Source: an uncultured Cytophagia bacterium
Lineage (GTDB): Bacteria; Zhuqueibacterota; Zhuqueibacteria; Thermofontimicrobiales; Thiofontviventaceae
DNA: 64,000 nt
Direction: 5' to 3'
Assembly (NCBI GenBank): GCA_964498785.1
Contig: CAZCJL010000020.1
Location: 4,946 to 68,945 of the forward strand
The translations under genes and the position numbers were made by a program. How positions within the stretch are numbered: the first letter of the stretch is position 1; the number at the start of each line of letters is the position of its first letter. The notes beneath the pieces are model-generated. The model had not been told where the DNA came from and did not search any database. It was given only the letters and a program-made list of their open reading frames with translations. This document shows positions 1 to 64,000 of the stretch, one piece after another.

Positions 1-665
1 TCGAAATTGGAGAACAAACCTTATTTGATGCAGGTATACATGGTGTACATCATGAATTGGTACGGTTATTAGGCAAATTGAATTATCGTACAAGTTATGG
101 ACAAAATGTACTGCAGCATTCATTAGAAGTCTCTTATTTATCTGGTCTCATGGCCTCTGAATTAGAACTTGATGCAGCTATGGCGAAGCGTGCTGGTCTT
201 TTACACGATATTGGGAAGGCTATCGATAAGACAACTGAGGGAACTCATACTGAGATTGGTGTTGAAATTGCAAAAAAATATAAAGAACCTGAAATTGTAT
301 TGAATGCGATTGCATGTCACCATGAAGACGTTGAACCAACATCTCCTATTAGCATCTTAGTTCAGGCCGCAGACGCTATTTCTGGTTCAAGACCTGGCGC
401 AAGGAGAGAGACTCTTGAAGGATATGTTAAACGTTTGCAAAAACTAGAATCGGTTGCTGAATCTTTTGATGGAGTTGTAAAAACTTATGCGATTCAAGCA
501 GGAAGAGAAATACGTGTGATGGTTGAATATGAAAGAATTGATGATGCGATGGCAGAGCAACTCGCAAATGATATCGCCGCAAGAATTCAGGAAGAAATGG
601 AATACCCCGGGCAAATTAAAGTTACTGTGATAAGAGAATACAGAGCTATTAACTATGCAAAATAG
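1..665 (+). CDS. rny: Ribonuclease Y, C-terminal portion (gene start lies upstream of window)
   Basis: Frame 3 is open from the window edge (…[26 protein letters not shown]…) to the stop at 665. HD-domain motifs LLHDIGK and [33 protein letters not shown] are typical of RNase Y. It is followed by a ymdB-like gene, as in Firmicutes-type rny-ymdB synteny. Confidence 0.85.
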
Positions 666-695
666 AATTAGTCATTATTTAAAAATGGTGAAGTT

Positions 696-1484
696 TTGAT
701 TAATAATGCAGTAAATATACTATTTATCGCTGATATTGTTGGTAAACCTGGTTTAAAAATAGTGACAAAATATATACGTGATATTAAAAAAAAACATCGC
801 ATAAATTTTTGTATTGCAAACGGTGAAAACGGTGCCGGCGGAAAAGGCATCACTGAGAAAATAGTAAGAGAATATTTTGAACTAGGAATCGATGTAATTA
901 CCAGTGGAAATCATATTTTTGAAAAAGCAAACGTCTTTAAACAATTTGCTGAGGATCGGCGGCTTTTGAGACCATTGAATTATCCACCAACGAATCCGGG
1001 ACATGGAACCTATATCGCAACTTTATCAGATTTAACAAAAATCGCAGTAATCAATCTGCAGGGAAGGACCTTTATGTACTCAATCGATTGTCCTTTTCGT
1101 ATAATATCAGAAGAACTAAATAAAATAAGCCAGGTTACTAAAATAATAATAGTCGATTTCCATGCAGAAGCAACAGCCGAAAAAATGGCAATGGGTTGGT
1201 ATCTGGATGGTAAGGTAAGCGCTGTTATCGGCACTCATACTCACATTCAAACAGCGGACGAGCGAATTTTAAACAAAGGAACAGGCTACATTACTGACGC
1301 TGGGATGACAGGTCCCTATGATTCTGTAATTGGCTTAAAAAAGGAAATTGCGATACGGCGGTTTATTAACCAGACACCATCGTTTTATCAAGTCGCGGAT
1401 AATGACAACAGATTTTGTGGTGTTGTGTTAAAAATTGATAAAACTACCGGAAAAACATTAAATATTGAAAGAATATTTATGTAA
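696..1484 (+). CDS. ymdB: YmdB-like metallophosphoesterase (TIGR00282-like 2',3'-cyclic-nucleotide phosphodiesterase family)
   Basis: 262 aa. N-terminal ILFIADIVGKPG…NGENGAGGKGIT…GNH and later DFHAE…GTHTHIQTAD match YmdB/calcineurin-like phosphoesterase metal-binding motifs. Lies immediately downstream of rny. Confidence 0.75.
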   Translation: MINNAVNILFIADIVGKPGLKIVTKYIRDIKKKHRINFCIANGENGAGGKGITEKIVREYFELGIDVITSGNHIFEKANVFKQFAEDRRLLRPLNYPPTNPGHGTYIATLSDLTKIAVINLQGRTFMYSIDCPFRIISEELNKISQVTKIIIVDFHAEATAEKMAMGWYLDGKVSAVIGTHTHIQTADERILNKGTGYITDAGMTGPYDSVIGLKKEIAIRRFINQTPSFYQVADNDNRFCGVVLKIDKTTGKTLNIERIFM

Positions 1485-1647
1485 TATGACAACGTTGATG
1501 GTAAGATAATTGCAAGTCGTTTGGTTATGTTTTTAATCAACTAAAAGTACTATATGAATACGCTTTCAAAAAAGGAACTTCTCCATAACATTAATGGTTA
1601 TAAAAAAATGGAGATAAAATAAATACGTTTGTCGATATTTTTAATTT

Positions 1648-1720
<73 letters not shown>

Positions 1721-1747
1721 CATATTTATACTGGTAGCAGATATTTC

Positions 1748-2071
1748 ATGAGCGAAGATATAACAAAAAAAGAAATCGAAGAGGGTAGAGTTGTCGCTGT
1801 AATTAGCTATATCCCATTTCTTTGTTTTATACCAATTTTAGGTGGTCAAAAAAATAACTTCGTTAATAAGCACATCAAGCAAGGATTAGCTTTATTAATA
1901 ATTGAAGTTATTTCTTTACTATTTTTGATTGACTTTTTCAGTCAAATATTTTGGATTGTCATTTTACTTTCGTGTGTAATACTGTCAATAACAGGAAGTT
2001 TAAAAGCGCTTTTTGGGGAAACTTGGCGCGTGCCATATTTAGGTAAACTATTTGAAAAATATGAAATATAA
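1748..2071 (+). CDS. Small integral membrane protein, DUF4870-like
   Basis: 107 aa from the internal Met (MSEDITKKEIEEGRVVAVISYIPFLCFIPILGG…). The upstream part of the tracked ORF overlaps the tRNA, so the start was moved to 1748. Two to three TM helices. The AxISYI…PILG pattern is reminiscent of the DUF4870 family. Confidence 0.45.
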   Translation: MSEDITKKEIEEGRVVAVISYIPFLCFIPILGGQKNNFVNKHIKQGLALLIIEVISLLFLIDFFSQIFWIVILLSCVILSITGSLKALFGETWRVPYLGKLFEKYEI

Positions 2072-2076
2072 AACGA

Positions 2077-3465
2077 ATGAATCAGAAAATTAAAAGAAAA
2101 ACAATTACCACAGAAATTAGTATAAACGAATTTGATGCCCAATTGACTAACCTCGATCTTTCGGTGTCCGATCAGAAAGAAAAACTTCAAATTGCAAAAA
2201 ATATTTTAGAAATTCCTGATAGTTTTACGGATAAAATTGAAATTATTCCAAATGGGGAATACATTGTATTTAAATGGCGGCCGAATCGCTATGATGACAG
2301 AGCTGAAAAATTACATAAAAATGCTCTGACACTGGCACGCGAAGGTAAATTGGAAGATGCTATTAAAAGATGGACTCAGGCTACGCTAATAAATTCCACT
2401 GATCCTGATTATTTTTTCAATCTTGGAATTGCGTATTTCGAGAAAAAACAATTTCAAGAATCAATTGAACACCTTAATAGAGCTTTGGCAATTTGCCCAT
2501 TTTATACAAAAGCTCATCTAATTCTTGGCACCGCGTTTTTAAAAATAAGAAAGTTTGAATTTGCAAAAAAGCACTTGCAAAAAAGCATAAAATATTCAAA
2601 ACCAATGGCTTCTGCGTATCTAAATTTAGGGGCAGTTAATAGCATTCTGAAGATGTATGATGAGGGACTTAAAATGTTTGAAAAAGCCATCGAGATTTCT
2701 CCGAATGAACCTCGCGGATATTTAGGGCTTGCAAAGATATATTCAACAATTGGTAATGATGAAAAAGCAAATTTGTTTTTCAAAAAAGTAATTGAACTTG
2801 ATCAAAAAGGTAATTTAGCTAACTATGCCAAAAGATCAATAGTAAGTGACAGCACAACAAATTACCCAACAGAAGATCGCGACGAAAACGAAACATTGTA
2901 TCAAACCCCCGAAGAATATTACTCTGAAGGTTACCGATTATACATTAGCGGGGATTATATTAACGCAGAAAAAATGTATAAAAGCTACCTTAAGATAAAA
3001 CCCGATGATGATTATGTTTGGTATGCTCTCGGAGAGGCACAATTGAGAAGCAACAAGCCAGAAGATGCTGCAAATTCCTTTAAAAAAGCGATTAAACTGT
3101 ATCCTAAAAAGGGATTATATTTTAAAGAATTAGCCATTGCTTTTGATGTTTTAAATAAACCGGACAAGGTAATTGCTGCCACATCTAAAGCCAAAGAGTT
3201 GGGAAAAACTGATAGCGTCATTTATTGCCTTTGGGGAAAAGCACTTTTTGACTTAGGTAAATACAGTGAAGCAGTAATGATGTTAGAACAAGCTATTGAG
3301 ACGAATAAGAACAATTTTAAAGCCAAATATTTTATTGCAAAGACACATATTGAATTAAAGAATCATCAAGAAGCGATGGATATATTGTACGAATTAAAAG
3401 AAATAAAAATCAATACGCCTTTAAAAGACAAAGCAACACAGATGTACAATAAATTAAACCAATAA
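2077..3465 (+). CDS. Tetratricopeptide (TPR) repeat protein
   Basis: 462 aa with multiple 34-residue TPR-like repeats, e.g. YFFNLGIAYFEKKQFQESIEHLNRALAICP, AHLILGTAFLKIRKFEFAKKHLQKSIKY and YVWYALGEAQLRSNKPEDAANSFKKAIKLYP. Confidence 0.7.
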   Translation: MNQKIKRKTITTEISINEFDAQLTNLDLSVSDQKEKLQIAKNILEIPDSFTDKIEIIPNGEYIVFKWRPNRYDDRAEKLHKNALTLAREGKLEDAIKRWTQATLINSTDPDYFFNLGIAYFEKKQFQESIEHLNRALAICPFYTKAHLILGTAFLKIRKFEFAKKHLQKSIKYSKPMASAYLNLGAVNSILKMYDEGLKMFEKAIEISPNEPRGYLGLAKIYSTIGNDEKANLFFKKVIELDQKGNLANYAKRSIVSDSTTNYPTEDRDENETLYQTPEEYYSEGYRLYISGDYINAEKMYKSYLKIKPDDDYVWYALGEAQLRSNKPEDAANSFKKAIKLYPKKGLYFKELAIAFDVLNKPDKVIAATSKAKELGKTDSVIYCLWGKALFDLGKYSEAVMMLEQAIETNKNNFKAKYFIAKTHIELKNHQEAMDILYELKEIKINTPLKDKATQMYNKLNQ

Positions 3466-3917
3466 AAACACAATTAATGGGTCATATAAGATATATTATG
3501 TAAACTGGCGAATTTATTATTCACTTTTCTTCTAAACGCTCACGAAATTCTCTCCGTGCTAATACATACTTTTACAACATTTAAACCTCTTGTTTATTAA
3601 TTTGTTAAAGTTATTTCACCTATTAACCATAAATGTTTTACAATGAACACGCTGTTTCATGATGAAACATTAAATTATTCCTACCTCACATAATTATTAC
3701 ATATAAGGCGTTGATATTTATAGTACTATGATTCTTGAAGCGTTTGGCATCATATTTGTTAATAAAATAGAAATATTATGATACTTAACTAACTGAAATA
3801 TTTTAATTAACTAAGAGCACTACAACTGGTACTATGTTCAATATCGCACGGAAAAGGCATATTCACAACTTTTATTTGGCAAAGACAGTCAAAAAAGCTC
3901 CACATATTGAAGAAACA

Positions 3918-4844
3918 ATGAATTATGGAGTTAATTTAAAACGATCAGTAGTTATATCTTTATTATTAATAATTATTTGTTTCAATTTATATCCTTATTA
4001 TACGAAACAAAAAATCTATAAAAAAATACAAGATATTTCAACATTAGAGGTTATCGATATTCCTGTTATCGAGTTAGAACAGCCACCACCACCTCCGGTT
4101 AACATAGTAGAGCCAATGACGATGGTCAAAGTTGAAGAACCAAAAGTCGACAAGGAAAATCTGAAAGAAGAAATTAAAGAAATGGATCTTAAATTGGATA
4201 TAGCAAATGATGATAATGAATTGTTATTGGCAAGTTCTCAATTGGGTGATTTCGGCTCTTTAAGTTTCTCATCGAGAAATATTGATCGTCAATCAATGGG
4301 ATCATTGGACTTAGAGTATAGTCGATCTCGTCCAAATCTCAATTCGGGAAACCCCCTTTCGTTAGATCTTGGTTCGCCGGATGCAAAAGTCAATAAAAAA
4401 TATAAGGAAAAATCAATTAATTTAGATACAAAATCGTTGGTCGCTCAAAATAAACCGAAAAAGCCAAAGAAACCAATATCGAATTACGAGTCAAATTTAG
4501 AAAAAGTTATTCAAGTAGATAAAGATCAATTTTTATTACGAGAGTCTGAATCAACAATTGGCACCACAGAATTTAAAACATGGAATCGAATTAACGCGGT
4601 TCTCGACCGTCTTAATAAAGATCGTTATGGTGAATTGCCTGTAAATGTCAAACGTATTTCCAATGGACTGGCAGTTTCATTTTCCTACAGAAATGGGAAG
4701 GCTCATGATATTTTTTGGTCAAAAGGCGGAAAAGTAATTATTCGTGTTACCGGAGCACAACCAAAAAGCAATATCGATGAGTTACAAAGAGCGTATGACG
4801 CTTTATTGCGGTTGTTGTACAAAACAAATTCTTCGACGTCATGA
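3918..4844 (+). CDS. Hypothetical membrane-anchored protein with Pro-rich and Lys-rich linker
   Basis: Tracked ORF is 3834..4844. The likely start is the Met at 3918 (MNYGVNLKRSVVISLLLIIICFNLYPYY, one N-terminal TM helix). The rest contains PPPPPV and KKPKKP low-complexity segments. No recognised catalytic motifs. Confidence 0.4.
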   Translation: MNYGVNLKRSVVISLLLIIICFNLYPYYTKQKIYKKIQDISTLEVIDIPVIELEQPPPPPVNIVEPMTMVKVEEPKVDKENLKEEIKEMDLKLDIANDDNELLLASSQLGDFGSLSFSSRNIDRQSMGSLDLEYSRSRPNLNSGNPLSLDLGSPDAKVNKKYKEKSINLDTKSLVAQNKPKKPKKPISNYESNLEKVIQVDKDQFLLRESESTIGTTEFKTWNRINAVLDRLNKDRYGELPVNVKRISNGLAVSFSYRNGKAHDIFWSKGGKVIIRVTGAQPKSNIDELQRAYDALLRLLYKTNSSTS

Positions 4845-5536
4845 CTAAAATCAAATGCTTAATAATTATGTTACTTTTCTTTACATTATTTCTTCCTCTT
4901 TCCGCACAAGAAGTGCATAACATTTTTTCAAAAGTAAAGATTGAATTCACAAATCAAAATTATCATGCAGTGTTAAATTTATGTCGCGAAATTGAAAGAA
5001 TATGTAGCATAAATCCTGTTTCAGAATGTTATTTTACAAATGTGATGAAAAATGTTTATCGCTATAAGGGATTATCTGAATTTGAAATTTATAAACAAGA
5101 ATTAAAGCCGAAAAGACTTGAAAATTCTATTCAATCGCTGGAAATTAGTTATGGTCTTTATCGTGATGCAGAAATTTTATATACGTATGGGTATCTATTA
5201 GCGGTACAAGCAATATTATTGAAAAATGTGAATGATTTGGATGGTCTTGTTAAAGCCTGGAAAGGAATTATTGAATTATATGGCCATAATAACTGGCAGG
5301 TAAATAAAGATTTAATTGAAAAAATTAAAGACTACATTAAAGTGACTGAAAAATTTGTTATTAAAGTTCCGAGTAAGAATTATGGGGGGCATTATGCAAA
5401 ATTTATGATTGTCATGGCATGTGATTTAGCGGAAAATGCTCAGTTGAACTACGATGATCAAAATTTTTTTAACACATACAAAAAAAAATATAACACAAGT
5501 AAAATTAATAGGTTAATAGATAAGTTAACGGAGTAG
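4841..5536 (+). CDS. Exported hypothetical protein (paralog family A, short member)
   Basis: 231 aa with an N-terminal signal peptide (MTKIKCLIIMLLFFTLFLPLSAQE). The whole protein aligns by eye with the N-terminal ~200 aa of the next gene product (NLCREIERICS…CYFTNVMKNVYRYKGLSEFEIY… vs NLCKQIILRCE…CRYTDVMKQVYQFKGFSEYKLY…; NDLDGLVKAWKGIIELY vs NLDGLVNAWRGILGLY). Confidence 0.5.
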   Translation: MTKIKCLIIMLLFFTLFLPLSAQEVHNIFSKVKIEFTNQNYHAVLNLCREIERICSINPVSECYFTNVMKNVYRYKGLSEFEIYKQELKPKRLENSIQSLEISYGLYRDAEILYTYGYLLAVQAILLKNVNDLDGLVKAWKGIIELYGHNNWQVNKDLIEKIKDYIKVTEKFVIKVPSKNYGGHYAKFMIVMACDLAENAQLNYDDQNFFNTYKKKYNTSKINRLIDKLTE

Positions 5537-5541
5537 CTGTT

Positions 5542-6987
5542 ATGAGAAAGTTTGGTTCTCTTTTTTTAGTGCTTTTCATCTTAATTCTCTCAACTTCTCA
5601 TTTACATGCACAGAATGTAAGATCACTGTATAATAAAGTGAAAAAAGCGCACAAAGAAGATAATTTTGCCACTGTGGTAAATCTTTGTAAACAAATAATT
5701 TTGAGATGCGAGCAAAATTATCCTGATGCCGAATGTCGATATACAGATGTTATGAAACAAGTATATCAATTTAAGGGTTTTTCAGAATACAAGCTCTATT
5801 TAAGGGAAAATAATCTGGATCGTCTTGAAGACGCTATCAATTCGCTTATTAAAAGTTATGATCTTTATGGTGATCCATACATTTCCTTTAATTTCGGTTA
5901 TATGCAATCATTATTAGCGATCAAAAGAGAAGATGGCCGAAATCTAGATGGACTTGTGAATGCATGGAGAGGTATTTTAGGATTATATGCAAATGAAGAA
6001 TGGTCTGTGTCTAACGATCTGCTTGACAAATTAAAAATCTTCACCCAGCAGTCAGTTGAATTAGCGATTACACCGTCTGATAGTGCTTTTACCACTGGGC
6101 GCTTTAATGGCTTTATGATTCAATTAGCTTGTGACCTGGCAAAAACTCGCCGGTTATCCCGGGAGGATAGTCTGTTTTTCAACATCTACTATAGTCGAGC
6201 TGTTGAAGATGAAATAAATTTACGGGGAAATGAGTGGCGAGCCCGAGGATTTTCAGCACAAAAGCTTTTCAAAGAAAATCCAAATGATTCTACTTACAGA
6301 GTGGCGCGGAAGTATTTGGAGCTTGCTTTTCGTTTTGCAAAAAGCGCTCAAAGACAGGCTGAAATGTTGAAAGAACTTACCAAAGTTGCACTTTACATGG
6401 AAAAATATGGAAAAAAAAGCCAAAGAGAAACCGAACTACAATATGCACGGGAAAAAGCAAGTCAGGCCTATGCAATCTTAATAGAACATAGCTCTGATAT
6501 TGACCGTGAGTTAGAAAATGAGATCAAAAAAGTATATGGTAATGCAATCTTTCGGCTTGTTGATTACTATTTTAGTATGGCAACGGCAAAAGACCGCATG
6601 AATGCGTTTTACCGTGCAAAACGAGTTGGAGACGAATTATTAGTCTCGGATGGTAGCGGCGGACTTGTGCAAAAATTCGAATGGGAAGGTTATGAGGACT
6701 TGTATCTGAAACTATCTGATGTAGGTTACGAAATTGGCGAAGAACATTTCGCAGTCGATATGGTAGATAAGGCCTGGAAAGCAGCTTTAAAAATAAATAA
6801 AATTACCCTACCACAAATTTACGGGGCTGTCCCCTCTCAAAAGGCCAAAGAATTATTACAGTTTGCCCAGGTATATCATCAGATCGCTGAACGTTTTGGT
6901 TTACAATCAGTTTTACACTGGTTGCGACCGATTATTAAAAATCTGACGAATAAATCAGTATTAACTTCATCAGGAGGCGCATATTAA
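5542..6987 (+). CDS. Exported hypothetical protein (paralog family A, long member: A-domain plus a helical C-terminal extension)
   Basis: 481 aa with a signal peptide (MRKFGSLFLVLFILILSTSHLHAQN). The N-terminal domain is paralogous to the 4841..5536 product. The C-terminal ~280 aa are predicted helical with no recognised motif. Confidence 0.5.
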   Translation: MRKFGSLFLVLFILILSTSHLHAQNVRSLYNKVKKAHKEDNFATVVNLCKQIILRCEQNYPDAECRYTDVMKQVYQFKGFSEYKLYLRENNLDRLEDAINSLIKSYDLYGDPYISFNFGYMQSLLAIKREDGRNLDGLVNAWRGILGLYANEEWSVSNDLLDKLKIFTQQSVELAITPSDSAFTTGRFNGFMIQLACDLAKTRRLSREDSLFFNIYYSRAVEDEINLRGNEWRARGFSAQKLFKENPNDSTYRVARKYLELAFRFAKSAQRQAEMLKELTKVALYMEKYGKKSQRETELQYAREKASQAYAILIEHSSDIDRELENEIKKVYGNAIFRLVDYYFSMATAKDRMNAFYRAKRVGDELLVSDGSGGLVQKFEWEGYEDLYLKLSDVGYEIGEEHFAVDMVDKAWKAALKINKITLPQIYGAVPSQKAKELLQFAQVYHQIAERFGLQSVLHWLRPIIKNLTNKSVLTSSGGAY

Positions 6988-7523
6988 TGAGATGTCGAAT
7001 CAGATGTTTGATAATCCTATTGACAATTTGTAATATATCCTTAATTTGGGGGCAGTCGGTTTTTGAGACAACTTTTGAAAAACAAATGATCGATTATGAA
7101 TATGATGTTGTTCGAACCTATAATGAACTACAAAAGTTTTTATACGATTGCGAACCGAATTCCGCTGAACAGGAAGCATTTGAAAATCTGCTTTCGATTT
7201 ATGTTGATAGAATACTGGAAATTTATAGCACCATGCAAAGATTATCTGGTTCAACACTTGAAACATATCGTGGTGTTGCCGCACGTGCTTTAATATTTCG
7301 GACATTGACCTATTTAGAACAATCCAAAACATCAGAAGAGCATTATCGTAGAGCTGCAGATGATTATAAACAGGCGCTGCAACTCTATCAGAAAGGTCGA
7401 AATATCCCTATCATGAATAAAAGATTACCCTATGAAGTATGGATTGGCAAAAAGATGTATACTCGCCTCTCAGATTTATTGGATGATAAAAGTAAAGGGT
7501 TTGATTTGTTAGATTCTTTTTAA
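6987..7523 (+). CDS. Exported hypothetical protein (paralog family B, short member)
   Basis: 178 aa with a signal peptide (MRCRIRCLIILLTICNISLIWGQS). Homologous to the N-terminal domain of the next gene product (ILEIYSTMQRLSG…AARALIFRTLTYLEQS…YRRAADDYKQALQLY vs ILEIYETLTLSS…AARSLIFRALTYLEKA…YEKACYDYYRALDMY). Confidence 0.5.
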   Translation: MRCRIRCLIILLTICNISLIWGQSVFETTFEKQMIDYEYDVVRTYNELQKFLYDCEPNSAEQEAFENLLSIYVDRILEIYSTMQRLSGSTLETYRGVAARALIFRTLTYLEQSKTSEEHYRRAADDYKQALQLYQKGRNIPIMNKRLPYEVWIGKKMYTRLSDLLDDKSKGFDLLDSF

Positions 7524-7557
7524 TGATAAAAATATTTATTTATAATCGGGTAGTTAA

Positions 7558-8811
7558 ATGAAAACGCATATTAGTAGTTTACTAATTACATTCCTGGTAA
7601 TTCCTTTCTTTTGTTTCGGACAAAGTCATCATAATATTCTCATAAATAAAATGGAGGAATACGAGGAAGATATTCAAAACACATATAGCGAGTATCAAAA
7701 AGTTTATTATGAAAGAAAATCAAGCAAAAGTGAATTACTGGCGTTTGAAGAAATCATTTCTGTTTATGTTTCACAAATTCTGGAAATTTATGAAACACTT
7801 ACGCTATCTTCTATTAAGATGATGGAAAAACCGCGTGATATTGCTGCGCGCTCATTGATATTTCGGGCACTAACATATCTTGAAAAAGCACCACTAAATG
7901 TTGAGTTTTACGAAAAAGCGTGCTATGATTATTATCGTGCACTGGATATGTACAATGAAAGTAATAAAGTCCCTGTAATTTTAAAATCATTGCCTAAACC
8001 AATTCGTGTTGCGAATATTGAATATAAACGTTTAATTGATTTAATTGAAGCAAAAGGAAATGAGTTGTTTTCGTTCGGAAAGGTGAAGATTGTTCTAAAA
8101 AGCTTTAAAATTACATCAAATTTAAATGCAGAGTCTTTTGAATTTATACGCTTTAGCTCTCCTGCCCGGACAAGAAAATATACCTATGATGAGGCCGAAA
8201 CCAGAATTAAGAGTGCTTTTAGCGAAATCCTATTTAACAATAATTCTAATAGTTTCTTTTTGGCATTGCCAGAAGGTTCATATTTTATTCGATCACGCAC
8301 AATTGATAACCCTTTATTTCCCTATTTATCCGCTATTTATGTTCGAGCAAACCAACAACAGGAATATGTTATTGAACCCCTGGTCGATTGGATAATAATG
8401 TACGAAAATCCAACCACAAAACAACCAGATTTTTATAAAGCGAATGATTCTTTCTCCGTGAATGGCCAGGGACAGGGCAATGGTGGTTCTTCTTTTATTT
8501 CAAATTACAACAGGGAAAACAATGAAACTGTAAATCTATCGATAATCGACGATGCTATATCAAATACAATTGAGAATGTTGATATTAATAAAATATTTAA
8601 TTTACGAGATCCCTGGATTCGTAGTCGGTTTGCGAATGTCGCATCAAAAACTATTTTGATGCGCTTATCGTCATCACAATATTATAATAGCTGGAGTAAT
8701 TGGTGGGATGCATGGGAGATTTCTAAAGAAATTACATCTCAATTTAGTCCGGGAAATGCAGTACCAACCGAATTAATACAATTGGTTCATCAGGTTTTAC
8801 TGAAATTCTAA
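7558..8811 (+). CDS. Exported hypothetical protein (paralog family B, long member)
   Basis: 417 aa with a signal peptide (MKTHISSLLITFLVIPFFCFGQS). The N-terminal domain is paralogous to the 6987..7523 product. The C-terminal ~250 aa are unique. Confidence 0.5.
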   Translation: MKTHISSLLITFLVIPFFCFGQSHHNILINKMEEYEEDIQNTYSEYQKVYYERKSSKSELLAFEEIISVYVSQILEIYETLTLSSIKMMEKPRDIAARSLIFRALTYLEKAPLNVEFYEKACYDYYRALDMYNESNKVPVILKSLPKPIRVANIEYKRLIDLIEAKGNELFSFGKVKIVLKSFKITSNLNAESFEFIRFSSPARTRKYTYDEAETRIKSAFSEILFNNNSNSFFLALPEGSYFIRSRTIDNPLFPYLSAIYVRANQQQEYVIEPLVDWIIMYENPTTKQPDFYKANDSFSVNGQGQGNGGSSFISNYNRENNETVNLSIIDDAISNTIENVDINKIFNLRDPWIRSRFANVASKTILMRLSSSQYYNSWSNWWDAWEISKEITSQFSPGNAVPTELIQLVHQVLLKF

Positions 8812-8826
8812 TTAAAAGGAAATAAT

Positions 8827-9810
8827 ATGCGGTTTTTTAAATACATGCTGATTCTGGGATTCTTCCTGTTAGTAGTTGCAAACGTTTCTGGACAAAGTTT
8901 TGATAAAAGTATTTTGAAAAAATATGAAGAGTGTTGGTCCGCTAAAAAAGAAACTACACTACTGGACACAATAAAAGTCGCAATGAGTAAGAAGAAAATT
9001 GAAGAACATTTCAGAAGACATGATTTTATCCAGACTTTTGGATGCGCTTATGAAGAAAACGATATTCAACAAAATTCGATTCGAGCTGTATATCGTGCAA
9101 TCATTCAATCGACTCGGAATCGAAATGTTAAATTAAGAGATGATTTATTAGCTGCTTTACGAGCCAATCCTCCACGTCCGGATAATTTGATGAGAGAATA
9201 TTCGATTTATGTGAATATTCCACTTCAAAATGGTGTAAAAGCAGCCAGATATGAAATTAAAATACTCGATCTCATTGCAGTTTCAACTATTGAATCTGAA
9301 ATGGCGGTTTGGACACGTATCGTTACCCGATTCGCATATAAAGAGGATTTTAACAAAATAAGCGAAACCAAACAGGTAGAGTCGGAATTTGTGCAAGTGA
9401 TGCAAAGGGCACAGGAAATTCTTACTGCTATTGAAAGAAAGAAATTTTCATCAATTAAAAAAATGCTAAATATAGGTAATGTTGCAGATGTTTATCCGGA
9501 GTCAATCGATGATTTAAGTTTTGGAGACTCTATGCATTTATTTGATGAACAAAATCAAAAAAAGACTTATTTAGGGATATATTTGGGCAAAGGCATTTTT
9601 GCAAGTGATTCACCCGATCATGGCGTCGTTGTTTGTAAATTCGGCGAAGAAAGGTTGTATGGGATTCGAATTGATACCAATACATTTCGTCGTACTACGA
9701 CTATTTTTGCAGAATTAAATTACCAGGCCCCTGAAATTATTTTACAATGTTTATTCATTAAATTCGGAGCAAAAAAACCACAAGGATTACCATCGTTGGA
9801 TAATTTATAA
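8827..9810 (+). CDS. Exported hypothetical protein
   Basis: 327 aa with a signal peptide (MRFFKYMLILGFFLLVVANVSGQS). No recognised domain. Last member of a co-directional run of secreted proteins. Confidence 0.45.
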   Translation: MRFFKYMLILGFFLLVVANVSGQSFDKSILKKYEECWSAKKETTLLDTIKVAMSKKKIEEHFRRHDFIQTFGCAYEENDIQQNSIRAVYRAIIQSTRNRNVKLRDDLLAALRANPPRPDNLMREYSIYVNIPLQNGVKAARYEIKILDLIAVSTIESEMAVWTRIVTRFAYKEDFNKISETKQVESEFVQVMQRAQEILTAIERKKFSSIKKMLNIGNVADVYPESIDDLSFGDSMHLFDEQNQKKTYLGIYLGKGIFASDSPDHGVVVCKFGEERLYGIRIDTNTFRRTTTIFAELNYQAPEIILQCLFIKFGAKKPQGLPSLDNL

Positions 9811-9873
9811 TTCTGTTAAGTCATCTCTCTCCCCAAATTTATATAATATTGACATATTTTTGTAATTTTAAGG

Positions 9874-9902
9874 TTGACTAATTCAAAAAAATTTCCTATA
9901 AT
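9874..9902 (+). promoter_or_regulatory. Near-consensus sigma70-type promoter (TTGACT-N17-TATAAT) upstream of the RRM-protein operon
   Basis: TTGACT at 9874-9879, a 17-nt spacer and TATAAT at 9897-9902. The predicted TSS near 9909 gives a ~150-nt 5'UTR before the ATG at 10057. Confidence 0.45.
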
Positions 9903-10056
9903 TGTGTATGTTTATCAAAATCTAAACATGCATTATGGCATGGATTTTTTATACTGGATTAGTCTTTTTTTTTAATTCAAATAAACATAAAATTAAATAA
10001 TGAGGTATGTATGACATGTAATTGAACCTTAATCTTTAATCTTAGGAGGGAGACAC

Positions 10057-10338
10057 ATGAATATTTATATTGGCAATTTGCCAAAGGATATGGAGGAAGA
10101 AGAACTTTTTGAAATGTTCACAGAGTACGGTTCTGTCAAAACTGTCAAAATAATCCGCGATCGACATACAAAAATTTCTCGTGGTTATGGTTTTATCGAA
10201 ATGGATGATGAAAAGGCAGCGAGAGAGGCAATTAATGATTGGGATCAAGGCTCAATTGATGATAACATCATTAGTGTTAAGGTTGCTTATTCATCACTAA
10301 AAAAACGATCCGTAATGAATCAAGCACATGCTTCTTAA
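10057..10338 (+). CDS. RNA-binding protein with a single RRM (RNA recognition motif) domain
   Basis: 93 aa. RNP-2 IYIGNL and RNP-1 RGYGFIEM in the canonical order and spacing. AGGAGGG RBS 6 nt upstream of the ATG. Confidence 0.8.
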   Translation: MNIYIGNLPKDMEEEELFEMFTEYGSVKTVKIIRDRHTKISRGYGFIEMDDEKAAREAINDWDQGSIDDNIISVKVAYSSLKKRSVMNQAHAS

Positions 10339-10366
10339 TTCCCTTTGAAATTAGATAGGAGGGTTA

Positions 10367-12187
10367 GTGCACTTAATTGATTATACCATTCTATTTCTCT
10401 ACTTAAGCGCAATGATCATTGTTGGTGTGTTGCTCCAAAAACGAGCATCTGCTGGTATCGACTCTTATTTTTTAGGAAATAGAAAATTACCCTGGTGGGT
10501 ACTGGGAGCATCAGGCATGGCATCGAATCTGGATGTTAGTGGAACGATGATTAATACAGCCTGGATTTTTGCTCTGGGAGCTATCGGTTTTTTTATTGAA
10601 ATTCGAGGTGGCGTTACGCTTATTATGGCTTTCCTGATGATCTTTATGGGAAAATGGAACCGCCGCGCCAAAGTGATGACGATGGCAGAATGGATGGCAT
10701 TTCGCTTTGGAAAAGATAAAGAAGGTAACATTGCCAGATTGATTGCCGCTATTTCTATCATTATTGTGACAATCGCGATGATAACCTACTTTGCTGTTGG
10801 TTCCGGTAAATTTATTGGGGAATTTTTAGGTATCCCCGCTTTCTTAGGCCAACCACCAGAATTTTGGGCAGCATCAATTATGATTGTTCTTGCTATGATT
10901 TATACTGTGGCAAGTGGTTTGTATGGAGTTGTCTGGACTGATGTTTTTCAGGGTTTCCTGATTTTCGGACTCATTATTTATATAATTGCACTCGCCTTTT
11001 TTAAATACCCTCTTCCAGAGATTTTTGATATTTCGGTACCTCTTAAAGGTGGAGGGTTCCAACTAATTGAGGGAGTTTCCCGCCAACAATGGACGAGCAT
11101 TGTCCCGCCCTGGAAATTGGACTTTGGCCCAGAAAGCGCCTATTCGATCTATAATCTGTTTGGAATAGCAATTGTTTTTTATCTTCTCAAAGTAACAATT
11201 GAAGGGGCAGGTGGAACCAGTGGTTATATGATCCAACGATTTTTTGCAGCACGAAGTGACAGAGAATCCGGCTTATTATCTCTTTTCTGGACATTTTTGC
11301 TTGCTTTTCGCTGGCCTTTTGTTGCTGCAATTGCCATAATGGGAATTTCGTACGGGACCAGCAGTAATGCTGTTATTCAGGATCCTGAAAAAGTCATTCC
11401 AATTGTCATCTACAATGTCGTTCCAACGGGAATAAAAGGGTTGCTCATTGCAGGATTAATGGCCGCTGCCATGTCTACATTCGACTCGACTGTTAATTCT
11501 GGAGCTTCTTATTGGGTTAAAGATATCTATCAGGCATTTATCAATCCGAATGCATCGTCACGACAACTGATGTCTCATAGTCGATGGGCTTCCATTGTCA
11601 TTGTGTTGTTAGGTTTGTTTTTTAGTATTTTTATCAAAAATATTAATGATATTTGGGGTTGGCTTACAATGAGCATTGGTGCTGGGATGATTATCCCAAC
11701 GCTGGCGCGCTGGTATTGGTGGCGCTTGAACGGATATGGTTTTGCAATTGGCACAATCTTTGGCATGATTGCCGCTATTTTCCAACGGCTCGTTATGCCC
11801 GATGTGCCGGAGTATATTGCGTTCAGTTTTGCTTCGGGAATTTCTTTTATTACAATGATTTTCGGAACAATACTGACAAATCCTACCAATGAAAAAGTAC
11901 TCTATAATTTCTATAGAGAAACCCGACCATTTGGTTTTTGGGGGCAAGTAAGGAAACAAATTCCTGAGAGAATTATTGATAAAGTAAACAAAGAAAACCG
12001 CAGAGATATTATTGCGACATTTATTGCTGTTCCATGGCAGCTTGTTTTATTCATGACGCTAATGATGATACCAATGAAAAGATGGGATGTTTTCGGATAT
12101 CTCAGTATCATGCTCGTTGGCTTATCAGTCGGCCTTTATTTTTTCTGGTATCGACATCTATCCACTGAAGTAAAAATGGATGAATAA
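10367..12187 (+). CDS. Sodium:solute symporter family (SSS) transporter
   Basis: 606 aa with ~13-14 TM. N-terminal LIDYTILFLYLSAMIIVGVLLQKRASAGIDSYFLGNRKLPWWVLGASGMASNLDVSG is typical of SSS (PutP/SglT-like) transporters. GTG start preceded by AGGAGGG. Confidence 0.8.
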   Translation: MHLIDYTILFLYLSAMIIVGVLLQKRASAGIDSYFLGNRKLPWWVLGASGMASNLDVSGTMINTAWIFALGAIGFFIEIRGGVTLIMAFLMIFMGKWNRRAKVMTMAEWMAFRFGKDKEGNIARLIAAISIIIVTIAMITYFAVGSGKFIGEFLGIPAFLGQPPEFWAASIMIVLAMIYTVASGLYGVVWTDVFQGFLIFGLIIYIIALAFFKYPLPEIFDISVPLKGGGFQLIEGVSRQQWTSIVPPWKLDFGPESAYSIYNLFGIAIVFYLLKVTIEGAGGTSGYMIQRFFAARSDRESGLLSLFWTFLLAFRWPFVAAIAIMGISYGTSSNAVIQDPEKVIPIVIYNVVPTGIKGLLIAGLMAAAMSTFDSTVNSGASYWVKDIYQAFINPNASSRQLMSHSRWASIVIVLLGLFFSIFIKNINDIWGWLTMSIGAGMIIPTLARWYWWRLNGYGFAIGTIFGMIAAIFQRLVMPDVPEYIAFSFASGISFITMIFGTILTNPTNEKVLYNFYRETRPFGFWGQVRKQIPERIIDKVNKENRRDIIATFIAVPWQLVLFMTLMMIPMKRWDVFGYLSIMLVGLSVGLYFFWYRHLSTEVKMDE

Positions 12188-12211
12188 TCATTTAAATTAT
12201 TGCTGTAATAC

Positions 12212-13435
12212 ATGAGAAAAGCCCTGATTTTTACAATTTTCGTTTTTGTTGTTCTCACATGTAGCCGGAAAAATGAAAAACGGATTGTCGTGTGGCATTC
12301 AATGCGGCCGGCTGCTACAGAGATACTCAAAGAACAATTAAAAATATTTAGCAAAATGCATCCTGATTGGGAATTTCGGGAGCTTTTCTATGATCCGGAA
12401 ACAGCACGCACAAATTTTATTATATCTGCTATCGGAGGAAGCGGCCCGGATTTGTTTTGGGGGGCAAGTGATAATATCGGGCCCTTTGTTGAACTTGAGG
12501 TTATTAAACCCATAGAACCGTATGTCTCACAAGCGTTCCTGGATAGCTTTATAACTGATCCTATCTCCGCAAATACATGGTTTCAAGAACATCTCTATCA
12601 GGTTGCAGACAGAGTTGGTAATCATCTTTGTCTTGTTTACAATAAAAAATATATCGCAAATCCTCCGATAACCATGTCTCAGCTAATTGAAATTGGCCAA
12701 AATTTAATGGCAAATTCTGATTTTCCTGATCTTGATTATGCATTGGCATGGAACTACACGGAACCCTTTTTTGCAATTCCATTCATTGGCGGTTTCGGCG
12801 GGTGGATAATAGATGAAAATAATCAACCAACTCTTAATACACCGGCAACTATTAAAGCAGCACAATTTATTTACGATCTCGCAAATGTCGAAAAAATTAT
12901 CCCAATTGAAAGCGATTATGAAACTGCCAACGCGTTATTTAAAGACGGCCTAACTGCAATGATCATTAATGGACCCTGGTCATGGAACACGTATATTGAT
13001 AACGGAATTGATATCGGAATTGCCCGTATTCCAAAGATTGATGAAACAGGTTTATGGCCCACTCCCATTATCTCACCATTAGGATATTCATTAAATACAA
13101 ATATATATGGGGAAAAACTTAAAATCACTATCGAACTGCTGAAATTCCTTACATCACCTGAAGTAGAACTTCAATTTACGAAATTCATGGCAACAGTACC
13201 TTCACGAAAAGAAGCATTTAAAACCTCATTTGTTACGACTAATGAACTGCTCAGAACTTCAATCACCCAGATTGAAGTTGGAAAACCAATGCCTGTTGTT
13301 ACAGAATTACGGTGGATATGGGATGCAATGCGGCCGGCTTATCAGGGAATTTTTACTGGTAAATATTCACCGGAACAAGCCGCTAATATGATGCAGGAAC
13401 TTGCTGTTAAACTAATAAAAGAAAACAGACGATAA
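12212..13435 (+). CDS. Sugar ABC transporter substrate-binding lipoprotein (MalE-like, family 1 solute-binding protein)
   Basis: 407 aa. Signal plus lipobox (VFVVLTCS). KRIVVWHSM…GSGPDLFWGASDNIGPF resembles maltose/maltodextrin-binding proteins. Followed by two permease genes. Confidence 0.8.
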   Translation: MRKALIFTIFVFVVLTCSRKNEKRIVVWHSMRPAATEILKEQLKIFSKMHPDWEFRELFYDPETARTNFIISAIGGSGPDLFWGASDNIGPFVELEVIKPIEPYVSQAFLDSFITDPISANTWFQEHLYQVADRVGNHLCLVYNKKYIANPPITMSQLIEIGQNLMANSDFPDLDYALAWNYTEPFFAIPFIGGFGGWIIDENNQPTLNTPATIKAAQFIYDLANVEKIIPIESDYETANALFKDGLTAMIINGPWSWNTYIDNGIDIGIARIPKIDETGLWPTPIISPLGYSLNTNIYGEKLKITIELLKFLTSPEVELQFTKFMATVPSRKEAFKTSFVTTNELLRTSITQIEVGKPMPVVTELRWIWDAMRPAYQGIFTGKYSPEQAANMMQELAVKLIKENRR

Positions 13436-13436
13436 A

Positions 13437-14363
13437 ATGGGAACAGTCGGATATTCGCAAAATAATCGATTAGCATATTATTATGCTTTGCCAGCACTTT
13501 TTGTTATGGCGCTGGTCGTGGTGTATCCGTTTATATACAATGTTATCATCTCATTCTCCAATATGAACCTGACGCATTTCAGGGATTGGCAAATTGTGGG
13601 TCTCAGAAGCTACTGGCAGGTATTGACTGACGATACAATGCATTTAAAGCTATTAGGAATACCAGTCCCCGATTTCTGGTATTTTTTTATTAAAACAATT
13701 TTATGGACAGCTTTAAACATCTTATTTCATGTGACGATTGGTGTTTTTCTGGCAATAATTTTAGATAAAGACATTAAAGGAAAAACTGTTTTTCGAACGT
13801 TGCTTATTCTACCATGGGCCGTTCCCCAATATATTACCGCGCTAACATGGCGGGGAATGTTTACCTCCAATTATGGCGCAATTAGTTTGTTTTCTGAAAA
13901 ATTCTTTGATACACAAATTCCCTGGCTAACAACAGAATGGGGCGCTTTTTCTGCATGTCTAATAACAAATATTTGGTTGGGTTTTCCGTTCATGATGATT
14001 ATTGCACTCGGAGGATTACAAAGCATACCTGATGAACTTTATGAAGCAGCAGAAATTGACGGTGCTGCATGGTTCCATAAACTCAAAAATATTACCATTC
14101 CATTACTTAAGCCTGTAATGATTCCGGCAATTACTTTAGGTGTTATTTGGACATTTAATAATTTTAATGTCGTATGGTTGGTTAGCAACGGAGGTGAGCC
14201 GTCGGATACAACACATATTCTCGTTTCCTGGGTTTATAAGTCCGGTTTTACATATATTCGAATGGGTTATGCAGCCGCTTTTTCGATGATCATTTTTGCT
14301 ATTTTAATTGTGTTTAGCTGGAATTTTATTAAACGAACAAAAGCCACAGAAGCTGTTTACTGA
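13437..14363 (+). CDS. Sugar ABC transporter permease (MalF/UgpA-like)
   Basis: 308 aa, 6 TM. EAAEIDGAAWFHKLKNITIPLLKP is the ABC permease EAA signature. Confidence 0.8.
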   Translation: MGTVGYSQNNRLAYYYALPALFVMALVVVYPFIYNVIISFSNMNLTHFRDWQIVGLRSYWQVLTDDTMHLKLLGIPVPDFWYFFIKTILWTALNILFHVTIGVFLAIILDKDIKGKTVFRTLLILPWAVPQYITALTWRGMFTSNYGAISLFSEKFFDTQIPWLTTEWGAFSACLITNIWLGFPFMMIIALGGLQSIPDELYEAAEIDGAAWFHKLKNITIPLLKPVMIPAITLGVIWTFNNFNVVWLVSNGGEPSDTTHILVSWVYKSGFTYIRMGYAAAFSMIIFAILIVFSWNFIKRTKATEAVY

Positions 14364-14668
14364 TGAAATTAATAATACCAACAGAATATAAATGCTATTT
14401 TTTAACTGATAATTTTAAGCAATATAACAAAATAAATCACAAATACATTATTATGCATAGAATAATGGAATATGGTTCAAGTGATGCTTTAAGATGGTTG
14501 TTATCCATTTACTCAAAACATGAGATAAAAGATTTTATCCTTAAAAAGGGAATCAAATATTTATCAAATAAATCACTGACATACTATCGCGTAATTTTGG
14601 ACATATCGGAAGACGAATGGAAACGAATATCCTTACAGAAACGCAGAAATCATTTTTTAGCAAGTTAA
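14363..14668 (+). CDS. Hypothetical protein (AT-rich insertion, ORF 1)
   Basis: 101 aa in a strongly AT-rich stretch. No recognised motif. Overlaps the next ORF by 52 nt. Possibly the partner of the DUF1814-like ORF. Confidence 0.3.
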   Translation: MKLIIPTEYKCYFLTDNFKQYNKINHKYIIMHRIMEYGSSDALRWLLSIYSKHEIKDFILKKGIKYLSNKSLTYYRVILDISEDEWKRISLQKRRNHFLAS

Positions 14669-15243
14669 ATGAAATTGAAATAATCAAACATTTTTATCTC
14701 GGAAATGGAACCGGCCTCGCCTTGCAGATTGGTCACCGGAAAATTAATGAACTAAATTTCTATACAGCCGAAAATCAATATAATAATTTTCTTAAAAATA
14801 CTTTAACTAAAAGTGATTTATATAAATTAATCTATGAAGATTCAAAAAATATTACATTTTCCTATGAAAACAATTTAGTTTATTTTTCTGAACACCCCTA
14901 TCCCCTGCTCGGTTTAGTTAAAAAAACTGAGTGGAATTTCGGATGTTTGGATATTAAAGATATTGCCTGCATGTGTCTTTTTAATATTGTAAGCAGGGGT
15001 TTTATTACCGATTTTATTGACTTGTACTATATTATTTTCAAAAAATACAGTCTTGATCAGATCATTTCTTTTTTTGAAGATAAATATCGTTCCATTTCTT
15101 ATGAAAATCAACTCATTTTGAAAAGCTTAGTCTATTTTGATGAGGCAAATATTCAATCGCGACCAGATATGCTGGTTGATATGAATTGGGGGAAAATTAA
15201 AAATTATTTTACGAAATATGTTAAAGTAATGAATAAACTATAG
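14617..15243 (+). CDS. DUF1814/AbiEii-like nucleotidyltransferase-fold protein (putative type IV TA toxin / Abi-like), possibly with a degenerate active site
   Basis: 208 aa. N-terminal FYLGNGTGLALQIGHRKINELNFY resembles the LKGGTAL…R.SEDLDF motif of DUF1814, with Glu/Asn in place of the two Asp. C-terminal CLFNIVSRGFITDFIDLYYIIFKKYSLDQIISFFEDKY matches the conserved K..AL..R..RDLYDLYYL region of that family. Confidence 0.4.
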   Translation: METNILTETQKSFFSKLNEIEIIKHFYLGNGTGLALQIGHRKINELNFYTAENQYNNFLKNTLTKSDLYKLIYEDSKNITFSYENNLVYFSEHPYPLLGLVKKTEWNFGCLDIKDIACMCLFNIVSRGFITDFIDLYYIIFKKYSLDQIISFFEDKYRSISYENQLILKSLVYFDEANIQSRPDMLVDMNWGKIKNYFTKYVKVMNKL

Positions 15244-15251
15244 AACCTAAT

Positions 15252-16094
15252 ATGCGAAATCCAAGAGACCTATCAAAGGTAGGCAAAACTGGAGCCTATG
15301 TCGTTTTGACTATTTTTACATTGTTTGCCATTTACCCGATTTTACGGGTAATTAGTATTTCCTTGCGACCGGGTGATCGACTGTTGAGCAAATCACTGGC
15401 AATTATTCCGGATGGAGCTTCATTAACGAACTACTATAATCTAATTTTTAATCAGCCATTTTTAAGTTGGATGTGGAACAGCATCATTGTCTCAGCAATC
15501 GTAACATTTGTCGGCGTGGGGTTGGCAGCAAGCGCAGGATATTCTTTTTCCCGCTATAAATTTATCGGGCGAAACTCTGCAATGTTTGGATTAATCGCAA
15601 CACAAATGTTTCCGGCAACAATGTTACTTCTTCCATTATTCATTACTCTTATTAAATTAAAGTTATATGATTCATATTTAAGCTTGATCGTTGCATACTC
15701 CGCAACTGCATTGCCTTTTACAACATGGCAAATGAAGGGTTATTATGATACTATCCCGTTTAGCATCGAAGAAGCAGCAAGCATCGATGGTTCTTCTCAA
15801 TTTGGAACTTTTTGGAGAATCGTGCTGCCATTGGCATCTCCGGCATTGGTTATTACTGCGCTGTTTTCGTTTATGACAGCCTGGTCTGAATATCTGGTTG
15901 CAGCCGTCCTAATCCAGGATCAAAGTTTATTTACACTGCCATTAGGTTTAAAAATGTTTCAATCAGCGATGGAAACATCTTGGGGGCTTTATTCGGCTGG
16001 TGCAGTCCTTGTAAGCATTCCGATTGTGACGCTATTTCTTTATCTGAGTCAATGGCTAATTTCCGGATTAACGCTTGGCAGTGTAAAAGGATAA
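15252..16094 (+). CDS. Sugar ABC transporter permease (MalG/UgpE-like)
   Basis: 280 aa, 6 TM. EEAASIDGSSQFGTFWRIVLPLASPAL is the EAA signature. Partner of the permease at 13437..14363. Confidence 0.8.
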   Translation: MRNPRDLSKVGKTGAYVVLTIFTLFAIYPILRVISISLRPGDRLLSKSLAIIPDGASLTNYYNLIFNQPFLSWMWNSIIVSAIVTFVGVGLAASAGYSFSRYKFIGRNSAMFGLIATQMFPATMLLLPLFITLIKLKLYDSYLSLIVAYSATALPFTTWQMKGYYDTIPFSIEEAASIDGSSQFGTFWRIVLPLASPALVITALFSFMTAWSEYLVAAVLIQDQSLFTLPLGLKMFQSAMETSWGLYSAGAVLVSIPIVTLFLYLSQWLISGLTLGSVKG

Positions 16095-16117
16095 TACATT
16101 TTTTTGAGGGAATTAAA

Positions 16118-17188
16118 ATGAAACAGTGGCTTAGTTTTTTCTCGATTCTGATTCTTATTTTATTTATCAACGGATGCGGCGTTTTTCAACCCGCATGGAA
16201 AAAGATTCAATTATCAAATGAAGAATTAGAGACTATTGAATTGCTAAAAATTGATGATCAGACAATTAAAAAATTAGATGCAAAACCGTTATATAAATTT
16301 AATGAAAAAGAGCTTGATACTTATCTCGGTTACTTGCAATTCATTGAACCCGACCTGCGTAAAAGGATTCAGCATCTCGCCCGAAAATGCATTGGCCAAC
16401 AGTATCAAATTTTTTTACTTGGTGAATTCCCAGTTGAGTTATTCGACTCTGAACCACTTTTTTCTCTTCAAAAAAGCGATTGTGTCGTATTTAGTGAACA
16501 TATATATGCTATGGCGCTGGCATTTGATTGGAAAAGTTTCTTTGGCATGTTACAACGTATCCGTTATAAAAATGGTGAAATCAGTTTAGTAACACGAAAT
16601 CATTATACAGAACTTGATTGGAATCGAAATAATAATTGGCTTGTCGAAGATATTACGGATAAATTAGGCGGAAAATATGTGGTTACTGTAAATTCGACGT
16701 ATGATAAGGCAAAATTTTTTAGAAAATGGGGATTAGGGCGCGATATTCACCCCGATACGCTTAATTGGACTTATATCCCCTATCAACACATTGAAAAAGT
16801 AATTGACAAATTGAAACCCGGTGATTTTGTAAATGTGATTCGTGGAAATGATGAAAGCAAGTGGGTTGGGCATGTTGGATTAATTACCAGGGGAGCTAAC
16901 GGCGAAATCAATTTCCTGCATTCTGCTAAACCAGAAGTTCGCGAACAACCGTTACTTGGATATATGCAGGAGAGTCTGAAATTAAATTTATATCGAAAAC
17001 AAAAGAATCAAAAAATTTATGAATATAATGAAAAGATCATAAAAAATCAATCCGATAAAAAATTAAAGACACCTCTCCCCTATTTTTACGGTTTTAAATT
17101 TCTAAAATTAAGACAGGATCCGTTATGGGAATTGGTAAAAATTGATGGATTTCGGGCACCAAAAGTCACAATCCCTTCAATTTATTAA
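16118..17188 (+). CDS. Lipoprotein, hypothetical. A conserved Cys…His pair suggests a papain-like (NlpC/P60- or DUF1460-like) hydrolase fold
   Basis: Start placed at the ATG at 16118 (MKQWLSFFSILILILFINGCG, signal plus lipobox). The tracked ORF at 15980 overlaps the upstream permease. SDCVVFSEHIYAMALAF and later WVGHVGLI are a candidate Cys/His dyad. Confidence 0.45.
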   Translation: MKQWLSFFSILILILFINGCGVFQPAWKKIQLSNEELETIELLKIDDQTIKKLDAKPLYKFNEKELDTYLGYLQFIEPDLRKRIQHLARKCIGQQYQIFLLGEFPVELFDSEPLFSLQKSDCVVFSEHIYAMALAFDWKSFFGMLQRIRYKNGEISLVTRNHYTELDWNRNNNWLVEDITDKLGGKYVVTVNSTYDKAKFFRKWGLGRDIHPDTLNWTYIPYQHIEKVIDKLKPGDFVNVIRGNDESKWVGHVGLITRGANGEINFLHSAKPEVREQPLLGYMQESLKLNLYRKQKNQKIYEYNEKIIKNQSDKKLKTPLPYFYGFKFLKLRQDPLWELVKIDGFRAPKVTIPSIY

Positions 17189-17199
17189 GGTGTAGAAGT

Positions 17200-17706
17200 A
17201 TGATCGATTCTCAAAAATTAACAAAATCAGAATTACACGATCTTTTAGTCGATGCAGCAAAAAACTGGCTGGCACACGATGGTTTATGGTTTCTTGCCGC
17301 GGAAGAAAAATACGGAATGCCGGCTGCAATTGAACTTGACCGTGAAGCATGGCGAAAATTCACTGTGGTGGAAGCAAAACGAATCATGAAGCGTTTGGGA
17401 ATGGAACCTGGCGGAGGAATTCCGGCGTTAATAACAGCGCTGGATTATCGCCTTTATGCCTATATTAACATACAATCGGTTGAAGCTGTCAGCGCTAATC
17501 GGTGTATTTTTAAAATGAATAATTGCCGCGTACAAGCCGCCAGAAAAATGAAGAACCTCCCTGATTTTCCCTGCAAATCAGTTGGAATTGTTGAATATCG
17601 ATATTTTGCCCAAACAATAGATCCACAAATTAAAACAAAATGCCTTACCTGTCCCCCGGATGACCATCCTGATGATTATTACTGTGCATGGGAATTTACA
17701 ATCTGA
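17200..17706 (+). CDS. Conserved hypothetical protein (DGLWF motif, Cys-rich C-terminus)
   Basis: 168 aa. WLAHDGLWFLAAEEKYG and C-terminal CLTCPPDDHPDDYYCAWEF. Possibly a DUF-type small cytosolic protein. The 3' end overlaps the convergent aminotransferase remnant by 28 nt. Confidence 0.45.
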   Translation: MIDSQKLTKSELHDLLVDAAKNWLAHDGLWFLAAEEKYGMPAAIELDREAWRKFTVVEAKRIMKRLGMEPGGGIPALITALDYRLYAYINIQSVEAVSANRCIFKMNNCRVQAARKMKNLPDFPCKSVGIVEYRYFAQTIDPQIKTKCLTCPPDDHPDDYYCAWEFTI

Positions 17707-18401
17707 TTATGAATATTTTTCAAATTATCAAAATGCTTTTGATTTACATAAAGAAAACCTGTTCCCATTGGCCCAACTAACCATTTCATGCCACCGGCAC
17801 AATAAAAATCGATACTGTATTTGTTAAGCTGTGCCGGGATGGCGCCAACAGCCTGAATACCATCAACGATCAGATACAGACCATGTTCTTTTGCAATATC
17901 TCCTAATTTTGGAAGATTAAGACGGTAGCCGGACAAAAAATGGACATGATCCACAACAATTGCACGAGTATGACTATCAATATTTTCAATTAGCCTCCTA
18001 TAAAAGTTAACCCCGTTGTTTAGCGGAACATATTTTTTTTTCGCAACATCAAAAATATGATGCAGGATATACAAGCTCGCCGGAAATGCGTCGGCTTGTA
18101 CAATTATATTGTCCCCTGCTTTTAAGTCTATCGAGTGCAATGCAATTGATAACCCCTCGGTTGTATTATGAATGAATGCAATTTCATCAGAGTCAGCAGT
18201 AACCATTTGGGCCATTGCTGCCCGGAAGTCATTTAATTTGCTCATTATTTCCTCAATACGGGGCTCACCTGTTTCTACTAATTGATCAATTAACGACTTC
18301 ATGGCTTCTGTGCATTGTAACGGCATCATACCAACAGCAGCATGATTTAAATACGTCTGATTTGATTTATCATTAAAATATTTCCGGAATTTCTTATCCA
18401 T
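17679..18401 (-). pseudogene. Class V aminotransferase (cysteine desulfurase/SufS-like) N-terminal and large-domain fragment lacking the C-terminal small domain
   Basis: 240 aa. YLNHAAVGMMP near the N-terminus, HNTTEGLS, YLIVDGIQAVGAIP and the PLP-lysine region FYCAGGMKWLVGPMGTGFLY are all class V hallmarks. The ORF ends ~30 residues after the PLP Lys, whereas the family is ~380-400 aa. No downstream continuation in any minus frame; the + strand gene occupies the space. Confidence 0.45.
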
Positions 18402-18516
18402 CTTATCTCCTATGATTTAAATTACTTAATAACATACTTATTTTCAAATAAATAGTCAAGTATTATTATAATATAAAAGCACGATCTCTTATTCTTTGAT
18501 AAATATAAAAATACAG

Positions 18517-18545
18517 TTGAAATTTATTAAAAAATTAGTTATATT
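18517..18545 (+). promoter_or_regulatory. Candidate sigma70-type promoter (TTGAAA-N17-TATATT) for the 18745-28296 cluster
   Basis: TTGAAA at 18517-18522, a 17-nt spacer and TATATT at 18540-18545, ~200 nt upstream of the Omp85-like gene. Confidence 0.3.
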
Positions 18546-18744
18546 CAGGGAATTCAGTTATTCGGAGTTAACTATAAAATTATATTTTATCTTAAATAAC
18601 GTACGTTCGAACTAGGCAATTTAAAGCAATTTTAGCCCCGGATTGACACTGATAAATACAGATTCTTTTTAATTTTCAAACGAAATTCGTGTTCAATCCA
18701 GGCGGATCAGTGGCAAATAATAATTTTAAAGGATTATAAAACGA

Positions 18745-20076
18745 ATGAACCGCTTACTCTCACAACGAGATATTTATATTTTATTTTTAATACTAATCCT
18801 CTTTTCTCAGAGATCCGTATTCGCTCAACAAGCTGAAAATGATTCCAGCCGAAATTATTTACAAAATATGAATCCTAAAATTCATCCATTACGTAATCAC
18901 CAAAAAGATCGTCCAGCTTTTGAAAAAGCGATGCGAGTACCAATAAATATCGTTGAATTTCCGTTTTGGGTTATGGGAAGAGGTTTGGAAAATTCACTTC
19001 AATATATTGAACATAATAAAATTTTTGAAAAATTTGAATTTATCGAAGATTGGCTTGAAAAGCATCATATTCTCTTCGAAGATGGATCTCAGGGTATTGG
19101 ATCTGGATTAGGCCCTGCTGTTGGTTTGTTCACCCATAGTGGGGATTTAAAATTAGCGGTTTCATCGGCGTTGACCACCTGGGGCTATCAAGGGCACAAA
19201 ATCTGGTTTGAATTACCGGAGCTTAATTGCCAAACTCGGTTAGATGGTTGGATAAAATTTCAAAATCGGACCCGGGATAATTTTTTCGGTATCGGGTCAG
19301 ATTCTAAGAATGATGACCGAACGCAATTTCAACAATCGAACGTTAACGGAGGCATTGAATTTTCGTATGCTACAAAAAAATTAAATTTAACTGCATCCAC
19401 AGACTTCACAAAATATAATGAAATTAACGATCCTTTCTGGTCTGGCAGTAAGTCAACAAAGGAAAGATTCAGCGAACTTCCGGGTATTGATGGCGCAGAA
19501 TTGGTTCGCGTGGGCTTACGGCTAACTCACCCGGAAGTCTTGTATAAAGGTTTACCAGGCGTTGAAATCGCTGTTGATTTTTCTGCCGATTATTTTTGGC
19601 AATTGGATTATGACAACAATCGTTTTGATAGATATACGCTTATTTTATATCAAAGCATCCCGCTGTTTCATGGGGATAGACTTTTCGCGATTCGATGTGG
19701 CGGCTCTATGACCAATACAAAAGGAAATTTGACTATTCCTTTTTATGCACTCAATAATTTTGGCGGATGGAATTCGCTGCGCGGGTATGAGAGTTTAAGA
19801 TTTAGAACCCTGGATTGGGTGCTTTTGAATCTGGAATATCGATATCCGATTATGGATATCGGTCTTGAAAATGGATTCGCAATTGATTTCCTCTATTTTT
19901 TTGACGCTGGCATTCCTTCAAATGAAATTGAAAATGATTTAAATATTAAAAATATTTTAAAAACTTACGGAGCAAGCATTCGCTTGCGAAAAAAACTCGG
20001 TGTCATTTTGCGGCTTAGTATTGCAAGAAGTTCAGAATCAACTTTAATCGGATTAAAAATTGGAAAGGATTTTTAG
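18745..20076 (+). CDS. Omp85/BamA-superfamily outer-membrane beta-barrel protein (no POTRA array evident)
   Basis: 443 aa with a signal peptide (…ILFSQRSVFAQQ). C-terminal region FLYFFDAGIPSNE…YGASIRLRKKLGVILRLSIARS…GLKIGKDF resembles the conserved Omp85 barrel C-terminus (FFDAGN…GLGLR…) and ends in an aromatic residue (F). Confidence 0.6.
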   Translation: MNRLLSQRDIYILFLILILFSQRSVFAQQAENDSSRNYLQNMNPKIHPLRNHQKDRPAFEKAMRVPINIVEFPFWVMGRGLENSLQYIEHNKIFEKFEFIEDWLEKHHILFEDGSQGIGSGLGPAVGLFTHSGDLKLAVSSALTTWGYQGHKIWFELPELNCQTRLDGWIKFQNRTRDNFFGIGSDSKNDDRTQFQQSNVNGGIEFSYATKKLNLTASTDFTKYNEINDPFWSGSKSTKERFSELPGIDGAELVRVGLRLTHPEVLYKGLPGVEIAVDFSADYFWQLDYDNNRFDRYTLILYQSIPLFHGDRLFAIRCGGSMTNTKGNLTIPFYALNNFGGWNSLRGYESLRFRTLDWVLLNLEYRYPIMDIGLENGFAIDFLYFFDAGIPSNEIENDLNIKNILKTYGASIRLRKKLGVILRLSIARSSESTLIGLKIGKDF

Positions 20077-20077
20077 A

Positions 20078-21796
20078 ATGAAGTGGTACTTTCCGTTGTT
20101 AATGATATTCGTTTTCTTTTACATTGTCAGTTGTGCCGGCCCATCAAGAGATTTAATCGTTGCCGGAAAATTAGATGATCTGCATGATCGAGAACCGATT
20201 CCGGAACCTGAATTGAGATCACCAAATCAATACTATGATTTTATTGATCGTGCAATATTTAAGCAAGTCCATTCCATATTTGACCTGCCGCGGCACGTGC
20301 GAGCAATTACTGCGCAGCCAAAACAGGCAATTAATGTTGATGCGTTTGATGAAGTTCCAAATTCAACATGGTTTACTAACCGTGCGTATCGAATTACTTA
20401 TAAAGAAGCGCTTAATGGCCCGAACGAGTTTGATGGCCCGGATATGTCTGCGCCATGGATTGTAAAAGGTGTAAAAACACAAGGTATTACACCTGGATTT
20501 CGTATTAAGGATCGTCAAGGAGATATCTACTTGTTAAAATTTGATCCGATTAGCAATCCGGAATTAGCCACTGGCGCTGAAATAATTTCGACGAAACTTT
20601 GTTGGGCAATCGGCTACAATACGCCTGAAAATTACCTGGTATTTTTTAAACCAGAGCAGCTCCTTATTAAAGGAGAGGTAAAACTTGTTGATGAGTTTGG
20701 TTATGATCGAATCTTGAAACCAGAGGACGTGACCCAAATTTTGACTTTTGTTCCCAAATTATCCGACGGTCGGATCAGGGCGGTTGCAAGCAGATTTTTG
20801 CCAGGAAAGCCAATTGGACCTTATTCATATTTCGGCACCCGGCCGGATGATAGCAACGACGTATTTCGCCATGAACATCGACGTGATTTACGCGGACTTT
20901 ACGTATTTGTGTCATTAATCAACCATAATGATATTCGTCGTATTAATTCATTGGACATGTATTGTTCGGAGGGATATATCAAGCATTACTTGATCGATTT
21001 TGGCTCAACTTTAGGAAGTGGTGCGACATCTGAGAATTTGCGAAGCGAAGGCTTTCAATATCAATTGGATTATGGTGAAATTGCAAAAGCCTTTTGCAGT
21101 TTCGGAATGTATACTTTTCCCTGGCAACGCATGAATCTGGAGTCCGGTTTTGAATCAATCGGGTATTTTAGCGGAAAATACGTAAATCCTGGCAAATGGA
21201 AACCGAACTATCCAAATCTTGCGTTTCAACGGTTAACAAACAGAGATGGTTACTGGGGCGCAAAAATTGTTATGAGTCTCACTGATGAGATAATCACGGG
21301 TATCGTTAAACAGGCACAATATTCTGATAAGGATGCTGAAAAATACATGACCAATACTCTCATTCAAAGAAAAAATACGATTGGTAAATATTGGTATCAA
21401 CAGGTGAGTCCACTCGATTGGTTCAAAATTTCAAATTTAACTAATGAAAATGGCCAGTTTTTTTCGTTTACTGATCTGGCAATTTATGAAAAATTCGAGA
21501 ATCAGGAAAATACCCGCTATAAAATTGAACTTAAATATAACAAGGCAACTGGTAGCGATCCATCAATTTTTGATGAAACAGTGATAAACACAGGCAAATT
21601 TCTAATTAGCCCTGAGATCGTTAAAATGGCTGATAAATTATGCATAAACAAGAAAAATCCGAATGAGCGTTTATTTTACATTCAAATTTTAACACAACGT
21701 AAAAATAAACCTGACTGGAAAAAAATCGTTAAAGTCCATTTACTTTTTGAGGACATCGATAGCGGTTTTAAAATAGCCGGAATTGAACGAAAATAA
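20078..21796 (+). CDS. Lipoprotein with protein-kinase-like (PKL) fold motifs
   Basis: Start at the ATG at 20078, directly after the upstream stop. Signal plus lipobox (MKWYFPLLMIFVFFYIVSCAG). Candidate motifs are beta3-Lys DIYLLKFDP, alphaC-Glu PELATGAEIIS, catalytic-loop HxDxxxxN in LINHNDIRRINSL, and the DFG metal-binding motif in YLIDFGSTLGSG. Confidence 0.55.
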   Translation: MKWYFPLLMIFVFFYIVSCAGPSRDLIVAGKLDDLHDREPIPEPELRSPNQYYDFIDRAIFKQVHSIFDLPRHVRAITAQPKQAINVDAFDEVPNSTWFTNRAYRITYKEALNGPNEFDGPDMSAPWIVKGVKTQGITPGFRIKDRQGDIYLLKFDPISNPELATGAEIISTKLCWAIGYNTPENYLVFFKPEQLLIKGEVKLVDEFGYDRILKPEDVTQILTFVPKLSDGRIRAVASRFLPGKPIGPYSYFGTRPDDSNDVFRHEHRRDLRGLYVFVSLINHNDIRRINSLDMYCSEGYIKHYLIDFGSTLGSGATSENLRSEGFQYQLDYGEIAKAFCSFGMYTFPWQRMNLESGFESIGYFSGKYVNPGKWKPNYPNLAFQRLTNRDGYWGAKIVMSLTDEIITGIVKQAQYSDKDAEKYMTNTLIQRKNTIGKYWYQQVSPLDWFKISNLTNENGQFFSFTDLAIYEKFENQENTRYKIELKYNKATGSDPSIFDETVINTGKFLISPEIVKMADKLCINKKNPNERLFYIQILTQRKNKPDWKKIVKVHLLFEDIDSGFKIAGIERK

Positions 21797-21824
21797 TCCG
21801 GTAAAATATGAAAGCGAGTACAAT

Positions 21825-23051
21825 TTGCATCACTTTATTAATAAATTTATAATAAAAATTGGCTTGATTTTGATAGTGATCTTTTATTCCTGTGCAAATA
21901 AAGGACTTGTGAGCGAGACATATAACAAAGACTATTATCAAATTACAAAACTGCTTCCGGAAAATAAAATCGAACAATCCGCTGTAAATTTTTTAATTTA
22001 TAGCGATAATCAGGCTGGATGGCGGATACAGCACAAATTTTTGGACAAATCACGATGGACAAGCCCTAAAATGCTACTGTTTCCATTTTATGAGATTTAC
22101 CTGTTAACAAATGGAGTTATCGGCGGTATTAATGGTCTTCGACATGTCCCTGATTATGGTAAAAATGAACGATTAATGATGCGGGATGTTATTTATTCAA
22201 CTGCACAAAAAATGGATGCTGCATTTATTTTAAACATCGGCGATATTAATGCTTACGATGGCAGACGCCCCGATCATTGGGAAACTTTCTTAAAAGAAAA
22301 CAAGCAAAACCATAATTTATTAAATGAAATTCCCTATTTACCGGTTATCGGAAATCATGAATATGCGAATGATCCCCACTATGGTTATCCGAATTATAAA
22401 GCAATTTTTGGTTATCCACGATTTTATGTAATCGAATTTCCGCAGGCAGCTATTTATGTTGTTGATTCGAATTATATACTCGATCAAAATCAATTCATTG
22501 AGAATAGCGTTCAGGACCAGTTGTTTACAAAGTGGTTTGTGCGGGATAATTTTACTGATACCCTCGCCTGGCTGGAAAAAAAGTTAATTGAATATGATAA
22601 GCCATTGACGATCGTGGCAATGCATCATCCATTGGTTACTTTTGGGAAGCATTATCAGGATTGGCACAATCCTGGGTTTGGGAATGCATTAATTGAGAAA
22701 CGAAACAAACTGATCGATCTTTTTCATAAATATGATGTGGATGTTGTTTTCTCAGGACATGAGCATTCTTATCAACATAATACGTCTACGTCCGAGGGCA
22801 GTAAAATACATTTTCTGGTTGGCGGAGGAGGCGGTACTCCGTTAAGAAATCCGCCAGATGAAGAAACTCAATTTAATATTTTAAATGAATACAAACAAGA
22901 GGGTCATGATGTACAAAATATTTCACTGGCGAAAATTTATCATTATTATACAATTAATATTGAAAATAATGAAATGACAATCAAAGTCATGAAAGTTAGC
23001 AAAAATATTGAACTCCCGATAGAGAAAATAAAAATAGTTGCTCCCAAATAA
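21825..23051 (+). CDS. Exported calcineurin-like metallophosphoesterase (purple-acid-phosphatase-like)
   Basis: Motifs GDINAYDG (GDxxY), VIGNHEY (GNHE), MHHP and FSGHEHSYQH (GHEH) give the complete metallophosphatase signature set. The tracked ORF starts at TTG 21783. An in-frame TTG at 21825 yields a clean lipoprotein-type signal (MHHFINKFIIKIGLILIVIFYSC). Confidence 0.7.
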   Translation: MHHFINKFIIKIGLILIVIFYSCANKGLVSETYNKDYYQITKLLPENKIEQSAVNFLIYSDNQAGWRIQHKFLDKSRWTSPKMLLFPFYEIYLLTNGVIGGINGLRHVPDYGKNERLMMRDVIYSTAQKMDAAFILNIGDINAYDGRRPDHWETFLKENKQNHNLLNEIPYLPVIGNHEYANDPHYGYPNYKAIFGYPRFYVIEFPQAAIYVVDSNYILDQNQFIENSVQDQLFTKWFVRDNFTDTLAWLEKKLIEYDKPLTIVAMHHPLVTFGKHYQDWHNPGFGNALIEKRNKLIDLFHKYDVDVVFSGHEHSYQHNTSTSEGSKIHFLVGGGGGTPLRNPPDEETQFNILNEYKQEGHDVQNISLAKIYHYYTINIENNEMTIKVMKVSKNIELPIEKIKIVAPK

Positions 23052-23087
23052 ATTTCTAATAATCGGATAATTACGTTAGGAGTTTTT

Positions 23088-24422
23088 ATGACCGGTCAAT
23101 TAAAAACAATAATGAACATCCGGCGGGATGAACTACCGTTTTCATTGTTCATGTTTACCTATTTTTTTCTAATCATTACAAACTTCTGGATTTTAAAGCC
23201 CTTAAAAAAAGGCTTATTTATCGGTTTTTATAAAGTGCGGGAAGGAGTAGATCTGTTCTCGTGGCATTTATTGGGTTCGCAAGCAGAACTTCTTGCAAAA
23301 GTATTGAATATGGTTGTCGCATTTTTCGCAGTTATTGTATTTACGTGGCTTGCCAGAAAATTCAGGCGACAACAACTTACATATATTTTTTCTGTATTTA
23401 TCGCATTCTGTCTGATTATATTTTCATTTGTAATCAATAAACCCAATGATTTAACCGTCTGGTTATTTTACTTGTTTGGCGACCTCTTTAACACATTAAT
23501 GGTCGCCACATTTTTTTCATTTCTAAATGATAGTGTAAATACTGATTCTGCCAAACGACTTTACGGTTTAGTTGTGCTCGGCGGTGTAACAGGAGGTGTT
23601 TTCGGAACTCAATTTGTGCGCATCTGGATTGATGACATGACAATGATTTCATGGCTCTGGATTTCCCTTTTTATTACCATCCTTATTGCGTTGATAGCGG
23701 GACTTGCCGGACGTATGGTTAAAGAAAATAACTTTGACGAGATTAAAAGCAAACCAACAATCAATGATAAAACAATAAAAACAAACGCTGCTATCGAAGG
23801 TGCCAAATTAGTTTTTAAATCAAAATACTTACTTGCTATTGTTGGTATTGTTGGATTTTATGAAATCCTTTCAACAGTCATGGATTTCCAATTTTCCGCG
23901 ACTATCGAACATTATCTTCATACGGAAGAAGCAATTGGCAAACAATTCGCAACAGTATTTTCGATTACGAACATCGTTGCACTGGTCGTCCAGCTCTTTC
24001 TGACAAGTTTTATTATGACAAAGTTTGGACTGACAGTTGCATTACTGATTTTACCATGCGCAATTATGTTTGGTTCGTTTACATTTTTAGCTTTTCCAAT
24101 TTTATGGGTTGGAAGTTTTCTGAATACGGCAGATAATGGTTTTAGCTATTCAATAAACCAATCAGCTAAAGAAGCGCTTTATGTTCCGACAAGCAGAGAC
24201 GAAAAATACAAAGCCAAAGCCTTTATCGATATGTTTGTGCAACGATTTGCCAAAGCATTAGCTGTTGGTATTAGCTTATTGATTACCACCATTTTTCGTG
24301 ATTTCTCCAGTATACGATGGCTATCCTTAATAACAATCATTGTTGTTGTTATTTGGATTCTTGTAGTTAGATTTGCTGGTAATAAATTTAACGAGTTGGC
24401 TCCTTCAAAGAAGAATGACTAA
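23088..24422 (+). CDS. TLC-family (ATP/ADP translocase-like, Npt-type) nucleotide transporter homolog
   Basis: 444 aa, ~12 TM. N-terminal ELPFSLFMFTYFFLIITNFWILKPLKKGLFIG resembles the TLC N-terminal signature (L.LMFFLI.FNY.ILR.LKD.L). DSAKRLYGLVVLGGVTGGVFG resembles the TLC AKRFYPLFG.GAN motif. Confidence 0.6.
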   Translation: MTGQLKTIMNIRRDELPFSLFMFTYFFLIITNFWILKPLKKGLFIGFYKVREGVDLFSWHLLGSQAELLAKVLNMVVAFFAVIVFTWLARKFRRQQLTYIFSVFIAFCLIIFSFVINKPNDLTVWLFYLFGDLFNTLMVATFFSFLNDSVNTDSAKRLYGLVVLGGVTGGVFGTQFVRIWIDDMTMISWLWISLFITILIALIAGLAGRMVKENNFDEIKSKPTINDKTIKTNAAIEGAKLVFKSKYLLAIVGIVGFYEILSTVMDFQFSATIEHYLHTEEAIGKQFATVFSITNIVALVVQLFLTSFIMTKFGLTVALLILPCAIMFGSFTFLAFPILWVGSFLNTADNGFSYSINQSAKEALYVPTSRDEKYKAKAFIDMFVQRFAKALAVGISLLITTIFRDFSSIRWLSLITIIVVVIWILVVRFAGNKFNELAPSKKND

Positions 24423-27225
24423 ATTAATTCGAAAAATACTGAATATAAATGAAGGTGAAGGATTAAAAGTATTTTTGATGTTTAGCTATATTTTTTTAGC
24501 TATCGCATCTCTTTTAATCGTTAAACCAGTTCGTAATTCTCTTTTTCTGAGCCATTTTGGTGTTGAAAAACTGCCGTACGCTTTTATTTCAGTTGCAGTA
24601 AGTGCAGCTATTTTTACAAATTTCTATTCCAGATATGCAAAGAAAATCCGCTTAAATATATTAATTTTCTATACAACCGTCTCATCCATTTGCTTTTTAA
24701 TTGTATTTTGGATTTTAATATTTTTAAATAGTAACGAAGGTTGGTTTTATTATTTTGTATATGCATGGGTTGCCCTTTTCGGTGTAATCACCACCTCACA
24801 ATTCTGGTTATTAGCAAATTATGTGTTCAATGCTCGTCAGGCAAAAAGATTATTCGGATTGATAGGAGCAGGTGCTATTTCGGGCGGAATCTTTGGCGGT
24901 TACCTGACCAAATTTCTGGCTCCGATAGTTGGAACAGGGAATTTATTTTTCTTTTGCATTTTTTTCCTGCTTCTTTGCCTCGTGATTATGAAAAAAGTCT
25001 GGAAACAAGGCGCCAGACAAACATATTCTGAGCGAATTCAGCAGGAAAAACGTATCCGAAAAAAATTAACTACCGACAAACCATTTGAATTGCTACAAAA
25101 ATCGAAGCATCTTTCGTATATCGCTGCTATCGTTAGCGTAGGAGTAATTGTTGCAAATCTAGTAGATTATCAATTTAGCGCCATTGCAAGTAATATCATT
25201 AAAGACGAAGATAATTTAACTGCTTTCTTCGGATTCTGGCTTTCCAATTTAAGTATTGCTTCACTATTAATACAATTGTTATTAACCGGTCGTAGTCTTA
25301 AAATATTCGGAGTCACGACTTCTCTCTTCTTTCTGCCATTTGGTATTTTAATTGGCGCGTTGGGCATTCTTTTCGATCCCAGGTTATGGTCTGCTGTTTT
25401 TATTAAGGTTTGTGACGGTAGCTTTAAGCAATCCATTCATAAGGCTAGTCTTGAGTTATTAGCTCTCCCCCTTCCAACCTCCTTAAAAAATCAAGGCAAA
25501 GCGTTTATTGATGTTTTTATCGATAGCCTGGCGACAGGAATCGGTGGAATATTTTTAATTATTTTTACGCAACAGTTCGGATTTTCTGTGCAACAAATCA
25601 GTTTTGTTTTAATTATATTCATAATTATTTGGTTTTACTTAATTAAGTCGGTAAAACAGCAATATATCAACTCATTTCGAACAGCAATTGAAAAAAGGTC
25701 AATCGATCTGCAAGATCAATATCTTAATATTCAGGAAGCATCTGTATTAAATAACATTTTAAAAATCCTTGATAGCAAAAACGAGCGACAAATTCTCTAC
25801 ATTCTTCAATTAATTGAAAATGTTAAAAGTGAACGTCTCATCCCTTATTTTAAAAAATTGATCAAACACCGATCCCATGAAATCAAAATACAGACATTGC
25901 GAATGATGAGAAATTATGAACACATTGATTTTGTTGATGATGTACGAAAGCTGACACAGGATTCCAATTTCAATGTAAAAGTTGAGGCGATTCGTTCTAT
26001 TTACGCAAATTCCAAAAACCGAAATCACGATTTAGAAAAATTATTAGTTGATCAGGATATTTTCATTCGAAGTGCGGCCTTACTATCCTCAGCTTATGAA
26101 CACAGAGATAGTAAGGAATTTCGAAAATCATTTAATATTAAAAACTTATTTGATCAATTTGTTGATAAATTTAGTGAGAAAAGTTTTCATCAGGAAGAAA
26201 TTGACTTTATGAAGACTGTCCTTGCAAAGGTAATTGGAATTTCAAAAATGACTGAGCTTTATCCATTTCTAAAAAATTTATTATTCGATAAAAATATAGA
26301 TGTTGTGCAAGAAGCGACAATTAATGCTGGTTTAACCAGACACAAAATGTTCTTCGAGATTCTTATACAATATTTAAACAAACACACTGTCAGAAAATAC
26401 GCTCGTAACGCGCTGGCAGAATATGAGAATGATGTTATTAATCCCCTAAAAAATTTATTGGAAAATGAAAAAGAAGACTATCAGTTGCGCAACGCAATTC
26501 CCAAAGTTTTGGCATTAATTGGAACCCAAGAATCAGTTAATCTATTGTTAGATAACTTGCTTCAGGAAGATTTAGCATTACGGTTTCAAATACTTCGGGC
26601 ATTAAACAGGTTACGAACGAATTTTCCATACTTAAAATTTGGGGACAACCGAATCCGAAATAGTATTGTTTTTGAGAGCAAAAATTACCATAAAATTTAC
26701 TCTTATTTATCAAATAGTGAATTGCTTGATAGCTATAACATCCAACACATACCTGATCATAAAAAAGCAAAAAAATCTCTCGATTTATTATTAACCTTAT
26801 TAAATGAACGTCTTGATAATACTCTTGAAAGAATATTTCGTCTGCTTGGTTTAAAATATTCATCTGGCGATATGTATAACGCTTATAGAGCGATAACAAG
26901 CAATAGCCCGGATTTGCGAGCGAATGCTGTTGAATTTCTCGAAAATATTCTGGACCCGAATTTAAAACGGATTATAATTCCAATTATAGAATATTCAACC
27001 AGTGCTTTGCTATCTGAGGAATTTAACTTCTCCCGAAAAGATGGTATGTTCCTGGAGCTATTAAAAGAAAAGGATTCATGGCTAAAAGTATGTACTATTT
27101 TCTATATTGCCGAGACTAACATGAACCATTATCAATCTGAAATAAAAAAACTAACAATGGATCATGATTCCACTGTTAAAGAAACCGCTGAATACGCTCT
27201 TGATTTATTAATAAATAGAAAATGA
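24415..27225 (+). CDS. TLC-family transporter domain fused to a C-terminal cytoplasmic HEAT/PBS-lyase-type repeat domain
   Basis: Start at the ATG at 24415 (MTKLIRKILNI…). ATGACTAA gives an 8-nt overlap with the upstream stop, suggesting translational coupling. The first ~440 aa have 12 TM, with GLKVFLMFSYIFLAIASLLIVKPVRNSLFL and QAKRLFGLIGAGAISGGIFGG motifs. The last ~500 aa are soluble alpha-helical repeats (e.g. ERQILYILQLIENVKSERLIPYFKKLIKHRSHEIKIQTLRMM…NVKVEAIRSI). Confidence 0.6.
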   Translation: MTKLIRKILNINEGEGLKVFLMFSYIFLAIASLLIVKPVRNSLFLSHFGVEKLPYAFISVAVSAAIFTNFYSRYAKKIRLNILIFYTTVSSICFLIVFWILIFLNSNEGWFYYFVYAWVALFGVITTSQFWLLANYVFNARQAKRLFGLIGAGAISGGIFGGYLTKFLAPIVGTGNLFFFCIFFLLLCLVIMKKVWKQGARQTYSERIQQEKRIRKKLTTDKPFELLQKSKHLSYIAAIVSVGVIVANLVDYQFSAIASNIIKDEDNLTAFFGFWLSNLSIASLLIQLLLTGRSLKIFGVTTSLFFLPFGILIGALGILFDPRLWSAVFIKVCDGSFKQSIHKASLELLALPLPTSLKNQGKAFIDVFIDSLATGIGGIFLIIFTQQFGFSVQQISFVLIIFIIIWFYLIKSVKQQYINSFRTAIEKRSIDLQDQYLNIQEASVLNNILKILDSKNERQILYILQLIENVKSERLIPYFKKLIKHRSHEIKIQTLRMMRNYEHIDFVDDVRKLTQDSNFNVKVEAIRSIYANSKNRNHDLEKLLVDQDIFIRSAALLSSAYEHRDSKEFRKSFNIKNLFDQFVDKFSEKSFHQEEIDFMKTVLAKVIGISKMTELYPFLKNLLFDKNIDVVQEATINAGLTRHKMFFEILIQYLNKHTVRKYARNALAEYENDVINPLKNLLENEKEDYQLRNAIPKVLALIGTQESVNLLLDNLLQEDLALRFQILRALNRLRTNFPYLKFGDNRIRNSIVFESKNYHKIYSYLSNSELLDSYNIQHIPDHKKAKKSLDLLLTLLNERLDNTLERIFRLLGLKYSSGDMYNAYRAITSNSPDLRANAVEFLENILDPNLKRIIIPIIEYSTSALLSEEFNFSRKDGMFLELLKEKDSWLKVCTIFYIAETNMNHYQSEIKKLTMDHDSTVKETAEYALDLLINRK

Positions 27226-27250
27226 TATCATTTAATAGCAGGTTTTTATC

Positions 27251-27676
27251 ATGTTAACAATTGTTGAAAAAGTTTTATTTCTTCAGGATGTGGATATCTT
27301 TGAGAACACAACGACAGAGGATCTTTCCCATATTGCCGCAATTACAGATGAAATCAATTTTAAGGCAAATACTGATATATATCAGATTGGAGATGTGTCT
27401 GACTCAATGTATTTGGTTATTGAAGGTAAAGTGCGGCTACATCATAACGACCGACAGGTGATGATAGCCCAAATAAAAGATGTATTTGGTACATGGGCTC
27501 TTTTTGATGACGAACCCCGCGTGGTAACAGCTACAACACTGCAAGATTCGGTATTGCTCAAAATTAACCGGGAAGAATTTTACGATTTATTGGCTGATCA
27601 CTTACAAATAACATTAGGAATTTTGAAAACGCTATCGAAACGACTGCGTGGGCTGGTGAATAGTGTCCGAAAATAA
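27251..27676 (+). CDS. Cyclic-nucleotide-binding (cNMP/CAP-effector) domain protein, stand-alone
   Basis: 141 aa. FLQDVDIFENTTTEDLSHIA…IYQIGDVSDSMYLVIEGKVRL…RVVTATTLQDSVLLKINREEF follows the cNMP-binding beta-roll pattern. No DNA-binding HTH is present. Confidence 0.7.
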   Translation: MLTIVEKVLFLQDVDIFENTTTEDLSHIAAITDEINFKANTDIYQIGDVSDSMYLVIEGKVRLHHNDRQVMIAQIKDVFGTWALFDDEPRVVTATTLQDSVLLKINREEFYDLLADHLQITLGILKTLSKRLRGLVNSVRK

Positions 27677-27720
27677 CACAAATAGGTCGAAACGGAAAAG
27701 CAAATTTTTTAACTAGATGC

Positions 27721-27749
27721 TTGCAATTTACAATCGTTTTTATTATATT
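27721..27749 (+). promoter_or_regulatory. Candidate sigma70-type promoter (TTGCAA-N17-TATATT) upstream of the REC gene
   Basis: TTGCAA at 27721-27726, a 17-nt spacer and TATATT at 27744-27749, ~65 nt upstream of the ATG at 27814. Confidence 0.35.
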
Positions 27750-27813
27750 GACTAATATTTATTTCTGATCTTGATGATTTATTCTAATTCTTCAAAAAGG
27801 AGATAATTTTTGT

Positions 27814-28296
27814 ATGTCTGAACAGGAATACAATGCGACGATTGTTGTTGTAGATGATGAAGATATGGTTTTGACAAGTATCGGTTCATTCCTGACTCTT
27901 GAAACTGACTATAATGTAAAAACCTTTACCTCGGCAGACAAGGCGATTAAATACATCGAAAATAGTGAAATCGATCTTGTTATTTCAGATTATCTGATGC
28001 CAGAAATGGACGGAATAACCTTTCTTGCAAAAGTCAGAACGATTAAACCGAATGTCCCCCGGATTATTTTAACTGGTTATGCTGATAAAGAAAATGCAAT
28101 CAAAGCCATTAATGAGGTTGGGCTTTTTCAATATATTGAAAAACCCTGGGAAAATGATGATTTGTTAATTATTATTCGAAACGGCCTTGAAAAGAAAATG
28201 CTAATGAATAAGCTTCAATTAAAAGTCGATGAAATAAATAAAGCTTATTCAGATTTACAAAATATACAGCAGGAAATTTTAAAAACATTTGTTTAA
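27814..28296 (+). CDS. Response regulator, receiver (REC) domain only (CheY-like) with a short C-terminal helix
   Basis: 160 aa. IVVVDDEDMVL (acidic pocket), DLVISDYLMPEMDG (phospho-acceptor Asp), ILTGYAD and conserved Lys in EKPW. No output domain. Confidence 0.75.
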   Translation: MSEQEYNATIVVVDDEDMVLTSIGSFLTLETDYNVKTFTSADKAIKYIENSEIDLVISDYLMPEMDGITFLAKVRTIKPNVPRIILTGYADKENAIKAINEVGLFQYIEKPWENDDLLIIIRNGLEKKMLMNKLQLKVDEINKAYSDLQNIQQEILKTFV

Positions 28297-28320
28297 TACA
28301 TATTCGAGTTTAGAAATAAA

Positions 28321-28359
28321 AATCCCATATCATTTCTATTAATGATATGGGATTTTTTT
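28321..28359. terminator. Bidirectional rho-independent terminator between convergent REC gene and nuoN
   Basis: Perfect 13-bp stem AATCCCATATCAT / ATGATATGGGATT with loop TTCTATTA. Flanked by an A-tract upstream and TTTTTT downstream. Confidence 0.6.
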
Positions 28360-28375
28360 AATTAATTAAATATTT

Positions 28376-29923
28376 TTAGAATAGCATTTTCGCCCATTCA
28401 AGCGCCCAGTTCATTAAGCGCGCGGGTAAAATTCCGAGAACTAAAATAAACAGAGTCGATAATCCGAGTGTTATCCAAACCGGAAACAAACTTTTTTTAT
28501 CAATGTCTGGGATTTTATTATCAGGTTCTTTCATATACATAACGATGATAATATTGATGTAAAAGTAAAGCGCTACCATGCTAAATAATAGCGCAACAAC
28601 TGCGGTTACATAGAATTCGCCATTAATTAATTGTAAGAAAATTTGGATTTTTCCCACGAATCCAACCGCTGGCGGTATTCCGCCAAGAGAGAACATAGCG
28701 ACAGACATCATTGCAGCGGCTCCGGGGTATTTTCTGGCGATGCCAGCGAGATCATCCACTGTTTCACAATAGTGCTCTCGATGTGTCAAAAAAACAAGCA
28801 CACCAAAAGCCAGCATATTCATCGCGATATAGCCAATACCGTAAAATAAAACCGCCTGAATTGCTTCAATATTATGCGCCATTGGCGCCAGAGCTAACGC
28901 CATGTATCCTGCATGAGCAATAGATGAATACGCTAACATCCGTTTAACATTTCGTTGTACAATGGCGACAGAATTTCCATAAATGATTGTTAATAGCGCA
29001 AAGAAAGCAAATATTTTTGAAAATAACGGATCAAATGCCGGCAATACAATCGATCCGGCAAAGATTTTTAAAATTACGGCAAAGGCAGCTAATTTGACGG
29101 CAACTGACATAAAAGAAGTAACAGGAGTTGCTGCGCCCTCATATACATCGGGCGTCCAGGCATGGAATGGTACCAGCGATACTTTAAATGCCAATCCCAC
29201 AAAAATAAAAATTAACCCCAGCCCCATTATCATTGATTCAGCAGATGAAGTTTGCGCTACTTGCGCTAATTGAGTGAGAACGTCATTAATAACTAAAGTG
29301 CCTGTCATTCCGTAAATGAATGAAATTCCTAACAGCAGGAATGCGGATGAAAAGCCTCCTAACAGCAGGTATTTTATTGCAGACTCTCCGACTTTTGAAT
29401 TATAGCGTTTCAGGCCGACTAGTGCGTAAATAGGAATGGACATCATTTCCAGGGACAGGAAAATCATTAAGAAATTTTCAGCCGCGATTAAAGTGAGAGC
29501 GCCGAGTAACGAAAAACAGAGTAGCAGGTAATAATCATTTGCCGGAATTGATTGTGATAACGTGTATCTGGCTGATAATAAAATTGTCAAAATTCCGGCT
29601 CCGAGAATAGCCAATTTTCCAATATATATCCCGCCACCTGCACGAAGCGAATCATTTAACAGAATTACATTTGCATCTGAAGTTGATTTTCCGAAATAGA
29701 GATAAATCGCGGCAACAATCAACAATCCTATCCCTGCAATCCATGTCGATTGTCTGTTACGAGATTCGATATCTGCTGTTATTTCTTGTGTACTACTTAG
29801 CATTGTAAAAATTGGTTTACGGAAAGCATCAACCAACGTAAGAATGACAATTAAGGCAACTAAACTTAATTCTCCGACTAAAAAAATTGGTTCAAATCCT
29901 ATTTGATTCATATCCAAATCCAA
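28376..29923 (-). CDS. nuoN: NADH-quinone oxidoreductase subunit N
   Basis: 515 aa, ~14 TM, antiporter-like subunit. Last gene of the co-directional nuo operon. Confidence 0.8.
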   Translation of the reverse strand: MDLDMNQIGFEPIFLVGELSLVALIVILTLVDAFRKPIFTMLSSTQEITADIESRNRQSTWIAGIGLLIVAAIYLYFGKSTSDANVILLNDSLRAGGGIYIGKLAILGAGILTILLSARYTLSQSIPANDYYLLLCFSLLGALTLIAAENFLMIFLSLEMMSIPIYALVGLKRYNSKVGESAIKYLLLGGFSSAFLLLGISFIYGMTGTLVINDVLTQLAQVAQTSSAESMIMGLGLIFIFVGLAFKVSLVPFHAWTPDVYEGAATPVTSFMSVAVKLAAFAVILKIFAGSIVLPAFDPLFSKIFAFFALLTIIYGNSVAIVQRNVKRMLAYSSIAHAGYMALALAPMAHNIEAIQAVLFYGIGYIAMNMLAFGVLVFLTHREHYCETVDDLAGIARKYPGAAAMMSVAMFSLGGIPPAVGFVGKIQIFLQLINGEFYVTAVVALLFSMVALYFYINIIIVMYMKEPDNKIPDIDKKSLFPVWITLGLSTLFILVLGILPARLMNWALEWAKMLF

Positions 29924-29991
29924 GTGCTTTTATAACCGATTGATTGTTATTTAATGGTACGAGCGATGAATCAATTATCAATTCAAAATAC

Positions 29992-31614
29992 CTAATGCGG
30001 AACCGGATTTTCGTGATTCGCTTCGACTTCTTCCTTTTTTTGTTCTATTGGTGTTTCTTTAACAAGTTTTTGTTTCAGGATTTCCGGTTGATATTCGTTA
30101 ATATAATATTCCACAGATTTATGCATTTTATTCATATAGGGTTTCGGATAAATTCCGATCCAGAAAACTGCAATAATAAACGGAACTAAAACAATCATTT
30201 CACGATAGCTCAGGTCTTTAAGATTTTTATTTTTATCATTATTCAATGGTCCAAAAAAGACTCGCTGTACCATCCACAACATATAATAGGCGCTAAGGAT
30301 CACTCCGGATGAAGCGAAAACTAACAGCACGAGTCGGAAAATACTGTTTTCAAAAATAAAATAAGACCACGCTCCTTTAAAACTGCCTAATAAAATGAGA
30401 AATTCGCCTACAAAACCATTTGTGCCGGGTAATGCGACCGAAGAAAGCGTTATAATCATAAATGAAACCGAGAGCAGCGGTAAGCGATAAGCCAAGCCTC
30501 CAAAGTCTCCGATTTCCCTGGTGTGTCTTCTTTCGTAAATCATTCCCACAAGCAAAAAGAGGGCACCAGTGGAGACACCATGATTCACCATTTGTAGAAT
30601 TCCGCCTTCGATTGCTTCCGGTGTCATTGCGAAAACACCGAGCATAACATAACCCAAATGACTTATTGATGAATACGCGACAAGTTTTTTAAGATCGCTT
30701 TGGGCGAGCGCCAAAAAAGCGCCATAAACAATGCCAATAACAGCGAGTAGCTGCATTAACGGAGCTGCAATTTCTGCAGCTTCAGCGAATAAAGGAATAC
30801 CGAGTCTTACAAAACCATATCCGCCCATTTTCAATAATACACCAGCAAGAATAACCGAACCAGCGGTTGGCGCTTCCACGTGTGCATCCGGGAGCCAGGT
30901 ATGAAACGGAAACATGGGCACTTTAATTGCAAATGCAAGTGCGAACGCAGCAAAGAGCCAAAGCTGAGCTTGTACGGGAATATCTAATTGAAATAATTTT
31001 TCAAATTCAAAGGTGAAGCTTCCAAATTGCTGTTTCGCTATTATCGCAAGGTAAATGATTCCTGCTAACATCATCAGGGAACCAATTACCGTAAACAGTA
31101 CAAATTTAACCGTGGCATAAATACGCCTGGGACCTCCCCAAATTCCGATCAGGAAAAACATCGGGATTAACATTAATTCCCAGAAGATGTAAAAGATAAA
31201 TAGGTTTAGCGCAACAAAAGCACCCAGCATGGTGGATTCCAAAAATAACAGCCAGATGTAATATTCTTTCTTTCTTTTTTGAATATATTTAAAAGAACTC
31301 AACACCGTGAACGGCATCATAATGGTTGTAAGCATAAACAGTAAAATAGAGATTCCATCGATTCCAACGTGATAATTGAGATCAAATTGCGGAACCCAGG
31401 GCACTTTTTCAACAAATTGAAACTGTGATGTTGAATTTTCAAAACCGAGCAACATGTAGACAGACACCAACATGGCGACACTTGTAATGATTAATGATAG
31501 CCAGCCATAAATAGATGCCGAGCTTTTTTCTTTCAAAGAGTCCCGATCCGGAATAAACATCAACAATATTGCGCCAAGTGCCGGGATTAAGATTGTCCAG
31601 GAAATTATGCCCAT
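29992..31614 (-). CDS. nuoM: NADH-quinone oxidoreductase subunit M
   Basis: 540 aa, Mrp-antiporter-like complex I subunit (…WLPDAHVEAPTAGSVILAGVLLKMGGYG…). Confidence 0.85.
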   Translation of the reverse strand: MGIISWTILIPALGAILLMFIPDRDSLKEKSSASIYGWLSLIITSVAMLVSVYMLLGFENSTSQFQFVEKVPWVPQFDLNYHVGIDGISILLFMLTTIMMPFTVLSSFKYIQKRKKEYYIWLLFLESTMLGAFVALNLFIFYIFWELMLIPMFFLIGIWGGPRRIYATVKFVLFTVIGSLMMLAGIIYLAIIAKQQFGSFTFEFEKLFQLDIPVQAQLWLFAAFALAFAIKVPMFPFHTWLPDAHVEAPTAGSVILAGVLLKMGGYGFVRLGIPLFAEAAEIAAPLMQLLAVIGIVYGAFLALAQSDLKKLVAYSSISHLGYVMLGVFAMTPEAIEGGILQMVNHGVSTGALFLLVGMIYERRHTREIGDFGGLAYRLPLLSVSFMIITLSSVALPGTNGFVGEFLILLGSFKGAWSYFIFENSIFRLVLLVFASSGVILSAYYMLWMVQRVFFGPLNNDKNKNLKDLSYREMIVLVPFIIAVFWIGIYPKPYMNKMHKSVEYYINEYQPEILKQKLVKETPIEQKKEEVEANHENPVPH

Positions 31615-31664
31615 GAATTAACTCCAAGTAAATTTATCTTTTCGAATAAAATCGAAAGTTCATA

Positions 31665-33614
31665 TTAGTAAATATAAAAAGCAAAAATAACGGCTATTGC
31701 GGCCCCAAAAATAATGTAGAGACCATACGCCTGAATATTTCCGGTTTGCAAAAATGAGAACAGTGTGGAAACTTGTCGCCACCCTTTTGCCGATCCATTA
31801 GCAGCGCCATCAATTATTTTTTTGTCGGAAATATTTAAAAATATTTTAGTCGCGAGAAATTTTATCGGGTTGATAACAACTTTGTCATATATTTCATCAA
31901 CAAAATATTTATTCCATAATAGCCTGGGAATGCCGGTGTACTTTTCTGGTTCAGGCAGTTCTTTTTTCACTTCACGATACAACCGGGAAGCAATGAACCA
32001 ACCGATGACGGCAATGACAACCGAAAAAAGCATCAACAAATATTCAACAGAGTGGCTGTAATGATGGAGCTCCACATGTCCGTATTTAGTAACTACTGGC
32101 TCGAGATAATGATGGAAAAAATTGGGAATTAACCCGCCGGAGAGAAGTTTTGGAATTCCGATCCATCCACCGATAAGAGAAAGAACGCCAAGAATTACCA
32201 GTGGAAGTGTCATTGTCGATGGCGATTCGTGTAAATGATGCGCCTGCTCTTTTGTGCCCCTGAATTTTCCGAAAAAAGTGAGATATACTAATCTAAACAT
32301 ATAAAATGCAGTGAAGAGCGCCGCAATTGCGCCAATTGCCCAGACAATTTTGCTACCATGGCCGGAAGCAAATACATTCCACAAAATTTCATCTTTTGAG
32401 AAAAACCCTGCAAACGGAGGAATGCCGGCAATCGCTAATGTCGCCAGAAGAAAGGTGAGATAGGTTGTGGGCATAAATTTCTTCAATCCGCCCATAAACC
32501 GAATATCCTGTTCGCCGCCCATTGCATGAATGACACTACCGGAGCCAAGAAATAAACAGGCTTTAAAGAAAGCGTGTGTCATCAAATGAAATATGGCGAT
32601 TACGAATGCACCTGCACCTGCGGCCATAAACATAAATCCAAGTTGGCTAACGGTTGAATACGCCAGCACCTTTTTTATATCGTTCTGATAAACAGCGATT
32701 GTTGCTGAAAAGAGTGCGGTAAGTGCTCCGACCCATAACACAACCTGCATTGCAACAGGTGCTGCAATGTAAAGCCCGTGAAAACGACACACCATATAAA
32801 CACCGGCAGTTACCATTGTGGCAGCGTGAATAAGTGCAGAAACCGGTGTCGGGCCAGCCATCGCATCGGGAAGCCATACGTAAAGCGGAATTTGCGCTGA
32901 TTTTCCCGTCGCACCAATGAACAAACAGATTGCAGCGACATTTGTCCAGAAAAATGTCATTGAATTTTGATGATGAAAAAATTCGTTCACTTCAGAAATG
33001 GTCAGCGAGCCAACATTTGCAAAAATAAGGAACATTCCAAGTAAAAAGCCAAAATCACCAATTCGGTTGACAATAAATGCTTTTTTTCCTGCAATTGCTT
33101 TTTCTTCTTCTTTATACCAAAAACCAATTAACAGATAGCTACACAGACCGACGCCTTCCCAACCAACAAACATTACCGGCATGGAATCGCCAAGAATCAG
33201 AAGTAGCATTGCAAAGACGAATAAGTTAAGGTATGAAAAATATCGAACGCTGGATTCATCTTTGTGAATATACCCAATAGAATAGAAATGTATAACTGAA
33301 CTCACTCCCGTCACGACGAGTAGCATAACTGCGGAAAGATGATCAATCATAAAAGTCAATTTCAGTTGAAGTCCTCCCACATTCATCCATTCATACGGTG
33401 TAAATGCAAGAAAATCAACACCAGTCATTTTAATAAAAACGGCATAAAGCGATAGGATAAAAGAAGTTGCGACAGTGCTAAAAGCCAAAATGCCAGCTAA
33501 TTTCTCTCCCCATATCTCTTTTTTGCGGTAGGCATTGGTAGCAGCTACCACTCCGTTTAAGAAGGCTCCGATTAACGGTAATATTATGATAATTAATATA
33601 AGGCTGCTCTGCAT
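31665..33614 (-). CDS. nuoL: NADH-quinone oxidoreductase subunit L
   Basis: 649 aa. WLPDAMAGPTPVSALIHAATMVTAGVYM is typical of NuoL, with a long C-terminal amphipathic helix region. Confidence 0.85.
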   Translation of the reverse strand: MQSSLILIIIILPLIGAFLNGVVAATNAYRKKEIWGEKLAGILAFSTVATSFILSLYAVFIKMTGVDFLAFTPYEWMNVGGLQLKLTFMIDHLSAVMLLVVTGVSSVIHFYSIGYIHKDESSVRYFSYLNLFVFAMLLLILGDSMPVMFVGWEGVGLCSYLLIGFWYKEEEKAIAGKKAFIVNRIGDFGFLLGMFLIFANVGSLTISEVNEFFHHQNSMTFFWTNVAAICLFIGATGKSAQIPLYVWLPDAMAGPTPVSALIHAATMVTAGVYMVCRFHGLYIAAPVAMQVVLWVGALTALFSATIAVYQNDIKKVLAYSTVSQLGFMFMAAGAGAFVIAIFHLMTHAFFKACLFLGSGSVIHAMGGEQDIRFMGGLKKFMPTTYLTFLLATLAIAGIPPFAGFFSKDEILWNVFASGHGSKIVWAIGAIAALFTAFYMFRLVYLTFFGKFRGTKEQAHHLHESPSTMTLPLVILGVLSLIGGWIGIPKLLSGGLIPNFFHHYLEPVVTKYGHVELHHYSHSVEYLLMLFSVVIAVIGWFIASRLYREVKKELPEPEKYTGIPRLLWNKYFVDEIYDKVVINPIKFLATKIFLNISDKKIIDGAANGSAKGWRQVSTLFSFLQTGNIQAYGLYIIFGAAIAVIFAFYIY

Positions 33615-33620
33615 ATAAAA

Positions 33621-33953
33621 TTAGCCCCTTTCTGATGTATATGTTTCAACGCTAATTGTGCCGGTTCGTTTAAACAAGTGGACGATAATAGCAATGCCGA
33701 CAGCAACTTCACATGCTGCAACGACAAATATCATTAGAGTTAGTATTTGGCCATCATGATTTAGGTGGAGGCGCGAGAAATAAATGAAGCTTAAATTAAC
33801 GGCATTCAGCATTAATTCTACTCCCATTAGCATGTGAAGAAGTGTTCTCCTGAAAAGAACGGTCATCCCGCCTAATGCAAATAAGAGTAATACGACGGCA
33901 ATTGAGTATATTCCACCGCTTCCGATTATGAAGTCAGTAAAAGGGTTATTCAT
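33621..33953 (-). CDS. nuoK: NADH-quinone oxidoreductase subunit K
   Basis: 110 aa, 3 TM, with a conserved Glu in TM helices (…MLMGVELMLNAVNL…AACEVAVGIAI…). Confidence 0.8.
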   Translation of the reverse strand: MNNPFTDFIIGSGGIYSIAVVLLLFALGGMTVLFRRTLLHMLMGVELMLNAVNLSFIYFSRLHLNHDGQILTLMIFVVAACEVAVGIAIIVHLFKRTGTISVETYTSERG

Positions 33954-34519
33954 TATTTTTTACCTTTCCAATCCAGTTGAACTATGGCAATAACTGCCAC
34001 GATAGCAGCGAATAAAAGAGTAGAAACGAATTCAAATGCAAATAAATATTTCGTTAATAATTCTTTGGAAAATATCTTGATACCACCATATATGTTTGGG
34101 ATGTCAGCACTTGAAAAATCTGAATTTAATATGGAAATAAAAGCTCCGTCCGATTTAATGATTGCAGAAAGTTTGAATATAAAAAAGATGATTACCAAAA
34201 ATAATATTGGAGCGCCAAGCCAGAAAAATTTAGAAAATGGTTTTGCATAATCCTCACTTTTAATATCCAGTAACATGATAAAATACACAATTAACACCAT
34301 AACTGCTCCGGCATAAATGATCACCTGAAACACAGCGATACTATGCGCATGAAGTTGAGCGTACATCGCAGCTAAAGCAAGCATCGTGGTTAAAAGACCC
34401 ATCGCACCACGAATCGGATGTTTTGCTATTAACAGTATTATTGCTCCGGCAATGGATACTATCCCGAAAAATATATACATGAGAATGTTAAAATCCATTT
34501 CATTTCCTTTGTTTATCAA
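33953..34519 (-). CDS. nuoJ: NADH-quinone oxidoreductase subunit J
   Basis: 188 aa, 5 TM. Position between nuoI and nuoK. Confidence 0.75.
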   Translation of the reverse strand: MINKGNEMDFNILMYIFFGIVSIAGAIILLIAKHPIRGAMGLLTTMLALAAMYAQLHAHSIAVFQVIIYAGAVMVLIVYFIMLLDIKSEDYAKPFSKFFWLGAPILFLVIIFFIFKLSAIIKSDGAFISILNSDFSSADIPNIYGGIKIFSKELLTKYLFAFEFVSTLLFAAIVAVIAIVQLDWKGKK

Positions 34520-34534
34520 AAATGCTGATAATAA

Positions 34535-35095
34535 TTATTGTGGATTATAGCCGTGAATCACTTCGTCATTAACAATTTTATTCCAGTTTAACAGTGTTTC
34601 TTTGTTATATATCATTTTAACGCGATTGTAATCTACAAGGTCATTCGTGACCGGCAGCATTCGAATTGCATCCACAGGGCACGCTTCCACGCAAAATCCG
34701 CAGAATATACATCGGCTCACATCAATCTCAAAAACGTCCGGCATTTTTTGAATATTCGGATCGTGAGATTCTTTTGCAACAATTGTAATACAAGAAGCCG
34801 GACAATTTGTTGCGCACATTTTACAGGCAACACATCGAGGAGAACCATCTGTTCGCTGCACCAGCACATGTCTGCCGCGATTATTTTCAGAATAGTCATC
34901 TCTCATTTCTTCCGGATATAGAATGACAACTCCTCCCTTTCGGAACGTCAACCATTTCCACATATTGCGGAAAAAATGTTTTGATGTGATCAGAATTCCT
35001 CTTCCAACTTCTTTCACATAAATTCGATCCAGGAACGACATTTTATTTTTATCATAATATTTCATATCCGGTAAGCCGGGAATTTGATAACTCAT
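34535..35095 (-). CDS. nuoI: NADH-quinone oxidoreductase subunit I (2x[4Fe-4S] ferredoxin-type)
   Basis: Two CxxCxxCxxxCP motifs, CVACKMCATNCP and CIFCGFCVEACP. Confidence 0.85.
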   Translation of the reverse strand: MSYQIPGLPDMKYYDKNKMSFLDRIYVKEVGRGILITSKHFFRNMWKWLTFRKGGVVILYPEEMRDDYSENNRGRHVLVQRTDGSPRCVACKMCATNCPASCITIVAKESHDPNIQKMPDVFEIDVSRCIFCGFCVEACPVDAIRMLPVTNDLVDYNRVKMIYNKETLLNWNKIVNDEVIHGYNPQ

Positions 35096-35096
35096 A

Positions 35097-36293
35097 TTAA
35101 AAGCCTCCTAAAGCCACGATAATGATAGAAACAACAAGATTGAGTATTGCAAGAGGAAGTAAATATTTCCATCCTAATTTCATCAACTGGTCATAACGAA
35201 ATCTTGGCAAACTCCAGCGCATCTGTTGCAGCCCCCAACAAAAGAAAAAGACTTTAAATGTGAAGGAAAAAACCTGTAAAAGTACTACACTCGCATGAGA
35301 AAGTGCAAGTGAACTTCCCCAGGGAAAAACAAATCCATCTGCTGTGAGCCATGGGACTGAGTATCCTCCAAAAAACAGGGTGGTTATCATAACAGCAACG
35401 AACGTAATTTCGATGAATTCTGCAAACATAAATAGCAACATTTTAAAACCGGAATATTCAGTAAAATATCCGGAGATAATTTCAGATTCTGCTTCTGGTA
35501 AATCAAAGGGAATCCGTTTGTTTTCGGCAACAGCGGATGCAAGAAATAAGAAAAAAGCCACAGGTTGCAAAAAAATACCCCACTTGGGCAGCCATCCCCA
35601 TGCAAGCTGTTCCTGAGCCTGAACCAGATTCCACAAGTCCACTTGTTCATAAATAAAAATAATTCCCACCAACGCAAGTCCCATGCTCACTTCATAAGAA
35701 ATCATTTGTGCAGCCGATCTCATTGCGCCCATCATCGAAAATTTATTATTAGAAGACCAGCCAGCTAATATTGCTCCGAATACTCCGATACTTCCAATTG
35801 CAAAAACAAAAAGCAAACCAACGTTCAAATTTACAACTTGAATCCGGAAGGAAAAATCCGGTAACTGAGTTGTAAAATATTCAGGCAGCCATGGAATCCA
35901 TTTCAAGTACCATGCTTGAAAAAATTCAGCCGGTTTCATGATGCCGCCGAAGGGTACAACAATAACTGACAGGACTGCGGGTATAAATGCAAAAAAGATA
36001 GCGACATTATACATTAACATGTCATACGCTCGGGGCTTAAAATCTTCCTTAATTAAACACTTGATTGCGTCTGCCAGGTTATTGATAAACCCCCATAACG
36101 CAAGTTTTTTATTCCCTGGCAGCGGGATGCTTGCCCGGTTTGCTCCGATTCTATCCTGCAGTTGTGCAGATTGTTTTCGTTCGGACCAACTCATTACGGC
36201 TCCCATCATAAACATAAACAGGAACACTATAGTCGCCATAAAAAGACTGGAAAAAAGATGAGTAATATTTATTCCCAAAATTGTAGATTCCAT
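35097..36293 (-). CDS. nuoH: NADH-quinone oxidoreductase subunit H
   Basis: 398 aa, 8 TM. RIPFDLPEAESEIISGYFTEYSG is a NuoH/ND1 hallmark. Confidence 0.85.
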   Translation of the reverse strand: MESTILGINITHLFSSLFMATIVFLFMFMMGAVMSWSERKQSAQLQDRIGANRASIPLPGNKKLALWGFINNLADAIKCLIKEDFKPRAYDMLMYNVAIFFAFIPAVLSVIVVPFGGIMKPAEFFQAWYLKWIPWLPEYFTTQLPDFSFRIQVVNLNVGLLFVFAIGSIGVFGAILAGWSSNNKFSMMGAMRSAAQMISYEVSMGLALVGIIFIYEQVDLWNLVQAQEQLAWGWLPKWGIFLQPVAFFLFLASAVAENKRIPFDLPEAESEIISGYFTEYSGFKMLLFMFAEFIEITFVAVMITTLFFGGYSVPWLTADGFVFPWGSSLALSHASVVLLQVFSFTFKVFFFCWGLQQMRWSLPRFRYDQLMKLGWKYLLPLAILNLVVSIIIVALGGF

Positions 36294-36339
36294 TCAACAT
36301 GCCTCTCATGTATTTCTTTTATCGCTGAATTTCTTGATT

Positions 36340-37791
36340 TTAAAATTTTGATCGGACTTCGTGTACAGTTTTTCCCAGGGGTTCGATGTCCAGTTCCTTT
36401 AATAAGTCTACAAAGAAAAGCAGATCATCATAATTCCCGATTCCGTTCACTGCTTTTCTGAACGGCTGAACGACCCCGTCACAATTCGTAAAGGAGCCAT
36501 GTTTTTCTGCAGGGCTACGTCCTGCCAGTAACCATTTTGCTTTGTCCGAAATTTGTTCTCTAACAGTGGAAAGTACAATCAATTCCAAACCATCCAATTT
36601 TTCAAACGGAGCATTCGTTCCCCACACAAATGCGTATTTGAATTCACTGATAATCATTTCTGTAATATTTTTTGCCTGTGGGAATATCGCTTTTATTCCG
36701 GATAAATTAGGCGTTTTGTCCGCATTAATAAGCAAATCATCTTTTTGAATTTCTGTTGATGATTTTTGCCAGAATCGATCTGCCTTATAGAATACGCTTT
36801 TTATTTTTAATTGATCGATTAATTGATTAACCAGGGCAAGCTCTTCATTGGTGGCATGTGATGAGAGCACAAAAGCAAATTCATCCGCGTTTTTCTTGAG
36901 AAGCTTGGCCAAATCCTTTACAAATGTTTTATATTCCACGGCCGAATGATTTTGATGAACACCAGATGTTCGATTTTCGGGTGCATCGAGATAATAATCT
37001 CGCCCAAAATCACACATCCACGTTTTATTGATGTCTTCATTTTCTCGGGGTATTACACGGTAAATTTCATTATCGTTTGATTCAATATAAATATTACAAC
37101 CGCGTGAACATCCGGCACAGACAGATTCTGTCGAATGTAAATTCCATACACGTTCTTTAAATCGGAATCTTCGATCGGTAAGCGCGCCTACCGGACAAAT
37201 GTCAGTTACACACAGGCTGTATGGATCATCAAAAGTATCGTTAGAGGCTAATGAGACAAAAGAATTATCGCCCCGCGCAAGGATTCCTAATTTTTGTGTT
37301 TTTGATATTTCTCTGGTAAATCGGACACAACGAGAACAGGTGACACACCTCTCTGCATCGTAGATAATGCGCTCGCTAAAGATTACCAATTTTTCTTTGG
37401 CAACTTTGGTTTCATTGAAGCGAGATTTATCACCAGAGAACATCATATATTGATCTTGAAGCATGCATTCGCCGGCTTTATCACAAATCGGGCAATCCAG
37501 GGGATGGTTAATCAGCATAAATTCGAGAATTGCTTTCCTCATTTCGGCAATTTCAGGAGTGTTCGTGTAAATGATCATGCCATTGGCAACCGATGTCATA
37601 CAGGCAGGTTGTGGCTTCGGATTTTTTTCAATTTTGACCAGACACATCCGACAATTACCACTTTCAGTAAGGTGTTTATGATAACAGAAACGAGGAATAT
37701 AGATACCATTTTGTTCGCACGCATCAATAATCAGTGTTCCCTGCGGAACAGTCAGTTCTTTACCATCGACAGTAATCGTAACTTCTTTCAT
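36340..37791 (-). CDS. nuoG: NADH-quinone oxidoreductase subunit G, short form
   Basis: 483 aa. N-terminal 2Fe-2S CYHKHLTESGNCRMCLV, 4Fe-4S HPLDCPICDKAGEC and CVTCSRCVRF…CPVGAL. Lacks most of the molybdopterin-like C-terminal domain found in 700-900 aa NuoG proteins. Confidence 0.8.
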   Translation of the reverse strand: MKEVTITVDGKELTVPQGTLIIDACEQNGIYIPRFCYHKHLTESGNCRMCLVKIEKNPKPQPACMTSVANGMIIYTNTPEIAEMRKAILEFMLINHPLDCPICDKAGECMLQDQYMMFSGDKSRFNETKVAKEKLVIFSERIIYDAERCVTCSRCVRFTREISKTQKLGILARGDNSFVSLASNDTFDDPYSLCVTDICPVGALTDRRFRFKERVWNLHSTESVCAGCSRGCNIYIESNDNEIYRVIPRENEDINKTWMCDFGRDYYLDAPENRTSGVHQNHSAVEYKTFVKDLAKLLKKNADEFAFVLSSHATNEELALVNQLIDQLKIKSVFYKADRFWQKSSTEIQKDDLLINADKTPNLSGIKAIFPQAKNITEMIISEFKYAFVWGTNAPFEKLDGLELIVLSTVREQISDKAKWLLAGRSPAEKHGSFTNCDGVVQPFRKAVNGIGNYDDLLFFVDLLKELDIEPLGKTVHEVRSKF

Positions 37792-37796
37792 AAAAA

Positions 37797-39098
37797 TTAT
37801 ATCCTCTCTTGCAAGCGGGTGAATTTACCATTGTATGGACAACCGCCTTTTTCAATATGCTCTATAAATTCTTCTCTAAATTTTTTAATAAAACTGTCAA
37901 CAGGCCCGCAAGCTGCGTCACCTAACGGACAAATTGTATGAAAAGCGATATATTTGGTAATGCTGGTTAATGTATCCAAATCTTCTAATTTGCCGTTGCC
38001 TTCTTCAATCCGTTTGATAATTTTTAGCAGCCACCCTGTCCCTTCGCGGCATGGTGTACATTGTCCGCATGATTCATGATGATAAAAATGGGCTAATACT
38101 TCAAGTGTTTTTACCATGCATGTTCCTTCGGCGATCACAATAACTGCGCCGGAGCCAAGACTTGAGCCAGCAGCGGTAATCGATTCATAATCGATGGTCA
38201 TATTTTCACAATCTTCAGGGCGTAATACTGGCGTTGAAGAACCTCCGGGGATGACAGCTTTTAATTTTTTACCACCTAATATTCCACCGCATTGATTATT
38301 AAAAAAATCCATAAAGGAATCACCCATGACCACTTCATAAACACCAGGCTTTCGAACATGTCCGCTAACAGATAGTAGTTTTGTCCCAGTTGATTTTTCA
38401 GTTCCGATTTTAGCATATTTCTCTCCCCCATTTTCAACGATATAGGGAATCGATGCCAGGGTTTCGACATTATTAATAATCGTCGGGCATCTGTACAAGC
38501 CTTCCACAGCAGGAAACGGTGGTTTATTGCGAGTTTGACCCTTTTTGCCCTCAATAGAATTCATCAGGCCTGTTTCGTCTCCTACAACATAAGCACCAGC
38601 GCCTTTATGTACGGTTATATCACATTGATAATTCGTGCCAGGCAATATTTTCCCGAGGTATCCGGCTTTATAGGCTTCGTTAACAGCTTGCTGTGTTTGG
38701 CGCAATGCGTAGCCATATTCGCCGCGAATATAGATGTATGCATGTTTTGCTTTAATTGCGTAACTGCTTAAAATAATCCCTTCAATTAACATGTGAGGAT
38801 TTTCTTCCAGGATGACACGGTCTTTGAAAGTTCCGGGTTCGCCTTCATCGCCATTGCAAATTAAATACACTGGTTTGTCCGTATCTTTCGGTAAAAATGA
38901 CCATTTCAATCCTGCCGGAAAACCTGCGCCTCCGCGACCGCGAATACCGCTCTTTTTAACTTCGTCGATGACTTCTTGAGTACTGTATTTTTTGAGAGCT
39001 GTTTTTATTGTCTTGTAACCACCGCGGTTTTTATAGCTTTCTAAAGTGTGACTTTTGCCATTTTTTTCGAAATTGAGTAGAATTTTAATATCTGACAT
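37797..39098 (-). CDS. nuoF: NADH-quinone oxidoreductase subunit F (NADH/FMN-binding, 4Fe-4S)
   Basis: GRGGAGFPAGLKW (NADH/FMN site), ICNGDEGEPGTFKDR and 4Fe-4S ESCGQCTPCREG. Confidence 0.9.
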   Translation of the reverse strand: MSDIKILLNFEKNGKSHTLESYKNRGGYKTIKTALKKYSTQEVIDEVKKSGIRGRGGAGFPAGLKWSFLPKDTDKPVYLICNGDEGEPGTFKDRVILEENPHMLIEGIILSSYAIKAKHAYIYIRGEYGYALRQTQQAVNEAYKAGYLGKILPGTNYQCDITVHKGAGAYVVGDETGLMNSIEGKKGQTRNKPPFPAVEGLYRCPTIINNVETLASIPYIVENGGEKYAKIGTEKSTGTKLLSVSGHVRKPGVYEVVMGDSFMDFFNNQCGGILGGKKLKAVIPGGSSTPVLRPEDCENMTIDYESITAAGSSLGSGAVIVIAEGTCMVKTLEVLAHFYHHESCGQCTPCREGTGWLLKIIKRIEEGNGKLEDLDTLTSITKYIAFHTICPLGDAACGPVDSFIKKFREEFIEHIEKGGCPYNGKFTRLQERI

Positions 39099-39138
39099 AT
39101 CGATCTCGATTTTTTGAGCTATTAATGTAATTAAGTGC

Positions 39139-39654
39139 CTATTTGTACTCAGGAAATTGTTGTGGTTGCTGGGAGTGTTCTTGGCCGTTCCTCAAGTTAT
39201 CCAGTATGTTATCGACCTTTTTTTCATCCAGTAATTCATAATAATTATCGCCAACTTGCATCATTGGCCCTGTACCGCAAGATCCCAGACATTCAGCAGT
39301 TTTTACTGTGAACCTTCCATCAGCAGTTGTTTCGCCGACTTTAATCTTTAGTTTATCACACATATAATCAATAAGTTGTTGACTACCTAATATTGAACAA
39401 GATATATTATTGCAAATTTCCAGGACATACGTTCCTTCTTTTTGTTGGGTGAACATGGAATACCATGAACGAACTTCTTCCACCCAAATTCTTGGAATAT
39501 CCAGTTCTTCTGCGATGAGTTGACAGGCGTCATCGGATACGTATCCATCTCTTTTTTGAATCATCCATAAGCATGGCAGAGTTAATGACCTGGCATCAGG
39601 ATATCTGGTCCTAAGATGTTCTATTTCTTTCTTTTCAGTTTCGGTAAATTCCAT
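39139..39654 (-). CDS. nuoE: NADH-quinone oxidoreductase subunit E (thioredoxin-like 2Fe-2S)
   Basis: 171 aa. CNNISCSILG … CLGSCGTGPMMQV gives the four 2Fe-2S Cys ligands. Confidence 0.85.
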   Translation of the reverse strand: MEFTETEKKEIEHLRTRYPDARSLTLPCLWMIQKRDGYVSDDACQLIAEELDIPRIWVEEVRSWYSMFTQQKEGTYVLEICNNISCSILGSQQLIDYMCDKLKIKVGETTADGRFTVKTAECLGSCGTGPMMQVGDNYYELLDEKKVDNILDNLRNGQEHSQQPQQFPEYK

Positions 39655-39690
39655 ATAAAACCTTTTGTAAGATTTAATAAGGGTTAAATT

Positions 39691-40944
39691 TTATCGATCA
39701 CATTCACCGCCAACCATATTGACGGAGCCAAAAATGGGAATAATATCAGCTAATTGATGGCCGATAATAATTTTGTCCAATGTTCCCATAATAAGAAAAC
39801 TGGGACCTCTTACATGCAGACGATATGCAGTGCCGCTTCCGTCCGAGACCAGAAAAAATCCTAATTCACCGTTAGCGCTTTCAACTGCATGATAAACCGT
39901 ACCTTTTGGAACGTTTGGTCCCTCGATAATTATTTTAAAATGGTTTATTAGTCCTTCAATTGAATCATAAACCGCGGCTTTCTCCGGAAGATGCGCTTGA
40001 TAGTCATCAGAATTAATCGGGCCATCGGGAATCTTTTCGATACATTGCATACAAATTTTAAAAGATTCTTCGATTTCTCGCATCCTCACATAATAACGGT
40101 CGTAATTATCACCATACTTGCCGGTTGGTACGTCCCACTCGATTTCATCATATTTAAGGTATGGCATTTTTTTACGAATATCATAATCAGAACCTGTAGA
40201 CCTTAAAAACGGGCCTGTAATTCCGGCATTAATTGCATCTTCTTTTGAAATTTCCCCGACGCCATATAGACGGTCTAAGAATATACGGTTTTTATCCAAT
40301 AAACCATGAATATCTTTTAAAAGAGGGATATTGGATAATAAAATTTCTTTCATTTTTTTCAGCCATCCTTCAGGAATATCTCTGGCTAAACCACCGACTC
40401 GCGCGTAGCTATAGGTTTGGCGGGCGCCAGTTGCCCAGTTGAAATGTTCCCAAATATAATCACGGGCCTGCATAAAATATAAAAACGGCGTCATTGCTCC
40501 TAATTCACTACATAACGCTGCCTGGCAGGTATAATGGTCCGTAATTCGGGAAAGCTCAGAAAACAATGTACGAAGCCATGCACATCGTTGCGTAATTTCG
40601 ATGTTAAGCATTTTTTCGATCGTGCCAATATAGCCAAAATTATTAATAAAGGCAGATACATAATTTAAACGGTCAGTATATGGAAGTGCTGTAACGTAAT
40701 TATGATTCTCCATCATTTTTTCGAAACCGCGATGCAGAAAACCAGGTTCAACATCGATGTTGACGATAGTCTCGCCGACTAATTCTGCTACCATTTTAAT
40801 CGTACCATGCATTGCCGGATGGGATGGCCCGATATTAACTTTGATTGGTTGGTCGTGAGGGCTTGTTATTGGTAATTCGAGTAATTCTTTTCTCTTTTTT
40901 ACTTCTTCAACTTTATATTTTGCTGGAAAATCAGCTTGTGCCAT
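39691..40944 (-). CDS. nuoD: NADH-quinone oxidoreductase subunit D
   Basis: 417 aa, 49-kDa subunit (…HRGFEKMMENHNY…; C-terminal …GSVNMVGGECDR). Separate from nuoC (not fused). Confidence 0.85.
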   Translation of the reverse strand: MAQADFPAKYKVEEVKKRKELLELPITSPHDQPIKVNIGPSHPAMHGTIKMVAELVGETIVNIDVEPGFLHRGFEKMMENHNYVTALPYTDRLNYVSAFINNFGYIGTIEKMLNIEITQRCAWLRTLFSELSRITDHYTCQAALCSELGAMTPFLYFMQARDYIWEHFNWATGARQTYSYARVGGLARDIPEGWLKKMKEILLSNIPLLKDIHGLLDKNRIFLDRLYGVGEISKEDAINAGITGPFLRSTGSDYDIRKKMPYLKYDEIEWDVPTGKYGDNYDRYYVRMREIEESFKICMQCIEKIPDGPINSDDYQAHLPEKAAVYDSIEGLINHFKIIIEGPNVPKGTVYHAVESANGELGFFLVSDGSGTAYRLHVRGPSFLIMGTLDKIIIGHQLADIIPIFGSVNMVGGECDR

Positions 40945-41494
40945 TATTTTGCTCCGGATTTCGTAATGTAATTCTTGGTTGTTCTCCCATCGTCGGAAAG
41001 TCCTTTCTCAATGGGAAACCTTCAAATTCTTCATAAAGGAGAACTCTTCGTAAATCAGGATGTCCGTTAAACTTGATTCCAAACATATCAAAAACTTCTC
41101 TTTCTAAAAAATGTGCTGCACTCCACCATTTATAACAGCTTAAGAGTTCGGGTTCTTCGCCACCACAACTGGTGATAATTCGGATTCGCTTATTTGTTGT
41201 CATTGAATAAAAATGATAGACAACATCAAATCGCGATTCAGAGTATAAATCTTCCTCACGGCCGGTTAGATTTGGTTTTTCGGCGTAATTGCTCGTAAGA
41301 TAATCCACGGTGGTTAGATCAGTCAACATTTCCATTGGAAATTTTTTATGATTTTTTAGAAAGTTGAACAGATTTTCAAGCTCGGCGGGCGGAATACGAA
41401 CAGTTCCTTGAGAGAATTGTTCCTCATAAACAGCCATCTTAAATGATTCAAATAAGTCTTTCAAATCATCCTTAAGTAACCAATATTTTTGCAT
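40931..41494 (-). CDS. nuoC: NADH-quinone oxidoreductase subunit C
   Basis: 187 aa, 30-kDa subunit. Overlaps the nuoD start by 14 nt. Confidence 0.8.
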   Translation of the reverse strand: MQKYWLLKDDLKDLFESFKMAVYEEQFSQGTVRIPPAELENLFNFLKNHKKFPMEMLTDLTTVDYLTSNYAEKPNLTGREEDLYSESRFDVVYHFYSMTTNKRIRIITSCGGEEPELLSCYKWWSAAHFLEREVFDMFGIKFNGHPDLRRVLLYEEFEGFPLRKDFPTMGEQPRITLRNPEQNNGTS

Positions 41495-41511
41495 GAACTC
41501 AACCTGCTTTT

Positions 41512-41979
41512 TTATAGATATTGCCTGGAATTACGAATTTTGTCTTGCAAAGCCATGATACCATCCAGGATCATTTCGGGACGCGGAGGACATCCTGGAA
41601 TATAGACGTCTACCGGAATAATACGATCGCATCCCTGTACTGTTGCATAGTTCCGATAAAAACCGCCGCTTACAGCGCAGGCGCCAACGGCTACAACATA
41701 TTTGGGGTCTGCCATTTGTTCCCAAATTCGGCGTAATACCGGACCCTGTTTATGGGTGATTGTTCCGACCACCATCAGCATGTCTGATTGCCTCGGAGAG
41801 TATCTGGGCATTGCAGCGCCAAATCTGTCAGTATCATAATGCGAAGCGCTTACAGACATAAATTCCATCGCGCAGCATGCCGTTCCAAAAACATATTGCC
41901 AAAGAGAATAGCTTCGGGCCCAACCAATAAATTTATCCAGTCTTGTGGTAACGACATTGTCGGGAAGTTTATCCACCAT
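41512..41979 (-). CDS. nuoB: NADH-quinone oxidoreductase subunit B (N2 4Fe-4S)
   Basis: GTACCAMEF, VAVGACAVSGG and IPGCPP give the four N2-cluster Cys in canonical context. Confidence 0.9.
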   Translation of the reverse strand: MVDKLPDNVVTTRLDKFIGWARSYSLWQYVFGTACCAMEFMSVSASHYDTDRFGAAMPRYSPRQSDMLMVVGTITHKQGPVLRRIWEQMADPKYVVAVGACAVSGGFYRNYATVQGCDRIIPVDVYIPGCPPRPEMILDGIMALQDKIRNSRQYL

Positions 41980-41985
41980 TAAATT

Positions 41986-42354
41986 CTACCTCCAATCCAA
42001 TGCTTTTCGTTTATATGCATAAAAAAATGCAATCACCAGAAAAAAAAGGAAAATAGAAATCTCAATAATTGCAATACTACCTAATGAGCGCGCAACAACA
42101 GCCCAGGGATACAATAAAATTCCCTCCAAATCGAATAACACAAACAGCAGTGCAATCAGATAATAACGGATGCTAACTCGGCGAGTGTTATCTTGTAGAA
42201 GATCGGAACCACATTCAAAAGGAGTTGCTTTGGAAGGAAAATCTTTACGGTGTTTTGCTTTTGGGCCAAAAATCGCATTTAAGATAAGAATTAGTGCGAC
42301 AGTACTTGCGGCAATTAAAATATACAACAATACAGGCAGATACTGGTCTGTCAT
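41986..42354 (-). CDS. nuoA: NADH-quinone oxidoreductase subunit A
   Basis: 122 aa, 3 TM, with PFECG motif (ATPFECGSDL). First gene of the operon. Confidence 0.85.
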   Translation of the reverse strand: MTDQYLPVLLYILIAASTVALILILNAIFGPKAKHRKDFPSKATPFECGSDLLQDNTRRVSIRYYLIALLFVLFDLEGILLYPWAVVARSLGSIAIIEISIFLFFLVIAFFYAYKRKALDWR

Positions 42355-42575
42355 GTAGTAAATCTCCTGATATATAGATGTATGATAAATTTCTTTTCAT
42401 GCAGGTTGCAATGAAGTTGATCATTTTGATGAAACATAAAGAAAGGATTTATACTCCAATTAAAAGTGGAGTTCATGTAATAATTCCTCGATTAGCTTAC
42501 AAAATTTTACTAAACGGCATTCGTTTATAATTAAATTTTGTTAACACAAGTGAACTAATAAAATCATGAGGTAAA

Positions 42576-42604
42576 AATATACGAAAAAAAAATTTGCATG
42601 TCAA
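42576..42604 (-). promoter_or_regulatory. Candidate sigma70-type promoter for the nuo operon (minus strand TTGACA-N17-TATATT)
   Basis: On the minus strand, TTGACA (42604..42599), a 17-nt spacer and TATATT (42581..42576). Predicts a ~215-nt 5'UTR before nuoA. Confidence 0.35.
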
Positions 42605-42742
42605 GAACTTTTTGCCCATTTTAGATAATCTGATGATGAAATTTAATTTTGGGGATGGAGTCTGATGTAAGCATGTGGATAATAATTTTAAATTATGCAT
42701 CGGACGATTCAATATAATGAATCGCCCGATAATTTTTAATGT

Positions 42743-43903
42743 CTATGTTTTCAACCATGTTGATCCCTTTTGGGCAGATTCGGCAGCTTTATTCGTGAAA
42801 CGAACTCCCCGTAGGCCATCATATACAGTGGGAAATTCGTATTCCACTGTCTGTAAAGGAGTGCCGTTAATATAACTTCGGATTGCGTTCACAACACCCA
42901 CATAAATATTTGCAAACGCTTCAAGGTAACCTTCCGGATGTCCTGTGGGAATGCGGGTTGCATTTGCTGCGGCTTCTGAAAGATACTCACTGGCGCGGGT
43001 CAAAATTTCCCGCGGCTGATTGTAGCGATAGACATGCAGATAATTCGGATTTTCCTGCTCCCATATTATAGCGCCTTTTGACGCATAAACCTTTATTCGC
43101 AGGTTATTTTCTTCCCCGGTCGCGATCTGGCTGACTGTGATCAAACCTTTACCTCCGCCTTTTAATCGAATCAACACATTCGCATCTTCATCCAAGGTGC
43201 GATCCGGCAGAAATGTTGAAAAATCAGCACATAATTCACTAATTTCTTCGCCGGTAATGTATTCCAATAAATTCTCTGCATGTGTGCCGCAATCCCCAAT
43301 CGTTCCGACAAGCCCCGATTGTTTCGGATCAACGCGCCAAGCTGCCTGTTTGTGTCCCTCTTTTTCATGCGGATACATCATAAAATCCTGCAAGTATTGA
43401 ACAATAACCTTACGAACGTCTCCCATTTGACCAGTGCGGAACAGATTTCTGGCATGACGTACTAATGGATGACCGGTATAGTTATGCGTGAGCGCAAATA
43501 CCAGTCCTGTCTTTTTAACTAACGAGGCGAGTTGTTCAGCTTCGTCAATCGTACACGTCATGGGTTTATCACAAACAACATGGATACCAGCTTCTAAAAA
43601 TGCTTTGCAAATCGAAAAGTGAGATGCATTCGGAGTCACGATAGACACAAAATCGATTCGTTCATCGTCCGGCAATTTTGATTCATTTTCCGCCATTTCT
43701 TCAAAAGTTGCATAGCAACGTTTTAGATCGAGATACAGTTCTTTCCCTGTGATTTTTGTATTTTCAAAATCACGGGAAAAGCAACCAGCAACAAATTCGA
43801 TTTGCTGGTCCAGAGCTGCGGCCATGCGATGCACAGCGCCAATAAACGCGTCCTGTCCCCCGCCAACCATTCCCATGCGAAGCTTGCGTTTCCATGATTT
43901 CAT
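42743..43903 (-). CDS. Gfo/Idh/MocA family NAD(P)-dependent oxidoreductase
   Basis: 386 aa. N-terminal Rossmann LRMGMVGGGQDAFIGAVH, followed by an EAGIHVVCDKP-type motif. Confidence 0.75.
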   Translation of the reverse strand: MKSWKRKLRMGMVGGGQDAFIGAVHRMAAALDQQIEFVAGCFSRDFENTKITGKELYLDLKRCYATFEEMAENESKLPDDERIDFVSIVTPNASHFSICKAFLEAGIHVVCDKPMTCTIDEAEQLASLVKKTGLVFALTHNYTGHPLVRHARNLFRTGQMGDVRKVIVQYLQDFMMYPHEKEGHKQAAWRVDPKQSGLVGTIGDCGTHAENLLEYITGEEISELCADFSTFLPDRTLDEDANVLIRLKGGGKGLITVSQIATGEENNLRIKVYASKGAIIWEQENPNYLHVYRYNQPREILTRASEYLSEAAANATRIPTGHPEGYLEAFANIYVGVVNAIRSYINGTPLQTVEYEFPTVYDGLRGVRFTNKAAESAQKGSTWLKT

Positions 43904-43922
43904 AAATATGCTCCTGTTAGTT

Positions 43923-44972
43923 TCATTGTAATCCTAAAATTATCTTATTTGTTTCTATATCCGTATCACCACCGGCAAAATCGTCAAATGCCACTTCTGT
44001 GGTTTCAATAATATGCTCCCGAATAAAAGATGCAGCCTCTCTGGCGCCCTGCTCCGGGCTTTTGATACAACATTCCCATTCCAGCACGCCCCAGCCGTCA
44101 TATCCGGCTTCAGTAAGCAAAGAAAAAACTCGTTTAAAATCAACCTGACCGTCTCCCAGCGAGCGAAAACGCCCGGCACGGTTTATCCAGGATTGATAAC
44201 CGCCGTATACACCAACTCTGCCGGTTGGATGGAATTCAGCATCTTTCACATGAAATGATTTTATGCGGCCCCCATAGAGTTCAATAAATTGCAGATAATC
44301 GAGTTGTTGAAGTACGAAATGACTCGGATCATACGTAAGACATGCTGCCGGATGATTATCTGCGGCATCTAAAAACATCTCAAAAGTGGCGCCATCGAAT
44401 AGATCTGATCCCGGATGCAATTCATACGAAATGTAAATTCCTTTGTCCTGTGCCATATCGAGAACAGGTTTCCAGCGTTTCGCCATCTCCTGAAATGCCA
44501 TCCCGATCAATCCATCGGGACGTTGGGGCCAGGGATATACCATGTGCCAGGCTAATCCGCCAGACAGAACAGGAACGCTGTTCAATCCCATATTTGCAGA
44601 AGCAGTTATCGCCATTTTTATCTGATCTTCTGCCCATTGTGTGCGTTCGCTATCACTCTGTCCGTTGGGATGAAATCCCTGAAAAGCAACCGCGTACACC
44701 GGATGAACAACTAACATCTGTCCTTGTAAATGGGCAGAAAGTTCTGCAACTTCCAATCCTATTTCCTTTAGCTTTCCAAGAATATCATCACAATATCCTT
44801 TTGATTCTGCTGCTTTTTCCAAATCAATGACACGGCTCTCCCATGTAGGTATTTGAACACCTTTAAAACCTAAATCAGACGCCCATTTTCCGATATTTTC
44901 CAGATTATTATATGGTTCTTCATCTCTTAAGAATTGAGCCAGAAAAATTCCAGGCCCTTTCATTTTTTTCAT
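43923..44972 (-). CDS. Sugar phosphate isomerase/epimerase (xylose-isomerase-like TIM barrel)
   Basis: Start moved to the ATG at 44972 (MKKMKGPGIF…). The upstream in-frame Met would include the GGGGAGGG RBS itself. TIM-barrel metal ligands are in …SYELHPGSDLF…, HVKD and …VLEWE…. Confidence 0.7.
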   Translation of the reverse strand: MKKMKGPGIFLAQFLRDEEPYNNLENIGKWASDLGFKGVQIPTWESRVIDLEKAAESKGYCDDILGKLKEIGLEVAELSAHLQGQMLVVHPVYAVAFQGFHPNGQSDSERTQWAEDQIKMAITASANMGLNSVPVLSGGLAWHMVYPWPQRPDGLIGMAFQEMAKRWKPVLDMAQDKGIYISYELHPGSDLFDGATFEMFLDAADNHPAACLTYDPSHFVLQQLDYLQFIELYGGRIKSFHVKDAEFHPTGRVGVYGGYQSWINRAGRFRSLGDGQVDFKRVFSLLTEAGYDGWGVLEWECCIKSPEQGAREAASFIREHIIETTEVAFDDFAGGDTDIETNKIILGLQ

Positions 44973-45063
44973 GTAGCACCCTCCCCAATGATATTTAGTT
45001 AAATTCAATATATTAAAAGTGCATGAACATGCTCTTAAAGGATAACACGCCGGAGTTACACCA

Positions 45064-46053
45064 TCACGCTTCCCGAATACATTCTCTGATTAATCGCGAC
45101 ATCGCCGGTCCTTCGGTTCCGGTAGCGCGCAATTCCCTGGCTCCTTTCTCGTTCATTAATTTAACAACATTTTGCGCCAAACGCAAGTTTTCAACCGACA
45201 ATTTCATGAAATCAAGCGGATCATCGCGGTACGGGAACAAGTCAAGTCCGTACCAACCATCATAGTTCATTTGATCGAGCATGTAGACAATACTGACCAG
45301 TCGGATAAAATTCGCTGATCCGGGCGGTATGTCGGCATCCGCTTGCTGGTCATTATCATCAAAATGGGTATGAAATAACTTGTTGTAACGAAGCACGAGT
45401 GCAATTTGGTCTTCAACATTTTCGCGGGCAATCAGGCTATGACCGATATCAAGATTGATTCCGAAGTTCGGATCATCTACTTCATTGACAATTGCCAGTG
45501 CCTGCCCGGTGGTCCCCATCATAATCCACGAACGCGGTTCAAAGGGCTTGGGTTCGATGCAGACTTTGGTTTGATATTTATTTGCGTGTAAATAATCCAA
45601 AATCTGATGCACCGAATCAACGTAACGATCGTAAAGCGCGACATAATCTGTTTGTAACGGAAAATCCATTCCATCTGTTGCAGGCCACAAAACGCTGATC
45701 GGGACATTGAACCGGGCTCCCAATTCCAACGCCCATTTCACGCGGTCAATCGCCTGTGATCGAACTTTGGGATCAGAATCGCCCAGCGCACCGAATTTAT
45801 ACTGTTTTTCAGTCCACGTATGACCGCACAGTTGCACCATTTGCAGATTATAATCCTTTAAAACTTTTTCGATTTCATTTGCATTTTTATCATTGATTTC
45901 AGTGGGAACGTGCAATTCAATGCCATCAATGTCCTCGGTCTCCCCCACTGCTTTGATGCGGTCGATCACCGAAACTTCTTCTCCGAATCCATTCACATTG
46001 AAACGATCACGGAGATTGGTCATACCCCAAATCCCCATACAAATTTTATTCAT
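45064..46053 (-). CDS. Sugar phosphate isomerase/epimerase (xylose-isomerase-like TIM barrel), second paralogous type
   Basis: Start at the ATG at 46053 (MNKICMGIWG…), preceded by GGAGG. IEPKP…, LDIGH and …HFDDN… are metal-binding-like motifs. Confidence 0.7.
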   Translation of the reverse strand: MNKICMGIWGMTNLRDRFNVNGFGEEVSVIDRIKAVGETEDIDGIELHVPTEINDKNANEIEKVLKDYNLQMVQLCGHTWTEKQYKFGALGDSDPKVRSQAIDRVKWALELGARFNVPISVLWPATDGMDFPLQTDYVALYDRYVDSVHQILDYLHANKYQTKVCIEPKPFEPRSWIMMGTTGQALAIVNEVDDPNFGINLDIGHSLIARENVEDQIALVLRYNKLFHTHFDDNDQQADADIPPGSANFIRLVSIVYMLDQMNYDGWYGLDLFPYRDDPLDFMKLSVENLRLAQNVVKLMNEKGARELRATGTEGPAMSRLIRECIREA

Positions 46054-46072
46054 AACAGCCTCCATGAAAAAG

Positions 46073-47017
46073 TTATGTGATTGCAAATTTTTCCAATTCC
46101 GGGAAAATAACACGCTCCTGCTTTTTATTCATAAATTCGTTCATTTCCTGTTGCTGTATCGGAGCAGTGGCGCCGGCTTTTGAAGCAGTCAGCGCACCAA
46201 GTATATTCCCAAAATTACATGCTTCAGTTAATGGCTTTTCACGTAAAATTTTATACACAAATCCGGCAGAAAATGCATCACCGGCGCCGAGAGAATCCAC
46301 TAATTTTATTTTATAGCCCACGGCATAAACACGTTCTCCAAATTCAGACATGGCAAACGCGCCTTTCTCTGCGCATGTTACAAGACAATATTTTAGCGCC
46401 CATTTTTCAATCATTTCTTCACAAAAATGTGGAATCGAAGGATGTGGCACATTCATCAGCCCGGAAAGCTTCAATGCCTCTTCTTCATTCAATTTCAGTA
46501 CATCTGCATTCTGCAAAGAAAAAGTGATCGTTTCCGGGCTATAGCATAATTTGCGCAGATTAATATCCAGAAATTTAAGGCTGTTAACAGATTTTTCGAG
46601 AAGTTGTTTGAGAGTTTGACGTGAGGTATCAGATCGTTGCGCGAGCGTTCCGAAGCAAGTGCACTCCGCACGTTCTGCAATCTGCGCGAGGGAATCGGTC
46701 ATTTTGATATAATCATACGCGACGCCGGGATTGATGACATAATCCGGATTATGCTGTGCATCGAAACTAACATCCACCGTGCCGGTAGGAAATTCATCAT
46801 CCTGTCCCAAAAACGTCGTTTCGATGCCCAATGCTTTAACATGTTCCAGCGCCTCTTGTCCCAACCTGTCCTTTCCCAGCTTACTGACAATGATGCCTCT
46901 GTCACCAAGCGAATTGATTCGATAAGCAAAATTAAATGGCGCTCCCCCCAAAATCGAATTGTCCGGCAAAATATCCCATAAAATTTCGCCAAAAGAAAGA
47001 ATTGTCTTTTTATCCAT
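46073..47017 (-). CDS. PfkB-family carbohydrate kinase (fructokinase-like)
   Basis: ILSFGEILWDILP…GGAPFNFAY at the N-terminus and the DSLGAGDAFSAGFVY anion-hole/ATP motif near the C-terminus. Confidence 0.75.
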   Translation of the reverse strand: MDKKTILSFGEILWDILPDNSILGGAPFNFAYRINSLGDRGIIVSKLGKDRLGQEALEHVKALGIETTFLGQDDEFPTGTVDVSFDAQHNPDYVINPGVAYDYIKMTDSLAQIAERAECTCFGTLAQRSDTSRQTLKQLLEKSVNSLKFLDINLRKLCYSPETITFSLQNADVLKLNEEEALKLSGLMNVPHPSIPHFCEEMIEKWALKYCLVTCAEKGAFAMSEFGERVYAVGYKIKLVDSLGAGDAFSAGFVYKILREKPLTEACNFGNILGALTASKAGATAPIQQQEMNEFMNKKQERVIFPELEKFAIT

Positions 47018-47665
47018 TTATTTCGGTACCTTCTCCCAATCTTTAATAAATTGAGCAAGACCATTATCTGTGAGCGGATGTTGGTACATCTGGAAAAATA
47101 ATGCGTCAGGAACTGTCGCGATATCCGCGCCAACGCGCAACGAGTCCAGAACATGATTCTGTGTTTTTAAACTGGCTGCCAGTACTTCTGATTTAAATCC
47201 ATAATTTTGTTTGATGGTCACCGCATCCTGCAACAGAACAATACTTTCATTTGCCACAGCGTCCAATCGGCTAAGAACGATGCTCACAAAAGTTGCTCCG
47301 GCTTTCATTGCCAGAAAAACCTGAGTGGATGAGAAAATCATCGTCACATTCGTTTTTATGTTTAATTCATGGGACAGAACCGGCACTGCACGCAGTCCTT
47401 CAAAATTCATCGGTATCTTGATGGCGATATTTGGCGCGATCGCCGCGATTTCCTGTGCTTCTTTAATCATGCCTTCTGCATCATCAGCCATCACTTCTGC
47501 GCTTATCGGACCGGGTACAATGCTGGAAATTTCTTTCACAACATCACGAAACTTTCCGCCGGATTTTAATATATGGGTTGGATTTGTTGTCACGCCGTCA
47601 ATCAGGCCGGATCGAGCCGCTTTTTTAATCACATCAATATTTGCCGTATCCAAAAATATTTTCAT
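47018..47665 (-). CDS. Short-type transaldolase / fructose-6-phosphate aldolase (TalC/FSA family)
   Basis: 215 aa. MKIFLDTANIDVIKKA…GVTTNP, Schiff-base Lys region IAIKIPM, and C-terminal HPLTDNGLAQFIKDWEK. Near-colinear with B. subtilis Tal and E. coli FsaA. Confidence 0.75.
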   Translation of the reverse strand: MKIFLDTANIDVIKKAARSGLIDGVTTNPTHILKSGGKFRDVVKEISSIVPGPISAEVMADDAEGMIKEAQEIAAIAPNIAIKIPMNFEGLRAVPVLSHELNIKTNVTMIFSSTQVFLAMKAGATFVSIVLSRLDAVANESIVLLQDAVTIKQNYGFKSEVLAASLKTQNHVLDSLRVGADIATVPDALFFQMYQHPLTDNGLAQFIKDWEKVPK

Positions 47666-47748
47666 TGTATTCTCCTTTTCAACTCGTGTGTCTTGTTAAA
47701 ACTTTTGTCATTATCTAAATTCTTCTTAAGCCGAATGGCTACTGTTTT

Positions 47749-48459
47749 TTATTTTGTCAGTTTGCGCAGGTTATCAACCGTCACCTGGACGTTTGGTGGA
47801 TCACCAAGCTCATTTACAACCTGATCTGATTCTGCAAAATCTTCTTTTTGTGTATACCCGTTTGTTGTTATTACGCACTGCATCCCGGCGGCTTTAGCCG
47901 CAAGCAGACCATTCCGGCTATCTTCGATGACCACGCACTCTTTCGGGTTAAGCTGTAATTTTTTCGTGGCCAGATTGTATATTTCAGGATCCGGCTTTTT
48001 CTTTGAAACGACATCTCCGGCAAAAATTTTACTGAAATGTTTTTTCCGTTCCTCGCCCAACAACTTGCTCACAATCAAATTCACAGCCCGTTCATTTGAG
48101 GTTGAACATACTGCCAAAACGAGACCTGCTTCAATCGCCTCATCCACAATTCGGGCCACACCGGGTCGCAATTGCAATTCACCGGATTCGATGATCTGCA
48201 TAAATAAATCTGTTTTCAATTTATGTAATTCTTTAATGAGCGCATCTTTATCACTTGTTCCCGGCGGCCATGTTGTTTGGTTGAAATAGTGGCGCATCCG
48301 TTCTTTTCCGCCTGCTACTTTCAAAAGATCACCATATAAATCAACACTCCATTCGACATCATATCCTTTTTTCACAAATGCCCTGTTAAAAGCAACCCGA
48401 TGGCCATCCCGCTCCGTATCCACCAGCACACCATCGCAATCAAAAATTAATGCCTTCAT
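47749..48459 (-). CDS. HAD-IA hydrolase, CbbY-like sugar-phosphate phosphatase
   Basis: MKALIFDCDGVLVDTERDGHRVAFNRAF closely matches the CbbY N-terminus (DxDG nucleophile motif). Later …KKPDPEIY and …EDSRNGLLAAKAAGM (HAD motifs III/IV). Confidence 0.7.
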   Translation of the reverse strand: MKALIFDCDGVLVDTERDGHRVAFNRAFVKKGYDVEWSVDLYGDLLKVAGGKERMRHYFNQTTWPPGTSDKDALIKELHKLKTDLFMQIIESGELQLRPGVARIVDEAIEAGLVLAVCSTSNERAVNLIVSKLLGEERKKHFSKIFAGDVVSKKKPDPEIYNLATKKLQLNPKECVVIEDSRNGLLAAKAAGMQCVITTNGYTQKEDFAESDQVVNELGDPPNVQVTVDNLRKLTK

Positions 48460-49682
48460 TGTACTAGTCCTTTATTTTTTTGATCAAATTGTTCCAGATA
48501 TTCTTTAATTGAATTCAAAAATTGGGCGGCGTAGCTACCGTCCACGGCACGATGATCGCACGCGATGCTCATGTTCATCACATTGGCGATACCAATGCTG
48601 TTCCTGTCGCGAACAACCACTTTTTGATCAATTTTTCCGATTCCCAAAATTCCGCACTCCGGCGGATTGATGATCGGTACAAAACTATTGATCGCATACA
48701 TCCCCAAATTGCTGATTGTGAACGTACCGACAGCCGGTGTTTTAAGAACGCCCTGTCGGGCGCCTTCTGCATTTTCTCTTGAAATCCTGCTGATTTCTAA
48801 CAGTGATTTTTCGTTTGTTCTGGGAATCACTGGTACGATTAACCCATCTTCCACCGAAACTGCCACCCCGACATTAATATCCGTCCGTAACACGATTTTA
48901 TTTTCAATGACATGGGCATTCAATCGGGGGTATTTTTCCAGCGACGCAGCCACTGCTTTTACAATCATGTCATTCACAGTGATTTTATCACTGGCATTTT
49001 TATTGAAAACAGCTCGCCATTCCAGCGCTGTGGTCATGTCGATATCAATAAACAAATAAAAATGCGGAATCGTTCGTTTGCTTGTAATAAGCCGTTCGGC
49101 GATCTTTTGCCGCATTTTTGAGAACGGAATTTCCTGATCTGCTGCTGTAACAATTGTCTCTTCAGCTTCTGGCGTGGATATCCCCTTGCCATCATCAGTA
49201 TCAGCAGATTTCGTTGCGGCTGCAAGCACATCCTTTTTGACAATACGCCCACCAGGACCCGTGCCCTGAATTTTATTCAACTCAATCCCCTGCTCTTTTG
49301 CCACTCGCCGCGCAGATGGGGATGCGAAAACACGGCTCGATGATTTCCGGATATCAATTCCCTCCTTAGAATCTTCTGCCGGTTCTTTTTCATCAGCCTG
49401 ATCGGTTTTCGTAACGAAATCTTCGTCATCCGAGACAGTCTCTCCCTGTTCACCAATATAGGCGATCGGTTGAAATGTTTTGATTTCTTCAGCGGGTTCA
49501 AATAGAATTTTCAAAATATAACCGGACTCGTACACTTCCAGATCGAATGTTGCTTTTTCCGATTCGATAGAGGCGATAATGTCGCCTTTTTCCACATAAT
49601 CTCCTTCTTTCACAAACCATTCGCCAATAAATCCGGATTCCACATCCTGACCAACCTGCGGCATTTTCACTGGATTCGCCAT
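48456..49682 (-). CDS. 2-oxoacid/acetoin dehydrogenase complex E2 (dihydrolipoamide acyltransferase)
   Basis: 408 aa. Lipoyl domain with the lipoyl-Lys in IESEKATFDLE, peripheral-subunit-binding domain SPSARRVAKEQGIELNKIQGTGPGGRI, and catalytic DHRAVDG. Confidence 0.8.
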   Translation of the reverse strand: MANPVKMPQVGQDVESGFIGEWFVKEGDYVEKGDIIASIESEKATFDLEVYESGYILKILFEPAEEIKTFQPIAYIGEQGETVSDDEDFVTKTDQADEKEPAEDSKEGIDIRKSSSRVFASPSARRVAKEQGIELNKIQGTGPGGRIVKKDVLAAATKSADTDDGKGISTPEAEETIVTAADQEIPFSKMRQKIAERLITSKRTIPHFYLFIDIDMTTALEWRAVFNKNASDKITVNDMIVKAVAASLEKYPRLNAHVIENKIVLRTDINVGVAVSVEDGLIVPVIPRTNEKSLLEISRISRENAEGARQGVLKTPAVGTFTISNLGMYAINSFVPIINPPECGILGIGKIDQKVVVRDRNSIGIANVMNMSIACDHRAVDGSYAAQFLNSIKEYLEQFDQKNKGLVQ

Positions 49683-49687
49683 TCTGC

Positions 49688-50545
49688 TTATTCTTCCTTT
49701 CCTGAACTTCCGAAAAATTCGATATTTTCTTTAACTTCTTTTTTTAACTGCTCATATTGGTCAGCCAGTACTTTCACCGGCTCATATTCGTTTGGATGCT
49801 CCTGATGATATTTTACAAATTCATTGATAAAAGCATGTTTTAACTGAGTGGATATATTTACCTTAGCACACCCCAGTGAAATACATTTGCGAAAAACATC
49901 CGACGAAAGCCCTGTTCCGCCATGAAGCGCCAATGGCACCGGAGTTCTGCCCGCAATCGTTTTTAATCGTTCGAAATCGATTTTGGGTTCGCCTTTATAA
50001 ACCCCGTGTGCAGTACCGATTGCCGGCGCAAAACATTGTAAATCAAGCGTCTGACAAAATCGCTCCGCTTTATCCGGATCCGCAAGATGTGCATCTTCCT
50101 CTGCAACGACTATATCATCTTCAACACCGCCAATTTCACCGAGCTCGGCTTCAACACTCACATTTGCTGGTTTTGCCATTTCCACAACCTGCCGTGTGAG
50201 TTCCATGTTTTTTTCAAACGGTTGAGAAGAAGCATCGATCATTACTGATGTCCAGCCCGCTTGAATACATTTTTGGATCATATCAAGATCTTTGCAATGA
50301 TCAAGATTCATGGCAACGGGAATTTTTACATTTTCTGAAAGTTGATGATACCAGGATACAATTGCATTGTATCCCCATAATTTCACTGTTTTTACTGAAA
50401 TTTGAACAATGACCGGCGCGTTTAAGTCGCTCGCAGCATCGACAACTGCTTTAAACGAATTATAATCCAGTATATTAAACGCACCAACTGCATATTTCCC
50501 ATCCCGGGCTTTTCGCAGCATGTCAGTCATATTTACAATAGCCAT
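49688..50545 (-). CDS. Class II (ketose-bisphosphate) aldolase family: fructose/tagatose-bisphosphate aldolase type
   Basis: 285 aa. MTDMLRKARDGKYAVGAFNILDYNS…NAPVIVQIS and …LDHCKD… / …ALHGGTGLS… are class II aldolase hallmarks. Confidence 0.8.
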   Translation of the reverse strand: MAIVNMTDMLRKARDGKYAVGAFNILDYNSFKAVVDAASDLNAPVIVQISVKTVKLWGYNAIVSWYHQLSENVKIPVAMNLDHCKDLDMIQKCIQAGWTSVMIDASSQPFEKNMELTRQVVEMAKPANVSVEAELGEIGGVEDDIVVAEEDAHLADPDKAERFCQTLDLQCFAPAIGTAHGVYKGEPKIDFERLKTIAGRTPVPLALHGGTGLSSDVFRKCISLGCAKVNISTQLKHAFINEFVKYHQEHPNEYEPVKVLADQYEQLKKEVKENIEFFGSSGKEE

Positions 50546-50863
50546 ATCACATCACCCTAATATAGTTATTTGTTAACTTCGACTTGAATTGAGCGATTGA
50601 CATTTAGTTATAAGAATTCAATTAATTAGAATGATAATTGTGTATCACCCATCAAATGAAATATTATAAACAAGCTAATTGCTTCTAAATTAAAAGCCAA
50701 AGGCTAAAAGCTAATAGCCAAACGCTGTTTTTAGATTCAAAAAAGAAAATTCAATCGTTCAATTTAGAAATTATCCTGAAAACCACAATTATAAATTTTA
50801 AATAATCCCCTGACTCTACCATGTACCTTCCGATAGAATCGGGAGACCGTATTTTAATATAAA

Positions 50864-52390
50864 TCATTCCTGTTGTTGAAGCTCTATTGCCTTGTAACCG
50901 CCTTTTGATCTAAAATAGAAGATCAACCCAAGATAACATAACAGCATAATTGCCGGAAAAATCGCAACGGTCATTAATGCATTTTTCTTTGCCGTATCAA
51001 CTAATCGCTTTACAATTCCTTTTTCCTCAGCAGTTAATATCGCTAATTTTGCCTGATTGATTGGCTGATACTTTCCGAACACACTACTTTCTTCCTGTCC
51101 GACGACTTTTTCATGCAAAATAATATTTTGATCGGCGAGATCCCTGTCAATTTGCCGGTCCTGAATATTTCCCAAAAATGCAGCGCCAATAACACCGACA
51201 GTTAACATACCAACTCCTGAAATCGTGTTCAGTGTAAGTGCGCCTCCTTTGGGAAATCGTTCGGCGACAACCCCCAACATTGTGGGCCAGAAAAAGGATT
51301 TACCGATGCCATATAATGTTGCCGCGATAAAAATCATAATTCCAACAGCTTTGGATAAAAACACCAGACCAATGATTGCCACAACACTGCAAATCGCCAG
51401 CGTTCCCAATGGGGTGAATTTATCTACTATCGGACCGGCGGAAAAGCGCATAATCATCATAATAAGTGATGTATAAACCAACACCCAACCAGCCTGCAAT
51501 CCGATGTCACCCATCACCGGCGTTAACAATTCCGTAATCCAGCTATCTGTGCCCAGTTCGGTAGTTGCCATTGGAATCATGATGAGTACGAGAAAAATAA
51601 ACATCGGCCTGCCAGGTGAACGTACGTAAACTGCGTATCCTATTATCAGCACGGCAGAAATAATAATTTGAGCGGTTAATGACCATGCGAAGACACGTCC
51701 CAGCTCGCGCACCATCATGACGACAATAATCGCCGCGCCCAATACTCCTGCTTCCTGCAACATCGCTTTGTAAGAAACGCCGGCTTTCACACGCTCGTGC
51801 ACCGGAAATTTGACACGCAGCATCATGACTCCGTAAATAATTGCGGGAATAAAAATCAAACCGACTTTCCATTTCCATTCAATTCCCGGTCCCATGATCA
51901 ATGCCAGCACGCCACCCAGTACAAGTCCGCCTGGCCATCCGGCATGTAAAATATTCAGCCATTTTGTCTTTTCCCTGGAAAATACAGTTGCCACGACCGG
52001 ATTGATCACTGCTTCCACCGTGCCATTTCCCAATGCAACGATGAAGGTTCCAATATATAACATCCAATAGCCATTGGCAAAAATGGTGAGAATTGCAGAA
52101 GTAATGTGACAAACAAACGCGAAAATCATCGCTCTGCCATAACCAATTTTATCAATGACAAAGCTGAACAGGACAATACTGATCGCAAAAGGCCATAAAC
52201 CAACGCCGAGCAACTCTCCTTTTTGTGTTTCGCTGAGATTAAACTCGACTCCCCAATCACCAATAATTTGCGTTCTGATAATAAATCCAAACGCAGTGGC
52301 AACCAGTGCGATGAAGCATGCCCAAAACAACCATTGCGGCTTCTCTTCAGCCAGTTCCCTGACCGAATCCTTTTTACCTGCCTGACTCAT
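50864..52390 (-). CDS. MFS-type transporter with a C-terminal cytoplasmic extension
   Basis: Start at the ATG at 52390 (MSQAGKK…), preceded by AGGAGG. ~12 TM, followed by a ~90-aa hydrophilic tail and a final hydrophobic segment. Confidence 0.6.
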   Translation of the reverse strand: MSQAGKKDSVRELAEEKPQWLFWACFIALVATAFGFIIRTQIIGDWGVEFNLSETQKGELLGVGLWPFAISIVLFSFVIDKIGYGRAMIFAFVCHITSAILTIFANGYWMLYIGTFIVALGNGTVEAVINPVVATVFSREKTKWLNILHAGWPGGLVLGGVLALIMGPGIEWKWKVGLIFIPAIIYGVMMLRVKFPVHERVKAGVSYKAMLQEAGVLGAAIIVVMMVRELGRVFAWSLTAQIIISAVLIIGYAVYVRSPGRPMFIFLVLIMIPMATTELGTDSWITELLTPVMGDIGLQAGWVLVYTSLIMMIMRFSAGPIVDKFTPLGTLAICSVVAIIGLVFLSKAVGIMIFIAATLYGIGKSFFWPTMLGVVAERFPKGGALTLNTISGVGMLTVGVIGAAFLGNIQDRQIDRDLADQNIILHEKVVGQEESSVFGKYQPINQAKLAILTAEEKGIVKRLVDTAKKNALMTVAIFPAIMLLCYLGLIFYFRSKGGYKAIELQQQE

Positions 52391-52461
52391 TCGTCCCTCC
52401 TCATTAATACACAATAATCTGAATTAAAAAATGACAAACGCAAAAAATTATATAACGTGAA

Positions 52462-53475
52462 TTATAATATTCTCTTTACAGCATCAATAATGTCATTTTC
52501 ATGCGGAACGCTTCGTTTTTCCAGATTTAAATTAAATGGTACGGGTGAATTCATTCCGGCGACAATTTCAATGGGAGCATCCAGATAATCGAACGCCTGT
52601 TGCTGAATGATAGACGCAATGTCCGAAGCAATTCCCCCTCTGCGAATTGCCTCCTGCACAATCACAACATGTTCGGTTTTGCGCACCGATTCTAAAATGG
52701 CGTCGCTATCCAAAGGGCTAAGCGTGCGCGGATCAACGACTTCCGCGTCAATGCCCTGTTGCGCCAGCGTTTCTGCCGCGGCCAGCGATTTTGGAACCAT
52801 ATTCGACCAGGCAATGATTGTCACATTGCTGCCGCTCCTTTTTATGTCAGCTTTGCCAAAATCGATGGTATAGTCTTCCGGCGGAACGTGCCCTTCCTGC
52901 ATATAAAGTAATTTATGTTCAATGAAAATCACCGGGTCATCGGCACGGATAGCAGTTTTCAGTAACCCTTTGGCATCATACGGCGTGGATGGCATCACGA
53001 CTTTCAAACCGGGGATATGATAGAAAATCGCTTCCAGACTTTGCGAATGCTGCGCTGCCAGTCCATTTCCAACGCCGCCCTGGGTTCTCATAACAATCGG
53101 AACTCGTCCGATACCACCGGTCATGAAATTGTATTTCGCCGCCTGATTTATCAACTGATCCAGCGTGAGCAACGTGAAATCCACAAACAATATTTCTACG
53201 ACCGGCCGCATTCCCGTGATTGCAGCGCCGATACCTGCACCGGTAAAACTCGCCTCGGCAATCGGGGTATCAATCACCCGTTGTGGTCCAAATTCCTTTA
53301 ATAAATCTACTGTTACTTTATATGAACCACCTCGTTCGGCGATTCCCTCTCCCATCAGGAATACCGTGGAATCACGCGTCATCTCTTCACGTAATGCTTC
53401 ATTCAGCGCTTCTCGATAAAGCAGCGGTCGTTGTGCTGTATTATTTTTTGATTTTGCTTTCGTTAGAACGGTCAT
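52462..53475 (-). CDS. TPP-dependent 2-oxoacid/acetoin dehydrogenase E1 component, beta subunit
   Basis: 337 aa. …VFLMGEGI…GSYKVT…EFGPQRVIDTPIAEASFTGAGIGAA… is a canonical E1-beta (transketolase-like Pyr and C-terminal domains). Confidence 0.85.
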   Translation of the reverse strand: MTVLTKAKSKNNTAQRPLLYREALNEALREEMTRDSTVFLMGEGIAERGGSYKVTVDLLKEFGPQRVIDTPIAEASFTGAGIGAAITGMRPVVEILFVDFTLLTLDQLINQAAKYNFMTGGIGRVPIVMRTQGGVGNGLAAQHSQSLEAIFYHIPGLKVVMPSTPYDAKGLLKTAIRADDPVIFIEHKLLYMQEGHVPPEDYTIDFGKADIKRSGSNVTIIAWSNMVPKSLAAAETLAQQGIDAEVVDPRTLSPLDSDAILESVRKTEHVVIVQEAIRRGGIASDIASIIQQQAFDYLDAPIEIVAGMNSPVPFNLNLEKRSVPHENDIIDAVKRIL

Positions 53476-53486
53476 TTTTTGCTCCG

Positions 53487-54446
53487 TTAATAATCCATTA
53501 CCATTTGATTAAATTCCGCAAAGGTCAGCTCCGGACTTTTTTTCGCAAATTCAATTGCCTGCTCCATGTTCGCTTCTACCTCTTTTTCAATCTGCTCAAT
53601 CTCAGATTCGCTCATTTTTCCTTCTTCTCTGAGATAATCTTTTGCTACACTTACCGGATCCTTTGATTTGAAATATTCGAGACGATCTTTGGGCATGTAT
53701 GCACCGGGATCGTTCACATGATGCCCGCCATGCCGATAGGTTTTTGATTCAATCAGTACCGGACCTTTTCCCTGAACGCATAAATCACGGGCTTCTCTTG
53801 TTTGTTCAAGAACTTTAATAACATCATTTCCATCTACCGAAAATGATCGCACGCCATATCCTGCCGCTCGTTCGTACAGGTTTGGATTCCGGCTCGATTC
53901 TTCAATGGGGGTTGATACGGCATAATGATTATTTTCAAGAAGAAATATAACAGGTAGATTCCATATTGCAGCCAAATTCAGTGATTCGGCAAAAACGCCG
54001 TTATTAGCCGCCCCATCTGAAAAGAAAATGACAACGACCCTTTTTTCTTTACGGATGGAAATTCCGAGAGCAGCTCCGACTCCGATGGGAATGCCGCCAC
54101 CCACGATGCCGTTTGCGCCAAGATTACCAACCTGAACATCGGCGATATGCATAGATCCTCCCAGTCCGCGACAGTAACCAGTCTTTTTGCCTAATAATTC
54201 AGCAACCATTCTATCGATGTTCGCACCGCGTGCAATGCAGTGTCCATGACCACGATGCGTGCTAATGATATAATCATCATCGTTTAACGCCGCACAGACG
54301 CCAACAGCAGTGGCCTCTTCGCCAAGATACGGGTGAAAATATCCTCTGATCAATCCCTGTCGGTATAATTTAATACATTCCGTTTCAAAGACCCGAATAG
54401 TATAAATCGTGTGAAATAATTGCTTTAATAAATCTTTCTCGTACAT
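53487..54446 (-). CDS. TPP-dependent 2-oxoacid/acetoin dehydrogenase E1 component, alpha subunit
   Basis: 319 aa. …THRGHGHCIARG…GGSMHIAD…GIVGGGIPIGVGAA…FFSDGAANNGVF…ENNHYAVSTP carries the TPP-binding GDG-X-N signature. Confidence 0.85.
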   Translation of the reverse strand: MYEKDLLKQLFHTIYTIRVFETECIKLYRQGLIRGYFHPYLGEEATAVGVCAALNDDDYIISTHRGHGHCIARGANIDRMVAELLGKKTGYCRGLGGSMHIADVQVGNLGANGIVGGGIPIGVGAALGISIRKEKRVVVIFFSDGAANNGVFAESLNLAAIWNLPVIFLLENNHYAVSTPIEESSRNPNLYERAAGYGVRSFSVDGNDVIKVLEQTREARDLCVQGKGPVLIESKTYRHGGHHVNDPGAYMPKDRLEYFKSKDPVSVAKDYLREEGKMSESEIEQIEKEVEANMEQAIEFAKKSPELTFAEFNQMVMDY

Positions 54447-54565
54447 AGTATCTCCGTTTTTTTCTAATCAGATTTCCATGCGAATGGGGCTGTATATTTT
54501 CTTATATGAAAAGCGGTTCAATATTTAAAACACTAACTTAACGCTAAAAGTGTTAATAAAAAAAA

Positions 54566-55291
54566 TCAGGTCGCTCTGACAGTAAATTTATATTTGTCGC
54601 CGCGATAAATCGATTTTTCCATTTCCAAAATCATTTCTTTCCCACAAAATGTAACGCCTTCAATCAGGAACGCAGGTGTAGCTTCTTTGACATCGAAAAA
54701 TTCTTTGATTCCTGTATTCATCATAATGGCGCTTAGCTCCTGGACGACTTCAGAAAGGCGGAGTTTGTATATTTTCTCATAAACATTATCATACAAAGAG
54801 CCGCTAAAATCCTGATTTTCGATATCCGGGCAAAACTGTTTGTTTATGTACCGAACTTCCATCATCATGGGAATATTGTTTGCGTATCGCAGACGATGAA
54901 TTTTGAAAACAGGTCCTTTGATAGTGTACTTGCGCCCACTGATGAGAGCAGAGTATCCATCCGCTATTTCCTTTGTCTCCAAAATTTTTGTGGAAGGTGT
55001 ATAACCCGCCTCAATCATATTTTTTGTAAAACTCAAAATTCGGGTAGCCGACCGCTCTATTGTATTTCTCTGGACAAAAGTGCCTTTGCCTTTAATCTTT
55101 AATGCCCATCCCAAAGATTCAATTTCATTTAGAATCTTACGGGCAGTGGTATTACTCACTTCATATTTTTTAACAATTTCGTTTTCAGAGGGAACACGCA
55201 TTCCCGGTAGTAATTCACCGGTCTGAATTTTTTCAATTATCTCTCGACTGATTTGATAATACAGAGGGAGATTGTGGTCTCTTGCATTCAT
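54566..55291 (-). CDS. GntR-family transcriptional regulator, HutC/UTRA subfamily
   Basis: 241 aa. N-terminal wHTH LPSENEIVKKYEVSNTTARKILNEIESLGWALKIKGKGTFV and a C-terminal UTRA-like effector domain. Sits at the head of the minus-strand catabolic locus. Confidence 0.8.
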   Translation of the reverse strand: MNARDHNLPLYYQISREIIEKIQTGELLPGMRVPSENEIVKKYEVSNTTARKILNEIESLGWALKIKGKGTFVQRNTIERSATRILSFTKNMIEAGYTPSTKILETKEIADGYSALISGRKYTIKGPVFKIHRLRYANNIPMMMEVRYINKQFCPDIENQDFSGSLYDNVYEKIYKLRLSEVVQELSAIMMNTGIKEFFDVKEATPAFLIEGVTFCGKEMILEMEKSIYRGDKYKFTVRAT

Positions 55292-55451
55292 TGTTTTTCT
55301 GATTGTTAAGTTAACGCTCTAACCTGTTAACATATTATAATAATAATTTTTGATTTTGTCAATACTTTTTTTCCATCAAAAAAGCCCTGTACCTATCATT
55401 AATTTAATAGAATCAGGGCTTTTAATAAAATTGATTCATGTAATATTTTTT

Positions 55452-56957
55452 TTATACCCTGCCGTAAAGTTCAGTCGATTCAGCCAAAGATTCTTTTAAA
55501 GCAGGAGTAATTTGTTCCTGTAATAATCGCCAGCTCCAGTTACCAGATGCAGTTGCGGGTCGATTCATTCGGGCTTCCGGACCAAGTCCCAGCAAATCCT
55601 GCATCGACAGGATGCAAATATTGGCGACAGATTGCATTACCATGCGCACAAATTCTTTGGGAACTTCATCCCGTGTTACTTTCCGGCCAATATATCTGAA
55701 CACAGATTGCTTCATTTTATCATTTGCTTCCTGATCGAACCATCCTTTTACCGTATTATTATCGTGTGTGCCAGTATAAGCAATGCAATTCTGAATATAA
55801 TTATGTGGTGCATCCGGATTGCGCGGCAGGTTTTCATCGAATGCAAATGACAGGACTCGCATTCCCGGGAAGCCAAAATGATGGATTGTCTCAACGACAT
55901 CCGGAGTAATAAATCCAAGATCTTCGGCAATAATGGGTAAATGTGGAAAATGCTTTAACAATGTATTAAAATAATCCATAACCGGAGCCTTAATCCACTC
56001 CCCTTTTACTGCTGTTTTTTCTGTTGCAGGCACTTCCCAAAATGCAACAAACCCGCGAAAATGATCAATGCGCACAATATCAAAGAGACTTAAATTATGT
56101 TTCATTCGCTGAATCCACCAGTCGTATTCTGTCTCTTTCAGAACATCCCATCGAAATACCGGATTTCCCCACAATTGACCGGTAGAACTAAAATAATCCG
56201 GAGGCACTCCTGCAACAAATTCAGGCATTTTTTTATGATCAAGTTTAAAAATTTCCGGATTTTTCCATACTTCCACACTGTCGTAGCTCACATAATACGG
56301 TACATCTCCAATAATCTGCACACCCTTATCGTTACAATATTTTTTAAGAGCATCCCACTGCTTATAAAACAAAAACTGGATAAATTTTTCTAACTCAATT
56401 CGCTCACGTAATTTTTTCTTAAGGGTTGAAAGGGTTGCCTCATTTCTATCACGAACCGTCTGTGGCCAATGGCTCCATGATTGTTCCTGATAGGAAGATT
56501 TTAGGGCTCGAAAAAAAGCAAAATCGTCAACCCAATCTGCATTTTTATTGATAAAATGTTCGAATTCATTCTGAAACAATTTTTTATTTTTATTAAAACG
56601 TTCGAATGCTTTTTGAAATAAAATGTCTTTAAAATGAATCACCTTATCATAACTCACACGATCCAGAGTAAAATCCGGAATTGTTTTCAGATCCGACATT
56701 TTTAACAAACCGTTCTCTAACATAATTTCCGGGCTGATGACCAGCGGATTCCCGGCATACATGGAAACACTGCTATACGGAGAATTATCCATTGCCGGAT
56801 TGGTTGGATTTAATGGAAGCATCTGCCAGTAACTTTGTTTCGTTTCGGCCAGGAAATCGACAAAATTATACGCGCCTGGCCCCATATCTCCGATTCCATA
56901 ATCCGAAGGAAGCGATGTTAAGTGTAGCAGAATTCCATTTCCTCGTTTAATAATCAT
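55452..56957 (-). CDS. malQ: 4-alpha-glucanotransferase (amylomaltase, GH77)
   Basis: 501 aa. …GILLHLTSLPSDYGIGDMGPGAYNFVDFLAETKQSYWQMLPLNPT… and …RIDHFRGF… are GH77 catalytic-region motifs. Confidence 0.85.
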   Translation of the reverse strand: MIIKRGNGILLHLTSLPSDYGIGDMGPGAYNFVDFLAETKQSYWQMLPLNPTNPAMDNSPYSSVSMYAGNPLVISPEIMLENGLLKMSDLKTIPDFTLDRVSYDKVIHFKDILFQKAFERFNKNKKLFQNEFEHFINKNADWVDDFAFFRALKSSYQEQSWSHWPQTVRDRNEATLSTLKKKLRERIELEKFIQFLFYKQWDALKKYCNDKGVQIIGDVPYYVSYDSVEVWKNPEIFKLDHKKMPEFVAGVPPDYFSSTGQLWGNPVFRWDVLKETEYDWWIQRMKHNLSLFDIVRIDHFRGFVAFWEVPATEKTAVKGEWIKAPVMDYFNTLLKHFPHLPIIAEDLGFITPDVVETIHHFGFPGMRVLSFAFDENLPRNPDAPHNYIQNCIAYTGTHDNNTVKGWFDQEANDKMKQSVFRYIGRKVTRDEVPKEFVRMVMQSVANICILSMQDLLGLGPEARMNRPATASGNWSWRLLQEQITPALKESLAESTELYGRV

Positions 56958-58294
56958 TTTCTTCTCCTATCAATAGCCCTACTGGGAAATGCTGCATTAC
57001 ATTTCCCACAAATAAATCATGAACGTCCTGATTCGTTATTCCATCTCTCCAACAATTAACTTTAACAGGAAAAGTTAACTGCGTATTTTTCCATACACTT
57101 TTTCCAATATAATCTCTTATTCGACGGGGATAATCTGTATATTCACTCGCAAAAAACGGAAACGTTCCAATTAATGTTTGATACAGGAAATATTCATCAT
57201 TTCTATCCGGCGCTTTTCCGTTTTTTGTATTCTTTTTTTTGCGACGATTAATTTTCGCCCATATTTTAAAATTTTTTTCCCATTCATCCGGAATTTCCGA
57301 TAGTATATTCAACCGAGCCCGTACATCCTCCCCTCGTTTAATATCGTGCGTGGAAGTTGCATTCATCGTATTTGGCCAATTGTTTATTCGATTTTTATTA
57401 AAATAGTGAAATTCAATGGTTGATATACCAAACTTATCCGGGTTCCCTCCGACCTCATTTAATGAGATTAGCCGGTTAAAATTATACATCACCGTGTCTT
57501 CAAGTCCTTTTGCCATTAACGGGCCGGTCATTTGCTGAAATCGCATCACAAAATTTCTCCACTGCTCTTTTTCTTCATCAGGTAAATTATCATCAAAATT
57601 GAGTGACAACATTTTTTGTATAAAATTGAATTCATTCTCAAAATTGGGCATAACTATTTTTGCCTTGCGGACAGCTTCGCCGATGTATTGAATTTCATTT
57701 TCAGTGATTTCATTTGTGAGGTTATAGGTTCGATAGACAGGAAACCAGGATAAAATTTCGACCAGTGACCGACGCAAACCATATAGAGTAAAATCAGCAG
57801 CGTCTCGGCGTTTACTGGCAATGTTAGCCAACAGGTGTGCAAGATTAGCCACATCCCCTGCCATGTGTTTCCCCATAATCAGTCTTTTTTTTGCATGTAC
57901 TAAATTTTCGAATTGAATGGGGTTCCCATTCGATATCAAAAAAATGTGCATATCGGGAGTGTGGTCCATTTTCCAGGACATCCATCAGGATTTTATTTTG
58001 CGAATCATACGCCATGTGATTCGGGACCACATCTTGTAACCAGCCCATATTCACTTTTTTCAATTCTTCGTTCAATTTTGAAAAATCGTTCTCTGTCCCC
58101 AATTCAGAGTTCAACTGCGTCGGATCAACAACATCGTAACCATGCATACTTCCTTTTCGGGCTTTAAAAATTGGCGATGCGTACACATCGGAAATTCCCA
58201 GTTCCGCAAGATACAAAATGATCGCTTTCAAATCCTGAAATGTGAATTCATGATTCAATTGTATTCGATAAGTTGATTTTGGGATATGTTTCAT
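56947..58294 (-). pseudogene. treY: Malto-oligosyltrehalose synthase (TreY) remnant: frameshifted, with internal and C-terminal deletions
   Basis: The 149-aa ORF 57845..58294 matches the TreY N-terminus (STYRIQLNHEFTF…VYASPIF…GYDVVDPT…VPNHMAYD…FDIEWEP) and then runs into a stop. A second 344-aa ORF in another frame (56947..57981) matches the TreY mid-region (PVYRTY, FQQMTGPLMAKGLEDT, STHDIKRGEDVRARL). The total span of ~450 codons is well short of the ~720-800 aa of full-length TreY. Confidence 0.6.
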
Positions 58295-58300
58295 TGGTTA

Positions 58301-60124
58301 TCATTCTTTACAATACAAAGCCATAGTCAACGGCGTTATCATATAATTTTGGCCATGTATTAACGTTTTGGGTAATTCAGATCCAGTGCCCTGCCAGGTT
58401 TTACCAGATGAATCGAGTATCTTTTTCCATTTACCAGTGGGTACATTCAGTTCAACCTGAATCAATTCTTTGTTAAAATTATAAATTCCGACAATCTCGC
58501 TCCTTTTATGCCACCGATGCATAACGATTAATTTATCAACAGGTTGTTCATAGTTTTTTATCGCACTTTTATCAAGAGATGAACAGGCTGGTATTTTTTT
58601 TCGAAAATGAATCAGTTGTTTGTAAAAATCCCGGAGTATTTTATGGTTACCTTTGTTTTGAGAATTCCAGTCGATTTTAGAAGAAAAAAATGTATCAACG
58701 TTTTGCGGATCAGGCGGCGTTCCTTTCCACTGAAATGATTTGAATTCCGACTTTCGTCCGTCACGAACGGCCTGGATTAAATCCGGATCACCGTGGCTGA
58801 CAAAATATAAAAACGGAGCGGTTTCGCCAAATTCCTCGCCCATGAATAATAATGTTATGTATGGCGATAGCAATAAGACGCCAGCAGCCAGTTTCAATCC
58901 TTCAAATGAAATCAATTGTGACAAACGTTCTCCCAACATTCGATTCCCGACTTGATCGTGGTTTTGAATCGCTACAACAAACTGATACGCCAATTGATTG
59001 CTGAAGGAATTGCCATGACGGCATTTTCGATATGTGGAATATTGCCCCGAATAGACAACACCGTTTTCTAATACTTTAATCAGGTCATTTGTTTTCCCGA
59101 AATCGAGATAATAGCCCTGCTGTTCTGTTGTAAGTAGTGCGTGGACCGAATGGTGAAAATCATCTGACCATTGCGCATCTAATCCGTAACCACCAACTTC
59201 ACTGGGTCGAATAACTTTTGAATTGTTTAAATCGCTTTCAGCAATTAAATAAAATTTCTTCACATGCTGCATGGAAAACTGTTCCACGCGTTCAGCCAAT
59301 TCTTGCAGAAACGGTCGGGCACTCATGTCATAAATCGCGTGAATCGCATCCAATCGCAGTGCGTCGATATGAAAATGTTGAAACCAGTATAGTGCATTTT
59401 CAATAAAATAATTCCGAACCTCATCGCTATAGGCGCCATCAAAATTAATTGCCTCGCCCCAGGGGGTTTTGTATTTATCCGTGAAATACGGGCCAAAATC
59501 TCGCAGGTAATTTCCTTCTGGTCCCAGGTGGTTGTAAACAACGTCCAGAACAACGGCAATTCCGTGTCGATGGCAATCGTTTACTAATTTTTTAAGACTA
59601 TCCGGAGAGCCATAAGAATTTTGCACTGCAAAGGGAAAAACGCCGTCATACCCCCAATTTCGTTCTCCTGGAAATTGTGCCACTGGCATTATTTCGATTG
59701 TATTAATTCCCAAATCCGTTAAATTTTTCAATCGCGGCAGAATAGCTTCAAATGATCCATCTTTTGTAAATGTTCCCACGTGTAATTCATAGATGATGAT
59801 ATCATTCAGATTGATTCCGGACCATTTGTCATCAAGCCATCGGAATGAAAGGTGATCCACTACCTGCGAGGCCTGATGCACACCGTGCGGCTGATAAAAT
59901 GATACCGGATCGGGGCGTTCAGTATCGCCATTTAAAATATACGTATATTCAGTGCAATCTGATATACAAGTGGCAACAACGTTCCAGTAGCCGTTATCAT
60001 CCCGCTTCATGGGAATAATACGCTCTTCTTTTTCTCTGATCTTTAATTCAACTTTTTCAGGAATCGGAGCCCACACTGTGAATTCACATATTCCGTTTCC
60101 TTTATAAAACGCTCCAATTTTCAT
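58301..60124 (-). CDS. treZ: Malto-oligosyltrehalose trehalohydrolase (TreZ, GH13 with N-terminal CBM48-like domain)
   Basis: Start placed at the ATG at 60124 (MKIGAFYKGNGICEFTVWAP…), 9 nt after GGAGG and overlapping the upstream TGA as ATGA. GH13 catalytic motifs VVLDVVYNH, GFRLDA-type ALRLDAIH, EFGE-type and QNHDQ. Confidence 0.8.
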   Translation of the reverse strand: MKIGAFYKGNGICEFTVWAPIPEKVELKIREKEERIIPMKRDDNGYWNVVATCISDCTEYTYILNGDTERPDPVSFYQPHGVHQASQVVDHLSFRWLDDKWSGINLNDIIIYELHVGTFTKDGSFEAILPRLKNLTDLGINTIEIMPVAQFPGERNWGYDGVFPFAVQNSYGSPDSLKKLVNDCHRHGIAVVLDVVYNHLGPEGNYLRDFGPYFTDKYKTPWGEAINFDGAYSDEVRNYFIENALYWFQHFHIDALRLDAIHAIYDMSARPFLQELAERVEQFSMQHVKKFYLIAESDLNNSKVIRPSEVGGYGLDAQWSDDFHHSVHALLTTEQQGYYLDFGKTNDLIKVLENGVVYSGQYSTYRKCRHGNSFSNQLAYQFVVAIQNHDQVGNRMLGERLSQLISFEGLKLAAGVLLLSPYITLLFMGEEFGETAPFLYFVSHGDPDLIQAVRDGRKSEFKSFQWKGTPPDPQNVDTFFSSKIDWNSQNKGNHKILRDFYKQLIHFRKKIPACSSLDKSAIKNYEQPVDKLIVMHRWHKRSEIVGIYNFNKELIQVELNVPTGKWKKILDSSGKTWQGTGSELPKTLIHGQNYMITPLTMALYCKE

Positions 60125-63100
60125 TTGTGATAATCCTCCAGAATATGCAAAATTCCTGTTATCGGAATAATGAGCCATTCCGGTCTGTTTGCAAGTTCAT
60201 ATACCAATTCATTAATTGACTTTTCCAAAGAAATGACTTGTAATAAAATATTAAGCTGGGATTTTTCCTGAGGCATAAATGGCGCGCCAGCACCTCCTTC
60301 AAAATATCCGCGCAGAAACATGCTGCTCATGTAAAAAAGCCACGGATTAATCCATTGCTCAAGTATGGGTGCATCTGTTGGTCGCATTAAAGAACGTTGA
60401 AAGAACGCGCTGTATATGGCATAGTGAAATGAACGTATCATACTGGCAACGTCACGTAGCGCAGGATATTTCAGCCGCTTTTGGCTGGCTGTTTTTTCAG
60501 GTTCCCCGTCAAAATCAATGATCACAAAATCTTTTCCGGTATAAAGAACTCGCTTTAAATGAAAATCACCATGCACGCGTATTTTCATCGCGGTAATTTT
60601 TACATTCAAAATATCTTTAAAGCAGTCAAGGATATCCTTCTTTTTTGAAAGTAATTCCTGCGCCCTGTTTTTTACCGAACCGTGTAAATCAGGGATAACT
60701 TTTTGTAAAATGGTGAAACCTCTGGTAGCAGTCGTTCTCATCGTTTGATAAAGCGCCCGTTGATATAGTTTTGAAAACATTTCAGGTCGAAACGCCGGAT
60801 CTGTAGTTGATGACGCCAGCGCTCGATGTAATTCAACAGTTCTTTTGCCGAGAAGATAAAGCTGTTCCATCTGAAAACTACCCATTATTTCATATATCAC
60901 ATCCGGGATATCTTCAAATTCTCCGCTCAAAAACTGATATCGTTTAACACCGACTTCAGCAATATCAACCTCTTTGGAAAGAACACGATCAAAATATTGT
61001 CCGATCCCATCCTGAACCATTGACCAGGCATTGCCCTCGCTACGGACAATTTTTTGAAGCATGACACATTCAAACGGATCGGATCGTTCGCGGTTAAGCT
61101 GTAATTCCGATACAAACGTCGGAATATACTTAAAACGAACATGATCACTCAAAAATTTAACTAATTCTGACTCCGGGTTCTTCCCGGCTTCCACACAATG
61201 ATAGAACTTTAGTCTAAAATCATCGTCAAATATCATATTTGAATGATTTCTGCTGAACTTTAGATCACGTTGAAAAGTAGGTGCTGAATCTGTGATGCTG
61301 TGCTTGTAAAAACGACTTCTCACGGATGTCATTTCAGAAGAATTATCAGCGAATCTCTTTCGCCGGGTTAATATTTTGATAAGCGCCCTCCCAAACCTTT
61401 TATCGTAAATCGCATCAATTACCGTATTTTTCGTATTGTCAGTAATTATCGTGACCAACGTATGATGAGCAAGCTCCTGTTCTGATAAATCGCATTCATC
61501 AGTCCTGACGAACGCGATCGGGAAAATATATGTTTCTTTTTTTGCAGATGTGAATATTACATCGGTGATGATAAAAACGTAATTTTGATAATTTTTTGGA
61601 TCCAGCGGAATAACTTTTTGGATCGAAATTGTCCGGATATTTTGTGCTTTATTGTGAAACCAGATCCGAGTCTCTAAAAACAGCGGTAACTTTTCTTTTT
61701 CCAGGAAAACTTTGTTATCTTTGTGAAAAATAGATGTCCATTTACCTCTGACAGGCATTTGCATAATATCGGTGTGTACATCCGCAACTATTTTTTTCCG
61801 TTCTTTGATAAGATTTAACCAATAATTACCATGTGGCCCCAACGTCATTAAGTATGGTTTATCCTGAATTTCCGGGAACCGATTTTGACTGAAAACTTCT
61901 TCCGGGATATAATTTACAAACTCTGGCAAAAGGAGCTCTACCACCTGAGTGAAGCGGGAGAGGTTTATTACAATGAGCATAATTTCTTCTTTAAATTGCC
62001 GTATAAATACCAGCACTTTCGGATTATCCGGGAAATAGAAATTTAAGGTACCCTGACTGAAAGATTTAAATCGCTTTCTCATTTCGATCACCCGTTTCAT
62101 CCACCACAACAATGATGAGGGGTTGTGCTCCTGGTTCTCCATATTCAGCGCTTCAAAATGATATTCAGGATCGATAATCACCGGTAAAAAAAGCTTTTGC
62201 GGATTTGCCCTGGAAAATCCGGCGTTTCGGTCAGCGCTCCATTGCATGGGCGTACGAACGCCATCACGGTCACCAAGGTAGTAGTTATCCCCCATTCCGA
62301 TTTCATCGCCGTAATAAATGACCGGTGTACCGGGTAATGAAAGTAGCATAATATTCATCAATTCGATTTTGCGGCGATTATTATCGAGCAATGGCGCTAA
62401 CCGACGACGAATTCCCAGATTAATCCGGGCATGGGAATCGACGGCAAACACGCGATACATATAATCGCGCTCCTCGTCTGTAACCATCTCCAGGGTTAAT
62501 TCATCGTGATTCCGCAGGAACATTGCCCACTGCGCTTTCTCCGGGATTTCTGGCGTTTGCTCAAGTATATCAATAATCGGAAACCGGTCCTCCATTTGAA
62601 CAGACATAAATAGCCTCGGCATTACCGGGAAATGAAAGGCCATGTGACATTCATCCCCATGGCCTTCGCCAAAATAGGCAGTTGCATCTTCTGGCCATTG
62701 ATTGGCTTCAGCAATAAAAATTTTATTTTTATATTTACGATCGATATGGGCGCGCATTTTTTTTAGAAAATCATGCGTCTCGTCAAGATTTTCACAATTG
62801 GTTCCGTCCCGCTCGTAAAGATACGGGATCGCATCCAGGCGCATGCCGTCCACACCCATATCAAACCAATAATCCATGATGCGAATGATTTCCTTTTGCA
62901 CGTGCGCATTATCAAAATTCAAATCTGGTTGATGCGAATAAAATCGATGCCAGTAATACGCTTTTGCCTGCGAATCCCAGGTCCAGTTGGACGCCTCAAA
63001 ATCTTTAAAAATGATTCGCGCTTCCTGATACCTCTCCGGTGTATCGCTCCATACATAATAATCCCTGTAAACAGAGCCCTGTTTCGCCTGTCTTGCTCGC

Positions 63101-63450
63101 TGAAACCATGGGTGTTGATCAGAAGTATGATTGACCACAAGCTCTGTAATAACACGGATTCCCCGTTCATGTGCGGCCTTCAGGAAGCGTTTAAAATCAC
63201 GCAAATTTCCGTAATCCGGATGAATATTTCTGTAATCTGAAATATCGTAGCCATCGTCCCGCAACGGCGACGGATAAAACGGTAATAGCCACAACGCGGT
63301 TATGCCCAAACTTTCCAGATAATCCAGCTTTGTCATCAATCCCCGTAAATCACCGATTCCGTCACCGTTACTATCGCAAAATGATTTAACATGAAGTTCA
63401 TAGATAATGGCGTCTTTGTACCAATCGGATGCATTCCCAATCATGTTCAT
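60121..63450 (-). CDS. treS: Trehalose synthase (TreS, GH13_16) fused to a C-terminal maltokinase (Mak/Pep2) domain
   Basis: 1109 aa. N-terminal ~560 aa WYKDAIIYELHVKSF…GDLRGL…LGITALWLLPFY…DGYDISDY, VVNHTS and GMRLDA are TreS. The C-terminal ~500 aa (…RVHGDFHLKRVLYTGKDFVIIDFDGEP…) is an aminoglycoside-phosphotransferase-like maltokinase. Confidence 0.8.
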   Translation of the reverse strand: MNMIGNASDWYKDAIIYELHVKSFCDSNGDGIGDLRGLMTKLDYLESLGITALWLLPFYPSPLRDDGYDISDYRNIHPDYGNLRDFKRFLKAAHERGIRVITELVVNHTSDQHPWFQRARQAKQGSVYRDYYVWSDTPERYQEARIIFKDFEASNWTWDSQAKAYYWHRFYSHQPDLNFDNAHVQKEIIRIMDYWFDMGVDGMRLDAIPYLYERDGTNCENLDETHDFLKKMRAHIDRKYKNKIFIAEANQWPEDATAYFGEGHGDECHMAFHFPVMPRLFMSVQMEDRFPIIDILEQTPEIPEKAQWAMFLRNHDELTLEMVTDEERDYMYRVFAVDSHARINLGIRRRLAPLLDNNRRKIELMNIMLLSLPGTPVIYYGDEIGMGDNYYLGDRDGVRTPMQWSADRNAGFSRANPQKLFLPVIIDPEYHFEALNMENQEHNPSSLLWWMKRVIEMRKRFKSFSQGTLNFYFPDNPKVLVFIRQFKEEIMLIVINLSRFTQVVELLLPEFVNYIPEEVFSQNRFPEIQDKPYLMTLGPHGNYWLNLIKERKKIVADVHTDIMQMPVRGKWTSIFHKDNKVFLEKEKLPLFLETRIWFHNKAQNIRTISIQKVIPLDPKNYQNYVFIITDVIFTSAKKETYIFPIAFVRTDECDLSEQELAHHTLVTIITDNTKNTVIDAIYDKRFGRALIKILTRRKRFADNSSEMTSVRSRFYKHSITDSAPTFQRDLKFSRNHSNMIFDDDFRLKFYHCVEAGKNPESELVKFLSDHVRFKYIPTFVSELQLNRERSDPFECVMLQKIVRSEGNAWSMVQDGIGQYFDRVLSKEVDIAEVGVKRYQFLSGEFEDIPDVIYEIMGSFQMEQLYLLGKRTVELHRALASSTTDPAFRPEMFSKLYQRALYQTMRTTATRGFTILQKVIPDLHGSVKNRAQELLSKKKDILDCFKDILNVKITAMKIRVHGDFHLKRVLYTGKDFVIIDFDGEPEKTASQKRLKYPALRDVASMIRSFHYAIYSAFFQRSLMRPTDAPILEQWINPWLFYMSSMFLRGYFEGGAGAPFMPQEKSQLNILLQVISLEKSINELVYELANRPEWLIIPITGILHILEDYHK

Positions 63451-63564
63451 TTATTCCCTGATATTTATATAAATCGAATCAAATTTCGATTCAATCGTAT
63501 TTTGATGCTTTCACCAATATTCATTGTCATAATATATACACAAAACAATACGAATGCATCTAAA

Positions 63565-64000
63565 TTATTTTATTTTACCAGACGCACGGTCAAAAGCATC
63601 TTTTACATCCTTCCATGCTTTTTCAACTCCGTCTTTCAAGTTTTCCCAAACATCGGCATTCGCCTCTTTGAGCTCTTGCAATTTTTTCTTTCCCTCTGTC
63701 AATCTATTTTGAATATCGTCAATGTATTTCTGAGACCCTTCTTTTACATCATCTTTTGCATGTTCTGCCTTTTTAGAAAGGTCCGCTAATTTCTCTTCCA
63801 GCACTTTGATTTGTTGATCCATGCGCTCGCTGAAATTTGCCTGAGTTTCTTTTACTTCTTCCTTTTTTTTAGCATATTTTTTACGACCACGGGTTGTGAT
63901 AAAAAAAGCAACGAGAAATACAATGATAGCAATAATAACAAGCAACCAGGCGAATCGCTGCTGACCTGCAGCACGAGACTCTCTTTCATCAAGCGCTTTT
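63565..64000 (-). CDS. YtxH/DUF948-like membrane-anchored coiled-coil protein (5' end beyond the window edge, or TTG start at 63945)
   Basis: The minus-strand frame is open from the window edge (…KALDERESRAAGQQRFAWLLVIIAIIVFLVAFFITTRGRKK…). One TM helix is followed by a Lys/Glu-rich coiled coil (…KKAEHAKDDVKEG…KDAFDRASGKIK). Confidence 0.35.
   Translation of the reverse strand, partial: KALDERESRAAGQQRFAWLLVIIAIIVFLVAFFITTRGRKKYAKKKEEVKETQANFSERMDQQIKVLEEKLADLSKKAEHAKDDVKEGSQKYIDDIQNRLTEGKKKLQELKEANADVWENLKDGVEKAWKDVKDAFDRASGKIK

Follow-up and report, generated by a model that had tools for sequence, protein, structure and literature searches.

A phylum-wide KSB1 operon encoding a candidate inner-membrane-anchored periplasmic module

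Gene organisation and export signals

The window, the whole 64,000-nt stretch of DNA analysed here, comes from a genome of candidate division KSB1 (Zhuqueibacterota-like) and carries six tightly packed + strand open reading frames, designated genes A to F. The six consecutive + strand genes described in the initial annotation were recovered by ORF calling with exactly matching coordinates:

3834-4844, + strand: gene A, 336 aa (ORF call)
4841-5536, + strand: gene B, 231 aa (ORF call)
5542-6987, + strand: gene C, 481 aa (ORF call)
6987-7523, + strand: gene D, 178 aa (ORF call)
7558-8811, + strand: gene E, 417 aa (ORF call)
8827-9810, + strand: gene F, 327 aa (ORF call)

The intergenic spacings are, in order, -4, +5, -1, +34 and +15 nt, and thus fit an operon. 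A gap of 246 nt separates F from the next downstream gene, and a terminator-like site lies in between:

9927..9952, + strand: terminator-like hairpin with a T-run, 3' of F (consensus scan)

This hairpin is probably the end of the A-F transcription unit, an assignment that is only suggestive since such sites are no more numerous in the region than the shuffle expectation; the promoter scan of the region was likewise not above that expectation.

The product of gene A is a bitopic membrane protein with a basic cytoplasmic tail of ~38 aa, a single TM helix and a Pro-rich stretch, followed by a charged, poorly conserved linker of ~150 aa and a conserved C-terminal domain of ~95 aa:

3948..4001, + strand: TM anchor of A, residues 39-56, VVISLLLIIICFNLYPYY (hydrophobic block read from the sequence, kept in 35/35 orthologues)
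4083..4097, + strand: PPPPP run of A, residues 84-88, which opens the variable-length linker (orthologue alignment)
4551..4826, + strand: conserved C-terminal domain of A, residues ~240-331 (35-sequence alignment)

Gene A was found in 34 loci. The alignment of 35 orthologues has a TonB/TolA-type architecture (N-terminal TM helix, Pro-rich spacer, C-terminal domain), in agreement with the N-terminal anchor and Pro-rich linker originally annotated in the first gene; the position of the Pro-rich block is conserved, the linker after PPPPP is gappy and variable, and W250, R259, G266, W295, G299, G307 and E316 are invariant in the C-terminal domain. No Pfam or NCBIfam match was found for A, the Pfam scan covering 35 members, and a profile search of PDB sequences matched no chain.

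Each of the B-F proteins starts with a basic, hydrophobic leader that terminates in A/G-Q. The C, E and F orthologues, whose genes were called independently, have these leaders too, with Gln nearly invariant at +1, so that the starts of B-F are not artefacts; the signal peptides attributed earlier to the five genes are confirmed and mis-called starts are ruled out. In the distant loci L040 and L041, F carries a lipobox. Regarding Type IX secretion, a system of the FCB superphylum, no Por_Secre_tail or TIGR04183-type C-terminal sorting domain was detected by Pfam or NCBIfam in any of the six proteins.

Distribution, synteny and selection

All 38 KSB1 loci fetched contain the A, C, D, E, F module, one per locus, in the order F-A-C-D-E, A-C-D-E-F or A-B-C-D-E-F, and two much more distant contigs keep F-A-C-D-E, with an F that matches the profile only at E ~1e-36. 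Among the homologues with usable labels, which are those covered by the taxonomic statement, all come from KSB1, 'Calditrichaeota' or Zhuqueibacterota metagenome-assembled genomes, and the description of the proteins as lineage-specific is therefore valid at the level of the phylum. Searches of Pfam, NCBIfam, PADLOC, PHROGs and PDB sequences returned no family match for the A-F proteins, as the initial annotation had anticipated in recognising no family, and PADLOC and PHROG, which cover anti-phage defence and phage-derived modules, gave nothing below E 0.003 for the six. For all six genes dN/dS is at most ~0.05 against the nearest relative (dN 0.03-0.13, with dS saturated), which indicates that all are under strong purifying selection. 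Comparison of the loci establishes A-F as a vertically inherited, phylum-wide KSB1 operon with a five-gene core, A, C, D, E and F, whose predicted products are one single-pass inner-membrane protein, from A, and four soluble proteins exported by Sec, from C, D, E and F.

The flanks of the module are not conserved between clades: no flanking family is common to more than 13 loci, and the conserved-neighbour search returned only a clade-specific trio of Ser/Thr kinase, FHA and PP2C genes. The upstream gene at 2077-3465 is a TPR gene; it was considered as a part of the module and rejected, being found beside it only in the nearest relative. In the window, genes downstream of the module encode an SSF symporter and a sugar ABC transporter, and the A-F products could be imagined as periplasmic binding proteins that capture nutrients for this adjacent solute symporter and transporter. 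Such a role is very unlikely, given that the transporter neighbourhood is shared by the window with just its closest relative (L038) and flanks differ elsewhere, that the terminator-like site and the gap stand between F and the next gene, and that searches found neither a fold nor a family of solute-binding proteins; an association with the sugar transporters downstream was accordingly discarded, since they lie beside the module only in the nearest relative.

Two pairs of short and long paralogues

In an all-vs-all BLASTP of the six proteins, B aligns with residues 21-226 of C (40% identity over 207 aa, E 2e-47) and D with residues 1-171 of E (38% identity over 175 aa, E 5e-33), so that the two independent short/long pairs proposed from first inspection are real, including the homology of D to the N-terminal domain of E. 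No other pair was significant, B vs D reaching E 0.04 from the signal peptides, and no relation emerged when the profile of E was compared with those of C and F. The regions concerned, with the remaining parts of E, are the following:

5602..6219, + strand: N-half of C, residues 21-226, duplicated as B (BLASTP)
7558-8070, + strand: D-like helical N-domain of E, residues 1-171 (BLASTP/model)
8074-8406, + strand: beta-rich middle domain of E, residues 173-283 (E+F AF2 model)
+ strand: low-complexity loop of E, residues 296-314, and helical Trp-rich C-domain, residues 313-417

In the loci survey B is restricted to the window and L002-L008, directly upstream of C. In the tree it forms a long-branched sister group of C with a topology parallel to that of C, and it diverges faster, with 36-47% identity against 72-74% for C in the same genome pairs, at a dN/dS of 0.05. 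Full-length C is universal, whereas the window's clade alone has B, placed just before C; B is therefore a partial 5' duplicate of C that arose by tandem duplication in that clade only. The homology of B to the N-terminal half of C stands, but the domain accretion from B to C that had been envisaged runs in the wrong direction. D is an exported short paralogue of the E N-domain, recorded in 36 loci and kept in every locus, and among KSB1 loci D and E fall into two distinct clades whose topologies run parallel. This pattern points to a single ancient duplication and not to ongoing turnover, an event older than the one that gave B, in which the 5' part of E was copied as D. Twice at this locus, and at two different ages, tandem duplication of a gene's 5' part together with its signal peptide has given rise to a free-standing copy of a putative interaction domain.

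The initial annotation had taken these pairs as the mark of repeated duplication with domain accretion, and hence of a surface-variation locus or of diversifying proteins secreted for binding or as effectors. Two tandem short/long pairs that all carry signal peptides, the lack of any known family and the faster-evolving, clade-specific B are features that such a family would have. The orthologues, however, correspond one-to-one and keep a fixed order throughout the phylum, purifying selection is strong on each of the six genes, C is 55-89% identical among its homologues, and the separate D and E clades argue against repeated duplication or gene conversion. The survey of copy number gave a one-per-locus core and no further A-F paralogues in the 64 kb window or the 10 kb flanks of the loci, and neither long near-identical repeats, simple-sequence tracts nor invertible-promoter-like repeats, as signals of phase variation, were found in the region. 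A variable surface or effector family is largely refuted and hardly credible; the A-F locus looks like a fixed cell-envelope module.

Predicted structures of C, E and F

C is exported and is the most conserved member of the module, with 84 homologues across the phylum and a mean column identity of 66%. Its AF2 model is confident (pLDDT 90.3, pTM 0.81) and all-alpha, and contains 21 helices that are 12 residues or longer. Foldseek against the PDB gave 43 matches at E <=1e-3, mostly TPR proteins, with TPR matches at E ~1e-5 and TM-scores of only 0.2-0.3. The model suggests a TPR-like helical solenoid, with the reserve that the fold matches have low TM-scores. No TPR-clan match to C was found in Pfam or NCBIfam, searches in which the neighbouring gene 2077-3465 gives dozens, and a profile search of PDB sequences gave none either.

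E is an exported protein in three parts (helical, beta-rich and helical), with 78 homologues and no Pfam match in 31 members. E and F were modelled as one fusion with a block alignment (pLDDT 89.6), in which the relative orientation of E and F is meaningless, and the fold search with this model against the PDB and BFVD returned nothing at E <=0.001.

F is an exported alpha/beta protein whose profile matches no more than 22 clusters in a set of 1.84 billion representatives. Its alignments contain ~60 invariant residues, mostly polar: Q69, T70, Y75, E76, N83, R90, Q94, S95, N98, R99, R104, D105, R117, D119, N120, R123, E143, E156, S157, R164, R168, S186 and others. One part of the protein recalls a known fold:

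9376..9702, + strand: C-terminal subdomain of F, residues ~184-292, weakly NlpC/P60-like (Foldseek, hhalign)

The top PDB match of F in Foldseek is MepS (8xud; E 0.05, 25% identity over 64-70 columns, rmsd 3.1 over 64), NlpC/P60 proteins are among its BFVD fold matches at E 0.2-0.3, and hhalign aligns residues 228-274 of F with residues 127-171 of MepS at E 0.03, a score as good being reached in 4/200 shuffles. The C-terminal subdomain may thus weakly resemble NlpC/P60, a likeness below significance by every single measure (Foldseek, hhalign and shuffles). Even with a cut-off as permissive as E 5, neither PF00877 nor the NlpC/P60 clan matched F of the window or any of the 35 members scanned, and a profile search of PDB sequences gave no matches to F. 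F also lacks the catalytic triad of these peptidases, Cys-His-His or its variant with a polar third residue.

These features bear on the view that the locus encodes a periplasmic enzymatic pathway, in which the modification or turnover of an envelope or imported polymer would be catalysed by F, perhaps together with C as an enzyme of the alpha/alpha type, and A, D and E would be accessory subunits. The mostly polar invariant residues of F speak for it, as do Ser186, invariant and next to the NlpC/P60 nucleophile position, and the mean column identity of C, unusually high for a TPR scaffold. On the other hand, no enzyme family was matched by sequence or fold, F has neither a conserved His nor a Cys at the expected site, and the fold matches of C are protein-binding TPR solenoids only; this view is considered unlikely.

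Proposed function

The reading preferred here, to which about an even chance is given, is that the A-F products form a periplasmic scaffold complex anchored in the inner membrane and possibly linked to the cell wall, the complex itself being deduced from synteny. The products of A, C, D, E and F would assemble into one periplasmic envelope complex, with A as the inner-membrane anchor, its disordered Pro-rich linker spanning the periplasm like those of TolA, TonB and FtsN and presenting the conserved C-terminal domain. The TPR-like solenoid of C and the helical domains of D and E may act as protein-binding scaffolds or adaptors, and F, with the most invariant polar residues, may be the ligand-binding or effector piece, its C-terminal subdomain being a putative catalytically dead NlpC/P60-like fold. 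By analogy with NlpI-MepS, such a fold would suggest that the partner is an envelope polymer, either peptidoglycan or some other. B and D would then be stand-alone versions of an interaction domain, which could take up or extend the binding sites of their long relatives. In favour of a complex are the A-C-D-E-F synteny, the operon spacing, purifying selection, the conserved leaders, the TM segment and Pro-rich linker of A, the models of C, E and F and the NlpC/P60 lead for F; the very high conservation of C and F is equally compatible with enzymes. None of the envelope-system genes looked for (tolQR, exbBD, pal, peptidoglycan synthases and hydrolases) is consistently adjacent to the module.

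Lineage-specific TPR or bitopic periplasmic subunits have been added to flagellar motors, type IV pili, gliding motors and the Bacteroidota BAM, and these precedents from other lineages raise the possibility that the five core products are lineage-specific periplasmic subunits of a larger known machine encoded elsewhere, devoted to motility, secretion or BAM/LPT-type outer-membrane biogenesis. The lipoprotein form of F in distant lineages and an Omp85-like gene 9 kb downstream in the window would agree with this; but no component of such a machine is consistently adjacent, GldK-N/PorK-N, Pil, Flg/Pfl and Bam subunits are unmatched in Pfam and NCBIfam, and the Omp85 neighbour is not conserved at other loci, which leaves this option improbable.

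A more far-reaching version of the scaffold complex can be offered tentatively, namely that A, C, D, E and F constitute a previously unrecognised trans-periplasmic machine, a signature of KSB1/Zhuqueibacterota with folds without detectable relatives elsewhere, in which a dead NlpC/P60-like subunit and TPR-like adaptors might take the place of a canonical system in controlling how the cell wall or outer membrane is remodelled. Within the FCB superphylum, KSB1 is an uncultured phylum found worldwide, and we know of nothing reported on its cell envelope. An intact, strongly constrained five-gene module without relatives elsewhere is a candidate lineage-defining feature of the KSB1 envelope and is also usable as a phylogenetic marker. 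Candidate phyla contain many conserved operons of hypothetical genes, and the A-F finding, solid as it is, is only moderately surprising.

Comparison with known systems

The product of gene A is similar to periplasm-spanning bitopic proteins of the TolA/TonB/FtsN type in its short cytoplasmic tail and single N-terminal TM helix, in its Pro-rich, charged linker of variable length and in its small conserved C-terminal globular domain. It differs from them in that the TonB_C, TolA_C and SPOR domains are not matched in Pfam or NCBIfam, and no exbBD/tolQR motor genes lie in or beside the module at any locus examined.

NlpI is an adaptor for the MepS endopeptidase and the Prc protease. With this and other TPR envelope adaptors (CpoB/YbgF, BamD), C, compared together with the helical domains of D and E, shares a predicted exported, all-helical repeat architecture, and the best fold matches of C are TPR solenoids such as LGN, OGT and SPY. 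In contrast to the adaptors, Pfam TPR repeats are undetectable in C, D and E, and the TM-scores of C remain low; C is moreover much larger than NlpI, is not a lipoprotein and has no detected homology to it. The neighbour of C in the module, F, has as its best PDB fold match the MepS of the NlpI-MepS-Prc complex (8xud).

The weak likeness of the C-terminal subdomain of F to NlpC/P60 proteins, which are papain-like cell-wall peptidases and their non-catalytic relatives, consists of a five-strand beta subdomain, best or near-best fold matches in two libraries, and the MepS order of motifs, with a helix starting xSxFV (CSGFV in MepS), GD-hydrophobic-LF and GIYLGxG. Unlike these proteins, F has a variable column (P/E/Q) at the catalytic Cys, both columns aligned to the catalytic His residues are non-His and no His of F is conserved above 54%; F also adds a highly conserved N-terminal alpha+beta subdomain.

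Gene organization and export signals

Six open reading frames, A to F, were called at exactly the positions and on the strand of the initial annotation; they are listed with two further features of the region.

Features of the A–F region (window positions)
3834-4844, plus strand: gene A, ORF call
4841-5536, plus strand: gene B, ORF call
5542-6987, plus strand: gene C, ORF call
6987-7523, plus strand: gene D, ORF call
7558-8811, plus strand: gene E, ORF call
8827-9810, plus strand: gene F, ORF call
8443-8499: N/G/Q-rich low-complexity loop of E, residues 296-314, disordered (pLDDT below 50)
9927-9942: terminator-like hairpin inside the gap 3' of F

The successive junctions measure -4, +5, -1, +34 and +15 nt, and the cluster is bounded by gaps of 369 nt upstream of A and 246 nt downstream of F. 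In protein A, residues 39-56 are a TM segment and residues 84-88 read PPPPP; the other five proteins start with typical signal peptides that end in A or G followed by Gln. Since these leaders and the Gln at +1 are kept in orthologues whose genes were called independently, mis-called starts are excluded and the signal peptides can be taken as genuine. In the window, Gln directly follows the predicted cleavage site ([AG]-Q) in 6/6 proteins with a signal-peptidase-I type leader, B to F (4841-9810) and an Omp85-like protein at 18745-20076, and it is near-invariant among C and E orthologues. The pattern looks like the 'Q-rule', described as specific to Bacteroidetes rather than general in the FCB group (PMC5837995); KSB1, the uncultured candidate division to which these loci belong, may follow the same rule.

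All-vs-all BLASTP of the six proteins bore out the two short/long pairs proposed earlier, and only these: B aligns with C residues 21-226 (40% identity, E 2e-47) and D with E residues 1-171 (38% identity, E 5e-33). No relatedness was detectable by hhalign between the B/C and D/E domain types, nor between F and either of them. Further copies of A-F were not found elsewhere in the 64-kb window, simple-sequence tracts were looked for in the region's DNA without success, and the DNA-level repeats across it are only short remnants of the two paralogies. The impression that none of the proteins belongs to a recognised family also held, as A-F had no match in Pfam, NCBIfam or the defence and phage profiles of PADLOC and PHROGs; no T9SS sorting domain is present, and profile searches with A, C and F found no PDB sequence.

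Distribution and conservation of the module

The window itself derives from a metagenome (contig in Logan SRR7048224). Homologues of C, E and F all come from metagenomes, none carries a Pfam domain, and their informative submitter labels are without exception candidate division KSB1, 'Calditrichaeota' or Zhuqueibacterota; the nearest relatives belong to KSB1 bin WJJN01, in which C is 96% identical. A pattern scan with one genome per species yielded 38 KSB1 loci with 10 kb flanks, from which ORFs were extracted. In every sufficiently long locus of this set A, C, D, E and F, hereafter the module, are adjacent and co-oriented, in the order F-A-C-D-E in the majority and A-C-D-E-F in two (L034, L037); A-B-C-D-E-F is restricted to the clade of the window (L002-L008). 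Searched exhaustively with HMMER, 1.84 billion representatives gave only 22 clusters that match the F profile. Contigs L040 and L041 carry two of the most distant ones (E about 1e-28); on both, the genes again run F-A-C-D-E, with C, E and F confirmed by HMMs. On these contigs F (5856-6800 and 4362-5330, respectively) has a lipoprotein signal (LLSSC, LCLGC) in place of the signal-peptidase-I leader, and the E of L041 is longer by about 120 aa.

Clustering of all flanking ORFs gave no non-module family beyond 13 loci, so the module is self-contained; the commonest neighbours were divergently oriented Ser/Thr kinase-, FHA- and PP2C phosphatase-like genes, specific to one clade. Candidate phyla commonly contain conserved hypothetical operons. 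The proteins might belong, as subunits specific to this lineage, to a machine whose other genes lie elsewhere, which is unlikely; that the module is a distinct machine is, for its part, rather improbable. In one large KSB1 clade (L009, L016, L019 and about 10 other loci) three minus-strand genes lie divergently upstream of F, encoding a Ser/Thr protein kinase-like protein of about 895 aa, an FHA-domain-like protein of about 780 aa and a PP2C-like phosphatase (13, 10 and 9 loci), identities judged solely by motifs in the N-terminal sequences. The trio could be a regulatory link or mere clade synteny.

Relative to the nearest relative, dN is 0.026 for C, 0.061 for D and for F, 0.071 for E, 0.090 for B and 0.131 for A; dS is at saturation (1.6 or higher), which keeps dN/dS for A-F to about 0.05 or less. 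Diversifying surface antigens or effectors are thereby ruled out, and the variable effector or surface family first suggested for this locus is essentially refuted. The module is a strongly constrained operon that is inherited vertically and encodes, besides one protein anchored in the inner membrane, four or five that are exported by Sec.

Origin of the short paralogues

Full-length C is universal and B is confined to one clade, always immediately 5' of C. B retains the Cys residues of the C N-half (LCxxIxxxC...EC and ACDLA, as read from translations), has about double the evolutionary rate of C, gives a tree that mirrors the C tree within the B-bearing clade, and is still constrained (dN/dS 0.05 vs L002, a locus of that clade). 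B is therefore a tandem partial duplicate of C, comprising its signal peptide and N-half; the domain accretion envisaged previously, with B as precursor of C, is rejected by the same distribution. D and E are present in every locus, L040 and L041 included, and form separate clades with parallel topology among KSB1 loci; their identity within a genome is 27-43% in KSB1 loci and 19-21% on the two distant contigs. These sequence comparisons indicate a single ancient duplication with no later gene conversion, not the repeated duplication that had been supposed. The pattern of conservation is a clean one, and it is instructive that the short paralogues arose in two stages.

Predicted folds and a possible relation of F to NlpC/P60 proteins

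The AlphaFold2 model of C (pLDDT 90.3, pTM 0.81) has 21 helices of at least 12 residues and one beta hairpin. Foldseek matched it to TPR solenoids (LGN, OGT, SPY and designed repeat proteins) at E about 1e-5 with TM of just 0.2-0.3, and TPR sequence repeats were not found in the module; as modelled, C is a helical repeat protein that resembles TPR proteins and forms a type of its own. E and F were modelled jointly as a single fusion from a block alignment (pLDDT 89.6). In this prediction E starts with the part it shares with D, an N-domain of helices plus a hairpin, continues with a beta-rich middle domain (residues 173-283) and ends in a helical, Trp-rich C-domain; the disordered loop lies between the last two and is poorly conserved, with zero consensus residues. 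The N-terminal alpha+beta subdomain of F holds most of its approximately 60 invariant polar residues and is followed by a C-terminal subdomain of five strands and then one last helix. The E+F fold had no significant match in PDB or BFVD.

The best PDB match of F was the NlpC/P60 endopeptidase MepS (8xud; E 0.05, 25% identity, rmsd 3.1 over 64-70 columns), and NlpC/P60 proteins are also among its viral (BFVD) fold matches. Independently, hhalign placed F 228-274 on MepS 127-171 (GD-LF...GIYLGxG; E 0.03), using a MepS query identical residue for residue to 8xud, and under relaxed settings the invariant SEFV helix start of F on MepS CSGFV. The signal is weak, because 4/200 shuffled controls reached its score. 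F has neither an NlpC/P60 profile match nor the catalytic triad: the column equivalent to the MepS Cys is P, E or Q, both His columns are non-His, and no conserved His occurs anywhere in the F alignment, so that the domain, if the similarity is real, is catalytically dead. This sits poorly with a periplasmic enzyme pathway, an unlikely alternative. Nutrient capture is a further alternative, and a very unlikely one.

Other features of the window

Two small genes at 14363-15243, encoding a 101-aa DUF6922 protein and an overlapping 208-aa protein without Pfam match, lie between the two permease genes (13437-14363 and 15252-16094) of an operon for a sugar ABC transporter and look like an inserted cassette, possibly toxin-antitoxin-like. 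A minus-strand 240-aa ORF (17679-18401) matches the class-V aminotransferase profile, which has 371 positions, over positions 2-222 only and may be a truncated gene or frameshifted pseudogene. The adjacent genes 23088-24422 and 24373-27225 both match the TLC ATP/ADP-transporter family, the match being fused to HEAT repeats in the second product (950 aa); it is unusual to meet such nucleotide transporters elsewhere than in plastids and obligate intracellular bacteria. Around 27000-28500 gene orientation flips convergently from plus to minus where cumulative GC skew peaks, and G+C climbs to 0.39-0.45 over the second half of the window, against about 0.33-0.37 before.

Comparison with known envelope systems

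The module is best taken as a putative scaffold operon of the cell envelope, made up of five or six families that are all uncharacterised, the case for its products acting as a complex or scaffold being evenly poised. They would assemble as a single periplasmic complex, in which A would be a periplasm-spanning inner-membrane tether C, D and E would provide helical-repeat binding surfaces, and F would bind the ligand, possibly peptidoglycan; a connection of the module with the cell wall is doubtful. In the alignment A runs from a conserved cytoplasmic motif through the TM helix, the Pro-rich stretch and a variable, charged linker to a C-terminal domain of about 95 aa, which is again conserved. 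As far as its sequence tells, A thus has the same architecture as TolA, TonB and FtsN but not their domains; the module contains neither TonB/TolA domains nor motor partners, and its resemblance to known envelope scaffolds is one of architecture only. By analogy, the putative complex may be a functional counterpart of adaptor systems of the envelope, NlpI-MepS and Tol-Pal/CpoB among them.

Follow-up and report, generated by a model that had tools for sequence, protein, structure and literature searches.

A DUF6922/short-AbiEii gene pair with a degenerate active site, retained under purifying selection inside a sugar ABC transporter operon

Genes and composition of the locus

The window (the whole stretch of 64,000 nt that was analysed) contains a binding-protein-dependent sugar ABC transporter operon, recognised with Pfam by a solute-binding protein (SBP) gene and two BPD_transp_1 permease genes. 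As shown in Table 1, two ORFs are positioned between the MalF-like and MalG-like permease genes. The ATG of ORF1 overlaps the stop codon of the MalF-like gene by 1 nt (TGATG), and the ATG of the MalG-like gene lies 8 nt after the stop codon of ORF2. The original prediction had described an AT-rich two-ORF insertion between these two genes, and both its coordinates and its low GC content were borne out.

The GC content of the insert was 0.274 compared with a window mean of 0.380. This region, the most AT-rich coding stretch in the window, ties for its lowest-GC 881-nt stretch (z = -2.6; fraction at or below = 0.0008). GC3 did not set the ORFs apart in the same way; it was 0.27-0.28, slightly under that of the neighbouring operon genes (0.285-0.366) and inside the window-wide range of genes. 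Codon positions 1 and 2 carried most of the GC deficit, which reflects amino-acid composition.

A scan for promoters and terminators found no terminator within the insert and 32 promoter-like sites where 36.6 were expected by chance, so that no internal promoter or terminator signal exceeded chance. There were no meaningful direct or inverted repeats bracketing the insert as a mobile-element signature. The HMM of the family, searched across the window for a second, intact copy, matched ORF2 only, apart from a weak partial match at 26098-26316 in a repeat-rich protein, which we judged to be chance.

Table 1. Features of the transporter operon and of the two inserted ORFs (positions in the window).
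Feature	Position	Strand	Remarks
Solute-binding protein gene	12212..13435	+	Pfam SBP_bac_1 and SBP_bac_8, E ~5e-20; host ABC operon context
MalF-like permease gene	13437..14363	+	Pfam BPD_transp_1, E 1.1e-15; upstream flank of insert
ORF1	14363..14668	+	101-aa DUF6922 protein (Pfam PF21956); antitoxin-type partner gene
ORF1 codons 13-15	14399..14407	+	F-L-T in place of the DUF6922 F-W-D signature
ORF1/ORF2 overlap	14617..14668	+	52 nt, out of frame; ORF2 in the -1 frame
ORF2	14617..15243	+	208-aa short AbiEii/DUF1814 (MenT-like) nucleotidyltransferase-fold protein, degenerate active site
ORF2 motif I, codons 29-31	14701..14709	+	G-N-G; family A-G-G (G30N)
ORF2 motif II, codons 41-47	14737..14757	+	R-K-I-N-E-L-N; family R-x-S-x-D-x-D (S43I, D45E, D47N)
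ORF2 motif III, codons 120-127	14974..14997	+	C-L-F-N-I-V-S-R; family K-L-S-A-I-x-S-R (K120C; R127 kept)
ORF2 motif IV, codons 131-135	15007..15021	+	T-D-F-I-D; family [K/R]-D-x-x-D (K131T; D132, D135 kept)
MalG-like permease gene	15252..16094	+	Pfam BPD_transp_1, E 1.3e-18; downstream flank of insert

Homology of the two ORFs

ORF2 belongs to a subfamily of short AbiEii/DUF1814 proteins of about 205 aa. Its homologues in phmmer searches (E down to 2.6e-30) share 33-39% identity with it over more than 90% of its length, and all of them carry PF08843. An HMM of the subfamily built without the clade to which the window sequence belongs (hereafter the window clade) matched positions 2-208 of ORF2 with an E value of 2.6e-45. 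The original prediction had called the protein an AbiEii/DUF1814 homologue and had counted the absence of a DUF1814 hit against itself. Direct hits are indeed absent, since Pfam gave no PF08843 match to ORF2 at E <= 1 and PADLOC no match to ORF1 or ORF2 at E <= 1, and the pair does not fit the PADLOC definition of AbiE (AbiEii plus a COG5340-type AbiEi); yet the subfamily HMM establishes the homology from end to end. PF08843 matched 111 of the 114 aligned proteins, the only failures being the three proteins of the window clade, and all eight ordinary subfamily members searched matched PADLOC AbiEii models (best E 1e-5 to 1e-9). ORF2 has no direct Pfam or PADLOC match because the window clade lost motif residues. 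In an exhaustive phmmer search of 1.84 billion representatives, the window clade formed a single isolated cluster at 50% identity; the next sequences had at most 40% identity, and there were no intermediates between the clade and the wider family.

The AF2 model of ORF2 had a pLDDT of 95.2 and a pTM of 0.90. With Foldseek its best PDB matches were MenT1 (E 7e-5) and MenT4 (E 1.5e-4, TM 0.60), followed by ANT(2'')-Ia, so ORF2 is predicted to have a pol-beta-type nucleotidyltransferase fold like that of MenT and AbiEii. Sequence searches did not reach these structures: phmmer of ORF2 toward solved structures returned nothing, and the family profile searched against PDB sequences did not reach MenT/AbiEii and gave only weak centrin EF-hand-like matches.

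ORF1 scored 31.5 bits against PF21956 (DUF6922; cut-off 27, E 1.3e-7), and an HMM of the partner proteins built without the window clade matched it with an E value of 4.6e-18. It is thus a diverged cognate partner, as had been suggested for the upstream ORF. DUF6922, a domain of unknown function, frequently occurs in fusion with an XRE helix-turn-helix domain, and we found no paper mentioning it in the searchable literature. The AF2 model of ORF1 (pLDDT 87) consists of six helices and had no structural match in PDB or BFVD; the DUF6922 model, compared with PDB chains, matched neither MenA1 nor any other chain. Though above the score cut-off, ORF1 lacks the FWD signature of DUF6922. F13 is retained, while position 14 is W in 69/70 relatives and L, F or I in the window clade, and position 15 is D in 59/70 relatives and T, N or A in the window clade. 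W75 is also changed, to Y.

DUF6922 proteins made up 72 of the 73 aligned ORFs upstream of short-AbiEii genes, and among 76 family loci at least 15 had an overlap geometry identical to that of ORF1 and ORF2. Judged by HMM match, gene order and overlap, ORF1 and ORF2 are a bona fide DUF6922 + short-AbiEii module. A T_TTT_TTA heptamer in the frame of ORF1 at 14650-14656 prompted the idea that a programmed -1 frameshift joins the two ORFs into one product. This idea was rejected, as in-frame slippery heptamers occur in 13/76 family loci versus about 23 per control phase, and the first base of the heptamer is not conserved in the sequence L165.

The DUF6922 + short-AbiEii module is widespread, and the annotation of its genes goes no further than 'AbiEii/AbiGii toxin family protein' for one and hypothetical protein or XRE regulator for the other. 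The window pair shares gene order and the 52-nt overlap with the ordinary members. These differ in keeping all catalytic residues, the FWD motif and the PF08843 match, whereas the window clade is changed at all six key positions and has a fixed place in an ABC operon. There are other members that are degenerate at several sites (P0325 and P0353).

Among better known systems, AbiE (AbiEi/AbiEii) is an abortive-infection toxin-antitoxin (TA) system of Streptococcus agalactiae and Lactococcus, classed as type IV and recently reclassified as type VII. Like AbiE, the window pair is bicistronic with the partner gene upstream, and its downstream gene falls in the DUF1814/PF08843 nucleotidyltransferase superfamily, in which ordinary short-subfamily members show the four motifs hG[GS], R-x-[ST]-x-D-x-D, KLxAaxxR and +DxxD. 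Unlike AbiE, which is a free-standing, autoregulated operon, the pair lies inside a transporter operon; ORF2 is shorter by about 80 aa, its 101-aa partner, a DUF6922 protein, has neither the winged-helix nor the C-terminal domain of AbiEi type, and the clade is substituted in motifs I, II and III and at the phospho-acceptor. MenAT1 of Mycobacterium tuberculosis (MenA1/MenT1, Rv0078B/Rv0078A) provides the best structural match to ORF2 (8an5_B, 8an4). Its toxin is also small, about 190-210 aa, and its antitoxin is likewise small and separate. However, sequence identity with ORF2 is only about 10%. When the antitoxin binds, MenT1 auto-phosphorylates a Thr that precedes the catalytic Asp by two residues; in ORF2 this phospho-acceptor position is occupied by Ile, and the catalytic Asp pair and the Lys are missing.

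Loss of active-site residues in ORF2

Conservation was counted in two independent sets, of 111 and 89 (about 200) aligned relatives. Position 30 is G in 109/111 and 87/89 relatives. S43, D45 and K120 are invariant (111/111 and 89/89 for each), position 47 is D in 110/111, the sole departure being Gly, and in 89/89, and position 131 is basic (K or R) in 89/89 and 147/147 relatives; it is Thr in ORF2. The original prediction had read the catalytic Asp positions as replaced by E and N, and this proved correct (NELNF versus the family S.D.DFF); D45E and D47N are found in all members of the window clade, and R41 is kept. Glu is tolerated at these Asp positions in some pol-beta-type nucleotidyltransferases. 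K120 is replaced by C, S and C in the clade. Altogether the window clade departs at 19 of the 50 columns with at least 85% conservation in the family, including G30, S43, D45, D47, K120 and F49, the last of which is invariant in 111/111 relatives. ORF2 retains R41, D115, R127, D132, D135, K156 and the YFD core.

The phospho-acceptor of these toxins precedes the first catalytic Asp by two residues (S78 in MenT3, T39 in MenT1, T65 in AbiEii). It maps to residue 43 of ORF2, where the window has Ile in place of the family Ser; this mapping, like that of the other residues, was based on motif patterns, predicted topology and the fold match and not on residue-level structural superposition.

These losses bear on whether the pair still works as a TA or abortive-infection module, with ORF2 active through a non-canonical site (E45/N47) and ORF1 neutralising it by binding alone. 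In favour of this, neither gene is disrupted, the two lie next to each other, purifying selection acts on both (see below), the family-typical overlap is preserved, and R41, D115, R127, D132, D135 and K156 are still present; the AbiEi-AbiEii structure also suggests that neutralisation may proceed by steric occlusion without phosphorylation. In AbiEii, however, either of the conservative changes equivalent to positions 45 and 47, D67E and D69E, abolishes toxicity alone, as does each of G49A, equivalent to position 30, and K173A, equivalent to position 120 (PMC3985639), and here six such positions are changed together. Changes at S43, D45 and K120 are seen in none of the aligned relatives, and D47 departs in only one. 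The variation of K120 within the window clade is what would be expected of a disused site, and the FWD signature of ORF1 is gone too. We therefore regard a working module as unlikely. Given the loss of the catalytic and phospho-acceptor residues together with that of FWD, and by analogy with the AbiEii mutants, the pair is most likely no longer a growth-arresting toxin or an abortive-infection system. A present-day defence or TA function, as originally proposed, is thus unlikely, with six catalytic or regulatory residues lost and not only the two noticed at first.

Selection and insertion of the pair

Pairwise dN/dS within the window clade was 0.085-0.106 for ORF2 and 0.18-0.27 for ORF1, with dS of about 0.6-0.95 for diverged pairs; there are only four diverged clade sequences, of which two are close relatives of each other. 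The binding protein of the operon gave 0.094, the same as the value of about 0.09 for ORF2. The higher dN/dS of ORF1 could reflect partial relaxation. Variable sites of ORF2 were distributed as 31, 18 and 85 over the three codon positions. A 1231-nt alignment at 82.5% identity contained zero gaps, and the four diverged sequences had no indels and no stops in either ORF. When substitutions were simulated under neutrality, only 0.05% of runs left ORF2 open, and none of 20,000 left both ORFs open. Both ORFs are under purifying selection.

The tight packing, with 1 nt of overlap on one side and 8 nt on the other, and internal promoter and terminator signals that do not exceed chance would also suit ORFs kept merely for ribosome read-through to MalG, in which case selection would act on architecture or translational coupling and not on the proteins. 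Such coupling needs open frames only and not amino-acid conservation at a dN/dS of about 0.09, and orthologous operons function with a spacer of 0-266 nt, which makes this explanation improbable. A neutrally drifting remnant, the decay that had been thought possible at first, would fit the lost catalytic residues of ORF2, the lost signature motif of ORF1 and the missing direct Pfam and PADLOC matches, but with dN/dS far below 1, no indels in the alignment and the outcome of the neutral simulation we give it hardly any credence.

MalF-like orthologues were compared at 84 loci (55-94% identity). The SBP gene was syntenic across all orthologous loci, and the order SBP-MalF-MalG was kept in 80. 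Permease genes had been predicted to be normally adjacent, and the gap between them was below 300 nt in 73 of the 79 informative operons; in the nearest relative (81% identity) it was 24 nt. No homologue of ORF1 or ORF2 was found in the 80 orthologous loci, which span Calditrichota/KSB1, Ignavibacteriota, Bacteroidota and others. Wherever MalF identity reaches 94% or more, the pair is present at the same place. With the permease genes adjacent in nearly all operons, the nearest relative included, ORF1-ORF2 is a lineage-specific insertion in a Calditrichota/KSB1-like lineage. The constant placement would also agree with a pair ancestral to the operon and lost elsewhere, but its absence from the 80 operons across phyla, the nearest relative among them, the occurrence of the module family otherwise in unrelated, varied contexts and organisms, many in Patescibacteria, and the outlying composition of the insert leave that account with next to no probability.

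A probable retained pseudo-toxin pair

We consider ORF1-ORF2 to be, quite probably, a detoxified but retained pseudo-toxin pair made together with the transporter. A TA-type module of a DUF6922 protein and a short AbiEii (DUF1814, MenT-like) protein would have entered the operon once, in the ancestor of one narrow, Calditrichota/KSB1-like lineage, in place of a permease spacer of roughly 20 nt. The toxin homologue then lost the residues of metal and nucleotide chemistry (G30N, D45E, D47N, K120C/S and K131T), S43I removed the residue for antitoxin-induced auto-phosphorylation, and the partner lost its own FWD signature. Given purifying selection and a packing that leaves no room for separate signals, production of the transporter should always bring with it that of both proteins.

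Since the toxin homologue lost the residues that its catalysis requires and both genes were nevertheless kept intact by selection, the two proteins probably now do something other than poisoning the cell. We read them as a pair of exapted pseudoenzymes whose role would be confined to binding; they may still form the ORF1-ORF2 complex or hold a nucleotide or RNA via R41, D115, R127, D132, D135, K156 and the YFD core. With the terms tried, the literature yielded no earlier case of a DUF1814 toxin that is catalytically dead and yet retained.

More specifically, the retained pair might have been exapted as a non-catalytic accessory or regulatory part of the sugar-uptake operon, with FWD being what normally triggers auto-phosphorylation of the toxin; we put this forward as a speculative proposal of low probability. 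One example of such a role would be that of a sensor complex which binds nucleotides or tRNA, is made stoichiometrically with the transporter and couples uptake to translational or nucleotide status. The joint loss of the phospho-acceptor and catalytic residues of the toxin and of FWD in its partner would point to FWD as the auto-phosphorylation trigger in DUF6922, an antitoxin family not characterised before. If true, it would document the conversion of a DUF1814 toxin into a pseudoenzyme with a host function.

DUF6922 regularly accompanies a large short-AbiEii subfamily as its upstream partner, which makes it a candidate for a new family of antitoxins to MenT-like toxins, and the paired losses in the window clade suggest which residues to mutate first. 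The locus offers a clean natural example of a TA module disarmed, with six critical positions replaced, and yet selected (dN/dS of about 0.09) and fixed in a housekeeping-type operon. It bears on the domestication of selfish or defence modules, and it warns against counting each AbiEii homologue as a defence system.

The insert at the permease junction

The two permease genes, which according to the original prediction are normally adjacent, are separated in the window by a pair of ORFs (see table). ORF1 and ORF2 overlap by 52 nt. The MalF-like stop codon and the ATG of ORF1 have one base in common (TGATG), and the stop codon of ORF2 lies 8 nt from the MalG-like ATG. A solute-binding-protein gene is located upstream of both permease genes and the ORF pair. 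No ABC ATPase gene adjoins the transporter operon.

Coordinates of the features discussed (window positions unless a locus handle is given)
Feature	Position	Strand	Length	Remark
Block of five consecutive ORFs	3834-9810	+	336, 231, 481, 417, 327 aa	No Pfam family
Lowest-GC gene in window	4841-5536			GC 0.279, inside the block
MalF-like permease	13437-14363			Upstream flank, BPD_transp_1
ORF1	14363-14668	+	101 aa	Upstream gene of insert
ORF2	14617-15243	+	208 aa	-1 frame relative to ORF1
C-terminal segment of ORF2	~15050-15200	+		ORF2 residues ~145-195
MalG-like permease	15252-16094			Downstream flank, BPD_transp_1
AmiA-like (PF07313) amidase-family and DUF6125 genes	16118-17706			Directly 3' of transporter genes
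DUF6125 gene	17200-17706
Class-V aminotransferase ORF	17679-18401	-		Overlaps 3' end of DUF6125 gene
Junction insert	L032:6870-8072			IS200-like Y1 transposase, repeated segments on both sides
Junction inserts	L043:6598-7143, L023:3931-4308			23S-rRNA-IVS-type four-helix-bundle genes
Junction inserts	L007:6882-9601, L021:6882-9665			PALP (thrC-like) and GHMP-kinase (thrB-like) pair
Junction insert	L076:6929-7171		80 aa	Orphan

Using the MalF-like protein as query, with one genome per species, we collected 80 orthologous loci from Calditrichota/KSB1-type MAGs (MalF 69-81% identity) and from Ignavibacteriota, Bacteroidota, Chlorobiota-type and other MAGs (54-65%). No relative of ORF1 or ORF2 was encoded in any of them. 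The MalF-MalG gap was 0-266 nt in 73 of the 79 loci with both permease genes visible, as predicted, and about 20 nt separate the MalF stop from the MalG start in the nearest relative (L005, 81% identity). The pair was confined, always at the identical position, to very close relatives: the assemblies of the window itself (L003, L004), two loci with a 94% identical MalF (L001, L002) and two short contigs (L165, L166). Absence from all 80 loci, L005 included, led us to reject the pair as an ancestral part of the operon, and it is most parsimonious that the pair was inserted once, in the ancestor of this narrow lineage. No flanking repeats marking such an event were found. In other lineages, unrelated inserts occupy the same junction at six loci (see table); apparently, small insertions are tolerated in this spacer or attracted to it.

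The conspicuous AT-richness of the insert was confirmed. At a GC content of 0.274 (window mean 0.380, z = -2.6), it is tied for the lowest 881-nt GC stretch in the window. Codon positions 1 and 2 carry most of the deficit (GC1 0.27-0.34, GC2 0.23-0.26), because the proteins are rich in Lys, Asn, Ile, Tyr and Phe. GC3 (0.27-0.28) is slightly under that of neighbouring operon genes (0.285-0.366) and inside the range of window genes overall. The sole other stretch as AT-rich is in the block of five ORFs. Downstream of the transporter, the AmiA-like and DUF6125 genes are kept in L001, and the AmiA-like gene also in L005. The aminotransferase ORF is C-terminally truncated, since its match spans no more than positions 2-222 of the 371 in the profile; only 106 aa were called for its counterpart in L001, and it is probably a gene remnant.

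ORF2 and its upstream partner

No direct match to ORF2 was found in Pfam, NCBIfam or PADLOC, nor among PDB sequences. The direct search for PF08843 thus came out empty, but the predicted DUF1814/AbiEii-like identity was established through relatives. Hundreds of homologues, many from Patescibacteria, show 33-39% identity over >90% of the length and all have PF08843 (AbiEii/DUF1814). A subfamily HMM of 111 homologues, with the window clade (the window pair and close relatives with the pair at this junction) left out, matches ORF2 end to end (E 2.6e-45). PADLOC AbiEii models detect 8/8 ordinary subfamily members tested, and PF08843 was missed in 3 of 114 aligned proteins, all three of them clade members; ORF2 escapes Pfam because the clade lost catalytic and regulatory motif residues. 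The AlphaFold model of ORF2 (pLDDT 95.2, pTM 0.90) matched two M. tuberculosis toxins, MenT1 and MenT4, best in the PDB; ANT(2'')-Ia and further nucleotidyltransferases of the pol-beta type came next. The C-terminal 'ilksLvYFDd.eeepi.f' segment of the family (positions 145-194 of the family alignment A2), among the parts still conserved in the degenerate clade, gave weak PDB matches to centrin EF-hand loops (E 0.004-0.02), probably by chance.

ORF1, suggested earlier to be a possible diverged partner, is indeed a DUF6922 protein by Pfam (31.5 bits, cut-off 27). We surveyed 80 metagenome loci encoding short-AbiEii subfamily members (L085-L164), and a same-strand ORF ended at the NTase start in 76 of them. 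Among 73 aligned upstream proteins (70 from surveyed loci and 3 from the clade), 72 were DUF6922 and five had an N-terminal XRE helix-turn-helix domain. In a profile search, DUF6922 was most commonly the C-terminal domain of XRE-type regulators of 170-180 aa (P0124-P0240). Forms that stand alone (~100 aa) precede short AbiEii genes, and the out-of-frame overlap of the window recurs at the same length in at least 15 surveyed loci. Since DUF6922 precedes short AbiEii in nearly all loci surveyed, the window pair is a member of a widespread two-gene module, which has a toxin-antitoxin operon layout. The DUF6922 model (pLDDT 87, six helices) matched nothing in the PDB or among viral predicted structures, MenA antitoxins included, and a literature search found no mention of the domain. 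DUF6922 is a candidate uncharacterised antitoxin family.

Active-site substitutions and purifying selection

The family has literal equivalents of the four AbiEii motifs defined by Dy et al. 2014 (PMC3985639): A-G-G (hG[G/S]), R-x-S-x-D-x-D, K-L-S-A-I-x-S-R (KLxAaxxR) and K-D-F-I-D (+DxxD). In the ORF2 model they occupy the expected strand, G[GS], helix, strand topology. As a caveat, the transfer of AbiEii/MenT numbering relies on motif patterns, on the predicted topology and on the fold match; a profile search did not lead directly to the AbiEii and MenT sequences. Conservation among 111 relatives reaches >=85% in 50 columns of the alignment, and the clade deviates at 19 of these, A29G included. 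S43I, D45E, F49Y and K120C/S replace invariant residues (111/111), D47N an Asp found in 110/111 and G30N a Gly found in 109/111. N30, I43, E45 and N47 are common to all clade members, in agreement with the predicted substitution of the catalytic Asp positions (E, N), and position 120 is variable (C, S, C). In a second, independent set, made up of 89 homologues from metagenomes, S43, D45, D47 and K120 were each present in 89, G30 in 87, and position 131, Thr in the window, was K or R in all 89.

In S. agalactiae AbiEii, toxicity is abolished by each of G49A, D67A/E, D69A/E and K173A (PMC3985639). The phospho-acceptor for antitoxin-induced auto-phosphorylation lies between the Arg and the first Asp (MenT3 S78, MenT1 T39, AbiEii T65). 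With the substitutions at these positions, the clade has lost the carboxylates that bind metal and the catalytic Lys, and likewise the essential Gly and the regulatory Ser. R41, D115, R127, D132, D135, K156 and the C-terminal YFD core are retained. The F-W-D signature, by alignment the most conserved feature of the ORF1 family, is lost in ORF1: in the clade, W14 (69/70 relatives) is replaced by L, F or I and D15 by T, N or A. A Tyr also takes the place of W75.

Exhaustive phmmer against 1.84 billion cluster representatives placed the clade in a single 50%-identity cluster; there are no known intermediates between it and the family, because the next match falls to <=40% identity. Lone deviations at the six key positions were sporadic among 147 representatives, several occurred together in a few proteins (P0325, 4/6; P0353, 3/6; also P0247 and P0259), and all six were changed in none. 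Given these multi-position deviants, catalysis may have been lost more than once in the short AbiEii subfamily.

Four diverged clade sequences were used for the selection analysis. L165 aligned with the window over 1231 nt, from the end of MalF through both ORFs to the start of MalG, with 82.5% identity and zero gaps. Pairwise dN/dS was 0.085-0.106 for the non-overlapping part of ORF2, comparable to the operon binding protein (0.094) and the DUF6125 gene (0.061), and 0.18-0.27 for ORF1 (dS ~0.6-0.95 for diverged pairs). Variable sites of ORF2 numbered 31, 18 and 85 at codon positions 1, 2 and 3. In simulations that placed 150-155 random substitutions in the insert (162-167 observed), an open ORF1 survived in <1% of runs and an open ORF2 in 0.05%, and none of 20,000 runs left both open. 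Neutral decay was rejected on these grounds, contrary to the suggestion that the cassette is possibly decaying, and codon-level constraint indicates that both ORFs are retained by purifying selection.

A probably disarmed module in a transporter operon

We propose that the spacer between MalF and MalG received a DUF6922/short-AbiEii module, that this module was disarmed, and that both genes were afterwards kept by purifying selection. The pair would be expressed together with the transporter, given the tight packing and the lack of any terminator found within the insert. Among mechanisms that agree with the retained residues, a binding-only role would be the simplest, in a complex with ORF1 or by binding a nucleotide or RNA. 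The main rival, a toxin still active through an unusual active site, is disfavoured since D-to-E changes, although conservative, abolish the toxicity of AbiEii, and since the six positions were altered jointly. If selection acted only to let translation read through to MalG, the amino-acid-level constraint would be left without explanation.

The pair descends from AbiE/MenAT-type nucleotidyltransferase TA systems and resembles them in its way of working, but the catalytic and regulatory features by which those families are defined fail in it, and an AbiEi-type partner is absent. We would not class it with the AbiE defence systems, and a present-day function as the predicted defence/TA-like cassette is unlikely. 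For research on TA systems, DUF6922, the regular partner of a large subfamily of short AbiEii proteins and novel in structure, may be of greater interest than the locus in the window.

Follow-up and report, generated by a model that had tools for sequence, protein, structure and literature searches.

Seven co-directional genes encoding a predicted envelope phosphorylation module with NTT-type carriers in an uncultured Cytophagia bacterium

A cluster of seven plus-strand genes was found in a 64,000-nucleotide stretch of DNA (the window) from an uncultured Cytophagia bacterium, and it is best explained as one operon whose seven products would form a module for phosphorylation in the envelope. 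In the reading that we prefer tentatively, at a probability of about 45%, two carriers would supply periplasmic ATP to a kinase/phosphatase cycle and would be gated from the cytoplasmic side by a HEAT domain, a cNBD protein and a REC protein. NTTs catalyse ATP/ADP(+Pi) exchange, and by analogy the TLC carriers would move adenine nucleotide, most likely ATP out against ADP (and Pi) in. The kinase lipoprotein and its Omp85 partner would sit together at the outer membrane, where the kinase would use the exported ATP on an envelope target, for which protein, lipid and glycan are candidates; the phosphatase lipoprotein would take the phosphate off, regenerating ADP and Pi, the NTT counter-substrates.

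Organisation of the cluster

The genes extend over 18745-28296, with the ORF coordinates given in an earlier sequence-only reading of this DNA, and are listed here with their flanking features.

18402-18744, plus strand: upstream intergenic region, 343 nt, AT-rich, likely the promoter region of the cluster; a minus-strand aminotransferase fragment diverges from it
18745-20076, plus strand: Omp85 barrel gene, 443 aa
20078-21796, plus strand: kinase-fold lipoprotein gene, 572 aa
21825-23051, plus strand: metallophosphoesterase gene, TTG start at 21825 (408 aa from there), alternative TTG at 21783
23088-24422, plus strand: TLC1 carrier gene, 444 aa
24415-27225, plus strand: TLC2-HEAT gene, TLC/NTT-type carrier (about 1-440) plus HEAT repeats
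27251-27676, plus strand: cNBD protein gene, 141 aa
27814-28296, plus strand: REC-only gene, 160 aa
28318-28359, no strand assigned: terminator hairpin, perfect 17-bp stem between an A tract and a T tract

Eight genes had been counted in the sequence-only reading; the ORF calls give seven, and the only further plus-strand ORF of at least 80 aa in the interval (24741-25031, 96 aa) is nested in the TLC2 gene. The tight or overlapping same-strand packing described there was borne out by direct reading of the junctions: the Omp85 stop at 20076 is followed by the kinase ATG at 20078 and the kinase stop at 21796 by the phosphatase TTG at 21825, a gap of 36 nt lies ahead of TLC1 at 23088, and the TLC1 stop and TLC2 start overlap in ATGACTAA (24415-24422). 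The gaps ahead of the cNBD gene (27251) and the REC gene (27814) are 25 nt and 137 nt long.

Two promoter-like hexamer pairs were found in the upstream region (18443-18472 and 18517-18545, each 10/12), but such matches occur at chance density for the region and are only suggestive. Another promoter-like site, at 27721-27749, lies inside the 137-nt gap, and REC may be expressed separately from it. The hairpin at 28318-28359 sits where REC and nuoN converge, within the 79 nt that separate them; with an MFE of -22.5 kcal/mol (z -5.9), equalled by 0 of 200 shuffles, it is a bidirectional intrinsic terminator ending the unit. The intergenic gaps within the cluster folded no better than shuffles, and no internal terminator, named earlier as a sign of unrelated transcription units, was found in them. 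Tight or overlapping gaps, no internal hairpins and a strong end hairpin together indicate that the seven genes form one predicted transcription unit.

Predicted gene products

Domain calls are Pfam matches above the gathering score, and NCBIfam was searched as well. At that threshold Pfam returned Omp85, Metallophos, TLC twice, HEAT_2, cNMP_binding and Response_reg, the families already assigned by the sequence-only reading, and the export signals expected of the Omp85 protein, the kinase lipoprotein and the phosphatase were present as a signal peptide or a conserved lipobox Cys.

The Omp85 protein begins with a type I signal peptide, and residues 276-419 match PF01103 (29 bits, cutoff 24); its score of 65 bits against NF047779 Omp85_fam lies under the cutoff of that model. 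Neither a POTRA domain nor DUF5982 was found in it by Pfam search, and the lid-lock motifs SLRGYE and FFDAG, as defined in PMC11358297, were seen in its translation. We predict an outer-membrane barrel of the Omp85 superfamily, resembling in its lid-lock motifs and lack of POTRA the 'noNterm' proteins (Heinz & Lithgow 2014, PMC4104836) and the Leptospira paralogues (PMC11358297), which belong to a recognised class of POTRA-less barrels with uncharacterised function. It differs from 'noNterm' systems in having no DUF5982 match and in that its pairing with a kinase gene is kept across phyla. Leptospira group 4 also has a lipoprotein gene directly 3' of Omp85, for which a lipoprotein-handling role has been discussed (PMC11358297); that lipoprotein is adhesin-like, whereas a kinase-fold enzyme is found here. 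Zixibacteria loci repeatedly carry a PAP2-family gene next to Omp85; the window cluster has none.

The next gene encodes a lipoprotein (lipobox IVS-C19) in which an atypical protein-kinase-like domain (about 125-445) precedes an FN3/Ig-like beta-sandwich at the C terminus (about 445-572). It gave no Pfam or NCBIfam match, and its large family has no Pfam model, the members listed being 'hypothetical protein' or unnamed. Conservation of the lipobox Cys reaches at least 90% across the family; among 40 divergent homologues the phosphotransfer Lys, catalytic Asp/Asn and metal-binding Asp are invariant, and conservation of the αC Glu is likewise 90% or more. Although sequence profiles were silent, structure confirmed the kinase likeness suspected earlier, with CtkA as the best match and Fam20 as the second; this exported protein has an intact Fam20/PI4KII/CtkA-like kinase domain.

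The phosphatase (PF00149, E 9.6e-13) has purple/tartrate-resistant acid phosphatases as its closest solved structures (1war, 2bq8; E 2.6e-7) and carries the motifs SDNQAG, GDINAYDG, GNHEY, MHHP and GHEHSY. Since the lipobox Cys is present in it and in 11 of the 11 orthologue ORFs listed, it is predicted to be a purple-acid-phosphatase-like metallophosphoesterase lipoprotein.

TLC1 matches PF03219 (E 4.3e-21) and MFS_1 (E 1.1e-9) and the AtNTT1 structure 9j3j (E 5.7e-12, residues 125-439), has the motif KE..Y.P...K.K.KA.ID in common with AtNTT1, and has orthologues 55-68% identical across phyla. TLC2-HEAT matches PF03219 (E 1.9e-16) and HEAT_2 (E 1.4e-14); its C-terminal HEAT-repeat part of about 500 aa would be cytoplasmic, given MFS topology. 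Both are predicted inner-membrane carriers of the TLC/NTT (ATP/ADP-translocase-like) branch of MFS, in one Pfam family (PF03219) with the plastid, chlamydial and rickettsial NTT ATP/ADP antiporters (TC 2.A.12; 9j3j, 9j3n), and the similarity to AtNTT1 includes the KE..Y.P and K.K.KA.ID motifs. Unlike those, they come from free-living environmental hosts, have a proposed net direction outward and fall under the NCBIfam NTP/NDP-exchanger threshold; with TIGR00769 scores of 65.9 bits for TLC1 and 42 bits for TLC2-HEAT, far under the cutoff of 387, and with characterised relatives that also carry NAD or SAM, ATP as substrate is unproven.

The cNBD protein (PF00027, E 1.1e-17) has no signal peptide and, like the REC protein, is a small cytoplasmic protein of signalling type. 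Its phosphate-binding cassette, FGTWALF..EPRVVTA against the canonical GE...R[ST]A, is conserved in this non-canonical form in 20 orthologues. The cNMP_binding domain is present as first proposed, but with this pocket gating by a cyclic-nucleotide ligand is uncertain. The REC protein (PF00072, E 2.7e-27) ends in a short helical tail. Twenty orthologues, 68-76% identical across phyla, retain its DDE pocket, acceptor Asp (ISDYLMPEMDG), LTGY and KPW.

Neighbourhoods and partner replacement

In 62 of 71 loci the gene immediately 5' of the kinase gene is that of Omp85. Downstream of the kinase gene, 22 of 59 loci have a TLC gene on the same strand within 3.5 kb; counting any position within ±10 kb, 37 of 79 loci have one, in several phyla. 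Among the partners the phosphatase is conserved least (10 of 59 kinase loci). The full seven-gene order was also found in the loci L008 and L023 (both Zixibacteria), L009/L107 (Ignavibacteria-labelled), L090 and L092. Gene order, the check proposed with the original observation, thus recurs in other phyla, and the arrangement is more than chance.

In the reverse count, an exported kinase-fold gene adjoins the TLC1 orthologue in 31 of the 46 loci having at least 1.2 kb of upstream sequence. The adjoining gene is K3 in 28 TLC1-orthologue loci, mostly from related Desulfobacterota and on metagenome contigs that are non-independent samples. Profiles detect no similarity between the window kinase and K3, a lipoprotein of about 350 aa whose structural matches have Fam20 on top; K15, a secreted relative, matches K3 by hhalign at 94-96% probability. 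A lipoprotein Y_phosphatase3 gene (E 1.9e-66) adjoins TLC1 in 14 TLC1-orthologue loci, 10 of them with K3, where the window and its relatives carry the purple-acid-phosphatase-like lipoprotein. The highly conserved TLC1 beside two exported kinase-fold families with no similarity detected in sequence, and beside two unrelated exported phosphatases, suggests a functional link, not an accident of position. Of the two functions first put forward, this comparison appears to favour ATP supply, and scavenging does not explain the pattern.

Other observations count against ATP supply: a kinase gene is missing beside TLC1 in 15 of the 46 loci, K3 systems are without Omp85, the K3 model has pLDDT below 50 at residues 218-230 and 241-256 (the catalytic-loop region), the periplasm is regarded as ATP-free in the literature, and periplasmic ATP could leak through porins. 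Of 79 kinase loci, 42 are without a TLC gene inside 10 kb, some of them on complete MAG chromosomes (L001, L029, L056); with more than half of the loci in this state, carrier-kinase coupling is not obligatory.

Alternative explanations and known systems

An NTT-HEAT fusion with an adjacent cNBD gene, of unknown function, was reported in 2017 (Major, Embley & Williams, PMC5381601), and TLC2, with its C-terminal HEAT part and a cNBD gene 25 nt downstream, matches the operon described there. As far as it was read here, that paper does not mention a second plain NTT, REC, Omp85 or an exported kinase or phosphatase; the cassette here is embedded in a kinase/phosphatase cluster and recurs with it. 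The combination, once thought undescribed, is hence partly known, as are POTRA-less Omp85 barrels, and it is the link to exported kinases and phosphatases for which we found no description in the literature.

It is unlikely that the Omp85-lipoprotein pair is a separate outer-membrane module, for example for lipoprotein surface display or assembly, and NTT-HEAT/cNBD/REC with TLC1 a separate regulated transporter, sharing regulation or co-transfer alone with no nucleotide passing between them. This would fit the Omp85-kinase pair standing alone in most loci and the kinase alone in L001, the promoter-like site of REC, the identities of 55-76% for carrier, cNBD and REC against 23-52% for Omp85 and kinase, as in a separately evolving or mobile cassette, and NTT-HEAT plus cNBD without such a kinase in cyanobacteria and chlamydiae (PMC5381601). 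However, kinase and TLC genes less than 10 kb apart in 47% of loci, in several phyla, are in our judgement too frequent for coincidence; TLC1 orthologues have the replacement kinases and phosphatases beside them as well, and the TLC1/TLC2 start-stop overlap and close spacing suggest coupled expression.

Similarly improbable is a link other than exported ATP, in which the TLC proteins would move something else (NAD, SAM, a different nucleotide or some phosphorylated metabolite) or the lipoprotein would be a pseudokinase, a binder or an enzyme with another donor. The NTT family includes non-ATP carriers (references in PMC5381601), and the TLC proteins are far under the NTT equivalog threshold. 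LpxT also phosphorylates an envelope component, lipid A, on the periplasmic side, as proposed here, but is a PAP2 phosphotransferase using undecaprenyl-PP rather than ATP (PMC2229476), in contrast to a kinase-fold enzyme; the Zixibacteria PAP2 gene next to Omp85 would agree with such a donor. The invariant phosphotransfer residues and conserved αC Glu argue against a pseudokinase, however, and the recurrent phosphatase pairing fits a phosphate cycle. To our knowledge, all characterised NTT substrates are adenine-containing nucleotides or cofactors. In favour of this reading, kinase folds do other chemistry, as in SelO AMPylation and the Fam20A pseudokinase.

Very improbable is a scavenging pipeline in which nucleotides from outside would pass the outer membrane, lose phosphate or other groups to the phosphoesterase and be taken up by the TLC carriers as in intracellular parasites: characterised Chlamydia, Rickettsia and Microsporidia NTTs do import nucleotides (PMC5381601) and the metallophosphoesterase faces the periplasm, but solute uptake is not a known role of Omp85 barrels (PMC4104836, PMC11358297), a conserved and apparently catalytically intact kinase would have no role, the phosphatase is the least conserved partner and gives way in K3 loci to a tyrosine-phosphatase-family enzyme, not a nucleotidase type, and these free-living lineages have carriers only remotely similar to the parasite importers.

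The proposed ATP supply has a parallel in Fam20C/Fam20B secretory phosphorylation, in that both exported bacterial kinase families have Fam20 structures among their best structural matches and the window phosphatase is closest to the TRAP/ACP5 type of eraser. In the eukaryotic secretory pathway these kinases rely on ATP imported into the lumen, and secreted TRAP/ACP5 acts as eraser; the shared logic is that kinases working outside the cytosol depend on a carrier for their nucleotide. The kinase lipoprotein, having no Pfam match, is not a Fam20 member by sequence; the setting is a bacterial periplasm or outer membrane, and the carrier belongs with the MFS-type NTTs rather than with the nucleotide-sugar-type SLC35 transporters. 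The secreted atypical kinases CtkA of H. pylori and CotH of the Bacillus spore coat obtain ATP from the host cell or mother-cell cytoplasm, whereas the lipoproteins here belong to free-living diderms and have a dedicated barrel and linked nucleotide carriers. The linkage across many phyla suggests that some free-living bacteria may feed ATP into the periplasm for envelope phosphorylation.

Layout and borders of the cluster

Between 18745 and 28296 the open reading frames resolve into seven plus-strand genes, rather than the eight counted in the sequence-only reading.

Genes of the cluster and their Pfam matches
18745-20076, + strand: Omp85-family barrel; PF01103, 29 bits (cutoff 24), residues 276-419
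20078-21796, + strand: lipoprotein of 572 aa with a predicted kinase fold
21825-23051, + strand: phosphoesterase lipoprotein; Metallophos PF00149, E 9.6e-13, 49.4 bits (cutoff 21.5)
23088-24422, + strand: TLC1, carrier of the ATP/ADP-translocase type (NTT/TLC); TLC PF03219, E 4.3e-21, 75.7 bits (cutoff 21)
24415-27225, + strand: TLC2, second such carrier; TLC PF03219, E 1.9e-16, 60.4 bits (cutoff 21); C-terminal part HEAT_2, E 1.4e-14, residues 650-730
27251-27676, + strand: cNBD protein; cNMP_binding PF00027, E 1.1e-17, 64.2 bits (cutoff 27.5)
27814-28296, + strand: REC protein; Response_reg PF00072, E 2.7e-27, 95.6 bits

Direct reading of the junctions reproduced the tight packing described earlier. 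The Omp85 gene stops at 20076 and the lipoprotein gene starts with ATG at 20078; the latter stops at 21796, followed by the phosphoesterase gene with a TTG start at 21825 and, after a gap of 36 nt, by TLC1 at 23088. The TLC1 stop and TLC2 start overlap (ATGACTAA, 24415-24422), and gaps of 25 nt and 137 nt precede the cNBD gene (27251) and the REC gene (27814), respectively. Strong internal terminators, the feature said to point to unrelated transcription units, were sought by consensus and by folding against shuffles, and none rose above chance: the intergenic gaps of the cluster fold no better than shuffled sequence, and consensus matches were at chance level (11 versus 8.0 ± 3.3). The genes are thus most simply read as one transcription unit, in which the REC gene may be served by a further promoter at 27721-27749.

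The cluster is cleanly delimited. At its 5′ border it is separated by a 343-nt AT-rich region from a divergent minus-strand aminotransferase fragment. This class-V aminotransferase ORF (17679-18401, -; 240 aa) appears truncated, matching positions 2-222 of the 371-position profile, and runs into the 3′ end of a convergent DUF6125 gene (17200-17706). The 3′ border is formed by a convergent nuo operon, and the convergent gap contains a perfect 17-bp hairpin (28318-28357) flanked by an A run and a T run (MFE -22.5 kcal/mol, z -5.9). The cumulative GC skew has its maximum at about 28000-28400, at this hairpin, where gene orientation turns from all plus to all minus; the peak could mark only the convergent operon junction or lie near a replication terminus.

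The flanks of the cluster carry genes for transport, amidase, nuo, sugar metabolism and 2-oxoacid dehydrogenase functions, and no cognate histidine kinase or nucleotide cyclase was found among the window ORFs scanned. The nearest relatives of the window's proteins are in Zixibacteria, Latescibacterota and Ignavibacteria-labelled MAGs. The only Rfam match in the window is a tRNA gene (1648-1720, +), upstream of which 57-1484 (+) encodes an HD-domain protein and a YmdB-like metallophosphoesterase. Six co-directional ORFs at 3834-9810 (+), of 336, 231, 481, 178, 417 and 327 aa, follow a TPR protein (2077-3465); they gave no Pfam match at E 1e-5 or better, nor did the three re-scanned at E 0.01. 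In the operon of a sugar-type ABC transporter (SBP 12212-13435, permeases 13437-14363 and 15252-16094), the two permease genes are separated by a DUF6922 gene (14363-14668, +) and, overlapping it, a 208-aa ORF without Pfam match (14617-15243), a pair that looks like a small inserted two-gene module. A 1109-aa protein (60121-63450, -) has an alpha-amylase catalytic domain and a weak match to a maltokinase N-terminal cap (E 4e-4, below the Pfam cutoff), which suggests a fusion of the trehalose-synthase/maltokinase type; the adjoining alpha-glucan genes encode a 4-alpha-glucanotransferase and a CBM48 amylase.

Identity of the encoded proteins

The families named in the sequence-only reading (Omp85, Metallophos, TLC twice, HEAT_2, cNMP_binding and Response_reg) were all recovered by Pfam above the gathering score. 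Its kinase-like lipoprotein was likewise borne out, by a predicted structure with a bilobal kinase fold and by conservation of the catalytic residues. At E 0.01 or better, neither Pfam nor NCBIfam matched the lipoprotein, the profiles of named kinase families (Pkinase, PI3_PI4_kinase, HipA_C, Fam20C, CotH and APH) included, and a sequence search of the PDB with the profile of its family returned chance-level matches only. Predicted structure and conserved motifs are the basis of the kinase assignment. The nearest folds (scores in brackets) included the protein kinases CtkA (14.3), Fam20C, CotH (12.1) and HipA (HipA-like, 11.8), the sugar kinase Fam20B, and the lipid kinases PI4K type IIα (12.8) and MavQ (10.5); Fam20 kinases scored 13.2, 13.0 and 12.4, and actin-fragmin kinase 11.6. 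The C-terminal part (about residues 445-572) matched FN3/Ig sandwiches.

Among 40 homologues with 39-59% identity, K154 (strand 150-155), H283-x-D285...N290 and D307-F308-G309 were invariant, and E168 (helix 163-177) and the lipobox Cys19 were at least 90% conserved. These correspond to the beta3 Lys, the alphaC Glu, the catalytic-loop Asp and Asn, and the metal-binding Asp of the DFG motif. Since the residues for phosphotransfer are conserved, the lipoprotein is taken as an exported and probably active enzyme of the kinase fold. It shares the fold of the Fam20/PI4KII/CtkA/HipA/CotH group, yet no sequence family described so far was found to include it. A word-indexed search found 2,963 members at E 0.001 or better among 8,000 scored candidates, and all 120 relatives listed were named only 'hypothetical protein'; clustering at 50% identity gave about 4,000 representatives of uniform length (about 550-600 aa).

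Both carriers are, by their profile matches, distant members of the NTT/TLC family (PF03219, TC 2.A.12). With TIGR00769, the model for NTP/NDP exchange transporters, TLC1 scored 65.9 bits and TLC2 41.9 bits, below the cutoff of 387. TLC1 aligns with the AtNTT1 structure 9j3j (E 5.7e-12) and has the signature motifs in common with it. TLC2 shows the pattern of NTT-HEAT/cNBD operons, with HEAT repeats at its C-terminus and a cNMP_binding gene 25 nt past its stop. By MFS topology, the HEAT domain would be cytoplasmic. No signal peptide is present in the cNBD or the REC protein, and both are thus taken as cytoplasmic. The phosphate-binding cassette of the cNBD protein reads FGTWALFDDEPRVVTA, a pattern conserved in 20 orthologues; compared with the canonical G-E ... 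R-[ST]-A, which would imply cAMP or cGMP as ligand, the Gly, Ala and Arg are kept, whereas the Glu and the Ser/Thr after the Arg are replaced. The REC protein keeps all phospho-acceptor residues (the DDE pocket, the acceptor Asp, the Thr of LTGY and the Lys of KPW) and has no output domain.

The phosphoesterase contains five metal-ligand motifs (SDNQAG, GDINAYDG, GNHEY, MHHP and GHEHSY), and its top PDB matches were all purple acid phosphatases (purple/tartrate-resistant; E 2.6e-7 to 1e-4). Its lipobox Cys is kept in the window protein and in 11 of 11 listed orthologue ORFs. An anti-phage defence system was considered and rejected: PADLOC gave only generic domain matches to the cNMP domain and REC and none for the other five proteins, and the NCBIfam anti-phage matches of the phosphoesterase (E ~1e-3, 18 bits versus cutoffs of 420-790) reflect generic Metallophos similarity.

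The NCBIfam Omp85_fam match of the Omp85 protein (65 bits) is under its cutoff of 200. About 250 residues precede the matched part of the barrel, and no POTRA family was found in the protein at E 0.01 or better; assignment to the BamA, TamA or TpsB type was rejected for this reason. Two-partner secretion (TpsB/TpsA) was also rejected, as Pfam found no POTRA_2 or TPS domain in either protein. The translation contains the lid-lock motifs, loop-6 SLRGYE and strand-13 FFDAG, defined as (L/M)RG(W/Y) and FxDxG (PMC11358297). Having these motifs and no recognised POTRA, the protein resembles in sequence the poorly understood 'noNterm' class. Barrels of the Omp85 type without POTRA were catalogued in 2014 (PMC4104836), and those of Leptospira, one group of which has a lipoprotein gene downstream, were studied in 2024 (PMC11358297).

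Linkage of exported kinases and carriers

Conservation of the neighbourhood was checked from the kinase side by scanning a genome collection and scoring the neighbours with the window's proteins. The 79 loci obtained came from Latescibacterota, Krumholzibacteria, Zixibacteria, Calditrichota, KSB1, Marinimicrobia, Ignavibacteria- and Cytophagia-labelled MAGs, Rhodothermales, Gemmatimonadota, Acidobacteriota and others, and the gene links of the cluster recurred in them across phyla. A same-strand Omp85 gene lay directly upstream of the kinase in 62 of 71 loci. A TLC gene was found on the same strand within 3.5 kb downstream in 22 of 59, and anywhere within ±10 kb in 37 of 79; this linkage is frequent, not universal, and metagenome contigs are non-independent samples. 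The phosphoesterase gene was present in 10 of 59 loci, and TLC, HEAT, cNBD and REC together in 8 of 50. All seven genes stand in the order of the window's cluster in L008 and L023 (Zixibacteria), L009/L107 (Ignavibacteria-labelled), L090 and L092, and L016, L054 and L091 have variants of that order without the phosphoesterase. Identity to the window proteins is 55-76% for the carriers, cNBD and REC, 35-52% for the kinase and 23-39% for Omp85.

The Omp85-kinase pair is tandemly duplicated in L004, L031, L065 and L152. A gene of the PAP2 family (lipid phosphate phosphatase/phosphotransferase) stands immediately upstream of the pair in the Zixibacteria loci L003 (7561-8469), L008, L013 and L079 and on the downstream side of the pair in L020 and L036, both Ignavibacteria-labelled; the window's cluster has no such gene.

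From the carrier side, metagenomes were scanned with TLC1; in the 80 loci obtained, TLC1 is 55-68% identical to that of the window. An exported kinase-fold gene adjoins TLC1 in 31 of the 46 loci that extend at least 1.2 kb upstream of it; the remaining 15 have no kinase neighbour. Kinases of the window's family occur in 15 of the 80 loci. There are two other exported kinase-fold groups: K3 in 28 of 80, nearly always directly upstream of TLC1, with many of these loci from related lineages, and K15, secreted, about 270 aa long and present in multiple copies, in 6 of 80. K3 proteins, lipoproteins about 350 aa long without Pfam match, come from Syntrophobacterales and other Desulfobacterota, and their systems lack Omp85. 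In 14 loci, of which 10 also have K3, TLC1 has next to it a gene for a Y_phosphatase3-family lipoprotein (E 1.9e-66), mostly downstream and on either strand.

Searches of solved structures with a single K3 protein and with the K3 profile gave chance-level matches only, the predicted K3 model is weak in the catalytic loop, and profile comparison of K3 with the window's lipoprotein family aligned only the signal peptides. The two are treated here as separate sequence families with the same predicted fold, homology not being proven. L139 carries three K3 genes in tandem, and L116, L121 and L126 each have three copies of K15. A fusion of about 730 aa, joining a sodium:dicarboxylate symporter to a periplasmic SBP_bac_3 domain, lies near the K3-TLC1 genes on Desulfobacterota contigs (L118, L124, L129, L139, L144, L146, L147, L158, L159 and L161); its recurrence may be lineage synteny only. 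De novo clustering of neighbour ORFs in the 79 and 80 loci gave mostly antisense ORF artefacts, and the only recurrent neighbours were PAP2, K3, K15, Y_phosphatase3 and this lineage-restricted transporter.

It is conceivable that the Omp85-kinase pair and the NTT cassette are mechanistically separate modules that have merely come to lie side by side, as many loci have the pair alone and cyanobacteria and chlamydiae have NTT-HEAT/cNBD operons without such kinases (PMC5381601). However, the linkage is seen from both sides and survives replacement of the partners, and we consider juxtaposition unlikely. The strongest argument for a functional link is that a conserved TLC1 is repeatedly tied to an exported kinase and phosphatase while the families of these change.

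Proposed function

In plastid NTTs, ADP and Pi serve as counter-substrates of exchange. In the most economical model, the carriers would deliver ATP to the periplasm, where the kinase lipoprotein would phosphorylate an envelope target and the phosphatase lipoprotein would reverse the modification; the resulting ADP and Pi would be the counter-substrates of NTT exchange, and HEAT, cNBD and REC would gate the ATP supply. Kinase and phosphatase are placed as lipoproteins and Omp85 as an outer-membrane barrel, with docking partner, surface-exposure device or target as its candidate roles. The PAP2 gene beside Omp85 in the Zixibacteria loci hints at lipid phosphate chemistry. We infer the function of the system from comparative genomics and predicted structure only, and tentatively propose, at a probability of about 0.4, that in free-living diderms of several phyla (FCB-group candidate phyla, Acidobacteriota and Desulfobacterota) NTT-type carriers provide a regulated supply of periplasmic ATP that powers Fam20/PI4KII-like kinase lipoproteins in reversible envelope phosphorylation.

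The carriers and the kinase-fold protein might instead be linked through another solute or a non-kinase role; the TLC proteins are remote from characterised NTTs, but the invariant catalytic residues weaken this reading, which seems improbable. Nucleotide scavenging is more doubtful still, as it leaves the kinase and its tyrosine-phosphatase-type partner without explanation.

The combination had been thought undescribed, and this holds in part. Fusions of the NTT-HEAT type next to a cNBD gene were already described in 2017, with no known function (PMC5381601), whereas full-text searches on periplasmic or extracytoplasmic kinases, periplasmic ATP and bacterial Fam20-like proteins turned up no exported kinase linked to nucleotide carriers. 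Statements that the periplasm is ATP-free are frequent in the papers these searches brought up, and it is generally treated so. The sole periplasmic phosphorylation found in the literature search was that of lipid A by LpxT, whose donor is the lipid-linked undecaprenyl-PP, not ATP (PMC2229476). Parts of the system-level arrangement are thus of known but uncharacterised kinds.

The closest functional analogy is phosphorylation in the eukaryotic secretory pathway, where Fam20 kinases act on imported ATP. If the ATP-supply reading is true, the system would be a bacterial counterpart of that process, an energy-dependent and regulated kinase/phosphatase cycle outside the bacterial cytoplasmic membrane. 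It would also say what NTTs do in free-living bacteria, a question that has stood since these carriers were reported to be widespread (PMC5381601), and would give a function to about 4,000 clusters of 'hypothetical' lipoproteins, to a second exported kinase family and to the POTRA-less Omp85 class.
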